Both the position numbers and the translations under genes were made by a program. Shown here piece after piece: positions 1-64,000 of a stretch of DNA of 64,000 nt. The notes under the pieces were generated by a model. That model was not told where the DNA came from. It ran no database searches and saw only the letters and a program-made list of their open reading frames with translations. Every line of letters begins with the position of its first letter. Position 1 is the stretch's first letter. Source of the DNA: Nemertoderma westbladi (taxonomy: Eukaryota; Animalia; Xenacoelomorpha); contig JAUCBJ010006816.1 of the NCBI GenBank assembly GCA_032718475.1, forward strand, positions 60,162 through 124,161, given 5' to 3'.

Positions 1-1
1 G

Positions 2-3000
2 ACGGCCCACGAAAGAATGCAAACGGTCTTCGGCGAAGACAAGCAGAGCGACCCGGTGGCCATATTAACACCATTCGGGTGGACGCTGAGTGGTCCAATT
101 AAGAGCAAGATACCATTCAGGATGTCGGAGATATCAGGATGCATGTTCGCAGGAACAATGCAGGAAATGGGTGATGAGGGAGCAGAGGAGCAGCTTAAAA
201 GACTGCTCAGACAAGACTTTGAGGGACTGAAAGAGACCGGGGTCGGGACCTCGGTAGAAGACAAACAGGCTCTACGAAGCGTGGAGGAATCGATGACGTG
301 TGATGAGGGGCGGTATACAATAGGAATGGTATGGAAACTACCGAAGATACCGCTACCCGATAATAGAGGGATGGTACTCACGAGACTCCGCAAGCTGAAA
401 CAAACACTAAAACGGAGCCCCGAGAAGAACGAGTACATTCACAAAATGATTAAGAAGTACGTCGAGAAGGGATGGGCCGTGGAGTTACCGGTCGACGAAC
501 CGAACACGGACAGGACATACTACCTGCCACTCCACGTAGCTTTAGACCCAAAGAAAGGTAAACTTAGGATGGTAGTCGATGCATCGGCAAAGACCGACGG
601 AAAGTGCTTAAACGACTACCTACTAGAGGGCCCAAACATATACAATTCGGGCATAGAAGTACTACTTAGATTTAGGAATGGGAAACACGCCTTCACGTGC
701 GACATAGAAGGCATGTTCAACCAAGTCCGTGTAACAGAGGAAGACAGCGACAGTCAACGCTTCTTATGGTATAACGGCGAGGAAGAACCGCCTATAATAC
801 CGGCATATAAGATGGTAGTACAAAACATGGGGGCCAAGTCGTCCTCATTTACGACGACTATGGCAGTAAGAGACACGGTAAAGGGGAAGGAAGATATATA
901 TAGCAGTAGGGCCGTCGATATGATCCGACGCGGCTTCTACGTAGACGACGGTATGGAGTCTGGAAATATGGTTGAGGAGATACTGGAAACAGGGCGCGAG
1001 GTTCGCGACATCCTGAAAGGATCCGGCTTCAACCTGACCAAATTCCAATCCAGTTCAGAAGAATTTATCAAGGCAATAGAGGACAAGAAACCAGAATCGA
1101 CCATGGACAACCCTACAACAGCCAAAGGACAGGACATGGCGAATAAGAGAACACAATCGCAGCAAAAGGCATTGGGAATCGTGTGGGATAGAGGAACAGA
1201 CGAACTGAAGTATCAGCTGAGCCAAGAGGGCGCAGACACCCATACGAAGAGGGGTTATGTATCGTATATAGCAAGGATATACGATCCCCTAGGCCTAGCA
1301 TCCCCATTACTAGTCACGGGGAAACAGATACTCAAGAGAGTATATAAATTGAAGGATGAGTGGGACGTAGAGGTACCAGAGGACATTAAGAAACAGTGGA
1401 GCAAATGGACAGGAGACTTGGAAAGGATGGGAACATACAACATGCCGCGAGTGTATTTCCCGGACGGGAACATGACGAATCTGGACCTACATATGTTCTC
1501 CGACGCGTCGTTAGAGGCATACGGAGCGGCACTCTATTTAGTACAACGAGAGGGGGCTCACAAGCCCAGACTAGCCTTTAGTAAAGCTAAGTCAACGCCG
1601 CCAGATTCAGCATCTGTTCCCAAGTTAGAATTGACAGCTGCGAGACTAGGAGTTAGAGCCACAGCCTACCTAGTGGATACAATTCCCAACATAGTGGAGA
1701 CACACTACTGGACGGACTCCATGGTAGTGCTTGGTTGGCTACACAACGAAAAGACGAGATACCCAATATTCGTCGCGAATAGAGTGGACGAAATAAGGGC
1801 GAGCACAGAACTGGAAAGGTGGCACTACTGCCCAACAGACGAGAACCCAGCGGACTTGCTGTCGAGGGGCGTGGAACGCCACACTTTCTTAAAGAAGGAA
1901 GTATTGTGGCAACATGGGCCACAATTTCTGAGCGATAAAGAGGCCTGGCCGCCAATGAGAAAGGTGGAGCCGGGCTCAGAAGTGGTGTCAGAGGGAGAAG
2001 AGGGAGACTCGGAGGGAGAAGAGATATACTCCCAGATGGTGAGGGAGATTAGGGACGTGCAACCAAAGCAAGAACTACGCGATAACCCGACGGACAAACT
2101 CCTCAGCTACAGTTCTAGTTGGTACAAGACCAAGAAACTAGTGGCGTACTGGAGAGCCTTCGGGAATTTCCTCGCGGGAGTTAATAAGGAGAAGAAAACC
2201 AGGGAAACCATAGATCTGGAAGGAGCAGCCAAGGCAATAATCCGCCATGAACAACGGAAGAACTACGGCGACGAGGTGGAACGTGTCGGCAACCAACAGC
2301 ACCTCCGACGGGACAGCGAGTTGATTACGCTGTCGCCACAACTCAACGAGGATGGGATTCTAGTAATGAATTCTAGGGTGGGATATAACAACAGCATAGT
2401 CGTGCCACCGAAACCCATCATCATTCCCACAGGATCGCCTATAGTCCACCAGATCATATGGGACTCCCACAAATCGATACTGCATGGGGGCACCAACCGA
2501 ACCCTCACAGAGATAAGGAGGACCTATTGGGTCAAACAATTAAGGAAGAAGGTTAAAGCGGTAGTGGGGCAGTGCCAGACCTGCCGACGAGTGAAGAAGG
2601 AACGAGCCGTACAGGAGATGGCGCCACTACCGGCGAGTAGGGTAAGACAGCACGACCCGCCATTTACGCATTGCGGTGTGGACATGTTCGGGCCGATAAA
2701 GATCAAGGTGATGCGACACACGGAGAAACGCTACGGTATTATCTTCGTATGCAACAATACGCGGGCGGTAGGGATAGAACTCGCCCAAGATGCAACCGCA
2801 TCAGCATTCATTAACGCCTTAGAAAGGTTTAGGGACCGCAAAGGTGGGACGATCGCAGTGATATACAGCGACAACGGCACCAACTTTGTGGGCGCAGAGA
2901 GTGAGATGGCAGAAGCCTTGGACATCTTAGAAGGAGAAGAAGTCAGGGCGGCCATGAGAAGACGACAAGTAAAGTGGGAGAGAAGGACGCCGTATGCACC

Positions 3001-3577
3001 ACATACACTAGGATGCTTCGAGAGACTGGTGGGCAGTTCAAAGCGTCTAATGACGAAGTTAATGAACACCCACATGGTCACTGAAGACGTCTTACGGACA
3101 GTACTTGCGAAGTGCGAGGGGATCATTAATAGCAGACCGCTATACCCGGAGAATGATGACCCTGAGTCATTAGACGTGTTGACGCCTAGCCATTTTCTGA
3201 TGGAAAGGCCAGCGACCATCGATATGCGGGGTGTAGACCCAGATGATATACATTCCCGCCAGAGTTGGAAAGTCGCTAAAGCAATAAGCGCAGAGTATTG
3301 GAGGAGGTGGGTAGAAGAATACCTACCCACGCTCCATAAGCGAAGCAAGTGGAGGAAACCGAACAGGGAGTTAAAAGAGGGAGATCTCGTAATCGTCACG
3401 GATGATACTATCATCAACAACCAATGGCGGTTGGCGAGAGTTGTAGGCACCTACTCCGACGAGGACGGAAGAGTCCGATCGGTAGAAGTGCGAATAGGTG
3501 GAAAGATAGGTGCGAAGGACAGAAAAACTTACAGGAGAGCTGTAGGGAAATGCTGTCTTCTAGAAGGGGCACCTTAG
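2..3577 (+). CDS. pol: BEL/Pao Pol polyprotein, C-terminal part (end of protease region, RT, RNase H/Peptidase_A17, integrase, DUF5641)
   Basis: Motifs YYLPLH, LRMVVDAS, CDIEGMFNQV, FYVDD, YDPLG, FSDAS, PKLEL, WTDS, NPADLLSRG, H-x3-H..CQTC, GVDMFGP, SDNGTNF, FERLV and EYLPTL. The frame is open from base 2 with no stops. Confidence 0.96.
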   Translation, partial: TAHERMQTVFGEDKQSDPVAILTPFGWTLSGPIKSKIPFRMSEISGCMFAGTMQEMGDEGAEEQLKRLLRQDFEGLKETGVGTSVEDKQALRSVEESMTCDEGRYTIGMVWKLPKIPLPDNRGMVLTRLRKLKQTLKRSPEKNEYIHKMIKKYVEKGWAVELPVDEPNTDRTYYLPLHVALDPKKGKLRMVVDASAKTDGKCLNDYLLEGPNIYNSGIEVLLRFRNGKHAFTCDIEGMFNQVRVTEEDSDSQRFLWYNGEEEPPIIPAYKMVVQNMGAKSSSFTTTMAVRDTVKGKEDIYSSRAVDMIRRGFYVDDGMESGNMVEEILETGREVRDILKGSGFNLTKFQSSSEEFIKAIEDKKPESTMDNPTTAKGQDMANKRTQSQQKALGIVWDRGTDELKYQLSQEGADTHTKRGYVSYIARIYDPLGLASPLLVTGKQILKRVYKLKDEWDVEVPEDIKKQWSKWTGDLERMGTYNMPRVYFPDGNMTNLDLHMFSDASLEAYGAALYLVQREGAHKPRLAFSKAKSTPPDSASVPKLELTAARLGVRATAYLVDTIPNIVETHYWTDSMVVLGWLHNEKTRYPIFVANRVDEIRASTELERWHYCPTDENPADLLSRGVERHTFLKKEVLWQHGPQFLSDKEAWPPMRKVEPGSEVVSEGEEGDSEGEEIYSQMVREIRDVQPKQELRDNPTDKLLSYSSSWYKTKKLVAYWRAFGNFLAGVNKEKKTRETIDLEGAAKAIIRHEQRKNYGDEVERVGNQQHLRRDSELITLSPQLNEDGILVMNSRVGYNNSIVVPPKPIIIPTGSPIVHQIIWDSHKSILHGGTNRTLTEIRRTYWVKQLRKKVKAVVGQCQTCRRVKKERAVQEMAPLPASRVRQHDPPFTHCGVDMFGPIKIKVMRHTEKRYGIIFVCNNTRAVGIELAQDATASAFINALERFRDRKGGTIAVIYSDNGTNFVGAESEMAEALDILEGEEVRAAMRRRQVKWERRTPYAPHTLGCFERLVGSSKRLMTKLMNTHMVTEDVLRTVLAKCEGIINSRPLYPENDDPESLDVLTPSHFLMERPATIDMRGVDPDDIHSRQSWKVAKAISAEYWRRWVEEYLPTLHKRSKWRKPNRELKEGDLVIVTDDTIINNQWRLARVVGTYSDEDGRVRSVEVRIGGKIGAKDRKTYRRAVGKCCLLEGAP

Positions 3578-3685
3578 AAGTGGAGTTAGTGCGTAGTTTA
3601 GTCGTCCAAGTTTTGGACTGAGGGGGGTGGGATTGAGGGCGAGACGCCCTTCCCACACAAATAAAATAAAAATAAAATAAAAAAT

Positions 3686-4380
3686 AGTTAGTTAGTTAGT
3701 AGGTACGTAGTACCTAGAGTTAGTTAGTTAGTAGGTACGTAGTACCTAGAGTTAGTTAGTTAGTAGGTACGTAGTGCCTAGAGTTAGAGAGTTAGTAGGT
3801 ACGTAGTACCTAGAGTTAGAGAGTTAGTAGGTACGTAGTACCTAGAGTTAGTTAGTTAGTAGGTACGTAGTGCCTAGAGTTAGAGAGTTAGAGGGTACGT
3901 AGTACCGCCAGTTAGAGTTAGAGTTAGAGGGTACGTAGTACCGCTAGTTAGAGTTAGAGAGTTAGTAGGTACGTAGTACCTAGAGTTAGTTAGTTAGTAG
4001 GTACGTAGTACCTAGAGTTAGTTAGTTAGTAGGTACGTAGTGCCTAGAGTTAGAGAGTTAGTAGGTACGTAGTACCTAGAGTTAGAGAGTTAGTAGGTAC
4101 GTAGTGCCTAGAGTTAGAGAGTTAGTAGGTACGTAGTGCCTAGAGTTAGAGAGTTAGTAGGTACGTAGTACCTAGAGTTAGTTAGTTAGTAGGTACGTAG
4201 TGCCTAGAGTTAGAGAGTTAGAGGGTACGTAGTACCGCTAGTTAGAGTTAGAGTTAGAGGGTACGTAGTACCGCCAGTTAGAGTTAGAGTTAGAGGGTAC
4301 GTAGTACCGCTAGTTAGAGTTAGAGTTAGTAGGTACGTAGTACCGTTAGTTAGAGTTAGAGGGTACGCAGTACCATTAGT
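3686..4380 (+). repeat. Tandem array of 21 hairpin units (core TAGGTAC-GTA-GT(A/G)CCTA) with GTTAG/GTTAGA linkers, mostly 32-bp period
   Basis: GGTACG cores counted at about 3702, 3734, 3766 ... 4332, 4362; each core is a 5-7 bp stem with a 3-nt loop. Confidence 0.95.
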
Positions 4381-4869
4381 TAGAAGAGAGAGAGTAAGAG
4401 GTAAAAGGGGTAAATAGGATATAGATATTAGTTAGCAGTAAGTAGAGTTAGTAGCGAGAGGGGGGCATATGAGTACAGCTGGGTAAATCGTGTGGCCACA
4501 CGACGTATACTGCTGTACTGCATAGGCCCACAAAGTAGGCCAGAATATGGATTAGAGAATAGAATAATCCATAGGCAGTAATAGGTAGTAGGACAGTAGA
4601 ATTAAAATAAATAGAACAGGGCTGAAAGTTAGGAAATAGTGGCAACACAAGGGAAGTCGTTCTAGAACATAATAAAAGTAACGGACAGAAATTGTAAATT
4701 AGGCTCATTTACTAGCTTCAAAATTAATTAGGTTAAATTTAGGCTAAAAGGCGCAATTAAGTAGAAAGTAGGCCATTATCGAACCGTACGAAATATCTTA
4801 ATACATCACTCATCTGTATTGCGCCTTGGTAAGGCACCACCCTGCAGGTGAGCGAGTGTAGTGTTCGGA

Positions 4870-7404
4870 ATGGCGAGTAAGTTGATCAGGAAGAGGAAGG
4901 CGGAGTCAGGAGGAAAAGAAATACTGGTGGATTTCACCGAAAGACACCCGGAGGAGAAGACGAGAGGATACTACGAGAAGTTGGAAAGGGGTCACGCGGC
5001 ACGAGCGCTGCAGGACCACTTCCGGGAGATGCACGAGCAGCGGCTGGTCGGGACCTACGGAACGCCGTCGCTGGACAACGCGATCTTCCAACACTTCCAC
5101 TACGTGGTGAAAGGGGACAAGGCGAAGTTCGGGATTCCGAAGTATCCGAGGGAATCACCGAGGAAGGACTGGAAGAGGTTCATAGAGTCCGTCAACAGGG
5201 GAGGATATATGATCCTAGATGACGAGGGAACCGTGGAAGACGAAGCGGGTTCAAGACGAGGAACGGCAGGGTCGGCCAGGACCATACTCCTACATTTGGC
5301 CGCGCCAAATGGGGACATCTTCTTATTCGACCTAGGGACGTATGGGAAGAAGGACGGGCCGAAACTAGACCGATTACCGAAAGCGGTACAAGTCTTAGTA
5401 AGGGAGAAGTCGACGACGAAGGTGGGATCGGCGATTCGCGAGGACGCGGAGAGGATCATCGGTCCGGACGCCACCAACCTCCTGGATATGCAGAAAGTCT
5501 TTATGGCTATGACGGCACCGGATGGATTGGGGGTAGTCGAAAACACAGGCCAATGCGGGGCTGTGGCGATGGGCCAATTATTGGGGCTCGTATGCCACAA
5601 ACCGATGGACTGGGGAAAGTTTAGGGAAGAATACGGGGCAGAACTAGCGAACTCGCTGAAGTGGGGAGCGAGACCGGGAAAGCAGGAGGTATATCAGTTC
5701 CGCAGGGGAGCGATAAAGGTATATCAGAAGCGATATATCCTGCAGGAGGACTGGATGATGATAAGTTTGCTTAACTTATTCATGACCGTGGTTATCGAGA
5801 GGGAACCAGGGGCATTTCTGTTATCGGGATCACCCCTAAGCTACAGGAGAGCCTTTAAAGTGGCCTTTGACGGTCTGGTAGACCACCCAGGGCTGAAGGG
5901 CGAGTCGGTGTACTACAACAGCCGACATCTGGTAGACGGGGAGACAGATACACCGTATCAGAGATGGGAGCAGCTAGAGGCGGACAGACGAGAAGCAAAG
6001 CGACTGGAAGAAGTCGCTAGACGGGAGAGGATAGAAGCAGAGGAGAGGGAAGAGGAGGCCAGGGCACAGAGTTACGGCTTCGAGGAACAGGCGGGCCTAG
6101 ACGAACTTCATTGGACTTCGTCAGGGAGTTCGGGGGAGTCTCTAGGGCGAGAATTGGGATGGACGGTGGGATCGCCGAAACAGTCGACGTCGGGGTTGCA
6201 AACGATGCCCATACCAGCGGGCGCCGAGGGCGACCAACCGCCAAGGAAGCTAAGGGAGCTAGAGGGATGGAGAGCTACGGGCGAGAGCCAAGGCGGGAAG
6301 GGACATAGTGGATCCATCGGGATACCGGGGTTGGAAACACTACCAGAAGAGGAAGACGACGGCGACGAGTTCGGAGAGATGCCGCCCATCGAAAGGATAG
6401 GCCACTCGGACACGGACTGGGTTGGCGGAAGGGTGGTGACGGCCAGTGGGGCGAGGGCCTTCTGGAACAGATCCGGCAAGCGGACCTGGGTGCACGAGAA
6501 CCCGGCGATGGATTTCGCGGGGAGCACCATCAGGTTGGGCGAACAACCGGGGACGGCACCACGGATAGTGTTCGGGGAGACGATGCCCGAGAGGGGCGGA
6601 GAGATCGACGTAAACAGGGAGACCAACGTAGAGAAGTTCGCCTACCAGCGACTCCACAGACCGCGGAGATCGCTCGGGACGAAAGACGAGGTGGGACGGG
6701 AGACATTGGTACTCGGCTGCGACTACTGTGGGAGACAGACCCATCAGGAAAGCAGCTGCCTATACCGGTTCCAACGGGGAACCTTTTGTCTCTACTTTAG
6801 AGAACCAAGCCACAGGATGGGGGCGTGTCCACGGTTGCATAACCGATGTCCAAAGTGCCACTTTCGGGGACACTACGGGCGCGAGTGCGACTGGATGAGC
6901 GACGAGGAGAAGTTCACGAGATTCGAGGAGTGGGCGGACGTCGGGGCCATGACGCGCCAGCGCATGAAGGCCCAAGAATTCAAGTGGGGTTTCTTCCTCA
7001 TAAACCAGGAGACCCACATGGAAATCATAAAGCGAAGGTTACCGTTTACCTATCAAGAGGTAGCAACGGCGGCGTCGTTCGCCGGAGTTATGAACACGCA
7101 ACGGTACCTGGACAGGTGGACACCAGAGAACCGGAGGGAGTTTAGGGATTTCTTGGCGGAACACGTACCAAAGGCAATGAAAATGATCCTATGGGACGCC
7201 ACTCGAGGGAGACAACCGGGCCATTCTGAGGGGCCACCGGCGAAGCGATATCGGGCACTAATAACACCAGCGCCCAAGGAGCCAACGACCGGGATTAGCA
7301 AGGAAGTGGCGGTGAAGGTCCGAAAGCAGAAAGCGGATGATGCCAGAGGAACGGTGATAACCAAGAAACGGGCCAGGGAAGAGGACGTCAGGAGGAACAG
7401 ATAG
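4870..7404 (+). CDS. Extra ORF of BEL-1: DEDDy 3'-5' exonuclease-like domain (WRN/Mut-7/EXD-like), charged helix, disordered linker, CCHC zinc knuckles
   Basis: ExoI ILDDEG; LLHLAAPNGDIFLFDL; LPKAVQVLV..TTKVGSAIRED (ExoII); LLDMQ; ExoIII-like RYILQED; knuckles CDYCGRQTHQESSC and CPKCHFRGHYGREC. ATG at 4870 is in a good context (GGAATGG). The ORF is uninterrupted and has the same purine skew as pol. Confidence 0.8.
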   Translation: MASKLIRKRKAESGGKEILVDFTERHPEEKTRGYYEKLERGHAARALQDHFREMHEQRLVGTYGTPSLDNAIFQHFHYVVKGDKAKFGIPKYPRESPRKDWKRFIESVNRGGYMILDDEGTVEDEAGSRRGTAGSARTILLHLAAPNGDIFLFDLGTYGKKDGPKLDRLPKAVQVLVREKSTTKVGSAIREDAERIIGPDATNLLDMQKVFMAMTAPDGLGVVENTGQCGAVAMGQLLGLVCHKPMDWGKFREEYGAELANSLKWGARPGKQEVYQFRRGAIKVYQKRYILQEDWMMISLLNLFMTVVIEREPGAFLLSGSPLSYRRAFKVAFDGLVDHPGLKGESVYYNSRHLVDGETDTPYQRWEQLEADRREAKRLEEVARRERIEAEEREEEARAQSYGFEEQAGLDELHWTSSGSSGESLGRELGWTVGSPKQSTSGLQTMPIPAGAEGDQPPRKLRELEGWRATGESQGGKGHSGSIGIPGLETLPEEEDDGDEFGEMPPIERIGHSDTDWVGGRVVTASGARAFWNRSGKRTWVHENPAMDFAGSTIRLGEQPGTAPRIVFGETMPERGGEIDVNRETNVEKFAYQRLHRPRRSLGTKDEVGRETLVLGCDYCGRQTHQESSCLYRFQRGTFCLYFREPSHRMGACPRLHNRCPKCHFRGHYGRECDWMSDEEKFTRFEEWADVGAMTRQRMKAQEFKWGFFLINQETHMEIIKRRLPFTYQEVATAASFAGVMNTQRYLDRWTPENRREFRDFLAEHVPKAMKMILWDATRGRQPGHSEGPPAKRYRALITPAPKEPTTGISKEVAVKVRKQKADDARGTVITKKRAREEDVRRNR

Positions 7405-8100
7405 GTTCTCAGAGTCGAGGGAGTGAGACTGAGACGTGGTGTGCCTGGAAGGCGCCGCGTGGAACATACGAACTATTAAGTGTAAATTTAATTAATGCAA
7501 ATAATCATATAAGTGCAATTTGTATGTACGTACGTAGTAATTAGTAATCTAAAATACATACGTTTGGAGTAAGTACTATAGTCATACAACCTTTCTCAAT
7601 TAGCTACTGGGACTGGGGGATAAGTGACTATGGCACTATGGACGAGACAACTGACAATTTCACGCTTCTTGAGTGCGACGGCACGAGAGGGGGGGGAGGT
7701 TCGTCAGGAGAGATAAAATAGTCAAAGTGGAGTTGAGGATCGGAATAAGAGTGCGAAGTGCGGAGAGAGTGCGAACGCAATTCTAGTGTGGGGGGGGGGG
7801 AGAATAAGAGGCTGAGTGAGGGACGAGGAAGTCCGGGGGTATGAGAGAGTTAGGGTGAGAGTAGAGGGGAGATAGGGCGAAAGTGTTGGGGAAACAAAAG
7901 TCGCGTGAAGAGGTGAGCGCGATCGGCCCGACATGAGACGCCAGGCACACAGGGTAGCATTATCATACCCATAGGGGGCGGCCTGGAAAGCCGGCTCCAA
8001 GAGAAAAGAATTCCACCCCACACCCGATACTAGATCGGGATCCAGCGGGATTGTAGCGCACTTTTTGGTTGATGCTATCTTCTTACCGGGAAGATAGCAT

Positions 8101-8109
8101 GGGGGGGAG
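8101..8109 (+). other. Polypurine tract (PPT) of BEL-1
   Basis: GGGGGGGAG immediately before TGTTAG (LTR start). Confidence 0.85.
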
Positions 8110-8656
8110 TGTTAGCTTATTCAATCCCGCTAACACCCCATAAAGTTATAAGCCGATAAGCAATATTGGGAGCCACGAGATTGGGCAATTAACCAACTCG
8201 TGCCATCCCAATAAGAGTGGGAAGGAAGCACACAATAGAGGGTCAGGGGCCAAACCCCTAACCCAGAGAGAACAGGTGGAGTGAACGGGAACACTCCACG
8301 GGGCGCCAACAAGGGTAACAACCAATCAGAGGGGGGGCAAGGCATCGATTGAGTAGCAATAAGGCCACCGTGCAATATAACCAATAACCTATTAATCAGT
8401 GATTCAGTTATCTCAGTGCAGCAGTGCTAGCGTAGGTTGGTATTGTACTTTAGTTTAGTTAGGGGATCACGGGACTTTAGTTACCGTATCCCGCCTTGTA
8501 CACATTATATCTATATCTATATCCTATGCCCTATTATTATTATACACCGAACTTCAGAACTCAGTTACTTTATTTCATCCTTATACATGGCGGGGATGCG
8601 TGGACTAAATTACCACACCGGATAAATCGGGATCCCTCCTGGATCCCGTCACAACA
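8110..8656 (+). repeat. 3' LTR of BEL-1 (547 bp, TGTT...AACA)
   Basis: Follows the PPT and has inverted termini TGTT/AACA. Contains CCAATCA ~8322, TATA-like AATATAA ~8374 and TCAGT Inr-like motifs ~8396/8404. Host BEL-2A gag resumes at 8657. Confidence 0.85.
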
Positions 8657-11600
8657 CATATTTAAGCGATGGGTCCCATCACATAGCGCACATTTCGGTT
8701 TGATGTTACTCACCTTACTCTGAGTCACATTGTGTACACTTGCTTTTTCTTCGGGCTTTCTCACCTGAATTCTCTTGGGAGACGTAGGAGGAGTTTTTCT
8801 TACCTGTTCTCTCCTGTCATTTGTTCGAGACTTGAATTTACTTACCTGATCTTTAGGCATTTTATTTACGTAATAAGATCTATCAGTGTCTTTCCTGCTA
8901 TCTTCTCCTTGAGAAGTCTGGCTTTCGCCATCGTCTGTATAACACACTGGTGTTACTTTTCTCCTAGAGACGGGTTTTTCACTTACCTTGTTTTCCGGTG
9001 TCTTCTCTCTGGACAGTTTCAGGAGCTGTAATTTCACTTCTCCATCTAGGAATGACATGAGATCAGCCATGGTAGGGTCTCGTCGTTGTTGTTCCATCAT
9101 ATATAGCACTTTCTTATCCCAGCGTGTACCTACTCCACCCTTCGGTAAAGTAGAAGCCACTGCCCTAATAACCATAGCATTCTGATACTCATGAGACTTA
9201 CCTAGCCAATCTAATTGTCTGCAGATCTCCTGAATCTCATCGGAAAACTCGATAATTCTGCTGCTAATAAACTTTCGGGGCGCTACCAACTTTGCATACA
9301 AATACCCAGCTATGTTATTCCTATTACCATTCCTGATGTTTAGTGTATCCCAAACTTGTCTTAATCCGTCTGGATGTCCAATAAACTTTAACGCCATTAA
9401 CTTGGGAGATCCTTCCAAGCACTCGATGAGGAATCTAAGTTTCTCTCCATTAGATAGCACAGAGTTCTGTATGTTATCTTTGTAATATTCATTAAAAGGT
9501 AACCATTTCATCTCATCTCCATTGAATTTGACGATCTCTCCCACCTTTACCGCTTGCCGGGCTTCGGTTCTAGCCATTTGACGCGTAAAACTTTCTTGGG
9601 CCATCGTGTTATTTAATATCGAGTTATCGGTATATAAATTTCTCGGATTATGATCCGGTCTATAGGGAATATCATTATCAACAGGTCTATAATTACCCTT
9701 AATAGGGTTCACTATAGGAGTTTCTACCTCGCTAGCAGTATAGATGCGTGTAGGCTCCACACCTTGCGCATGAGATACTTCAGACCTAACAGGTTGACAC
9801 ATTGTTACAGGGGGTGGTGGTATACCCCTTTGTGTATTTACTAATTTATCGCGTTCTAGCGCGATACTTTGCTGCACTTCTTGCAACTCTAACCTACTTT
9901 CCCTTACTGTGCCCTTGAATTGCTGAACGGTCTCCTGCATCTGTCCGAGCAGGAGATCCATCCCCCGTCATCTCTCATCCACCCATTCAACCGCCGAAGC
10001 GGGATTCGCCAACGCTGTAGCGGGCGGACGAGGGACAACGGGCGACAAATCATGAATATTTCGCTCGGAGTCCAGGGCATGAGCTGTCTCATGGGCTGTT
10101 CTGCTGGGCACAGGTAGCTTAGTGCTGTGCAAAGGGAATTGAGAGGTAGGTTCAGGGAGTACAGGTGTCTCTACGACCGAAAGGGTGGCTTCGGGAACAG
10201 ACCTAACTATTTCGGGCTCATCTACTATAGTAGGGAGTCTCTCTATTGTAATTATTTGGTCTGTGGGTTCTGTACTACCTAAGTTGGTGTTATTTAGTTG
10301 CCTTCTAACAGCTGGAGGCAAATCAGGCAATTTTTGACGGTGGGATGTTCTTTTACGTCTGCTTAGGCGAGATCGATTTCCTTTGCCTTCAGTATCGGTG
10401 GTATCGCCTTCCTCAGATGATGTATAACCCTGTCTTTTGGGAGTAGATCGATTCATCATCTGCATATTACTAGCTGTTAACTGTTTACTGAAGTCGTCTT
10501 GCTTCTCTTGAAGATTTTCCAACTCCAGTTGGGCGATCTCTTCAGCCGCTCTCCGTTCTGCTTCCGCCACCGCTGCCGCTTTTGCCTCTGCCGCTGCCGC
10601 TTTTGCCTCTGCCGCTGCTTCTGCTGCTGCCGCTTTTGCCTCTGCCGCTGCTTCTGCTGCTGCCGCTTTTGCCTCTGCCGCTGCTCCTGCCAAGGTCGCT
10701 TTTCTTTCTGCCTCTGCCACTGCTGCTATCTTTCTGTCTTCTATACGTTTTTTCCTTACTTGTCCTTCTTGGTCTCTAGCGATGCGGAGTTGTTCATCGA
10801 ATTTAGCTTGGTTCGCCGCTAACCTATCCACATCAATTGCATCCAACACACGCTGGGCTCCTTCACTATTAGGGCTAAGTCCATCTAGCCTTCTCCTCAA
10901 CTCTTCATCTCCCAAAAAACGCTGATAGTCTGACAGATAGATGTCAATGGCATCCCTCTTATGCGGTTTCTCTGCCGTCGCTTCACTTTCCACTTGGGAA
11001 AAAGTAGCGTCCGTTGATTCTCCATGGGTTGAGCGCTCCTCCAGCTGAGCTTTCCACTGAGCTGTTCCTTGAACCTGGCGACTCACCCGTTGAAACCAAG
11101 TCTTTACGGCAACTTGCAACGACGTGTCTTGTCTTCTTTTAGAAGCCTCTTCAAAGGCTGATAATATTAGCCTGATTCGCAGAATTCTTTCTCTAACTTG
11201 ATAAAGCAGTTGTCCCTGCTCTTGAGGTCCTTTAGGTTGTTGAAACAGTTGTTTTTCTACTCGCTCCATAGAGCTGAAGAATCCCTGTGCGTATCCGGCT
11301 GCGGACCTCTTCCACACAGCTGGATCGATGGTTTCCTTGGCTACTCCCATCCGGTGTATGTCTTCCCAGGCAGCTTCTGATAAATCAAACGGGAGTCCGG
11401 GTCCGGGGAAGTTCCATTGTTTCTCCACCGCAATCAATAACCTAGTGAGTACGGCTGCAGGAAGGATGAGAAGGGGATCTGAATAAGCCGCATCCATCAT
11501 CCTTGCTCCGCGTTCGGGTGTCAGTTCTACCGTATCTTCACTACTGGAGCTGACGGGCCGCTGAGAAATAAGTTCTTGGCTCGCGGGTGGTTGCTGTTCC

Positions 11601-11815
11601 GCTGCTTCTTGGTCCCGCTTGACCTGAGCTCGAGTGCCTATGATAGACCTACGATGTTGGACCAGCCTAGGTTCTGTTATTACTACTGGAGGGATGACCT
11701 TCCTCACAGTGGGAGGTGAACTGAACTTAGGACTAGACGGTTCTACACCTCTATCTGAGTCGCAGATAGTTACATCTAATAAACTGTCTGACAGGTTCTG
11801 TTTAGTATCAGACAT
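8657..11815 (-). pseudogene. gag: BEL-2A gag (long N-terminal extension, Ala/Glu/Lys helix, DUF1759, first CCHC knuckle); in-frame TGA at 9968-9970, 90-bp deletion vs copy B, cut by BEL-1
   Basis: ORFs 9968-11827 and 8570-9961 share a frame; DUF1759-type KFNGDEMKWLPF..LSNGEKLRFL; CALCDGTHRLNMC; copy B reads CGG at the stop position. Confidence 0.9.
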
Positions 11816-12322
11816 GTTGGTTTGCACAGTTGAATGCCTACTGCTATATTACAGTCTAAGCAAGTCTAGTAATTCAGAATTAACTGCTAGCCTAGTAATT
11901 AATTACCGATACTGCTACTCAGTGTAGCGTGATATATAATATATTAGTATACCGGTATGCTTATAGTATATATAAGTATTATTACAGACTAGTTTATCAC
12001 AGAATACCGGTAGGTAATTTTAGCACAAATATATAAATATATAATAGGCCTATCGTGAATACCGGTATGCAGTTTACACCTATAATGTATATATATAAGT
12101 ATAATTACAGACTAGAATTAATTACAGAATACCGGTATGATTTCAGCACAAGTATATAAATATATAATAGGCCTATCGTAAATACCGGTATATCAATTAT
12201 TTTAGAATAATTGGATTTCTGAATTTACTAAGATATAATATAAAACTAAAAGTAATATTGTAATATACGATACATTGAACATTGCGTTAGAGTATGCTAC
12301 GGCAAAGGCTACTGACCGGGCC

Positions 12323-15300
12323 CTAATCCCCAAAGAGTCCACCAGGGGATGGGCCAGCAGTTGCCAGGACAGACGCCGCGTTGCCCACCAGAATGGCCAT
12401 GACGATACGCTGAAGTAGAAACCTGTGGGAGCGCGGCTCATGAGTCATGGTGTGGAGACGGGACCCAATCTCCTGGAGGAAGGAGGACGTCTCCGGACCG
12501 GGGCGCCCCAGGGTCTCGAACGCAACAGGGTGAAATATATGACCCCGCTCCATCACCTCCGCATATGTCAAGTTCTTTCCCTGTTCGGCACCCTCTGCAG
12601 CACGACCCCCTGCAATTAGCGTCTGTTGGCGGTGACTAGGGGCAAGGGGGTCAACCACTGTGGCATCCCAGGTTAGCATTCGACCCTGGGACCAAGGCAC
12701 AAGTGTCACCCCGTCTACACGCTTCCCGTCATTGCGGCAGAGTCCTGATGGTTCCAGAATGGAGGGAACCCCACAGCTGACCAATGCCCGTCTCACAATA
12801 TCATTAACCATGGTGTGGCGAGGGAACCGGCCTGCGCTCCTCCGGCATGAGAGACCATGTAGACCATTGGACGCTACTGGATTGCCACAACGGTCGCAGA
12901 TGTGGGGCTCTACCACCTTTTCTCCAAGGCGAATGGCGATGGCAATTCGAAACTGCGCATCGCTTAGTTTTAGCCCCAGAGCTGCACTAGGAAGAGCATC
13001 AAGCCAGCAGCCAGCGGTCGGGTGATCGAGGGAGTTCAGTCGAGCAAGGTCGAGAGTAGAAGCTACAAGACGGAGGGTGGCGAGGCTTTCTTGATGGATG
13101 GGCGCCATCCACACCCTCTGTGTTGACACAGTGGGTGGTGCTGAGTCGGGGGGGAGTGACGCATTCCGTATGGTCATGGCTAATTCCCGTGCTGGGCTCG
13201 GCATCCCTGCGGAAGGGTACAAGCGGTTTGAAAGGGTTGAACATGCAGCCGCAGAAGCCAGGAAGGCAGAGGGTGCGAGCTGCACTGCTGATCCCAAACC
13301 AAGACCGCCAACCCGTGCTGGTAGGCAAGCCTGGGCCCATGCTGGGTCACCAATTTCTGTATTGGCAACCACTTGAAGGGCACCACGAAGCACTCGATCA
13401 TAGTCCCTAAGAAGGGTGGGGAACCTAAAACATGGGGCAGCCCTAAGGAAGTACATCAGCCTGGGTATGGCAAATGAGTTCCTCAGGAGGAAAAAGCCGT
13501 GATGTGCGTCAAGGAGTGGAAGCCGGCTAACTAGAGTGGTGAGGTCACCGACCTTGGCTGTGAGGCAAGAGGCGATGGCAGCTTCTCCGATGGGGGCGCC
13601 AAGAATGGTCAACTGATCCAGCGGCGGGCATGGGATGCCGGCACAGATAGCATCGAACTCCATCTGGATCTCGGCACGTGATTCTTCTGTCTCGGGCCCC
13701 AAGAAAAACAACTCGCTCTTTGTGGGGTTAATCATCAGCCCAAGTTTCCTCCCATCATCGATCAACCTTGAGAGGTCCCTCAGCACAACCCGATGGTCAT
13801 CAGCTAGGTTTCCATCGTCCAGGTACCAGACATTGAAAGCCGATTCCAATGCCTGGATGGTTGAGTTTTCTGTGTCTCCGAACAGCTGCGGGCCATCTGT
13901 GTCCCCTTGTTGTACGCCCTCGTCAGAGAGTAGGACTTGGTCACCATTAAGGAGAAAGGTTGCCTCCCCATAGGCAGCAAGGGTGTAATTATAAATCGCG
14001 GGATGAGCAGCATGGACAGTCTCCAGCATTGAGTCTCGGCGGATTGAGTTGAATGCATTACTAAAATCTATTTTTAGCAACACGAAACCCGCCGGATTTT
14101 CCCCATTGACCAGCGCCCTTACTGCGTGGGCAGCCCCCTCCGCACCTAACTTGCAGCCAATACCCAGCTGAACCGATCCATATGACTCTGTCCGTTTCTC
14201 TGCAGCTAAGGTTCCAGAGAACTTGCCACACAAACGACGAAGGGTAACCCCAACAGCTATGGGACGGATTCCCGGCCCACTCTTCTTGAATGCAAACAAG
14301 TTTGCCCCAAAGAATATAGGCCGGATAGCAGTTGGCACCTTGCCCGCCATGGTAACATCAACGAACCTTGCTAGGGATGACAGGAGGCGTTCTCCAGCTT
14401 CGCCATTTGTTGGGGTGACAAGATCCTTATATATCTGAGGCCGCACCCCATCTGGGCCTCCAGCACTCCCGCTAGGGAAGGATGAGATCAACCTCCGGAG
14501 TATCGTGGGGGTACAAGGGCGAGCAGACGAGGTGACAGGCGGTGGTGGGTCTCTTCTATCATCTGGTCTGGCAGGGTGCTTTCCCCGTAGCAACTCTAGT
14601 GTCTCCGGTGTGTTGGGGGCAATGGCGTTCTTCGAGGAAGCTAACCGTATAGCTCCCTTGATGTCACCATCCTCTATCTTCTCTGCCACCATGGTAGCCA
14701 GTCTAACCGACTCCTCCTGGGGCCTCTGGCAATAGGGGCCAGATGTCCGAAATGGTGGTGTTGGAAAACCTGAACCTGAATTAACCATGGCACGGAAATC
14801 GGCGATCCTTTGGTTAATGAGGGAAGCAAGAGATCGCTGGTGTTTCCTCCCCCCTCGACTTGGCGCTGGGATACAGAAGTCGCCAACTATGAGTAGCCAG
14901 ATCCATTTATGGACTCTCATCGGTTCGTCTGCAATAGCAGTAAACAACTCAGCGAACAGGTCAGCTAAGTTGGTCCTCGATGCCTTTGGGACATGTCTCA
15001 GCTGCCTTGTTCGCCACCCTCGTACTATATTCAAAATATCCCACTCTGATAATTCCCCTTGGGAATGTCTGATGGGGGGACCTTGCAAGGAGGCTGAAGC
15101 ATCTGGCTGGACACTAGATCCCAGGCACCGGTTGGCAGGTGGGCCATGTGTGCGCAGAGTCCCATTGGCTTTTATTCCGAAGACCCTCAAACATACTGGA
15201 CACGTGCCAGCTCCAGACATTGGAGGCCCTGACGAGCCGACCCCAGACCCTTGAGTGTCCGACACACCAATACCAACAGACACCGAAGGGACCGACACAC

Positions 15301-17836
15301 TGATAACAGACACCGAAGGAAGTGACCCACCGACTCCAGACACTTGAGGGGCCGACTCATCGACTCCAGATACTGAAGGGACTGACTCACCGACTCCAGA
15401 CACTGAAGGAACCAATTCACCGACACCATAGTCTTGAGGAACCGACTCAACAACCCCAGACACTCGAGGGACCGACTCACTGACTCCAGACAATGAAGGA
15501 ACCGACCCACGGACTCCAGACACTTGAGGGGCCGACTCACCGACTCCAGATACTGAAGGGACTGACTCACCGACTCCAGACACATAAGGAACCAACTCAC
15601 CGACCCCATACTCTTGAGGAACCGACTCACCAACCCTAGACACTTGAGGAACCGACTCACCGACTCCAGACAATGAAGGAACCGATCCACCGATTCCAGA
15701 TACTTGAGGGGCCGACTCACCGACTCCAGAGACTAAACGGACAGACTCACCAACCCCTAACACCGAAGGAACAGACTCACCGACTCCAGAGACTCGAGGA
15801 ACCGACTCACCGACACGAGACATTTGAGGAGCCGACTCAACGACTCTAGACACTGAACGGACAGATTCACCGAATCCAGATACTGAGCGGAATGACTCAC
15901 CGACCCCAGACCCCTGAGGAACCGACTCACCGACACGAGACATTTGAGGAGCCGACTCACCGACTCTAGACACTGAACGGACAGATTCACCGAATCCAGA
16001 TACTGAAGGAACAGACTCACCGACTACAGGCACTGAAGAGACAGAGTCACCAACCCCAAACACCGAAGGAACCGGCTCACCGACTCCAGACACTGGAGGA
16101 ACCGACTCATCGACTCCAGACACTGAGCGGAATGACTCACCGACCCCAGAAGCCTGAGGAACCGACTCACCGACGCTAGACATTTGAGGAGCCGACTTAC
16201 CGACTCCAGACACTGAACGGACAGACTCACCGAAACCAGATACTGAAGGAACAGAGTCACCGACTACAGGCACTGAAGAGACAGACTCCCCAACCTCAAA
16301 CACCGAAGGAACCGGCTCACCGACTCCAGACACTGGAGGAACCGACTCGCCGACCCCAGACACCGGAACAACCGACTCACTGGATGCAGACACTGAAGGA
16401 GCCGGCTCACCGACTGCAGGCACGACTCCATACACCTGAGAAACCAAGTCACCGACTCTAGATACAGCGCCGCCTGACTCACCGACCCCAGACATTTGAG
16501 GAACCGGCTCACCAACCCCACACACTTGAGGAACCGACTCACCGAATCCATACATTTCAGAAACCGACTCACCGACTCTAGACACTAATCGAACTGACTC
16601 TCTGACCCCAGACACATGAGGAACCGACTCGCCGACTCCAGACACTGAAGGGACCGACTCACCGACCCCAGACACTTGAGGAACCGACTCACCGAATCCA
16701 TACATTTCAGAAACCGACTCACCGACTCTAGACACTAAACGAACTGACTCTCTGACCCCAGACACATGAGGAACCGACTCGCCGACTCCAGACACTGAAG
16801 GGACCGCCTCACCGGCCCCAGACACGTGAGGATCCGTCTCACCAACCCCACACACTTGAGGAACCGATTCACCGAATCCATACATTTCAGAAACCGACTC
16901 ACCGACTCTAGACACTAAACGAACTGACTCACTGACCCCAGACACATGAGGAACCGACTCGCCGACTCCAGAGACTGAAAGAACCGACTCACCAGCTCCA
17001 GACACTGAAGGGACCGAGTCACCGATCCCGGACTCTTGAGGAACCGACTCACTAGCTCCAGAAACTTGTGGAACTGACTCACCGACTCCAAACAATTGAG
17101 AAACCGACACACCGATTCCAGACTCTTGAGGAACGGACTCATCAACCCCATACACTTGAGTAACCAACTTACCAACCACGGACACCGAAGGAACCGACTC
17201 ACCCACTCCAGACAGTGAAGGAACTGACTTACCAACCCCGTTCACCGAAGGAACCGACTCACCTACTCCAGACAGCTGAGGGACCGACTCCCCAACCCCA
17301 GGCACTTGAGGAACCGACTCACCGATTCCATACACTTGAGAAACCGACTCACCGACTCTAGACACTGAACTGACTGACCCACCGCCCCCAGACACTTGAG
17401 GAACCGACTCGCCGACTCCAGACACTGAAGGAACCGACTCACCAACCCCAGACACCGAAGGAACCGACTCACCTACTCCAGACACTAGGGGAACCGACTC
17501 ACCAACCCCAGATGCCGAAGGGACCGACTCACCGACGCCAGAAACTGGAAGTACCGAACCAACTTCCGACACTCCCTCACCCAAGGAAGATGACTGATAA
17601 GCTATTGCTTCACTACCACGACGGGCCCTGTCAAGTATTGCTGTTGCCCGAGCCTGTGCCTCGCCTGGGAACAGATCTCTCCCTACCTTCGTGGGAGATG
17701 TTATCCAGGAAGAGTTAGAATGGGAAACCGCCCTCATTGTAGTTGAAGGAGAAGAGCTCGTGACAACGCTATCAAACCCATCTAACGTCCTGTCCGAATC
17801 TAGAAGAGTCTCGTCTAGGATATATCCATCTCCCGC
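12323..17836 (-). CDS. CRE-like single ORF: 10-aa repeat region, C2HC zinc finger, RT, CCHC + PD-(D/E)xK restriction-like endonuclease
   Basis: Motifs IRPIAVG..LRRL, QLGIG..GAE, KIDFSNAFN, GVQQGD, WYLDDG, GGLGL, CDRC..HGLSC, RH..VND, RVDG..WDATV, FETLG. The frame stays open for 33 codons upstream of ATG 17737, up to the 5' junction. Confidence 0.92.
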   Translation of the reverse strand, partial: AGDGYILDETLLDSDRTLDGFDSVVTSSSPSTTMRAVSHSNSSWITSPTKVGRDLFPGEAQARATAILDRARRGSEAIAYQSSSLGEGVSEVGSVLPVSGVGESVPSASGVGESVPLVSGVGESVPSVSGVGESVPSVSGVGESVPQVSGGGGSVSSVSRVGESVSQVYGIGESVPQVPGVGESVPQLSGVGESVPSVNGVGKSVPSLSGVGESVPSVSVVGKLVTQVYGVDESVPQESGIGVSVSQLFGVGESVPQVSGASESVPQESGIGDSVPSVSGAGESVLSVSGVGESVPHVSGVSESVRLVSRVGESVSEMYGFGESVPQVCGVGETDPHVSGAGEAVPSVSGVGESVPHVSGVRESVRLVSRVGESVSEMYGFGESVPQVSGVGESVPSVSGVGESVPHVSGVRESVRLVSRVGESVSEMYGFGESVPQVCGVGEPVPQMSGVGESGGAVSRVGDLVSQVYGVVPAVGEPAPSVSASSESVVPVSGVGESVPPVSGVGEPVPSVFEVGESVSSVPVVGDSVPSVSGFGESVRSVSGVGKSAPQMSSVGESVPQASGVGESFRSVSGVDESVPPVSGVGEPVPSVFGVGDSVSSVPVVGESVPSVSGFGESVRSVSRVGESAPQMSRVGESVPQGSGVGESFRSVSGFGESVRSVSRVVESAPQMSRVGESVPRVSGVGESVPSVLGVGESVRLVSGVGESAPQVSGIGGSVPSLSGVGESVPQVSRVGESVPQEYGVGELVPYVSGVGESVPSVSGVGESAPQVSGVRGSVPSLSGVSESVPRVSGVVESVPQDYGVGELVPSVSGVGESVPSVSGVDESAPQVSGVGGSLPSVSVISVSVPSVSVGIGVSDTQGSGVGSSGPPMSGAGTCPVCLRVFGIKANGTLRTHGPPANRCLGSSVQPDASASLQGPPIRHSQGELSEWDILNIVRGWRTRQLRHVPKASRTNLADLFAELFTAIADEPMRVHKWIWLLIVGDFCIPAPSRGGRKHQRSLASLINQRIADFRAMVNSGSGFPTPPFRTSGPYCQRPQEESVRLATMVAEKIEDGDIKGAIRLASSKNAIAPNTPETLELLRGKHPARPDDRRDPPPPVTSSARPCTPTILRRLISSFPSGSAGGPDGVRPQIYKDLVTPTNGEAGERLLSSLARFVDVTMAGKVPTAIRPIFFGANLFAFKKSGPGIRPIAVGVTLRRLCGKFSGTLAAEKRTESYGSVQLGIGCKLGAEGAAHAVRALVNGENPAGFVLLKIDFSNAFNSIRRDSMLETVHAAHPAIYNYTLAAYGEATFLLNGDQVLLSDEGVQQGDTDGPQLFGDTENSTIQALESAFNVWYLDDGNLADDHRVVLRDLSRLIDDGRKLGLMINPTKSELFFLGPETEESRAEIQMEFDAICAGIPCPPLDQLTILGAPIGEAAIASCLTAKVGDLTTLVSRLPLLDAHHGFFLLRNSFAIPRLMYFLRAAPCFRFPTLLRDYDRVLRGALQVVANTEIGDPAWAQACLPARVGGLGLGSAVQLAPSAFLASAAACSTLSNRLYPSAGMPSPARELAMTIRNASLPPDSAPPTVSTQRVWMAPIHQESLATLRLVASTLDLARLNSLDHPTAGCWLDALPSAALGLKLSDAQFRIAIAIRLGEKVVEPHICDRCGNPVASNGLHGLSCRRSAGRFPRHTMVNDIVRRALVSCGVPSILEPSGLCRNDGKRVDGVTLVPWSQGRMLTWDATVVDPLAPSHRQQTLIAGGRAAEGAEQGKNLTYAEVMERGHIFHPVAFETLGRPGPETSSFLQEIGSRLHTMTHEPRSHRFLLQRIVMAILVGNAASVLATAGPSPGGLFGD
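15200..17570 (-). repeat. Coding 30-bp minisatellite in the CRE ORF (VSGVGESVPx, roughly 75-80 units)
   Basis: 30-bp period ACCGACTCACCGACTCCAGACACTGAAGGA on the + strand; 10-aa periodicity in the protein. Confidence 0.95.
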
Positions 17837-20165
17837 TTTCTGAATTTTAAGGGTTACTTGGTTACTTTAACTTACTTTATTACCGTTATTTGAGCAGTAG
17901 TCCAACTGATATTGAGACCTAATTGCTATATGGCAGGCCTACTATTTATAAATCGTTTGAGTTGATTTATAATATATATATACCCGTTTAATGGGTTTTG
18001 TCAATGTTGAAATAAATGTTATTATTTCTGGGGGAGTCACTACACATAAGCTATGCGCTCTTAGTGGAGTGCTACTTGTTAGACACTAAAACAAATAATT
18101 CTAATTTACCTAAGTTACTTAATACTACAAATTACGTACAATTCGGGTTGAGATTACAATCTCTAAATAAACACAAAAAATTTAATTACAAATACACAAA
18201 TACAAATTTTTAGGGTAATTTTACAAGAAGTCTACTAACCAGCCTAACAAAGGGTTAGAATATCTGGTTATTACAACGGACAGGTTACTACGGTATTTGA
18301 AAATAATAAGTAGTAGTAAATATACTGCGCTGTCCAGATAGGAAAATACCACCGCCTGACGACCTATAACCGTATCGCTATAGGTACTACGTTATGTATC
18401 ACGGAGTGTTCCTACCCAGAAGTTAATTACCGAGGTCTACCAGAACCAACGTGCCTATTAACCACTTTACAACACAAATACACTGCCTACACACTAATCA
18501 CCTTCGGAAAGTACTGTACACTAAACCCTAAATTAGGTACAAGTACTTGTATGACAAATAATTAGTAGTTAAAAATACTTGAACAGCTAAAAGAACCACG
18601 GCATCTGCTGGAGTGACCGGTGCACAAAATCACCAGTCTTTACCTACGCCAAGCAGCCCGTATAGTACCGGGGTTAGTTTAACTATAACGGTATGTATAA
18701 CAAACACAATTACTGTAGGAACAAACTTGGGGAATATGAATGTTGCGAATAATCGCATAAACTCTGAATAATAAATATTACGCTACGCGTACAGACTATT
18801 CAAACAAAATGCAGACCAAATACTGACAGACTACTATCAAGCCTAAACAAACTACGGTATATGTAGACTCCGAAATGGTTAAGTAGCATGCGTTCTAACC
18901 CAGTAGTACGACTTATTCTTTAGATGGGGGTTTACCTTACAGCAATGGCTGCCCCTACTTCCTAACCGTTCTTTATCGGACAGATGCTTTACACACACCG
19001 AAATTTCCTCAAACCCAACAACAGCCAGACAACTATCCAGCCTACAAATTATCTAAATAAAATTATACGCTACCCGTACAGACTACACAAACAAAGTACA
19101 GACCAAACGCTGGCGGACTCCTATCAAGCCTAAATAAACCACAGGACATGCAGACTCCGAAATGGTTAAGTAGTATGCGTTCTAACCCAGTAGTACGACT
19201 TATTCTTTAGATGGGGGTTTACCTTACAGCAATGGCTGCCCCTACTTCCTAACCGTTCTTTATCGGACATACACTCTACATGCACTGCAATCCGTTCAGC
19301 CCTAATCAACAGTTAGCCAACAGTCAAGCCTACAAATAATCCGTACAATCTGCACAGGCTTGGACGCCTTCTGCTCAATACTGGCCTACAAATAAATAAA
19401 ACTGACAGAAATAAGTAAGCTCCAAAAGAAACAAGGGGTGTACAGTCCCTAATCTCTTAAACAGCCTACCGGTATACAATACCACAATCGAATAATACTG
19501 CTGTACCTGTACCGTAAGTAGGTACCGGTCCGGATGATCAGGCAGTCAGGCCTACTGGTTACCGGTCGACCGGTACTTTCTACTAGATTGCTTACACAGC
19601 AATCCAGAAGCAATATCTGTTATTGTTTGCGCTTTTGAAGACCTTTGACAGTTTAACCTGCCAAAATTAGAATGTCTTTTGGATGATAGATAGTCTTTAG
19701 CTTATGACGAGTATTTGGTACACTACATTAGCCGAAGCCAGTCTATGCGCAATCATTCACCCGTTGGATATACCCGGGAGACTGAGTTCGGAGCTTAATG
19801 ATTGATGGTGTAAGCCTACTGTATTATTCGACTGATCGTAATATATAATCTCTGACAAATATTATTCACTTTCGGGAAATATTAACAGTTCCTTTAGGAC
19901 GTGGCGTTCTAAATATGTAAACAGAGTTATGACTTAAACTAGTCACAACGAAAAGGCTATAGATTAACGTATATGGCGCATTCTTTAGGAGATGCTTTGT
20001 TATCAGTTACAATCATACACAATGCTGCACAATACTGCACACTAATCTGCCGACCTTCACTAAGTTTGGTCATGTATAAAGAGAGCAACAGACAATTTAT
20101 GTTGGGCATATGAAATAGCATTAGATTCACTTCAAACCACTCAACATATGTCGCAATTGTTTATC

Positions 20166-20812
20166 TGTAACCGGTCTCTCTAACCTTTAGTATATCAAGA
20201 AGGTGGGGTGTCTGACTATTGATCAGTATTCCGATATAATATTTCATCAACAAATATAATGAACAACAGACAGCAAAAGCAGTAAAGTTAATAAGATATA
20301 ATTAAGTTTGTTGAGTAAGTAAGTAGTTCGTTTGTGTAAATCGTTTGTAGCTCGTTTGATAACAGATATACGTCCTATAATTAAGCCTACTAATGTAAGA
20401 CTAAAGACTGAAAACACGGAGGTGCCAAAAGCCGATGTTCTTAGGCTCTGGGCAAAAACATAACACTGAACTACTGAGTTCTGTATACACCTCCAACACA
20501 GAGACAAAAAACGCTCTGATTGGTCAACCGAACAACGAGAGAACAAAGAAACAAAGAAACGTCGACGTGGCAATATCAGCTGTTAGCCGTCGTCATGGTA
20601 GCGACACTGTTTTCAAGAGTATCCAGCTTATCGTGTCACGAGATTGCAGATTATGTCCTCTAAAGTACAAATACAGTACAAATACAGAAGAAATGACTTT
20701 TATGTCCTCTAAAACACCAGTACAGCAAGGACACGGCCTTTTTATGCCTGGCAAACCAACTACAGAGTACTTTAAGGGAAAATAACCGGTTAATGACGCA
20801 AAAGCTTTTACA
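20166..20812 (-). repeat. Probable 5' LTR of BEL-2A (TGTAA...TTACA)
   Basis: Similarity to copy B begins exactly at TGTAAAAGCTTTTGCG and has a TTACA inverted end. The inner boundary is inferred because no 3' LTR is in the window. Confidence 0.7.
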
Positions 20813-21008
20813 AATGCTTTAAAATAACAAGTGACATCTAAATGGCATTTCGACACCACTCTACACAGGTTACCATGACTACACATACTGTACAATTGAA
20901 GATGACCCAGATGCACACTATCAAACATATGACTTGACACCTACCACAAAGAAGGATAGTATTAACTTTCGCATATAATATATTCATCATCATTGTTCCT
21001 AGATGATG

Positions 21009-21393
21009 GGCCCATGTGAAGAATACCAGACATTCTGCCGTTATATTTCACTTTGCAGTTACCCCCATGTGAAGAATACCAGACTTTCTGCCGTTATATT
21101 TCACTTTGCAGTTACCCCCATGTGAAGAATACCAGACAATCTGCCGTTATATTTCACTTTGCAGTTACCCCCATGTGAAGAATACCAGGTTTTCACCAAA
21201 AGCACAGGTTACAGAAGGGCTGAATCTAACCAAAACAATAAACGAATTAGTATATGTACAGGTTATAAGACTGAAATAAGCGCTATAAAACACGTAATAA
21301 AGATAAATTAAAAAAAAATAAAAAATCTTCATATATAAAATACCAATAAAAAGTCGACCGAAAAGTGAAATCCTGGTATTCTTCACATGGGCG
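21009..21393 (+). mobile_element. MITE with GGCCCATGTGAAGAATACCAG TIRs, 53-bp subterminal tandem units and 8-bp TSD AGATGATG (Merlin-like?)
   Basis: TIRs at both ends; TSD at 21001-21008 and 21394-21401; relatives at 29608-29877, ~33300-33936 and ~45600-45681. Confidence 0.85.
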
Positions 21394-22519
21394 AGATGAT
21401 GACATTTTTGAATACTAAATCCACTATATTTAATAAATACTAATTAGTATGTAAGTATTCTCAGTTCGTATGATGATTATGAGGGGGAATGAAGTATTCT
21501 TAGTCCAGGGGTGGTGGTGTACTCTGTGATATATTTTTGGTATGTCCTAAACAAAATATTTTATTTGTAGTTATACAATATTATATTATTTAAAAAAATA
21601 ATATTTTAAATGAAATCATGGATCACATCCTAAGGCAATATAATCTTTAGCGAATAGTAATTTAAAAGGGGAATGGTTATTCTAATTAGCCAATAATAAT
21701 AAATTGCTTATTATTTAACCTACGTTGACTGACTATACATATACACTATATATATCATATACTCTTATTTATTCCACGAGAGTTAAACAAATAACAAACA
21801 AAATTGTTCTAGAACACATTTTTGAGTATAAAATAAACAATAACATAACAGTTTATAAGAAATTACCGAGAATGTGAAAGTCCCATAGAACATAATCTTG
21901 AAACCGAAACTCTCAAGTAATTGGTAGTTTTTAAATCAAATCAACCATAACCACCATCCATAAGTTATCACAATAACGAAAGGGGTTGAACAGTATAGTT
22001 GCGAAGTGATGAGTATTTGCCCTTGGGAGTTAGTGTGGCACCTTCCTGCCTTCCTGTCAGCCAAGAGAAAGAAAGGATTCTTCGGGTTTTCATCTGTGTT
22101 TCGTGTTGAACGAACACCTTAACTACATAATGCATGAAAGTAAACGGAAAAATAAGTAAATCAGATTTTTGAACGTATATCGTATTGTCAAACCGCCGAT
22201 GAGTCGAGAATAGAGACAAAAGTTATCACCCATTTCGTTAGCATTTATCTCCTTCAGTATATGTCAAACCATCTGTCCTGTCGTCTGTCAGTTTGTTTGT
22301 ATGCAACAGAATAACCTATCAAAGTACAGAACTCAATTAATTAATAATTCACGCAACATATGATTGTCTCTGAAATTGTCTCTGGAGACAGGTGGGGGAA
22401 GGGGTGGGGAGGACCGCTTGATTTACATCTCGGCGAATGAATAATTCAACTCATTGCGTGTTTATGCTCGAGAAAGAGGGGACGCTAATACAATCTCGGA
22501 TTTATATTTGGTCAATTTA

Positions 22520-25500
22520 GGGCATTATTGAAAAGTCATTTCTGGTAACGCACGGAATATGAACGCTCCTTTGTTCGTTTTTGTTCGCTTAAATTTATAT
22601 TTTTGTATTACCAAGTTGATGAAATTATTCTATATCACTAACTAATTAATTTTTCATTTTTATTTTCAGTCCTAACATTATATTAATGGAAATAATTCAA
22701 TATTTAGTTTCGGTAACGCACGGATTGAACTTTGACAAAAAAATAGACCAAAATGGTAATCTCAATATCATTCGAGTTCCCCTACTAAACTGGTTTAAAA
22801 ATTGTGTACTGGTAGAGCAATAACCCATCTAACTGCTCCATTAATTTTAACGATCAAAGTCAAAGAGAAAGTGGAAAACTTTCAATTTTACTAAATGTGG
22901 CTCCCGTAACGCACGGAAAGTAACGCACGGATAATATTTGGAGTTCAAAATTTCTCAATATCAAATGATGGACAGCACTAATTACGTGCCATATGATGGA
23001 TAAATTAACAAAATTAATGTAGTATAAAATGATATATTTCTTCAGACACCCATTCAACTATTAGAAAGCCATTTAAACGAAACTGCTCCTCAAAATGTAC
23101 CCTGAATAATTACTACTGTAGTAAAGTTATCACTGATATGGTTTACACTGGGCTTCTACAGTTAGTATATAGGCAAGCCTTTATGGTTTATTAACAATAA
23201 ACCATAATAATCCTATAGGCTATGGAAGAGCGCTGGACTATACTGTAGACTGTAGCGACAGTCTAAAAGAAAGAAACAAATTAAATACATTCATTAGTCT
23301 TAATGATACAGTATAACATTCATAGTATCGAGTGTTTAACAGAGCAAGTTATGTTTGACCTTCATTGATTGAATCAATTATTCTGCAACCAATATATAAT
23401 TTAATTTTTTAGACATATTTCTATTTTTTTGCCGGACTAACAAAATTTTGATATTTGATAGACAGTTTCGTTATTATTAAATAATAATAGGATAGGTTCG
23501 TTATTATCAAAAAAATATTACTTTTATTAAACTGTTACCAACTGAAATATAACTAAATAACACGACGTACTTTTTTTAACAAATACTGGATGCAAACATA
23601 TTAACAAAAAACACTAACTGAAGGCCTATTTTAATCAAAATTAATTAAATTAATTAATTAATTAATTTATTAATTTATTTAAATTAATTAAATAAAATTA
23701 ATTAAAATCAGAGAAGTTGACGTCAAATTTGTACACACCTCGTTGTGAAGGAGGCGGAGTAGGTAGTAGACCTGAAATTTATTTGTAATTCACAGTATAC
23801 TCATCCGGAACGGCTGGGTAAGTGAAACCAATTTCCCCATGAAATGTGATATGTTTTCGCAGAAATCGCAAGGTGAAGTCCTGAGAATCTACTTTATCCT
23901 CTGCAGATACAATATTGCCAACACAATAGAATTTTCGGCCCTCATCCGTCTGAAATTCGACCAAAGCAAATCTTCCTGGAACAATTTCCTTCAGGAAAGG
24001 ATATCTCAGAACGTTTGGAATCTCAGGACTCCAAATAACAGTTTCATCAAATTCGACCACAGTTTCATTACATTCATTATCATCAATATAGTTAACATCC
24101 ACCTCACCATTAACTAAAATCGATTTGATGGCGATCGGTTTCTCATTATTACCACCAACAACAGAGTTGTTATAGTGGCTAAACTGATAAAACTTAATCT
24201 CACTTGGTGCGAAAACAACCTGATGTACTTTCAATACAAGAAAAGACGAGAAGACGAGAAATCGACCTTCTCCTGAAACTCCCGGACGGCTTCCCGATCA
24301 ATATACTCTATTTCGATGTTCAGGCTCTCTAAGTTAGATGCAAAATTTTCAAAATGTTTGGCACTATCGATTACAACTAAATCACTGACCACTCGACGGT
24401 AAACAGCTCGCTTCACTAGACCGCCCACACCATCATGCGGTCCCTTGAAGTGATGCGCTTCTCCAAAGTTCAAAAACTTCTCATCCGCCATTAAGTAGTT
24501 TGTTTCGAACAAATGAAAGGCATACCGTGATCTAAACTGCGCAGTACAGCCATCACTCCAGAAATGAATTGTTCGAAATGGAATTACACGGTTACTATTT
24601 AACTTAGAAATGGGATAGTGGTGCAGCGTACCTACCACTCTACCAGTACTTCATTACACAACTGAGAATGGTATATCAGTATATGGTAACTTGAATTTGA
24701 ATACATAATACATTACAATAATTTAATACATTACTGCATTATGGGGCATTAGCCTAATCTAATAGTACCAGCTGCCAGCAGACCAGTAGTCTGTAGTCAA
24801 TAATAGTCATACTCATAGTTCAGTAGTTACATTTTGTTTTTGTTGGCCTACACTATACTATACTACTTTTGTAGGCCTGTACAACCTGTACCAGTATGAG
24901 CCTAGGCCTAGATTACCCTAAAAACAGTCCTTTGGTCCCAGTTGGATAGGCTGGCCTGCAGGTATTAAGTAGCTTTTCTAACTAATTGTCAGTGTACCGG
25001 TATAGACTGGACCTACAGACCTAATACAGTGTATAATGAAAAGGCTAGGCTTGAATGTTGTAAGAGTCGACTTACTCTACATACACAACACAATCATGTC
25101 ATACTGTATGTCATACCAGTTCAATATTACATTGGTCATCATTCCTCATTTACATCCAAGAGGGTCGAAAGAAATTTAATAGTAACGCACGGAACTGATA
25201 ATATGTAAGTATGTAACGCACGGAACTGACAATATGTAACGCATGGAATAACTTTGACGTCCAAATTCGGTACAAAGAAACCCGAAAATGATAACACAAA
25301 CAAATAGGGAGGGATCAAAATGCTCAAAACCCGAACTTTTAAAAGTTTGAAGTCACTAATCCAATTGGAAGAATCAAAAAAATAAACTTTTGTACAAAAA
25401 AAGTAACGCACGGAAAGTAACGCACAGAATCGAACAGGGGGTGCTAGAACTCCTATTTCTAACGGGATACACAAGGAATGGATAGTGCAGATCGATTCCT

Positions 25501-25780
25501 TACCACTCAAAACATGGGGTTTCAAAAAAACCGCACACAAAAAGGACGATTATTAAGCATTTTAATGGAAGTTAATTTGCACTTCTTAAGATTTTTTTTT
25601 GTGGCATGTTGCACGACACATTTTTAAAGTTTATCAAATTTATTGCAGGATCCAATAACGTTAGTTTAAACGCAACAAAATATGTGATTTAATATATGCT
25701 TTACACAATAGCACAAAAAAAATCGGAAAATTGAAACACTTTTTTGAAGTGAAAAATGTTACACCTTTTCAATAATGCCC
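22520..25780 (-). mobile_element. Sola2-like DNA transposon relic with 16-bp TIRs (GGGCATTATTGAAAAG) and 4-bp TSD TTTA
   Basis: TIRs at 22520-22535 and 25765-25780 with TTTA on both flanks; internal transposase fragments. Confidence 0.78.
23779..24585 (-). pseudogene. Frameshifted DDE transposase fragment (Sola2-like)
   Basis: IHFWSDGCTAQFRSR ... EAHHFKGPHDGVGGLVKR; two ORFs joined by a frameshift at ~24232; N-terminus missing. Confidence 0.75.
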
Positions 25781-26199
25781 TTTAACAATTTATATATTTT
25801 CTTAGGTTTATACATTTACTTAGAGTTGGTGGATATTTATTAAAATTTAATTCCCAATACACAGTATCTTGTTGTCCTGTTCAAACACGACGCAACCCAC
25901 CGACGAAATAAAATAACTGATTTCTAATGAAGTATATAATTTTTAAAGATTGTGATACATATTGCGTATTTCAATCATGATATGCATATAACTATAACTA
26001 CCTATATACAATTATGATTACATATAATATACAATTATTAGTTAATATATAATAATTATTGATAAAGAGTTGACTTTCTATTATTGGAAATGCTCCATTA
26101 AACAGAGCCAAGGTTATGGAACACTTGTTTATTGTACTTTATATTATAATAATCTAAATTATATTATTAATTATATTATCTTCTACGTAAAATATTACT

Positions 26200-26349
26200 C
26201 TACTCAAGTTCCTCTCCGTCATCCTCGTAGTCTACAACTTCGTCTAACTCATCCAGGGTCCTTTGGTTCCGTAATTCGCTTAATTTGGGCCGCGGTTGGA
26301 GGCTGGCCAATGATATCTCTAGTCGAGTCATCCTCTGCTTCAAACGTTT
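26200..26349 (-). CDS. CNGA: CNG channel exon 11 (CLZ end, stop)
   Basis: TTGCAG acceptor; [11 protein letters not shown]... ending in TAG. Confidence 0.88.
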   Translation of the reverse strand, partial: KRLKQRMTRLEISLASLQPRPKLSELRNQRTLDELDEVVDYEDDGEELE

Positions 26350-29300
26350 CTGCAATAATTTAAAGATATTTAGTTTGTTTTTGTAAGAAAGAATTTATTG
26401 CAGCTTGAAAAACAATCCGAATAGGTAAAACATTAAAACTCCGAATCAATAGTCGTTGTTGTAAGTCATCTTTATAGAGAAGGCCTATCTATGTTTCACG
26501 TATTAGGTAGGTTTTACTGTAAAAACGAACTAGAGATAATAGGCCTAGGCCTACTGTTCTTAGCTCTACTGATGCAATGTCACACAAACTCCAGATCCAA
26601 TAGGAGTTATTGAGTATAATCTGAGCCTTGATCGCTGTTGTGCTTGAGACAAGTCGGCCCTTTCAGTACTAAATATAATTAAATTTAAAGATATTAATTA
26701 ATTAATTATCTATTATTATATTCTGAAAACGCAGATAATCCTTGTCACGTTTCTACTTTGATAACTGGGGTGTGTGCGTGTGTGCCCGTATATTTGTCTT
26801 TAACCTCATAATTTTAAAATGTGTATGTTGTGGCTGTTGGAGGTATTAAATTAGTTATGCTATAAAAAATAAATAAGTAAAAAAATATAATAAAAATAAT
26901 AAAATAAAATATATTAATAAAATAAATAACTAAATAAGAATTAATTGAAAAAAACTGTAATAAAATAAAAAAATTGAGAAAATTAAAATAAATTGTGAAT
27001 AAAAGATAAATTATTAATAAATTATATTCATAACAATATTACTTTCGCTCACCGGTGTTGTATAACATCTCTTTTCGGCCCGCAATTGTTGTATAACATT
27101 TTACTAAGGTTCACCTGGGTTCTATAATATTACTTTACGCCCCCCTTACGGCTCACCTGTGTGTGGTATAATATTACTTTACGCCCCCCTTACGGCTCAC
27201 CTGTGTGTGTTATAATATTACTTTACGCCCCCCTTACGGCTCACCTGTGTGTGGTATAATATTACTTTACGCCCCCCTTACGGCTCACCTGTGTGTGGTA
27301 TAATATTACTTTACGCCCCCCTTACGGCTCACCTGTGTGTGGTATAATATTACTTTACGCCCCCCTTACGGCTCACCTGTGTGTGGTATAATATTACTTT
27401 ACGCCCCCCTTACGGCTCACCTGTGTGTGGTATAATATTACTTTACGCCCCCCTTACGGCTCACCTGTGTGTGGTATAATATTACTTTACGCCCCCCTTA
27501 CGGCTCACCTGTGTGTGGTATAATATTACTTTACGCCCCCCTTACGGCTCACCTGTGTGTGGTATAATATTACTTTTCGGCTCACCTGTGTTGTACAGTA
27601 CTCCTTATAGAGTCGTGTAAATTTATCCAAGGCTGACGTATAAGAATTCTCCATCTTATCCAGTTTGTGTTCGACATCGTTTGCATCGAGACCGGCGCTA
27701 CTCTCCAACTCTTTGCTATACAAGTTATCTCTCTGTGAATAATAAATCCTTTACTTTACATTGTTACTTTACTTTGCGTGCGGGATTATATCAAGGTATC
27801 GATGTAGCAAGCAGGTTTTATTTCAATTTATTTGGATAAAAAAAACATAGATTAATTTTATGGATAAAAATGTTACATAGAGTATTACATCTATACAGAC
27901 TTCTACAGTTCATCTGTCTGCCGCTAGGTGGCGAATTCACAGAAAGAGAAAATTAGCTGTAATTATAGAACCAACCATCAGATTCATCTGACATTTGGTA
28001 GTAGTAACATGCGGCATTTCTTAAAAGTTGGTAGACAGTGAATCTAGACAACCCTCAAGAAATGTCTGATCGTAAGAGCTCATAAGCTCTATGGACGGCT
28101 TGCTTGAGCACGTGGATGACTTCTACTACTTGGGATCATGGATCAGAAAGTAAGGTGAAGACCTTCGGATACGTAAGGGAAAGGCATGGGGAGCGTTAAA
28201 TAGTCTGTCCAGGATTTAGAAGTCCCATAGAATAAAACGGAATCTTAAGGTTCAATTATTTATGGCCTCAGTAGTACCAGTGCTCTTATGGGAGTCCATG
28301 CTGCGCTCTAACTGCTGAGGACACCAAATCTCTGGATGGCACATTCACAAGAATGCTACGCCGGATTCATTGTGTCAAGTACAATGAACACATCTCAATC
28401 AGACTCTATACAACATTGGAGATGTTCCATTAGTCTCCCCTAGATAGACACTTGAACGGAACCGCCTCCGCTTCGCAGGACATTGCTTTCGCCGTGAGGA
28501 CCAGCCAGTGCATAATCTTGTGGTTTGGCGGCCTCATGGAGTGAATAAGCATGGTGGACAGCCCATGACTTCTTGAGACGCATCTTAAAAGACACAGGCC
28601 TTGAAGATGCGGATGATCTAGCAAATGTCATGGGTGATAGGGAGTTGTGGCGGCGCAATTTTGTCTACAAGCCGGCACAGCATTGTTAATATATGTAATA
28701 TATATAATGCAGCTAGTTGCATTACAGATCTCGTCTAAATATTGGCGTTTAAATTATATAAATGTAACACTCCCCAAATTATAATCTCATAAAGTTTCAC
28801 ATATAATCGATGTAGTCATATTCATGGACTGTAATAGAGTTTATATAATATAATTTCTAGGGTATAAATAATTAATATTCAAGAAGTCCATGGCCTATTT
28901 TATAACATCAACGTTTTACAATGTCTCTAATTATACTCGAGTATTCTAGACCCACTAGGGCCAACACTAATGCCTTGCGCTCTCCATCTGGACTGCAAAA
29001 CGAGATGTAATTAGAGTTTTTTTTTATTAGTTTAAGTTTATTTTTAATAAGTTTATTTATTGTCAGTATATTGAAGTGGTCGTTCACTAGAGCGAGTAAA
29101 CATATATTCAAGCAATAAAAATCCACATTACCGGTAGGATGTCCGAGAAGAATGTTAACGTAACTACAGTACTGGCTGACTGCCTTCAGTTAGCCGATGC
29201 AACTGTCAGATATTGACTGTCTCGTTCTGGGTTGCTAGGCAACCTTAGTAACACTCAGTTTTACCCCGGTTCGATATGTACAGTATGTAAGGTGATGCCT

Positions 29301-32300
29301 CTACAATATTATATTAAATTATAGTTAATATTTAACATTAAATATTATTTTGGTTTTTAATGTTAACCTGAAGCAGTGCTTTTCCTCTGTCGTATAGTTT
29401 CTGCTTCGCGTCTGGGTATTCCTTTAAGGCATCCCACAAGTCGTTTTTGGATAAAATAAAGAGATCGGAATAGCCAACACTCCTAACGTTGGCGGTTCTA
29501 CGGTTACCATTTATATTTCCTAAAAAATAATATTATGAAATAATAATATGAATAGTCGTGTTAAGAGATGTGCCTATCTTTCAGCTCTTTTATAAATTAA
29601 CTAATTAGGCCCATGTCAAGTATCCACAGACTTTCTGCTATTATATTTTACTTTACAGTTTATCACCATGTAAAGAAGATCAGGTTTTCACTAAAAACCC
29701 ACATTACAGTTTAGTGGTGCTAAATATAACAAAAACAAATAAACGAATTAGAATCTGCACATATAAATAAGAAATGAGCGCTATAAAACTCAAAATAAGA
29801 AAAAATAAAAAAAAATAGAAAATTCTTCATATATAAAATTTCATTAACAAGTGAAAACCATGAATTCTTCATGAGCGTCCAATTATATCGTCCCTTTCAT
29901 TTTCAAACAACCTAATTGACAAAATTGACTTTTCTGTAAAACGGCATTTTCGATTCTAATTTTGTTTGAAAGTAATATATTCCAGGATTTTGGTCTTATT
30001 TACCTTTAAATCCATTAAATGTAACGATTCTAAACAAAAACAGCTATGGTAATGGAATTATGTAACATATTAGGTAGGAAACAATGTATAGGGATATACA
30101 GTAGGTTGTTTCAAAAAAATATTACATTTTTTACAATGATTACTCAAAAAGCATTAAAACTCTTAAGACAAATTCGATTATTAAGTTTTAAAAATATAAA
30201 ACAAATCTCCCCCTATCATAATAAACAACAATTCTACCTCCTGACTCGTTGTTTCCTATTTTATATCAATGTTTCCCGGCCTTACCTTATTTATAATAGT
30301 AAAATGTATTATATAGGTTGTTTTAAAAAAAAAAAACATTTCTTTATAATGCGGTCTATACAAAACTGGCATATAGGTGGTTTTGAAACGATAAATATCT
30401 CAGTTATACGTGGGAACATGGCCTTCTAAGTGAGTTAATCGGATTCAGAATACATTTTAACATAAAGAAAATGCAGAAATCTCCATTTCGGCAAAATTGG
30501 CATTTAGGTGGTTTCTAATTGAAAGGGACGATATATAAACAATAATTATAGCCAATTCAAATAAACTACGATGCATAAAAAAAATACTGTATAAATCACA
30601 GATATTGAACTTATATTTAATAAAATATGTACCGGTACATATAAATATTGATTATTAACGAAATACTACTTTAGAGTTAGCAAACTAATAATTATAATAT
30701 TCTTACTGTTCAGTATGGGACACAACCTATCCCCGAAGAATAATGTAATTTTTTAAATCTAATGGGAATAGTTTTTAATTTGAACTCCAGGAACGAGCGG
30801 CCACGGTAGGTAATACAACATTTTGCTACTGCGACCCCAAATTTACGGGAAATGATAAAAAGTTACTTATTTGTATGCCTCTAACCCGTTCCCCAGAGGA
30901 GTGTGATAATTATATTTAATAATAAAAGGTAACCTGATATATTTAGTATGCTTATTTCTCCGAAGTATGCCCCATCTGTGAGAGTAGCGTAAACAGTCTT
31001 AGAGTCTTCGGAAACGACATTAATCTTGCCCTGTTTCACGATGTACATCTCCTTACCAACATCTCCTTTGCGACAAATATAGTCCCCCGGACTATAAACC
31101 TGATAATATTATGTAATATAAAGTATATTATAATTTATTACTGAAATATGAAATTAGTAAAAGTAGTTTATTAAAAAAACTAAATTTTGTCATCAATACG
31201 ATTTACAGTTAAACCAAGTTGAGGTTTTAGTTTAACCACTATTCGACTTGTACCAACCTACTACGGTTTAAGTTTGATAACTATTTCTTCATTAAACCAA
31301 CCTTTGGTTTGAGTTTGAGTTTGAGCACGACATCTATTTTAACGGACCTGTGGTTTGAGTTTCAGTACTACCTATTTGAACGTACCTTTGGTTTGAGTTT
31401 GAGCACTATTTCTATTTGAACGAACCTGTGGTTTGAGTTTGAGCACTATTTCTACTTGAACGTGCCTGGGGTTTGAGTTTGAGCACTATTTCTACTTGAA
31501 CGAACCTGTGGTTTGAGTTTGAGCACTATTTCTATGAGCAGGCCGGGCTCACAGTCGGCGAACAGTGTGACCCGTTTCAGGGTCTCTAGATGAACGTTTA
31601 TCGCGATTTCCGCTCTCAACTTGTCTGGAAGAACCTCCAACACATCATCTTCCCGAACCGATTTGTTGTTCGTCCAGATATAATCGAACCAGTTTACAAC
31701 TCGGGACTGAAGTTGCCCTTCCACTTTACTAAGGAATAGAATTAATAAAAAAATCAAATAGTACAACATAATTACTAATAATAATTACTAATAATAATTA
31801 CTAATAATAATTACTAATAATAATTACTAATAATAATTACTAATGATAATTACTAATAATAATTATTAATAATAATTACTAATAATAATTACTAATGTTA
31901 ATTACTAATAATAATTATTAATAATAATTACTAATAATAATTACTAATAATAATTACTAATAATAATTACTAATAATAATTACTAATAATAATTACTAAT
32001 AATAATTACTAATAATAATTACTAATAATAATTACTAATAATAATTACTAATAATAATTACTAATAATAATTACTAATAATAATTACTAATAATAATTAC
32101 TAATAATAATTACTAATAATAATTACTAATAATAATTACTAATAATAATTACTAATGATAATTACTAATAATAATTACTAATAATAATTACTAATAATAA
32201 TTACTAATAATAATTACTAATAATAATTACTAATAATAATTACTAATAATAATTACTAATAATAATTACTAATAATAATTACTAATAATAATTACTAATA

Positions 32301-35300
32301 ATAATTACTAATAATAATTACTAATAATAATTACTAATAATAATTACTAATAATAATTACTAATAATAATTACTAATAGTAATTACTAATAATAATTACT
32401 AATAATAATTACTAATAATAATTACTAATAATAATTAATAATAATAATCACTAATAATAATTACTAATAATAATTACTAATAATAATTACTAATAATAAT
32501 TACTAATAATAATTACTAATAATAATTACTAATAATAAACAAAAAAAATATTTTAATACCAAAATATATTTATTTATTTATTTATTTTTATTTATTTATT
32601 TATTTATTCCAGGCCCACTGGCCCATATTAAAATACAGTATATACATACATATAATATTACAAAATATATAAATACGAAGTACAGAAGATATAGGCTGAT
32701 TAATTATGCAAGTAACTAAGTAAGTAATTCACAGTTATTAAACAATAGCTCTAATTCTAGATGCTCTTTTTACCGCCTTGGATACAACAGATATAACGTT
32801 ATTGCCGGTTGCGTTAATCCTATCAAATAGGCTAACAATCGATCCGTATCTAATATGGAAAAAAACATGGTAAACTATGTTCTCCAACGAATAACGACAT
32901 ACTATGGCCCGGGCCTCTTGGTATGGAAAATAGAAGGCGCGCAGCAGTATTACAGGCTATTCTAATACGATTGTAAACATTACTGGAATAATTAAGTCGT
33001 GACCACAAGGATATAACGGTGTAATATAAGACCTAAATAATTTAACTTTAACAACATCTGAACAGTTTTTAAATCTACGTAATAATCAGTTAGCACGTGC
33101 ATACAGCCCTCTATTTATATTTTTAATTTATATTTTTAATATTTATTTCCACAAATTAAAATATTTAAACATTGCTACTTGGACCATACTACACACTTTT
33201 GAACATTTTCAAATTTCTAATTAAAAGTTTGGAATTTCTATAATTCAATATTTAATGTTAAGAATATTATATTTTTAATATATTTTTATTTTATTGAAAT
33301 TTTATTATATTTTTTTAAATTTCACCTTATTAAGTGTTTTATAGCGCTAATTTTTATCTTACAACCTGTACATATACTAATTCGTTTATTGTTTTGGTTA
33401 GATTCAGCCCTTCTGTAATCTGAGTTTTAAGTCAAAACCTGATATTCTTCACATGGGGGTAACTGCAAAGTGAAATATAACGGGAGAAAGTCTGATATTC
33501 TTCACATGGGGGTAACTGCAAAGTGAAATATAATGGCAGAAAGTCTGGTATTCTTCACATGGGGGTAACTGCAAAGTGAAATATAATGGCAGAAAGTCTG
33601 ATATTCTTCACATGGGGGTAACTGCAAAGTGAAATATAATGGCAGAAAGTCTGGTATTCTTCACATGGGGGTAACTGCAAAGTGAAATATAACGGCAGAA
33701 AGTCTGGTATTCTTCACATGGGGGTAACTGCAAAGTGAAATATAATGGCAGAAAGTCTGATATTCTTCACATGGGGGTAACTGCAAAGTGAAATATAATG
33801 GCAGAAAGTCTGATATTCTTCACATGGGGGTAACTGCAAAGTGAAATATAATGGCAGAAAGTCTGGTATTCTTCACATGGGGGTAACTGCAAAGTGAAAT
33901 ATAACGGCAGAAAGTCTGGTATTCTTCACATGGGCCAATATTATTAATTTTAAATACAAATTAATTGATTATTATTATAATTACATACCGGAATGACATA
34001 TATTGTTTGACGCCGTCCAATTGGCTTTGATACTCTGTTTGATGGAGATTCATATTGGTGATGACACCGCCGACACCGCCAACAACAGTAGCGAATATGA
34101 CGACACCAATGAGAAAGTCAACGATCATAAACACATGTTCTAGATCCTCGTCCGGATCTGGCGTCTCTCCTATGGTAGTCAGAGTCAACGTACTCCAATA
34201 CATCGCGTAGGCGTATTTAAACGTAATATCGTATGCTCGCGGTCCTGTTATGGTTTCATTATTACAATAGGCCCATTGGGTTTTACATAAACCGATAACT
34301 TTCTCGCTAAACACGTAATACAAGCAGGCGTTTATATGTATTATAACAATTATATATATACATAAATTTATAATTCGGAAAAGATTAGGGAGATTAGTCC
34401 TTGTGTCCATGCCGACAAAGAATTCCGACATTCGGTAGACCTTTAGGAGTCTGTTGAACCGCATTCCAAGTGAAACAATCGGGTCGTTGGTTGCTATGAG
34501 AACTATATAGCCAATAGGGAGGATCGCCAATATATCGGCTTTGAATTTCCATGTTTTGATGTAGTTTTTCGCGAGTTTTCTTTTGCTAAAGACGACGAGA
34601 CCTTGTTCCAGATATGCTGCAAATAAAATAACTTAGTATATATATAGTATATAGTAAAAATAAAATAATAGGAAGGCATTAATATTGCAGAAATTATTCA
34701 TTATTATTTATTATTATTAATTACAGAGATTATTATTTTTTTATATTATTATAGTATATAGTGTATATATATAGGATATAGTATATATATATAGTATATA
34801 TTTATAGTCGTTTAATATAATTTTTGTGGGGATCACACTTTTCGGTATCGGAATCGGGATTACAATTTTGGATTAAATTCCTCAAAGTTAATAGTATATG
34901 TGGCGGGTTTTGGTTAACACTCACTTTATCTTAAAGTTCTGAAATATTAGTAAGATAAAGTTATATTAAAATTATTTTGTAATAGATTAGTGAATGGTTT
35001 ACTGACGTAAAAAATTCGGTATAATCAAAACATTCCTGTTCTGCTGCAACTATTTATCAGATATTCAACAAATTTACTTGACTTTTTATTCTTCGGGATC
35101 TCGTTCCAAAAAAGTTGGGATCGGGAAAGGGATTGCATTTTTTGCCGCGATCCCGGTTTTTGGGGATCTCGTTTAAACAATAATAATGTGCCTGAAAGGC
35201 TAACACTTGATTGAATATACATTAATGAATGGTATAATCGTTTAGGCTCTTTTAAGCCAAGGAATGCCTGTATACCACCATAGGTGGGTGATCTTCCACA

Positions 35301-38300
35301 TTCAACCCTTCCACTCTGTTTCCTAAAGGAATGCCTGTTCACTACCATGGGTGATCTTCCACAGTAAACCCTTCCACTCTGTTTCATAAAGGAATGCCTG
35401 TTCACCACCATGGGTGATCTTCCACAGTAAACCCTTCCACTCTGTTTCCTAAAGGAATGCCTGTCCACCACCATGGGTGATCTTCCACAGTAAACCCTTC
35501 CACTCTGTTTCCTAAAGGAATGCCTGTTCACCACCATGGGTAATCTCCACAGTAAACCCTTCCACTATGTTTCCTAAAGGAATTCCTGTTCACCACCATG
35601 GGTGATCTTTCACAGTAAACCCTTCCACTCTGTTTCCTAAAGGAATGCCTGTTCACCACCATGGGTGATCTTCCACAGTAAACCCTTCCACTATGTTTCC
35701 TAAAGGAATTCCTGTTCACCACCATGTGTGATCTTTCACAGTAAACCCTTCCACTCTGTTTCCTAAAGGAATTCCTGTTCACCACCATGGGTGATCTTCC
35801 ACAGTAAACCCTTCCACTCTGTTTCCTAAAGGAATGCCTGTTCACCACCATGGGTGATCTTCCACAGTAAACCCTTCCACTCTGTTTCCTAAAGGAATGC
35901 CTGTCCACCACCATGGGTGATCTTTCACAGTAAACCCTTCCACTCTGTTTCCTAAAGGAATTCCTGTTCACCACCATGGGTGATCTTCCACAGTAAACCC
36001 TTCCACTATGTTTCCTAAAGGAATGCCTGTTCACCACCATGGGTGATCTTCCACAGTAAACCCTTCCACTCTGTTTCCTAAAGGAATGCATGTTCACTAC
36101 CATGGGTGATCTTCCACAGTAAACCCTTCCACTCTGTTTCCTAAAGGAATTCCTGTTCACCACCATGGGTGATCTTCCACAGTAAACCCTTCCACTCTGT
36201 TTCCTAAAGGAATGCCTGTTCACCACCATGGGTGATCTACCACAGTAAACCCTTCCACTCTGTTTCCTAAAGGAATGCCTGTCCACCACCATGGGTGATC
36301 TTTCACAGTAAACCCTTCCACTCTGTTTCCTAAAGGAATTCCTGTTCACCACCATGGGTGATCTTCCACAGTAAACCCTTCCACTCTGTTTCCTAAAGGA
36401 ATGCCTGTTCACCACCATGGGTGATCTTCCACAGTAAACCCTTCCACAATGTTTCCTAAAGGAATTCCTGTTCACCACCATGGATGATCTTTCACAGTAA
36501 ACCCTTCCACTCTGTTTCCTAAAGGAATTCCTGTTCACCACCATGGGTGATCGTCCACAGTAAACCCTTCCACTCTGTTTCCTAAAGGAATGCCTGTTCA
36601 CCACCATGGGTGATCTTCCACAGTAAACCCTTCCACTCTGTTTCCTAAAGGAATGCCTGTCCACCACCATGGGTGATCTTTCACAGTAAACCCTTCCACT
36701 CTGTTTCCTAAAGGAATTCCTGTTCACCACCATGGGTGATCTTCCACAGTAAACCCTTCCACTATGTTTCCTAAAGGAATGCCTGTTCACCACCATGGGT
36801 GATCTTCCACAGTAAACCCTTCCACTCTGTTTCCTAAAGGAATGCCTGTTCACCACCATGGGTGATCTTCCACAGTAAACCCTTCCACTATGTTTCCTAA
36901 ATGAATGCCTGTTCACCACCATGGGTGATCTTCCACAGTAAAGCCTTCCACTCTGTTTCCTAAAGGAATGCCTGTTCACCACCATGGGTGATCTTCCACA
37001 GTAAACCCTTCCACTCTGTTTCCTAAAGGAATTCCTGTTCACCTCCATGGGTGATCTTCCACAGTAAACCCTTCCACTCTGTTTCCTAAAGGAATGCCTG
37101 TTCACCACCATGGGTGATCTTCCACAGTAAACCCATCCACTCTGTTTCCTAAAGGAATGCCTGTTCACTACCATGGGTGATCTTCCACAGTAAACCCTTC
37201 CTCTCTGTTTCCAAATAGCCTTGGTTCCCATTTATTTGTTTTTTTATTTATTTTTTTTTATTTATTTATTTTATTTATTTATTTCCTGAAGGATGAAAGC
37301 CCGGGTTGGGTTGGGCTAGGCTGCAGCATTTAAAGCACTACTGCGCCCAAACAGTGCTGCCCCATCTAGGGATCGAACCAGGGCTTCCTAATTGGATGCC
37401 CAGGAATGATGCTTATACATTAATGAATAATGCATTAGAGGGATTCAGTAATCCGTCAATTACTTTATTATTGTTTTAAACAAGTCATTTCCTGTAAAAT
37501 ATTAAATTAATCCGCCTACGCTGCAAAATGATAGCTAGTTGCATATCGTTATTTGCATTCAATAATCTTTCTAAATGCCACACAATCTTCCAAGGTGCCT
37601 CTCATTTTACTGATGATTAAAATAATCCATTATGTGGCATTCGTTCGTTGAAATTAACTATTTACATACTCGTGTGTAAAGTAGCACTTTACAGTGTGAT
37701 GATCCGAGTGCTTTGTTACACGAACAAGCGTAGTGAGTGAGTGAAAATAAAGCCACGAGGATCAGAACACTGTAAAGTACTTTGCAACACGTATGTATGT
37801 AGTTTTATTCCAAAATTGTAACATTACGAAATGATTGTACATAATTATAAGTGATCGAAACTGCACAAATTAAATTAGTTGCTGTATAAATAAATGTAAA
37901 AATGACATAAATTATGTTATATGTTATAAATAAGTTAGCTTATATTTATGGTGGCGTTTGGATCCATTTTTAATAGTTTATAGCTACTGGTTGTTAATAG
38001 CTATACCCCGTCTACCGGTAGGTAATGTAGTAGGCCTATCTGGATGTCAGGCAAATACCACCTTTAGTTTACGTGGTAACCAATGGCGGCGTGTTGTAAT
38101 GTCCGCTAAAGGGACATTACTTAACTACTAACACCAAATACAATACTAAATGTACAGGCCAATACAATGCTGTAATGTCCTCTAAAGTTGTAAAGTGCTA
38201 AATAACTACATTTATAACATTAACTACATATATAACTACTAACATAATTAGCAGTTTAAGCTAATAATGTTTCATCCAAATAATTTTGCTAATTTCAAAT

Positions 38301-41300
38301 ATAATCTCTACAAAACATATGACTATCGATAAAATTTAATGTAATCCACAATAAATTTGAACGGTTGTTTAATCGGTATCAGTTATATTTAAACTAAATT
38401 ACTCTATTTACTCCATTGTGTGAAAAGTTGTAGCACTTATTTCTGCGTTATGACCAGAGTGTATTTATGTGCCAAGCGACCACAGCTACTGCAGGGTTTG
38501 AAACAGAGATAGTTTCACCTCCCTCCTCCTTGCTGGGTGAGAAATAATTTTTATTATAACTTTAAAGATTTAGCTAAAAGCGTCTGAAAGAGGGTCCCCC
38601 GTGATATTGCACCAGTTACACCGCAGTTGTTCTTCAACCTTCATAGTGATTTGTTCGTTCTGATGGAATGCAAGGATTCCAAATATGTAAATATGTAACA
38701 CAATCAGAATTTCGTCGTAAAATAGCTGAGATAAGGGCGTTCAAAAGTTGCCTGGTTGATTAGATTGAACTTACTGGTGCGGCTTTGGACAAACATATCC
38801 ATAATGTATATGACATCCGTTATTCCATCAAATGCCATCCAATATGGTTTCCAATATTCTAAATCTAAAAAAGTAAAATTATAACATTAATTGGATATAC
38901 ATAATTTAATAATAAACGAGGGCAGATACAAGAACCTCCGGAACTACGATATATTACTTTATTTTCCTATTCGTCGTGAAATACGCCGTGAAATAAAGAA
39001 AGCTATGTAATGTGGGTTTTTTTTGCCCCGTCAACTAAATAAGTCATTGAGGGCTATAGCGCCTAGGGCACCATTGAAGGCAAAGGCTTGATACGCATCT
39101 GCAATAGAGATGATACATGCCCCGCCCTGTCTATACTGGATGCTCCTCTACCAGTGTTAGGTAACCTAACCCAGGAGGCACACTTGGTTCAGGGTGTAAC
39201 AAATGGACCCCTACAGTCGGCAGCAGGGCTGTAGGCCATGGATAGGCGGAAGGTAATCAACCAACGGCTAGAAATGCTGACAAGGTCGGCGGAAGGTAAT
39301 CAACCAACGGCGACCTACTGCGAAGACGCTTGTAGGAGTTGCGACCACAAGCGGTTTACTCTCGCAATTGAAAGATATTATATCTGAGTTCGCTCGACCT
39401 AGTAGTAGTAGTAGTATGTAATGCGCTATGGTGTACTATAATATTTCACGGCTTGAGATAAAGTAACATTATTCATTCAGTATGATTGTACCTTATTCTA
39501 CGGTCACGCTGAGGCAGACCTAACAATAAGTCATTCATTATAGATGCTGATAATATATGACTTATAATTATTAAAACTTCGAAACCTGAAAATTACGACA
39601 TAATCGATTTAAAAATAAAGTACCTGTATTTCACTCTCAGGAACTCGTTTCATCTTTCACTCACTCTCTTACGCTCGTTCGTGGAAACATTTCCACTCGA
39701 GCGAGCGGCATGAAATACAGCGCAACTTAATTTAAATTGAATATATAGTTATATTTAGTAAAGATATTGTTAATTTAAATTAAGCAGCTGACCTTTATAA
39801 AAGCAAAGTCGCATTATCCAGAACAAGCAATTGTAAACGAATGCCAAGGTCACCACGAACAGCCAATAATAAATGTTGTCATCACTGGGCACAAATATAA
39901 GTACTGGGCGCTTAGACCTGTAAATAAGTTGTAATATTTAATAAGTAAGAATTAATTATTGGTATAAATTTAAAGGTCCGCGTGGCGAGACCTCTAGTAT
40001 TCATTCAGTTATTGTTGTTGTTGTTGTTGTTGGGGTTGTTGAGGTTGATGGGGTTGTTGTTAATTTCCAGTTTATATTTTAATAAGGTTTCATATGGATA
40101 AGTTTATATAGAGTTCTCTAACGGTGCAGCGTGGCGTAGTTGGTAGCTACAGTAAACCCTTCCACAATTTTTCATAAAGGAATGCCTGTTCCCCACCATG
40201 GGTGATCTTCCACAGTAAACCCTTCCACTCTGTTCCCTCATGATAATTATTAAAACGACAAGGAGTTTCATCGCCCAATGAACACTTCAATATAATTATA
40301 TAAACAGTGGATTAATTTCTCCCCTTTGGGGCATCGTCAGCACAAAAACTACTGCACGTAGAGCTAACAACATAAATTCACCACCATGGGTGATCTTCCA
40401 CAGTAAACCCTTCCACTCTGTTTCCTAAAGGAATGCGTGTTCACCACTATGGGTGATCTTCCACAGTAAACCCTTCCACTCTGTTTCCTAAAGGAATGCC
40501 TGTTCACCACCATGGGTGATCTTCCACAGTAAACCCTTCCACTCTGTTTCCTAAAGGAATGCCTGTTCACCACCACGGGTGATCTTCCACAGTAAACCCT
40601 TCCACTCTGTTTCCTAAAGGAATGCCTGTTCACCATCACCACCATGGGTGATCTTCCACAGTAACCCCCCCCCCCCCCCCCCCCCTATGTTTCCCCACGG
40701 AAGGCCTGCTCACAACAATGGGTGATCTTCCACAGTAAACCCTTCCACTCTGTTTCCTAAAGGAAAGCCTGTTCACCACCATGGGATCGACCAGTGAAGG
40801 ATGAAAGCCAGGGTTGGGCTAGGCATTTAAAGCACTGTGTCAAAACAGTGCTGCCCCATCTAGGGATCGAACCAGGGTTTCCTAATTGGAAGCCCAGGAA
40901 TGTCACCACTAAACCAAGCTACTCATTGCTAAAGAATACATATCATAATGAAATGTACATACTGTAACTAAGTCCGGAATTTAAAAAGACTACACGATTA
41001 TCTAAGAGTGAGCGTGAGTGTGGGTGCGACATTTACCACAAATAATGTAAACTAACTAGAACTACCCACCTTTTAACTACTGAAACTTTTTGTACACCCT
41101 TCTCATCTTTATCGATTTTTACTTCGAAAATTGCCGGACTAGCGTTGTGAAATCTGTCGAGAAAACTATCGGGTCTGTTAATATCCTCGTTTTCATGACT
41201 TTTAGGGGGCCACCTAAGAATACAAAAGGTTCATTTATATGTTTTTAAAAACATCAGAATATTCACTAATCATCAGCTGGAGACAACACATGACAAACGC

Positions 41301-43117
41301 GGAGCTTTATGGTACAATACAACCTGTATCAACCACCCTCCGTGAACGCAGATTAAGATTCAGTGGGCACTGCTGGAGAAATAAAGACGAGGTCTACTTC
41401 CTCACGAGTTCCACTTCATGAGGTGTTCTTATTGTTGCAGATAGGGGGGAAACTGGACGAAATAAAATTTCATCCCTCTCCAGGGGAAATAACAGATGAT
41501 TACTCTCCAAAATAAAACTGTATCATGTTCTATTGTGTTTAGTTTATTGTGTTGGTTGAAATAACGTGCCACTGTAACCTGCGCCTTTCCCTAAATTGAG
41601 AATTTAACATTGAGGCGGGATATTAATTCGCCAAGGCGGGTTTTGCGTCCAGTCCCCCCCCCCCCCCCCCCCCTGTATCTATTATTGACCAACCTTGATA
41701 TTAACTGCATTGTTCTAACAAGTCTAGAGAACGCCGTAGAATGTTTCTTCGGTTTTTGCGTAGAGCCTTCCTCTATCCGAGCCAGTTCTGCATCCACATC
41801 ATCATCATCACTAAGCAACGCACTTGAAACGCGTCGGATTATATTTCGTATTAAACCATTTTTACTTGGCGATTCCTCGGGCTAGAAAGCAAATAATAAT
41901 ATAAAAGCGACTAAATCTTTATGATTAAATATTTACAATAAGTAATCTTAACAGTTGTTATAATAAACGACTCAATACTAAAACATTAACGCCATTTAGT
42001 AAATAATTTTAATCTACAGTATTTATGGAGTATCGGTACTTGCTCGAGTTGTTTCATCTACAAGAATCTTCTACTATTAATAATAATTGTAAAACACTAA
42101 ACGGGATTGGTTTGCTGTAATATTTTATTTGAAAGATTTCATTATTTTATTAATTTTTATTAATACAGAATTTTCATTGATATATAGGGTCAAGTTTCTG
42201 TCCGTCTGTCTGCTTGTTTAACAAAATTTTTTATTAGGGTATTTAGATTCAAAATGCTGAAAATCTAGAACATAAACGGCCCCACTCGAACCACACAATT
42301 TGGAACTTAAACGCCTTCCCCGAATAAACGCCTCCCTCGAATAAACGCCTCCCTCGAATAAACGCCTTCCCCGAATAAACGCCTCCCCGAATAAACGCCC
42401 ACCTCGAATAAACGCCTTCACCCGAATAAACGCCTCCCCAATTGGCAATTTATAAACTTAAACACCGAGGCTTTTATTCGAAGAAATACGGTAGTTAATG
42501 CATCTTTACATTTTTTGGTGCGTATTTACAATATATCTTATTATTGTTACCTTGACAAGTCCAACCTCTAGTTTCCCCTCACTGTTGGTTTTCACTTCAG
42601 TATTACCAGTTACATTAACATGGTTGATTTCCGCAGCACCTTCTGTTTTATCTCCGTCTATTCCACTTGTAGAGATTATGTGATTATCTTTAGCATCCTC
42701 CGCGGGAACTGTATTTATTTTTAAGTTATTTTTATTTTCTATTGATGAATTCGTATTATCTATTAAACTACTTCTAACATCCTTTGTAGATGAGTCATTT
42801 TCAGTAGATTTTATGGCTGTATTCAAAACATCGTTGGTATCATCTCTATTATCTGTTAAAGTATCCGCTTGCACAGTTGAGGGAATTTCTGGAACTTTTA
42901 ACTTGTTATCTTCTTCAGCACTATTTGCAGTGTCTACCGAATCTCGTAACATATTTTCTGAACTCTTTAAAGTATCACCTGCACCTATTGTCGTATCTTC
43001 AACATCCATGCTGATAACCGTGTCAAGATGTTGAGACCCATCATCGTTTAAAAACACTTCTTCGTCATTAAGTTGGACAGAAAATCTTCTAGTAGCTACA
43101 CTATTCGTTTCCGTCAT
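26200..43117 (-). CDS. CNGA: Cyclic nucleotide-gated cation channel alpha subunit, 11 exons, ~859 aa: 43117-42551, 41881-41694, 41213-41070, 39917-39793, 38864-38775, 34616-33989, 31728-31506, 31099-30934, 29519-29368, 27732-27586, 26349-26200
   Basis: All introns are GT-AG with consistent phases (2580 nt CDS). Motifs [86 protein letters not shown]. Confidence 0.93.
27035..27590 (-). repeat. 44-bp intronic minisatellite; each unit contains a copy of the exon-10 donor CACAG|GTGAGC
   Basis: CTCACCTGTG at 27152, 27196 ... 27548 (10 copies), plus the true donor at 27581 and 2 degenerate units. Confidence 0.95.
27586..27732 (-). CDS. CNGA: CNG channel exon 10 (C-helix end, CLZ)
   Basis: Encodes [22 protein letters not shown]; CAG|GTGAGC donor. 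Confidence 0.88.
28060..28690 (+). mobile_element. Degraded RTE-clade LINE 3' fragment
   Basis: Translates piecewise to [10 protein letters not shown] and [10 protein letters not shown]; multiple frameshifts. Confidence 0.7.
29368..29519 (-). CDS. CNGA: CNG channel exon 9 (CNBD)
   Basis: Encodes [32 protein letters not shown]. Confidence 0.95.
29608..29877 (+). mobile_element. Diverged copy of the GGCCCATG MITE
   Basis: Similar termini and interior to 21009-21393; degenerate 8-bp flanks ACTAATTA/TCCAATTA. Confidence 0.7.
29884..30535. mobile_element. MITE with TATATCGTCCCTTTCA TIRs (Tc1/mariner-like, TA flanks)
   Basis: TATATCGTCCCTTTCA..CAACCTAA at the left; TTAGGTGG..TTGAAAGGGACGATATA at the right. 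Confidence 0.7.
30934..31099 (-). CDS. CNGA: CNG channel exon 8 (CNBD)
   Basis: Encodes [31 protein letters not shown]. Confidence 0.95.
31240..31535 (-). repeat. ~40-bp tandem duplication of the exon-7 3' end and splice donor (about 6-7 units, decaying with distance)
   Basis: Unit GAAATAGTGCTCAAACTCAAACCACAG|GTTCGTTCAAGTA on the minus strand, repeated into the intron. Confidence 0.9.
31506..31728 (-). CDS. CNGA: CNG channel exon 7 (C-linker)
   Basis: Encodes [47 protein letters not shown]. Confidence 0.95.
31768..32538. repeat. 13-bp minisatellite (CTAATAATAATTA)n, ~59 units
   Basis: Direct reading. Confidence 0.97.
32568..33065 (-). mobile_element. 3' fragment of an RTE-X-like LINE with (TAAA)n tail
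   Basis: Minus strand reads [13 protein letters not shown]...; (TTTA)n at 32568-32608. Confidence 0.55.
33300..33936 (-). mobile_element. GGCCCATG MITE copy with subterminal 53-bp unit expanded to about 10 copies
   Basis: G(A/G)TATTCTTCACATGGG recurs every 53 bp from 33441 to 33918 and ends TGGGCC at 33936. The interior matches the reverse complement of 21190-21320. Confidence 0.85.
33989..34616 (-). CDS. CNGA: CNG channel exon 6 (S3-S6 and pore)
   Basis: Encodes [54 protein letters not shown]. Confidence 0.95.
35195..37410 (-). mobile_element. tRNA-derived SINE copy whose body is expanded into a ~31-unit 63-bp minisatellite
   Basis: Head (B box GGTTCGATCC) and GCTTTCATCCTTCA domain at 37285-37410; array at 35213-37210. 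Confidence 0.8.
37657..37803. repeat. Long imperfect palindrome with central CACGAACAAGCGTAGTGAGTGAGTG motif (Crypton-derived MITE-like)
   Basis: Arms ACTTTACAGTGT..GATCC / GGATC..ACACTGTAAAGT. Confidence 0.6.
38775..38864 (-). CDS. CNGA: CNG channel exon 5 (S2)
   Basis: Encodes [22 protein letters not shown]; GTAAGT donor. Confidence 0.9.
39013..39414 (+). mobile_element. Short non-autonomous RTE-derived element with (AGT)n tail and 9-bp TSD TATGTAATG
   Basis: TSD at 39004-39012 and 39415-39423; 3' end GAGTTCGCTCGA + (TAG)n is shared with the RTE at 44040-44075. Confidence 0.75.
39793..39917 (-). CDS. CNGA: CNG channel exon 4 (S1)
   Basis: Encodes [25 protein letters not shown]. Confidence 0.9.
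40148..40924 (-). mobile_element. tRNA(Gly-TCC-like)-derived SINE with A box (40906-40916), B box (40864-40873) and ~7-8 63-bp units
   Basis: Minus strand TGGTTTAGTGG...CTTCCAA...GGTTCGATCC, then the same central domain and 63-bp unit as 35195-37410. Confidence 0.8.
41070..41213 (-). CDS. CNGA: CNG channel exon 3
   Basis: Encodes [13 protein letters not shown]; AG|GTGGGT donor. Confidence 0.9.
41265..41400 (+). mobile_element. RTE LINE fragment
   Basis: [27 protein letters not shown]; near-identical to the reverse complement of 44240-44360. Confidence 0.8.
41439..41680. mobile_element. MITE with AGATA-G-run-ACTGGACG TIRs; inverted copy at ~43690-43909
   Basis: The interior matches the reverse complement of 43690-43909. 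Confidence 0.75.
41694..41881 (-). CDS. CNGA: CNG channel exon 2
   Basis: TTTCTAG acceptor; [14 protein letters not shown] (CaM-site-like); AG|GTTGGT donor. Confidence 0.8.
42308..42493 (-). mobile_element. Tc2/pogo-like MITE end with CGAATAAACGCC subterminal repeats
   Basis: TACCGTATTTCTTCGAATA terminus on the minus strand; about 7 CGAATAAACGCC units. Confidence 0.7.
42551..43117 (-). CDS. CNGA: CNG channel exon 1 (acidic, disordered N-terminus)
   Basis: ATG at 43117, open 189 codons to donor AAG|GTAACA; phase 0 fits exon 2. Not conserved, so the start is less certain. Confidence 0.7.
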
Positions 43118-44039
43118 TATATTTATATATATCCATATAATTTTGTACAAAAAACATAACAGCGATTTAATATATTATAAATATTTTCAAAAAATAAACT
43201 AAATCTAAATATTTTTAAATAACTGGAAAATTCTTTAAACGCTTTAACTAGCAATAATTTTTGAAAATATTTCATTAGAATAAACTGTTTTTCTTACTCC
43301 ACAAATTTTAATAGATCCTATTGTTATTATGTTACAGGTATGTATATATTTATTAAATAGTGTAATTGTCAACGACATTCTATTAATAATATTACATTAA
43401 TTATAATTATAATTAATTAATTATATTACAAAATGCCAAAATTACAACTCCAATTTACAAAATTTTGAAAATGATTAAAATTATGTTTTGAAAGTTATAA
43501 CTGCACATGTATTTTAAAATAACACATTAGAGAGTATGTTAGTTAGGGCATGTTATAAAATTGAACGACAATGCAGAAACACTAGAGAGACAGAGCGGAC
43601 ATATTTTTTTAATACCGGTATATAGTAATATAAAGGCATTTTCCTACAAATAATTATATTGCTTTCACAAATTCTAGCAGCCAGTAAGTTTCGAATTAAT
43701 ATCCCACCTCAATGATAAATTCTCAATTTAGGGGAAGGAGCAGGTTACAGTGGCACGTTATTTTAACCAAAACAATAAACTAAACACAATAGAACAGGTT
43801 ACAGTTTTATTTTTGAGAGTAATCATCTGTTATTTGCGTCCAATTTCCCCTGGAGAGGGATGAATTTTCATTGCGTCCAGTTCCCCCCCCCCCCCCCCCA
43901 CCCTATCTGAAGTTTCGAGAATGGTGTAAATCAATAGTAGACCTGGCTTAGGTACTTATACTTGTTTTAAAATTATCCATCTTCTGGAAGGGTTTACTGT
44001 GGGAGGAGATCACCCATGGCCATAGTGGTGAACAGGCAT

Positions 44040-45320
44040 ACATACTACTTACTACTTATATATCGAGCGAACTCGGACAGTAGAAATGAGATCCTTCCAG
44101 GCTTCCAGATTCTCCATAGTTGTCGCAATTTCGTTTCTCCCAAGTTCAGTGTCCCTTTCAAGTTGATCTATATATGTTATGGCTGGTCGTCCACGACTAC
44201 GCTAGGAGTTGGTTGCCAGAAAAGTAGATCTGGTATGACCTCGTCTTTACTTCTTCAGCAGTGCCCACTGAATCTTAATCTGCGTTCACGGAGGGTGGTT
44301 GATACAGGTGGTATTGTACCATAAAGCTCGGCGATTGTCATGTGTTGTCTCCAGATGATGTTTAGAGCTGCCCTTAGTAGTCTTGTGTAGCAACCATCAA
44401 TTCGTTGTTGAAATATGATTTCGTCTCGTCAGTGTCCAGGTCTCACCCCCCGTATAAAAGCACTGTGTCTCGAATGTTGTTTCGAGGCTCGAAAGAACTT
44501 TGTCTTCAGACTCCTCTTCAGACTTCAGACAGGTCTGACTTCCAGTTCCAGATGGTATTCAGTTTTGATAGAGCTACCCATGCCTTTGCTTCCAACTTTG
44601 TGTCTTTTAATTAAATGTATTTTTAGGTGCTCTCTATCCATGACCCAAGGTACTGGAAGTCATTAACTTTATTTAGTGCGCCAATATGTCACCTTGCAGT
44701 ATGCCGGCCAGGATAGGGAAGAACTCCGTTTCACCATCTGGCGGTAGTACCTCAGGTCAGGTCAGGTCAGGTCAGGTCAGGTCAGGTCAGGTCAGGTCAG
44801 GTCAGGTCAGGTCAGGTCAGGTCAGGTCAGGTCAGGTCAGGTCAGGTCAGGTCAGGTCATCTGTGTCATTCATTCAGAAAACCTTCCACCCACCTCCATG
44901 CAGCATAAAGGAGGTGCCACCTGTGGCTGCATAGACCCTCTTACTAAAGGCTTTATTTGGTCCTGTAACTAGGACCCTCTTCGTTATGCGACAGGGACGC
45001 TCTTGGTCCTGGGTTAAGGGCCCATATACTCGCCGGCTGCCGGGGTATGTGGCCTGGCCAGGCAGATGGTGATCTTACTAATGGCTGGTCAGGAGGATAG
45101 TGTTGGAGGTGAAATTAAATGAAATAAGGTCATGTGCTTCAGAGTAGGTATGGGTGATGATGGCTGATGGGCCCCATTGTTGACTCAACTGCGACACCCA
45201 CACCCTGTGGAATGGCAAACCAGGGTGTGGTATCCACCCAGAGAGCAGATAGAAAACAGTAGCTTCTAAGTGGAGACAGGGGGGGGGGGGGGGAGGGGGG
45301 GTAGCTTGAAAACCCATCTC
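44040..45320 (-). mobile_element. Internally deleted RTE-clade LINE (5'UTR-like part, RT fragments, 3' end with AGT tail)
   Basis: Minus strand PDGETEFFPILAGILQGD and [24 protein letters not shown]; ends GAGTTCGCTCGA..AGTAGT. Linkage of 44860-45320 to the element is less certain. Confidence 0.7.
44753..44859 (+). repeat. (CAGGT)n microsatellite, ~21 units
   Basis: Direct reading. Confidence 0.97.
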
Positions 45321-47336
45321 AGCTAATTAATATATCGTTTCTATGTTAATTTAATAATTATGGGAAAGGAGCAGGTTACAGTGGTAATGTTTCTAAACAA
45401 AACATAAAATCCCCCATTATCTGTCTGAATCACAATATAATAAACAAATAATTTTCACTCATTATTTAACAGAATTTGAAAACTCCAGAAAATTTTACCC
45501 TATTTTTTTCACTGTCTTTTAGTTTAAATTAAACTACAAATTGTTTATTTAACTTAACATTATTTTTCCAATTGAAATAATAGTACTAAGGAGAAATTTA
45601 AAAAAATAACAATTCTTCATATATAAAATTCCAATCGAATTTCGAACGAATAGTGAAAACCTGGTATTCTTCACATGGGCGAAAATTACTATATAGGCCT
45701 ACATCTGTGCAAGTTGTAATGCAGTACAGTATATACTGGTTTATAAATAGTAATTCCAAAAAATCTAAGTATCAGTGAAATTAATGTAGTAAATTAATTC
45801 AAAGAAAATATTTAGGTGATGAATAAAGAAAAATGTTAATAAAATAAATGAAACCCGAAGAAACCGTAAAAGGGAACAGGAAACTGATTAGGTGATTTAA
45901 TACTTTAGTATGCTGATACCAGATGGCCTAAGCAAATAATGTAGGAAGCGTCCTACTCTCTTTACACAAGGTATACTAACCAACCGCACTCTCTGTTCAC
46001 TCAGCTAAACCAACCATCCGGGCTGATTCAATCACCCAAACTTCACACAAAGATGATGCAAATAAAAGCCAGCAGATATTCATTCTTATTGTTGTATTAA
46101 AGCTGTAAGGGTAGCAGGGCAGGTATTGGGTTGCTATGAAAACAACACACCAATCATATGTGTTAACCTTGGAAACAGTAGAATAACCTCAAACACATTG
46201 AGAGATTAATATTCTAGGAATAGTGTATCTTATACTCGTCTCTTCACATAGCTGAGCTTCCGTTGCCACATAGAGAGAACAAGGGACATGGTAGCAAGGA
46301 GCGTTGGGAGCCACTAATTGGACTTATTCGCATCCCAAGGTTTCATCGCGATGCGATTCCAGGCAAAGCGACTCCAGGGCGCGCATTAAATTAAATTTAA
46401 ATGATGTGCACTCCAGCGATAGAATTTCAACTTATAATTGGCGTTTGTTTGATTTTGACATCTCGTGATTACTACAGTATTGTTACAGTGACGGTGTTTT
46501 CTAACCAAAACAATGAACAACTATACATTTCTTTCACTTGCGATCAATGTGCGCCACTATTGACAACGTTTGAGGTGTTGATGTTTTTATAAGATTTCTT
46601 CATGTCCACAGTTTCGCGGTTTTCATGGTAAACAGAATCAAGTAGTCAAGTATCAAGTATACTTAAATCCACAACTTATAGGATTATGCTAACTTTGATC
46701 CAATGACACTAGTACACGGGCCGCGCAGCACGTGACATAAAGTGTCTTATATAGTGTTCAGTGTATAAAGTGTTCAGTGTCAACTCAAAAGAATAATGCC
46801 AAATTTTAAGTTATAGTGACGGTGATGGTTTCGTGTGGTTATTTACACTACCCTTTCATTTTAGCGAGTGGTTAAAGGCGGCCAAGTACTGTAGGGTTGA
46901 GCACAGAGGAAGCATATTATGATGGTATTGACAGGTCCCGAGTCACACACCGTTAGCATCGGCCGATAGGGTGTTAAATATATTACCATTAGAGGGCGTT
47001 AAGTGTATATGTTCCGGGTGTTCCATAATGTTGCCCCCCCCCCAGTACAGACACGACAGTTCCGATATCGGTTAACAGTCAAGTTATATACCATTCGATA
47101 GGGAATTTAATTTCGGATCTCTGTGCAAAATTTCATGTTATTATACCGCGGATTTCGACCGCAGTGAATCAATTTATAATGCGTTGACATTTGTTTGTAC
47201 AATATTTTCATACAAAATTTATGCTTGAAAATAATTATGTTTTCTTATATGTTATAATTAATTATTACTTAATTACTTACTATAATTAATTGAACGGCAT
47301 GGAAAAGCACAATAATTAATATTTGAATGGTTATGG

Positions 47337-47967
47337 TGTAAAAGCTTTTGCGGAATTAACCGGTTATTTTCCCCGTAAAGTACTCTGTAGTTGGTTTAAC
47401 AGGCATAAAAGGCCGTATCCTTACTGTACTAGTGTTTTAGGGGACATAAAAGCTATTTCTTCTGTATGTGTACTTTAGCGGACATAATTACCAATTCTGT
47501 GACGCAATGCGCTAGATCCTCTTGAAACAGTGTAGTTACTATGACGACAGCTAACAGCTGAGCTGTACACGTGTAGCTTTTCCCTTGTTCTCTGGTGTTT
47601 CTTTGTTCGGTCAACCAATCAGAGCGATTCTCCTGCTTTTTATACAGAAACCTCCGAGAAATCGCGCAATGCATTATGGGTCAATGTTTACATTTTGTCC
47701 TGAGCCTAGAAGACCGGCTTTTGGAATCTCTGTGTTTTCAGTCTTTAGCCCAACATTAGTAGGCTTAATTATAGAACGTATATCTGTTATCACACTTAAC
47801 GCATCTCACTAAACATATCAATCAAACTTAACTTAACATTTTACTGCTATTTACTGTCGGTTATTCATTATATATGTTGATGGAATATTATTATATTTGG
47901 AATACCGATAAATGATTACAAACCCTCGATCTTCTTGATATACTGAAGGTTAGAGAGACCGGTTACA
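47337..47967 (+). repeat. Probable 5' LTR of BEL-2B (TGTAA...TTACA, 631 bp)
   Basis: Homology to copy A starts at TGTAAAAG; CCAATCAGAG ~47615 and TTTTATACAG ~47637. Inner end inferred. Confidence 0.7.
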
Positions 47968-50762
47968 TATAACGATTGCGACTTACATTAAAGTGGTTTG
48001 AAGTGAATCTAATGCTATTTCATAGGCACTACATGTATTGTCTGTTGTTCTCTTTATATGTGACTAAAATTAGTGAAGGTCGGCAGATCAGTGTGCAGCA
48101 TTGTGCAGTATTGTGTATGATTGTGACTGATAACAAAGCATCTCCTAAAGAATGCGCCATATACGTGAATCTATAGCCATCCCGTTGTGTCTAGTTTAAG
48201 TCATAACTCTGTTTACATATTTAGAGCGCCACGTCCTAAAGGAACTGTTAATATTTCCCGAAAGTGAATAATATTTGTCAGAGATTATATATTACGATCA
48301 GTCGAATAATACAGTAGGCCTACCCCGCAATACGGTTAGGCTTCCGAATCCAGTCTCCCGGGTATATCCAGCGGGTGAATGATCGCGCATAGACTGGCTT
48401 CGGCTAATGTAGTGTATCAAATACTTGTCATAGGCTAAAGACGATCTATTATCTAAAAGACATCCCAATTTGGCAGGTTAAACTGCTAAAGGTCTGAAAG
48501 CGCGAACAATAACAGATATATTCGTCTAATTGCAGTGTAGGCAATAAATACAGTTTGATATTGTTCTGGTAAGAACAATAACAGATATAGCTTCTGTATT
48601 GCAGTAGGCAATAACGCTGAAGTACCGGACAACCGGTACCTAGTAGGCCTGACTACCTAACCACCCTGACCGGTACCTACAGCAGTACAGGTACAGCAGT
48701 ATTATTCGATTGTGATATTGTATACCAGTAGGCTGTTTAGGAGATTAGGGACTGTACACCCCTTGTTTCTTTTGGAGCTTACTTATTTCTGTCAGTTTTA
48801 TTTATTTGTAGGCCAATATTGAGCAGAAGGTGTGTAAGCCTGCTCAGATTATACAGATAATTTGTAGGCTGGACTGTTGTCTGACTGTTGTTAAGTCTGA
48901 AGAGACTGTAGTGTGTGTAGAGCGTATGTCCGAAAAAGTACTAGTTAGGAAAGTAGGGGCTGCCAGTGCTGTGAGGTGAACCCCCTCGAAAGAATAAGTC
49001 GTACTACTCGGTTAGAACGCATACTAACTAACCATTTCGGAGTCTGCATATACTGTAATGTATTTGGGCTTGATAGTAGTCTGCCAGCGTTTGGTCTGTA
49101 CTTTGTTTGTGTAGTTTGTACGGGTAGCATAATATTTCTTATTTAGATAATTTGTAGGCTGGATTTTGTCTGGCTGTTGTTAGGTCTGAAGAGATTTCGG
49201 TGTGTGTAGAGTGTATGTCCGATAAAGTGCCAGTTGGGAACGTAGGGGCTTCCAGAGCTGTGAGGTAAACCCCCTCGAAAGAATAAGTCGTACTACTGGG
49301 TTAGAACGCATACTAACTAACCATTTCGGAGTCTGCATATACCGTAGTTTGTTTAGGCTTGATAGTAGTCTGTCAGTATTTGGTCTGCATTTTGTTTGAG
49401 TAGTCTGTACGCGTAGCGTAATATTTATTATTCAGAGTTTATGCGATTATTCGCAACATTCATATCCCCAAGTTAATTCCTACAGTAATTGTGCTTGTTA
49501 TATATACCGTTATAGTTAAACTAACCCCGGTACTACATCAGGGCTGCTTGGCGTAGGTAAAGACTGATGATTTTGTGCCCCGGTCACTCCAGCAGATACC
49601 GTGGTTCTTTTAGCTGTTCAAGTATTTGTAACTACTGATTATTTGTTGTATAAGTACTTGTACCTAATTTAGGGTTTAGTGTACAGTGCTTTCCGAAGGT
49701 GATTAGTGTGGGCAGTATATTTGTGTTGTAAAGTGGTTAATAGGCACATTGGTTCTGGTAGACCGCGGTAATTAACTTCTAGGTAGGAACACTCCGTGAT
49801 ACATAACGTAGTACTTATAGCGATACGGCTATAAGTCGTCAGACGGTGGTATTTTCCTATCTGGACAACGCAGTATATTTACTACTACTTATTATTTTCA
49901 AATACCGTAGTACCCTGTCCTTTGTAATAACCAGATATTCTAACCCTTTGTTAGGCTGGTTTGTAGACTTCTTGTAAAATTACCCTAAAAATTCGTACTT
50001 GTAATTTTTGTGTTTATTTAGAGATTGTAATCTCACCCCGAATTGTATGTAATTTGTAGTATTAAGTAACTTAGGTAAATTAGAATTATTTGTTTTAGTG
50101 TCCCACAAGTAGCACTTCACTGAGAGCGCACAACTTCTGTGTAGTGACTCCCCCAGAAATAATAACATTTATTTCAAATATTGACAAAACCCATTTTAAC
50201 GGGTATATATATTATAAATCAACTCAAACAGATTTATAAAAGAGTAGGCCTGCCATACAACAATTAGGTCTCAATATCAGTTGGACTACTGCTCAAATAA
50301 CGGTAATAAAGTAAGTAAAGTAACCAAGTAACCCCTAAAAATTCAGAAATTCAATTATTTAAAATAATTGACATACCGGTATTCGCGATAGGCTTATTAA
50401 ATTTATTTCTATAAATTTAGGCTAAATTATATACCGGTATTCTGTGATTAATTCTAGTCTGTAATTATACTTATATATATACACTATAAGTATAAGCTGT
50501 ATACCGGTATTCACGATAGGCCTATTATATATTTATATATATTTGTGCTGAAATTACATACCGGTATTCTGTGACAAACCTAGTCGGTAATAATACTTAT
50601 ATGTACTATAAGCATACCGGTATTCTAATATATTATATATATATATCAAGTTACATTTAGTGACGATATCGGTAATTAATTACTAGGCTATCAGTTGATA
50701 CTGAATTACTAGATTTGCTTTAACTGTAACATAGCAGTAGACATTCAACTGTGCAAACAAAC

Positions 50763-53700
50763 ATGTCTGACACAAAGCAAAACCTGTCAGACAGTCTCTT
50801 AGATACAACCATCTGTGACCCAGACAGGAGTGTGGAACATGTGAGACCGAAGTTCAACTCACCTCCTACTGTAAGAAAGATCATTCCCCCAGTAGTAATA
50901 TCAGAACCTAGGCTGGTCCAACACCGTAGGTCTGTCATAGGCACTAGAGCTCAGGTCAAGCGGGGCCAAGAAGCAGCAGAACAGCAACCACCCGCGAGCT
51001 GAGAACTTATTACTCAGCAGCCCGACAGCTCCAGTAGTGTGGATACTGTAGAGCTGACACCCGAGCACGGAGCAAAGATGACAGATGCGGTTTATTCGGA
51101 TCCCCTTCTCATCCTTCCTGCAGCCGTACTCACTAGGTTATTGATTGCGGTGGAGAAACACCAGATTGATTGGGCGAGAAGTAAGCGATCGACTAAGGAT
51201 AGTTATGCGGGATACTCAAGGGAAGAACTGAAGTCTATTGTCGAGTCGCAATGGAACTTCCCCGGACCTGGACTCCCGTTTGATTTATCGGAAGCTGCCT
51301 GGGAAGACATACACAGGATGGGAGTAACCAAGGAAACCATCGATCCAGCTGTGTGGAAGAGGTCCGCAGCCGGATACGTACAGGGATTCTTCAGCTCCAT
51401 TTGGCGATTAGAAGAACAATTGTTTGGACAACCACAAGGACCTCAAGAGCAGGGAGATCTGCTTTATCAAGTTCGAGAAAGAATTCTAAGAATCAGACTA
51501 ATCCTATCGGCCTTTGAGGAGGCTTCGAAAAGAAGACAAGACACATCGTTGCAAGTTGCCGTAAAGACTTGGTTACAGCGGGTGAGTCTCCAAGTTCAAA
51601 GAACTGCCCCTTGGAAATCTCAGTTATCTGAGCGCTCAACCCATGAAGAATCCACAGACGCTACATTTTCCCAAGTGGAAAGTGAAGCGACGGTAGAGAA
51701 GCCGCATAAGAGGGATGCTATTGATATCTATCTGTCGGACTATCAACGTTTTGTAGGAAATGAAGAGTTGAGGAGAAGGTTAGATGGACTTAGCCCTAAC
51801 AGTGAAGGAGCCAAGCTTGTGTTGGACGCAATCAATGTGGATATGAGAGCTGCGAACCAAGCTGAATTTGATGAACGCCTCCGCATCACTAGATTCCAAG
51901 AAGAACAAGTAAAGAAAAAACGTATAGAAGACAGAAAGATAGCAGCAGCGGCAGCAGCGGAGGCAGAGGCAGAAAGAAAAGCAGCAGCGGCAGCAGTAGA
52001 AGCAGAAAGAAAAGCGGCAGAAGCAGAAAGAAAAGCAGCAGCGGCAGTAGTAGAAGCAGAAAGAAAAGCGGCAGAAGTGGAAAGAAAAGCGGCAGCGGCA
52101 GCAGTAGAAGCAGAAAGAAAAGCGGCAGCGGCAGCAGTAGAAGCAGAAAGAAAGCGAGCAGTGGCAGAAGCAGAACGAAGAGCAGCTGAAGAGACCACCC
52201 AACTGGAGTTGGAGGATATTCAGGAGAGTCGGGACTGCATAAATAAACAGTTAACAGCTAGTCAAATGCAGATGATGAGTCGATCTACTCCCAAGAGACA
52301 GGGTTTTACATCATCAGATGAGGGTGATACAACATATCCTGAAGGCGGAGGAAATCGATCTCGTCTCAGCAGATGTCGAAGAATGTCCCAACGTCAGAAA
52401 TTGCCTGATTTGCTCCCAACTGTTCGAAAACAACTAGCTAGCACAGACTTAGGTAGTACAGAACCCCTAGACCAAATTATTAAAATAGACAGACTCCCTA
52501 CTATAGTAGATGAGCCTGAAATAATTAGGCCTGTTCTCGAAGCCACCACTTTGGTGATAGAGACACCTGTACTCCCAAAACCTACCTCTAGATTCCCTTT
52601 GCATAGCACTAAGCTACCTGTGCCCAGCAGAACAGCCCAAGAGACAGTTCATGTCCTGGACTCCGAGCGAAATATTAATGATTTCTCGCCCGTTGTCCCT
52701 CGTCTGCCCGCTACAACGTTGGCGGCTCCCGCTTCGGCGGTCGAGTGGGTGGATGAGAGACGGCGGGGGATGGATCTCCTGCTCGGGCAGATGCATGAAA
52801 CTGTTAAGCAGTTCAAGGGCACAGTAAGGGAAAGTAGGTTAGAGTTGCAAGAAGTGCAGCAAAGTATCGCATTAGAACGCGATAAATTAGTAAATACACA
52901 AAAGGGTATACCACCACCCCCTGTAACAATGTGTCAACCTGTTAGGTCGGAAGTATTTCATGCGCAAGGTGTGGAGCCTACACGCATCTATACTGCTAGC
53001 GAAGTGGAAACTCCTATAGTAAACCCTATTAAGGGTAATTATAAACCTGTTGACAATGATATTCCATATAGACCTGATCATAATCCGAGAAATTTATATA
53101 CCGATAACTCGATATTAAATAACACGATGGCCCAAGAAAGTTTTACGCGTCAAATGGCTAGAACCGAAGCTTGTCAAGCGGTAAAGGTGGGAGAGATAGT
53201 CAAGTTCAATGGAGATGAGATGAAATGGTTACCTTTTAATGAATATTACAAAGATAACATACAGAACTCTGTGCTATCTAATGGAGAGAAACTTAGATTC
53301 CTCATTGAGTGCTTGGAAGGATCTCCCAAGTTAATGGCGTTAAAATTTATTGGACATCCAGACGGATTAAGACAAGTTTGGGATACACTAAACATCAGGT
53401 ATGGTAATAGGAATAACATAGCTAAATATTTGTATGCAAAATTAGTAGCGCCCCGAAAGTTCATTAGCAGCGGGATAATAGAGTTTTCCGATGAGATTCA
53501 AGAGATCTGTAGACAATTAGATTGGCTAGGTAAGTCTCATGAATATCAGAGTTCTATGGTTATTGGAGCCGTGGCTTCTACTTTACCGAAGGGTGGAGTA
53601 GGTACACGCTGGGATAAGAAAGTGTTATATATGATGGAACAGCAACGACGAGACCCTACCATGGCTTATCTCATGTCATTCTTAGATGGAGAAGTGAAAT

Positions 53701-54240
53701 TACAGCTCCTAAAGCAGTCCAGAGAGAAGATACCGGAAAACAAGGTAAGTGAGAAACCCGTTTCTAGGAGAAAGGTAACACCAGTGTGTTATACAGACGA
53801 CGGTGAAAGCCAGACTTCTCAATGAGAGGATAGCGGGAAAGACACTGAAAGATCTTATTATGTCAATAAAACACCTAAAGAACAGGTAAGTAAATTCAAG
53901 TCTCGAACCAATGACAGGAGAGAACAGGTAAGAAAAACTCCTCCTACGTCCCCCAAGAGAATTCAGGTGAAAAGGCCCGAAGAAAGAACGAGTGTGCACA
54001 ATGTTATTCAAAATAAGGTAAGTAGCATCAAACCGAAATGTGCGCTATGTGACGGGACCCACCGTTTGAATATGTGTGATGAATTCCTGAAGAAATCATT
54101 AACGGAGAGACGGGAAGTCATGTGGGATAAGCGGTTGTGTTATAATTGCCTCAGACAAGGACACCAACGGCGAACCTGTTACTCCGACACAAGGTGTGCA
54201 AAGTGCGGTGTGAAACATCATCTTGTTGCACACTGAATTC
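50763..54240 (+). pseudogene. gag: BEL-2B gag (stops at 51000-51002 and 53823-53825; DUF1759; three CCHC knuckles)
   Basis: CALCDGTHRLNMC, LCYNCLRQGHQRRTC, CAKCGVKHH; copy A has sense codons at the stop positions. Confidence 0.9.
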
Positions 54241-57200
54241 GAGCGAAACAGCCAGAGTCAGGTAAGTGATTCCGAACTACATGTCCAATTCAGTGATGTG
54301 AACGACACTGACCAAAGTTCTGAGATGGAAGGATTCTATACGGATGAATTCTCCGACGAAGATGAATCCTGTTACATGATAAATACCGCAGTGTATCGAG
54401 CACTTACGTATGGAAAAGACACAGACAGTGACCTCACCCTAACTACTTCTGATCGACAACCATCTTGGAAAGCACCAACTTCCAATGTAGGAATCCGAGA
54501 ATTTCCTGTAGTACAGTTAAGGGTCCACGGACCTAAAAGGAGTTATATAGAGAACGCCCTTCTTGACTCCGGTAGTACAGGAACATTCACCAACATTCTG
54601 GCCCTTCCCGTAGAACTCTCATGGAAAGATTACCGAAAGATCAGGTATATCAGGTAAGAGAATGGGAGGTTGAGAGCAGTGAGTTAGACGATCCAACTGA
54701 GGGAACACCATACTCCTCAGATAATGACGATGTCCACCAACTCTTCGATGAGGAGAATACCATTGATCTCCTTAAGGAAAACGAGACTTGGCAAAACCAA
54801 GTGAACTTATGTCAGCTACTCCGTCCATCAGAACGCGACGACTATAACGACGAACTGAATGACGTCATTGAACGTTGTAATGCCAAGACTCGGGATGAAC
54901 ATGCCGTACGATTCTTTACTCAAGAGGCTGTAGAGCCCAATTCCTACGATAAGGCCCTATCGGTAGAAGAAGAAAGAGCCAAGCAGATCCAAGAGACAAC
55001 TACACGTTTTCTTAAAGATCAAGGTAGATATGAAATCGGTCTACCTTTCCGAAAGCGAGAACCAAAGTTCATAAACAACAGACCCTTGGCGGAGAAAAGA
55101 ATTGCTCAACTACATCGACGCCTTACGGCAAATTCTTCAGCTAAAGAAATGTATCAAACGCAGTTGAGGAAATTTATTAGCAAGGGATATGCGGAGCGAG
55201 TGCCGGAAGAAACACCTATAACTGAGAGAACGTATTATTTAACTCACCATTACGTTCCCAAACCCGGTAAACCCCATGAGGTACGAGTGGTGTTTGACGG
55301 CTCCGCCCTCTATATGGGCCAATCCCTTAATTCTGAATTGTTACCCGGACCCAACTTACTCCAATCCTTGTTGGGAATACTTTTAAGATTAAGACAATAT
55401 TCAATCGCTTTCGCCTCAGATATAGAAGGCATGTTCTTACAAGTCAAGGCGCTAGATAGGGATCGAGATAGCCTACGATTTCTGTGGTGGCCTGAAGGAG
55501 ATCTCAACCAGAAACCGGTGGAGTACTGGATGACCATCCAGGCTTTTGAGATAATCTCAAGCCCTTCAAACGCCTGTTCAGTGGTACGCACCACTGCGGA
55601 TGACAACCGAGAAGCCTTCTCTAAAGAGGTGATTGACAACATCAAACGGGATATATACATGGACGACAATCTAAAGTCCCTTCCATCAGTCGAAGAAGCC
55701 ATTGATGTCGCTAAAGGAACGGTAGAATGCTTAAAAAGAGGTGGATTTCGATTAACTAAATTCAACAGCAACTCCCGTGAGTTTCTGGAGTCGATCCCAG
55801 TAGAAGATCGAGGAGCGAAAGACCTAGATCTAATCAAAGATGATCTTCCAGAAACCAAGACACTTGGTTTGAAATGGGACACAGAGAGAGATATCCTGTT
55901 TTTCCAGCTAAAACAGCGAGACAATCCAGTTCGGACTAAACGGATTTGTTTAAGTATCCTGAGCACTTATTTCGATCCATTGGGATTTATTAGCCCAGTT
56001 ATATTGATTGCTCGGAGTTTAGTACAACAAATGTGGCTTGAAAACCACTCATGGGACGTTCCACTTAAGGGAGAATTATTAAAGAAGTGGATGAAATGGG
56101 AAGATTCTCTACCAGCCATCGAGAACTTTATAATTTCCCGTTCATATTTTGGTCATGTTCTCCCTACGTATTCCTATCAACTCCATGTGTTTGGAGACGC
56201 CAGCAATATGGGAATAGGTATAGTAGCCTACCTAAGAGTGGAAACTCCGGATGGAATCAAAGTCGCCTTGGCTACCTCTAAGGCATTGATAAACAACAAG
56301 TTGAAAGTTCCTCGAGCGGAGTTAAAAGTGGCTCTATACGCTACAGCCATCGGCCGGAATGTAACAGAACAGATCAATTATCCGTTGGAGAAAACTGTCT
56401 ATTGGACCGACGCTTTACTCGTGTTGGAGTATATAACCAATGAAGTCTGTCAGTTCAGCGTCTTCGTTACCAACAGAGTAGCTATTATACTCAGTCGCAC
56501 AACGATGGATCAATGGAGACATTGCCCCGGAACGATCAATCCAGCAGACATCGCCTCCAGGGGAGCTACTCCACAAGAACTGGTAGATACTCCAGACTGG
56601 TTAGGTGGACCTGACTTTCTCTACAAAGAAGAAGAAGAATGGCCTCCTCATCTTACTACAGCAGAGATTAGACAGGCCAAGGGAGCGGAGAAAGTCAAAC
56701 CTAAAACTCGAGCGAGTAAATCGAAGTTATTTAAACCTATGGTAGATCTGTCTGTACTACATACTTCCGGAGATGACGCTTTGGATCAGAAACCCACAGC
56801 CACAAATAAGTCTGTAGTGGAAATCCGTGAGAAGGATTGGAAATCTGGAATACCAGACGTCTCGCAAGGACTCTCACCTCTCCTGCAGAAAGCGATACAT
56901 CACTACAGTTCCTGGAATCGGCTCTGTAAGGCCGTTACATATTTAAAAAGATGTTTTCATCATCACTACTCCGGGACGAAGACCAATAGTGATACCGCTC
57001 CACTAACATCGGTGCAGGTCCATGTTGTTAAAGATCTTCCCAAATATAAGATATCCGACAGGTTTCTGAAGGAGAAGATCAGTTATCAGGAGCATGAAGA
57101 AACCAACAAGCAGATGCTGAGACTCCTGCAATGCTATGAGGATTCCGATAAGTATTTTCTGTTGTTGAGAAATCCACAAATGCGCTTAAGGGATCGTTTC

Positions 57201-57441
57201 TCTAGCACAATGATAGATGGGTTGATACGTGTTGGAGGAAGATTAACGAATGCTCCATTATCCTTTGACACTAAGTTTCCCATACTCATTAGAAATCTTG
57301 AAATACAAGTCAAGATGATTGTAGATGTTCACAGCAAACTTTATCATGCTGGTAGAGAACGAGTTCTTAGCGAAATTCGAACTCGCTATTATTTTTATAA
57401 ACCCCGTAGAGCTCTGAACCAAGTTCTTAGGAACTGCATAC
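54223..57441 (+). pseudogene. pol: BEL-2B pol: truncated protease (LLDSGS), RT (YMDD), RNase H, start of integrase; frameshifts and deletion
   Basis: YYLTHH, VVFDGS, SDIEGMFLQV, YMDD, FDPLG, FGDAS, NPADIASRG, IRVGGRL, H..H..C. Confidence 0.92.
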
Positions 57442-57664
57442 TGTCGTGACCTCATAACAAACTAGATGGCTCGCCCCAATATACTTTATGGACCTACCGT
57501 AGCTGGTTATGGGGTACCGGTACTTAACACTGCAGCACTGTAAGACATTATACTGATATACTTAATTCTGTAATTATATGGAAGTAGCCAGATCGATTAA
57601 CCTGTACTTAACACTGCAAGGCCTATCACAGTATCAGTATTCTGTATATCATTGAAACATAATA

Positions 57665-57680
57665 TGGCGCATCGTGCGGC
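57665..57680 (+). other. Primer-binding site, resembling tRNA-Ser(UGA) complement (degenerate)
   Basis: TGGCGCATCGTGCGG compared with the expected TGGCGCAGCGAGCAGG, directly after the LTR. Confidence 0.6.
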
Positions 57681-57740
57681 TGGCCGGTATGGTCAGTTGA
57701 ACTAACGTGGGAGTTAATTCACATAAGATTAACAACCGTA

Positions 57741-59234
57741 ATGGCAACGTCGATAGAACCGGAGGACTGGCTGGATCTAAACGCAGCTCAGATAGAGCTA
57801 CTGGAATGCCCCGCGTTAAAACAACATTGCAGCAACGCCGGGGTCCCGTTCGATCCAAAAACGCCATCAGCAACTCTCCGTAAACGACTAATAAAATCGG
57901 TAAACGAGCAGGAAGATTCGAGCGAGGGGGAAAAACAAACTCCTCCGGATTGGACTCAAATCCTTCAGTACATGGAGCGTCAACGCGCAGCTGATCGGGC
58001 GGAAGAACAACAGCTCCACCTTGAGGAGGAACGTCGACGCGAACAACGGGACGAGGAACGGGAGCTTCGATTACTGCAACTCCTGCAACAACCTGGCGGA
58101 CAGTCTGCAGGTCGCCGCGAGGATAACGCCCCGCGGAACAACGGCGGTACAACCGCGGCCGCTAAACTAACAGCCAGAACACCGGATAAACTCGAGGTAG
58201 ATTATAGCTACCACCGTTTCGTGCGCTGGGAGAGGCAGTGGCTGAACTACGGCCGTATCGTCCACCTGGAACAAAAATCGAGGGAAGACCAGGTAGCTAT
58301 ATTTTTCAGCAACTGTTCCCCCGAGTTCCTCAACCGGATCCACCACCGACTAGATATTCCCACAGATACGACAAAAACTCTAACAGAAATCATCGATGAT
58401 ATACGGCAATATCTCCGGGCAGAACGCAACATCGTTGTGGATCGGCACCAACTGGTACAACTTAAACAGGAACCAGGTCAGACTTTCGATGATTACTATG
58501 TCAGACTGCTCGAGTTGGCACAAGATGCCGACCTAGACACGATGAACCGTGACGACTGGATAAACACCCTCATAGTTCGGGGAATTCAGGACGATGAAAC
58601 AAGGGAGGAAATATTCGCTAAACGTCCTCCACTAACTCGGGAATAAATCCTAGACTTCTGCCGATCGCGCGAAGTTGCCGCTCACGATAATAAACTCATT
58701 CGCGAGCAACGCATTAATGCTGTCCAGCATACAACCTCGGCCAATCAGTGGCGAGGTCGGAGTCGCTATAAGAAGAAGAGTAACTACCAGCGCTCCAAGT
58801 CCGCCATATCTACAGACAGGAACCGGGGTACCTCTAACTACAACGTACGGGAAACAATCCACCAAGTGAAACAGCGGGGGGGATGCTTAAACTGCGGGGG
58901 TCAGTACCCCCACCCGGATAATAACCCCTGTAAAGCAACTAACATTGACTGTCATAAATGTGGTAGAATGGGACATTTCGGATCAAAATGTCTCCAATCA
59001 AAATTTGGCGGAAAAACCAGCGGGGCCATAATAATCTCGAACATTAATAAACCGCTCATAGCCGTAGACTTCTTGAAATCTGGCGTATGGACGGGTAATA
59101 AACTGTGCGTGGCAGACACAGGTGCAGAAGTTGTGGTAGCGGGCGACGCAATCCGCACAGAATGGGGACTTAAAAATTGCAAACTCATCCCAGCAGACTC
59201 CCCACTCACAGCTGTTACTGGTAGCCCAGTTTAA
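57741..59234 (+). pseudogene. gag: Gypsy gag + protease (frameshifted; CCHC knuckles; ADTGA)
   Basis: QEPGQTFDDYYVRL..IVRGIQD; CLNCG..HP...C; CHKCGRMGHFGSKC; VADTGAEV. Confidence 0.88.
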
Positions 59235-59237
59235 TGT

Positions 59238-60795
59238 TTGGGTAAACTGCACATGGAACTCTCCGCCGGCGATCGCACATATACGGACTGGGTCTATTGG
59301 TGTGTGGGTTTGGGCAATGTTGTATACTTGTCTCTCCAAGCTTGTAAAGGGCTTGGAATTGTGGAGGATAACTTCCCAACACCACGGGAAATTAACGCAA
59401 CCACCTCCACACCCAAACCTATAGAGCACTGTGAGACGACTGAGCCATATACCAACATTGCAATAACGGACACTGGTGGCACACAACCGCTCATCAGTGA
59501 CACACAACCGCACATCAGTGGCGCACCTCTCCTCAACAGCGGCGCCCAAACGCCACTTATCGCACAACGCGCAACATATGTGGCCACCATGAAACAAGGC
59601 ATAGAGAATGAGGCGACCAAACTAAAACTCATGGAGGAATTTAAAGATGTCTTTGCCTCCAAGGGTCACCTCCTAACCATGTCCGGCCCACCAATGAGCA
59701 TCCAATTAGTGGACGGTGCGCAACCATTCTGCGTAAATGCGGCTCGACCCATACCCTTCCCTCTCCGTGAGAAAGTGCGCCAGGAACTGGCTCAGATGGA
59801 GGAGAAGGGTATCATAGAACGCATCGGGGACCGACCAACCGCCTGGTGCCATCCTATAGTTGTGTGCAACAAACCCAACCGCCCTGGTGAAATTCGCATG
59901 ACTGTGGACTTAACAAAACTTAACTCACAGGTCATGCGAACCATACACAACTCTAGGACGCCACACGATGTAGTCTCTGACCGGACTAAGGGAACCTGCA
60001 TATTCACCACGCTAGACGCAAAGTCTGGCTATTGGCAGGTTGCCTTAGACGAAGACTCACGTGATCTAACGACCTTCATTACGCCGTGGGGCCGTTTTCG
60101 TTATTGCCGTGCCCCCATGGGCTTTATATCAGCTGGAGACAGCTATAACTTCAGGGGCGATATGGCACTCCAAGGCGTAACCCAGGTCCATAAGATCGTC
60201 GATGATATACTCATCGAAGATACCAACATTCGGGAACACATCGAACGGGTCCGCACCATTCTCGAGAAGTGTCGTGCAGCCGGAATCACACTTCACCCAG
60301 AAAAATTTAACTTTGCTAAACCAAGCGTTAAGTTTGCTGGTTTCATTGTCACCGAGAATGGAACTGAGGTGGACCCAGGTAAAATTAAAGCAATCGCTGA
60401 ATATCCTACCCCAAAGAACGTAACGGATCTTCGCAGTTTTATGGGGCTGGTTAATCAATTAGGACATTTTTCCAGCGATATCAGCACCACAGCGGCACCT
60501 CTGCGTGATCTGCTTCGAACAAGGAACGAGTTCCTATGGACTGCGAACCACCAACAAGCGTTCCAGCGGGTTAAAACCGCCCTCGTTCAACCACCTGTAC
60601 TCGCTCCGTTCGACTTGAAAGCAGAAACAAGACTCGAAACGGACGCCAGTCGTCTCCATGGCTTTGGTTTTAACTTACTCCAACGACACGGGGACCACTT
60701 CAAACTTATAGCTTGTGGCAGCAGGTTCATCAGCGACCCGGAAACAAGGTATGCCACGATTGAACTGGAAGCTATTGCTATCCGGTACGCCATTA
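59238..60795 (+). pseudogene. pol: Gypsy RT and partial RNase H
   Basis: IRMTVDLTKLN, LDAKSGYWQV, TPWGRF, IVDDILI, LETDAS, YATIELE. Confidence 0.92.
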
Positions 60796-63700
60796 ATTTC
60801 AATTCAATTTCATTCCCGGCTTGAGCCCCGGTGGCTATATTATATATTCAATATAAAATGGTCATACACACAAATATATAAGAAAAAATTTTATTACAAG
60901 AACCATCTCAAAGAAAGAGAAACACAATTACAGCATATTCAATACAAATTAAAAATATTGTGTCGTCCTTAATATTAATTCTTCATAACCTGGAGGTCTC
61001 TCCGAGACGTAAAGCACCCCCCCCCCCCCCCCCCCCCCCCTCCTTAAAGTTAAACCCAGTTTTTATCGTAATAATCAAGGATACACTGCCTTTTCAATGA
61101 TATACTTGTTTCAACATCATTTAGGATGGAGTTTATGAGGATCTTGTTGAACTGATCACGGTAGGTAAATTCTGGATACTGTTGACTTTTTAGAACTGCT
61201 TTAATATCATATCGGTGGCAACAGAGATATGGTAAACTAGGTGTAGTATATTTAAAAGATCCCACTGCATAATCATCATACATATTATCTTTAATTTGGC
61301 TAGTCATGTGCCGAGTTAGCACATGACTAAACAGATAAGTTACTTTTCTGTTATTACAGTTGAAAGCGGCATAAATTGTACGGCAGTATGCATGGTGTAC
61401 TAAGTTGCCTAGTCCTTGAGAACCAAATAGTAATAATAATGTATTATCAGATACATAATTCCCTACGTGTAAAACACAGCGCATTGCTTTCCTCCAATAT
61501 TTATCGAGTTCTTCTAACATTGCCAATGGAATAGCGGCAGCTCCATACAAAGCTGATGGGATAAGAATCGCTTTCCATATCATTGTTGTTATATCTAGTG
61601 GTACGGAATCAACTGTCAACCCACGATTTTTCATTGTAGATACATTACTCCATATTTTCTTAACAAAGTGGTCTCTGATATTTCGGTTCGTTGCTGGTAT
61701 TGGAAGACCTAAGAAATTACAAGATTCAGCTGTTGGGATAACTATGCCATCACTTAAGACTAGATTTCCATTATATTCGTTATAACATGATTTTGTTTTA
61801 CTTATTACATACCACGACTTCTTAGAGTTTAGAACTAGGTTGTGGGCTGAAAAATATGTTTTGCAGATCGCCATTATCTCATGGATGTCACTCTTTAGGT
61901 TCGCCATAAGAAGTATATCGTCAGCATAACTTATAGCTGGATAAGCTTCTTTGTTAATGTGTAATCCCATACCAGACATTTCAAGCTCGTTAAATAAGTC
62001 GGATAAATATATATTAAATAAGATGGGAGACAATACCCCACCTTGTCTGACGCCACATTTCAAGTGGATTGACTCCCTAGTAATGTTCCCATTAATTGAG
62101 ATCAGCGCGCACGAGTTTATATAATAGGAATATAACGTTATCAGAATTGATTTATCAATATTTGTATTTTCCAACTTTTCAAACAGTTTTTTGTAGTTTA
62201 CTGTGTCAAATGCACTTGTTAGATCAAGAGATACTATATAAACGTTCGAACCTTCCCTGTTAAAGTGCTTGAGTAATTTGTTAGCTAACATGTATGGTAT
62301 ATCTGTTCCATGACCAGATTTATATCCCATTTGTAGTGGACTTGTGTCAATTCGTTTTATGTCATCTGCTACCATTATTTCCCAGATTTTCGCCAGCACG
62401 GATATAACGGAGATACCTCTGTAGCTCCCATTTTTATAAATGTCTCGATTTCCACTTTTTAGTTGAGGTAGAAGAAGGCTAGTTGTTAGAACATCTGGGA
62501 ATGACTTTAATCTGTGAATGGTATTGTATAGAGAGGCAAGATAAGAACATAGCTCTTCTGAGAGGCTAGCCCTTAGATGTTCAGAAACTAGGTTGTGACT
62601 ATCTGCTGCTTTACCCATGTTCAGTTTGCGGATAGCAGTGTCTACATCGGCTGAGGAAAATGCTTTAATATGTCCCAAGGCATCTGCTGTTGTCTTCTCA
62701 TTGGGATGCCAAGTTTGTTCCCCAATTTCCTTTGGATTGAAACATTTATTATAATGGTTTACCAGATTATTCGCATTGACATCTGACATGCTTGTGTTTC
62801 CTTCTGCCTTAAGCAGATTCCAAAACTTAGTGCGATTTGATTTGCAAGAATCTGTTAAGTTACGGATATGCTCCCAGTATGCATTTTGTTCTAAGCGACT
62901 CTTTAGCCTTCTATATTCTAAATCTGCAATTGTCACTTTCTGACCTGTTTTGTGCAAAGATTTCAGCTTATCTAGTTGCCCCCAATTTGCAGCAGCTTGT
63001 TTAGGAACATATGCAGGTTTAAATTTATGCCTACGTGGGTACACTACGGGTATGTTATCCTTTGCAGCATCATTTAGAACACCAATTAGTGTTTTTGACA
63101 TTGAATTTGATGCATTAGCTTCCTCATATTCAGATTCTTTATATTTATGGTTTATATCCCTTAATTTAGTTGTAACACAGTTTTTGTACTCACACAACTG
63201 GTCTTTCGTTGCTCTTTTGAACATATAAACAGGAGACCTTTTCTTCTTCCAAATATTATTGCTTTGTGTATTGGTAACATTTTCTGATTCATCTAGTGTG
63301 AACGTCACCCATACCGCTGTGTGGTCTGACTTATTAAGTGGCTGTGGGTCAAGAACATTGTTAGTTTCTGTGCAGGCAGAGATATTTACTGATGTCACTA
63401 CATGGTCTATTAATGAAGATCGAGTGACTTGTCCAAAAATATTTTTAAATCTGTATGACACCGGTTGGATACCCGATGGCCTTGTTGTATTAACTGTTAC
63501 GAGTCCAAAGGGCTTTATTATATGATCATTAAATACATATTTAAAGTCTCCAGTTTTGGAAGCTTGACTATATAGCATATTGGAAAGAACATTGCAGTTT
63601 ATGTCCCCAGCAATAATAATTTCACAGTCTTTTTCTATTGAGTCCTGTAATGATGCACTCAGGCTAGCACAGACTTCGAGGAAGTGTATCCTATTTTCGG

Positions 63701-64000
63701 GATCTCCACAATTGGCAGGCATATATATTCCAAAAAGATCAATATCTTTGGTAAACAGGCCTTTAATTGATAGTCCAACTATGCGATCACTGACTGTATG
63801 GATTTTTGAGCAATGTTGATAAATTTCTTCTTTGGTAATTATGGCTACTCCCCCTTCCCCACGCACTCTTGTTTTTGTATTTAACATACCATCTGCTACT
63901 GAGTATGAACACTTGTAGCCTTTTGGAAGCCGTTTGTGGTTGAAGTAGTATAGTGATTCTCTGGAACCTAGCCAATGTTCTTGTAACACAAGAATATCTG
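60796..64000 (-). mobile_element. APE-RT LINE (RTE-X-like), 5' end outside window, with short (ATTGA/AATTG)-type tail at the junction
   Basis: Interrupts the Gypsy RNase H; ~250-bp 3'UTR; intact ORF. Confidence 0.85.
61050..63998 (-). CDS. LINE ORF: AP endonuclease + reverse transcriptase (open to window edge)
   Basis: DILVLQEHW, GGVAI, GIYMP, AGDIN, IDHVV, SDH; SEHL, YRGIS, LDLTSAFDTV, GVRQGGVLSP, YADD. Confidence 0.93.
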   Translation of the reverse strand, partial: DILVLQEHWLGSRESLYYFNHKRLPKGYKCSYSVADGMLNTKTRVRGEGGVAIITKEEIYQHCSKIHTVSDRIVGLSIKGLFTKDIDLFGIYMPANCGDPENRIHFLEVCASLSASLQDSIEKDCEIIIAGDINCNVLSNMLYSQASKTGDFKYVFNDHIIKPFGLVTVNTTRPSGIQPVSYRFKNIFGQVTRSSLIDHVVTSVNISACTETNNVLDPQPLNKSDHTAVWVTFTLDESENVTNTQSNNIWKKKRSPVYMFKRATKDQLCEYKNCVTTKLRDINHKYKESEYEEANASNSMSKTLIGVLNDAAKDNIPVVYPRRHKFKPAYVPKQAAANWGQLDKLKSLHKTGQKVTIADLEYRRLKSRLEQNAYWEHIRNLTDSCKSNRTKFWNLLKAEGNTSMSDVNANNLVNHYNKCFNPKEIGEQTWHPNEKTTADALGHIKAFSSADVDTAIRKLNMGKAADSHNLVSEHLRASLSEELCSYLASLYNTIHRLKSFPDVLTTSLLLPQLKSGNRDIYKNGSYRGISVISVLAKIWEIMVADDIKRIDTSPLQMGYKSGHGTDIPYMLANKLLKHFNREGSNVYIVSLDLTSAFDTVNYKKLFEKLENTNIDKSILITLYSYYINSCALISINGNITRESIHLKCGVRQGGVLSPILFNIYLSDLFNELEMSGMGLHINKEAYPAISYADDILLMANLKSDIHEIMAICKTYFSAHNLVLNSKKSWYVISKTKSCYNEYNGNLVLSDGIVIPTAESCNFLGLPIPATNRNIRDHFVKKIWSNVSTMKNRGLTVDSVPLDITTMIWKAILIPSALYGAAAIPLAMLEELDKYWRKAMRCVLHVGNYVSDNTLLLLFGSQGLGNLVHHAYCRTIYAAFNCNNRKVTYLFSHVLTRHMTSQIKDNMYDDYAVGSFKYTTPSLPYLCCHRYDIKAVLKSQQYPEFTYRDQFNKILINSILNDVETSISLKRQCILDYYDKNWV

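What the first reader, a model, noticed from the sequence alone, without database searches (positions are those of the whole stretch)
3578..8656. BEL/Pao retrotransposon with an accessory module: hairpin array plus DEDDy exonuclease/zinc-knuckle ORF in the env position
Seen: between an intact pol and the PPT/3' LTR there is a structured repeat array and an uninterrupted 844-aa ORF (4870-7404). Its N-terminal part has the residue pattern of WRN/Mut-7/EXD-type DEDDy nucleases (numbering from 4861: D120-x-E122; KVG..D195; Y292-xxx-E296/D297). The C-terminal part has two intact CX2CX4HX4C knuckles and one degenerate one. No signal peptide or TM segment is evident, so it is not env. Known: DEDDy extra ORFs have been reported in bdelloid rotifer retroelements, and Mut-7/Nibbler/EXD1 act in small-RNA/piRNA pathways; I am not aware of this exonuclease+knuckle+hairpin-array layout in BEL/Pao. 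Inference: an element-encoded RNA-binding nuclease that could trim host small RNAs (anti-silencing), proofread or process cDNA/RNA ends, or bind the adjacent array.
Basis: partly seen in the sequence, partly recalled or inferred. Interest (0 to 1): 0.88.

Follow-up and report, generated by a model that had tools for sequence, protein, structure and literature searches.

The report
Retrotransposon lineage carrying nuclease-knuckle gene
This jumping gene of the BEL/Pao type carries an extra, selection-maintained gene whose protein is predicted to join an RNA-trimming nuclease fold to three zinc fingers; many distant relatives carry it in the same place, some with the cutting site lost, so it likely serves first to bind RNA.

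Summary
Confirmed, and larger than first reported. The 844-aa ORF (4870-7404) lies between an intact BEL/Pao pol and the PPT/3' LTR. Its N-terminal domain is predicted to have a DnaQ/DEDDy fold (best match Nibbler EXO, Z 14.0, tied with RRP6 and other DEDDy nucleases), with D117-E119-D192-Y289-E293 in the catalytic positions. A conserved triple CCHC domain follows a linker, the layout of trypanosome RNase D. A motif scan gave 120 metagenome loci; 33 of 39 with enough flank have BEL pol directly upstream, and one is a complete element with LTRs and a target-site duplication. The ORF is under purifying selection (exo domain 22 synonymous to 1 non-synonymous listed variant) and its divergence tracks pol. 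New point: 26 of 64 members have lost the catalytic residues, and the pairs among them that could be measured stay constrained, so RNA binding is the likely core function and trimming is optional. The hairpin array is real but confined to this family and no more stable than shuffled-unit controls; it is not part of the module. DEDDy extra ORFs are known from rotifer retroelements; I found no report in BEL/Pao. No activity, substrate or expression is shown.

The parts
2..3577 (+). BEL/Pao pol (RT-RNase H-integrase-DUF5641), open at the window's 5' edge
   Evidence: best hits 32-39% identical BEL pols
3686..4374 (+). 32-bp minisatellite, about 21 units, each with a 5-7 bp palindromic stem; seen only in this family
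4870..7404 (+). ORF2, 844 aa accessory protein in the env position
5080..5904 (+). Predicted DnaQ/DEDDy exonuclease-fold domain (about aa 71-345), catalytic positions D117, E119, D192, Y289, E293
5953..6096 (+). Predicted long charged helix (aa 362-409); the low-confidence, weakly constrained linker follows it to aa 612 (about 6705)
6718..6990 (+). Triple CCHC knuckle domain (aa 617-673; middle knuckle degenerate in this copy) plus a conserved helical extension to about aa 707
8067..8101 (+). Predicted 13-bp hairpin directly before the PPT; a hairpin at this place is enriched in relatives
8100..8108 (+). Polypurine tract
   Evidence: sequence
8109..8656 (+). 3' LTR (TG...CA; end at 8653 or 8656), abutting the interrupted gag knuckle of another BEL element on the minus strand

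Best explanation
The element belongs to a BEL/Pao lineage that carries, between pol and the 3' LTR, a separate gene for a predicted DEDDy-fold plus triple-zinc-knuckle protein, which likely binds the element's own RNA and, where its active site is kept as here, would also trim RNA 3' ends. Shown: position inside the LTRs, co-divergence with pol, purifying selection on both domains, loss of catalytic residues in part of the family. Predicted: the fold. Inferred by analogy with trypanosome RNase D: the knuckles hold single-stranded RNA and the exo pocket grips its 3' end. Inferred: the job is to escort or protect genomic RNA (stability, export or routing to packaging, as CERV does for Cer1), with trimming as an optional extra; the protein is probably made from a subgenomic mRNA.
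For: Fold: the family profile hits TbRND 7c45 (E 1.4e-8, both domains), EXD2 (2e-7), Egalitarian and WRN; the model from the 26-sequence alignment matches Nibbler EXO Z 14.0 (rmsd 3.6, 203 aligned), RRP6 13.4, TbRND 12.9, WRN 12.8 (Foldseek agrees). Context: pol upstream in 33 of 39 loci; complete element L072; PPT+TG 87-711 nt after the stop in 29 of the 32 relatives where one was called. Co-divergence: pol vs exo distance rho 0.86, n=23. Selection: 22:1 in exo vs 13:10 in linker, Fisher p 0.004; exo dN/dS 0.03-0.50 in 32 of 34 pairs, 2 saturated. Binding over catalysis: 26 of 64 members lack the acidic set, at least 3 changes forced by starred branches, yet dead pairs have exo dN/dS 0.03-0.28 and keep the knuckles. 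Precedents: Egalitarian's exonuclease-homology domain contacts RNA stem-loops, including the I-factor signal (PMC13186709, passages); CERV from a spliced mRNA exports Cer1 gRNA (PMC10309623, abstract). Acceptor-like sites before ORF2 in 8 of 30 elements.
Against: No binding, activity, localisation or expression was shown. The data do not separate the element's own RNA from host small RNAs as ligand. DEDDy folds also act on DNA (WRN and Pol I exo score Z 12-13). The window protein has Glu at the last catalytic position (shared by 21 of 66, and by its four nearest exo relatives), so its activity is uncertain. The knuckle match to TbRND is weak (E 0.004). The window's own spacer shows no acceptor signal (p 0.84). 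dN/dS pairs were picked at over 55% amino-acid identity, which biases them low, and the variant tables show only the best-supported rows.
Confidence: 0.45

Rival explanations
1. Anti-silencing factor: the protein binds host piRNAs/siRNAs or their Argonaute complexes, trimming them when active and sequestering them or acting as a decoy of Nibbler/EXD1/Mut-7 when dead.
For: Top fold matches include Nibbler, EXD1 and RICE1. Inactive DEDD derivatives act in piRNA biogenesis (PMC5408684 discussion). The window family is highly repeated in two DNA runs. Loss of catalysis fits a decoy.
Against: The top Z scores are tied across all DEDDy families, so Nibbler is not singled out. No small-RNA data. Co-divergence with pol and strong constraint show no sign of an arms race.
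Confidence: 0.28
2. Reverse-transcription helper: the knuckles bring the protein into the particle, where it proofreads or trims cDNA or primer ends.
For: The fold is shared with WRN and Pol I 3'-5' exo domains; CCHC knuckles resemble nucleocapsid fingers; all four acidic positions are kept in 35 of 64.
Against: Encoded apart from the Pol polyprotein; lost catalytically in a 12-13 element pol clade that still has intact ORFs.
Confidence: 0.15
3. Array-binding module: ORF2 recognises the adjacent hairpin array, as Rev does the RRE.
For: 21 of 21 units keep a 5-bp stem and 6 carry a G-U-compatible change; the array is adjacent to ORF2.
Against: Absent from relatives; folding within shuffled-unit controls; outer-stem variants are not compensatory; units are recent duplicates and not independent.
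Confidence: 0.07
4. Functionless captured passenger or separate insertion.
For: One freshwater locus (L007, redundant with L027, L061, L084) has the ORF with no pol in about 2 kb upstream.
Against: Purifying selection, fixed position and co-divergence with pol.
Confidence: 0.03

Closest known systems
Bdelloid Juno/Vesta LTR retrotransposons and Athena/Terminons with DEDDy ORF3 (PMC5408684; PMC6431247)
   Same: DEDDy-type extra ORF downstream of pol, in the env position, no TM segment; function untested there too.
   Different: Those are not described as BEL/Pao; motif DEED; no triple-knuckle domain mentioned in the passages read (only a Cys-His-Cys motif in Vesta2/5); ORF3s were judged recent acquisitions without clear departure from neutrality. 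Homology to this family was not tested, as no sequences were available.
Trypanosoma brucei RNase D, TbRND (PMC7797062; PDB 7C42/7C45)
   Same: DEDDy exo domain followed by CCHC knuckles; best profile hit for both domains. The paper calls this pairing very unusual.
   Different: Cellular enzyme with four knuckles and a short linker; here three knuckles, a linker of about 270 aa, an extra conserved helical motif, mobile, and often catalytically dead.
Nibbler, EXD1, EXD2, WRN, RRP6, Egalitarian exonuclease domains
   Same: Fold, Z 11.8-14.0 for all but EXD2 (8.5), and ExoI/II/III motif positions.
   Different: 10-18% identity; none is singled out as the donor.
Belpaoviridae with env-like third ORF (ICTV profile PMC8742986; Roo and mosquito elements, PMC13524379)
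   Same: gag-pol-third ORF between LTRs, PPT, about 9-10 kb (L072).
   Different: The third ORF is a soluble nuclease-fold/zinc protein, not a glycoprotein.
CERV of C. elegans Cer1 (PMC10309623)
   Same: Accessory protein of an LTR element acting on its own RNA; a functional analogy only.
   Different: No homology tested or claimed.

Membership tests
BEL/Pao (Belpaoviridae) | Pol with RT-RNase H-integrase order and Pao-specific domains | tested here: met
   PF05380 E 2.7e-40, DUF5641, integrase; all 120 listed pol hits carry PF05380
BEL/Pao (Belpaoviridae) | LTRs of 0.2-1.2 kb, PPT before the 3' LTR, PBS after the 5' LTR | tested here: met
   Window: PPT and about 548-bp 3' LTR. Relative L072: both LTRs, PBS-like site, PPT, 5-bp duplication. 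The window's own 5' LTR is outside the window.
BEL/Pao (Belpaoviridae) | Placement in a named clade (Pao, Sinbad, Suzu, Tas, BEL and others) | not tested
   No clade-labelled references were available. One clade of ORF2-bearing pols is not rejected (AU p 0.62), but the free tree put the window pol apart on a long branch.
DEDDy (DnaQ-like, RNase D/WRN/Nibbler) exonucleases | DnaQ fold | tested here: met
DEDDy (DnaQ-like, RNase D/WRN/Nibbler) exonucleases | ExoI D-x-E, ExoII D, ExoIII Y-x3-D | tested here: inconclusive
   D117, E119, D192 and Y289 are present; the last position is Glu, a clade trait. Active-site geometry was not inspected.
DEDDy (DnaQ-like, RNase D/WRN/Nibbler) exonucleases | Metal-dependent 3'-5' exonuclease activity | not testable with these tools
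   needs biochemistry
TbRND-type Exo+ZFD RNase D | Exo domain followed by a CCHC array | tested here: met
TbRND-type Exo+ZFD RNase D | Four knuckles on a short linker; orthology | tested here: not met
   Three knuckles, linker about 270 aa; knuckle similarity only E 0.004. May work like it; not filed as a member.
env-like third ORFs of LTR elements | Signal peptide, TM anchor, fusogen fold | tested here: not met
Rotifer DEDDy ORF3 pool | Sequence homology to Juno/Vesta/Athena DEDDy ORFs | not tested
   The paper's one held supplement has primers only

The most novel reading that the evidence does not exclude
An old, widespread and undescribed BEL/Pao lineage of aquatic animals encodes its own RNase D/Nibbler-like zinc-knuckle protein that disarms host small-RNA silencing, as an active trimmer in some clades and as a catalytically dead decoy in others: an animal retrotransposon-encoded suppressor of piRNA defence.
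Probability: 0.25. Interest if true: 0.92.

Novelty: new variant of a known kind. Interest (0 to 1): 0.74.

Why it matters
Third ORFs of BEL/Pao elements are described as env-like. This is a lineage-wide, selected, non-env accessory gene with a recognisable RNA-enzyme fold, found in over a hundred metagenome loci. It comes with a natural experiment: sister clades with and without the active site. That makes the open question of what DEDDy ORFs do for retrotransposons, raised in rotifers and untested, approachable by biochemistry. It may expose an RNA-escort or anti-silencing strategy of animal LTR elements.

Tried and rejected
No whole genome is held for this window, so copies could not be counted or paired. 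Pfam gave no hit for ORF2; phmmer of the exo domain alone against PDB gave 0; word-based homolog searches with the protein and with alignment A1 gave 0; the single-sequence fold failed (pLDDT 34). The search for related loci could not seed on either alignment. The knuckle motif had 0 matches in viral contigs. The ESM Atlas gave no result in any try, so host taxa of the relatives are unknown. No RNA holder was listed; the guessed-RNA run X5 covers parts at depth 2-5 and is not used as evidence. The knuckle domain was not folded and searched alone; the whole-model searches are filled by the exo domain. The 3' UTR z of -7.1 was not trusted: local windows reach -3 to -4, as do some pol and ORF2 windows. 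One of 120 motif loci (L040) is a chance match in bacterial-looking DNA. Earlier-findings look-ups returned nothing. No complex prediction was run. Literature searches listed no BEL/Pao exonuclease ORF; the search cannot match the spelling with a slash, and Repbase, GyDB and subscription journals are not covered.

Full report
Observation. The window opens in an intact BEL/Pao pol (2-3577; PF05380, integrase, DUF5641). A 32-bp array (3686-4374), an 844-aa ORF (4870-7404), a 704-nt 3' region, a PPT and a 3' LTR (8109 to 8653 or 8656) follow. The element sits in the gag knuckle of another BEL element; the window's second copy of that family is uninterrupted at the site. ORF2 has no Pfam hit, no TM segment and no signal peptide. 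A CNG-channel exon shows the host is an animal. No genome was held.

A protein family. phmmer against 1.84 billion representatives gave 54 hits at E <= 0.001. I aligned 25 of the longer ones with the query: two conserved blocks, an exo-like domain and a triple CCHC domain with a helical extension, are joined by a variable linker. Of 20 looked up, none has an informative name. The profile hits TbRND in both domains (E 1.4e-8), EXD2, Egalitarian and WRN. The alignment-based model is mostly confident in both domains and not in the linker. It matches Nibbler EXO (Z 14.0, rmsd 3.6, 203 aligned), RRP6 (13.4), TbRND (12.9), WRN (12.8) and EXD1 (12.0). The fold is established as a prediction; the donor is not.

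Context. Flanks were held for 80. Of these, 55 show the exo domain, 39 have at least 1.5 kb upstream, and 33 of the 39 have BEL pol directly upstream on the same strand. Of the six others, three belong to a long-ORF subfamily whose member L044 has pol, one (L017) looks internally deleted, and two are one locus without pol. L072 is complete: 774-bp TG...CA LTRs 96% identical, a 5-bp target duplication, PBS-like site, gag-pol, ORF2 and PPT. A PPT+TG lies 87-711 nt after the ORF2 stop in 29 of 32 relatives where one was called. Hosts of these loci are unknown.

Age and origin. Pols of ORF2-bearing loci are only 29-35% identical to the window pol, whereas its best database hits are 32-39%, most 35-39% (anemone, fish, barnacle, snail, urchin; their ORF2 status is unknown). 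In a 56-row tree of unbroken ORF stretches the 27 metagenome pols form one side of a branch and the window pol falls apart on a long, unstarred branch. Holding all 28 together gives a likelihood 7.9 higher and AU p 0.62. A single origin is allowed, not shown. Pol and exo distances correlate (rho 0.86, n=23), which fits co-inheritance, though kin share both.

Selection. The family is highly repeated in two DNA runs (summed depth is not a copy number). The tables showed 40 of 619 and 40 of 52 variant rows; 63 distinct ones fall in ORF2. The exo domain has 22 synonymous and 1 non-synonymous (0.23-0.34 synonymous expected), the linker 13 and 10 (Fisher p 0.004), with no stops. Among relatives, exo dN/dS is 0.03-0.50 in 32 of 34 pairs above 55% identity, 2 being saturated. 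The degenerate middle knuckle is a lesion of this copy.

Catalytic state. Across 66 exo domains the five positions hold D 40, E 42, D 33 (E 7), Y 39, and D 34 or E 21. After dropping one duplicate and one truncated row, 35 of 64 keep four acidic residues, 3 keep three and 26 keep two or fewer; starred branches force at least three changes. The window protein groups with four others that also end in Glu. A 21-row dead clade in the exo tree corresponds to a 12-13 row pol clade, and its measurable pairs have exo dN/dS 0.03-0.28. The fold and the knuckles are kept where the chemistry is not.

The array. Its hairpins are predicted in 21 of 21 units but are within shuffled-unit controls (35% and 17% of 300). 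Spacers in relatives are 0-774 nt against 1,292 here, 2 of 36 have any tandem repeat, and the core occurs in 0 of 120 loci. Whether sister copies carry it was not tested. A hairpin just before the PPT is the better shared cis candidate (13 of 33 vs 1 of 26).

Mechanism. By analogy with TbRND, whose knuckles bind RNA and promote trimming (PMC7797062, passages), I infer that the knuckles hold single-stranded RNA and the exo pocket grips a 3' end. Loss of catalysis under continued constraint makes binding the shared function. I favour handling of the element's own RNA (0.45) over anti-silencing (0.28), RT help (0.15), array binding (0.07) and passenger (0.03); nothing here separates the first two. 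Acceptor-like sites in 8 of 30 spacers hint at a spliced mRNA, but not in the window's own.

Prior work. DEDDy ORF3s are known in rotifer Juno, Vesta and Athena elements (PMC5408684: passages, discussion, supplement; PMC6431247: passages). The ICTV profile (whole text) lists only env-like third genes. 'Exonuclease' occurs 0 times in a BEL/Pao survey (PMC3118150, passages), an envelope survey (PMC13524379, passages) and the Kuafuortervirus paper (PMC11673190, passages). Unnamed BEL clades are reported in plankton metagenomes (PMC5029228, passages). Searches listed no BEL/Pao exonuclease ORF, within the limits noted; Repbase and unread supplements may hold members. The roles of Mut-7, Nibbler and RICE1 in small-RNA trimming are recalled, not from a call.

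Verdict. Real, selected and lineage-wide: a new variant of the accessory-ORF retrotransposon, interest 0.74.

Noticed in passing
window 8067-8101 and relatives: A hairpin directly before the PPT, unrelated in sequence between families: z <= -2 in 13 of 33 elements versus 1 of 26 control windows 150 nt upstream. It may be a general BEL feature or a cis element for ORF2.
   Followed up: partly
window 8657-12226 (-) and 50339-57449 (+): Two copies of a second BEL family, 87-88% identical. The first is interrupted in its gag knuckle by the element studied; the second is uninterrupted there, and Gypsy-like ORFs (57663-60824) follow its truncated pol.
   Followed up: partly
L004, L044, L045, L079: A subfamily with a 1,550-aa ORF2 and a second, overlapping frame (711 aa in L044) whose C-terminus is conserved among them; no Pfam hit for the L044 frame.
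   Followed up: partly
L009, L064, L065: Members with His in place of the ExoIII Tyr while keeping all four acidic residues.
   Followed up: no
L017: Repeat-bounded, apparently internally deleted element that keeps ORF2 (interrupted by a stop) and has no pol hit.
   Followed up: no
L007 (same as L027, L061, L084): Exo+knuckle ORF with no pol in about 2 kb upstream and a frame ending inside the knuckle domain; a decayed or stand-alone copy.
   Followed up: partly
window 12323-17866 (-): 1,847-aa open frame: a 30-bp tandem array of about 75 copies (15277-17547) read in frame ahead of a non-LTR RT.
   Followed up: no
window 33961-34632 (-): Exon of a cyclic-nucleotide-gated channel alpha subunit; the host is an animal.
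   Followed up: partly
window 35259-37212 and 40377-40785: 63-bp minisatellite, 31 and 6 copies; its 567-aa frame is likely a repeat artefact.
   Followed up: no
window 61050-63998 (-): LINE-type ORF with APE endonuclease and RT.
   Followed up: no
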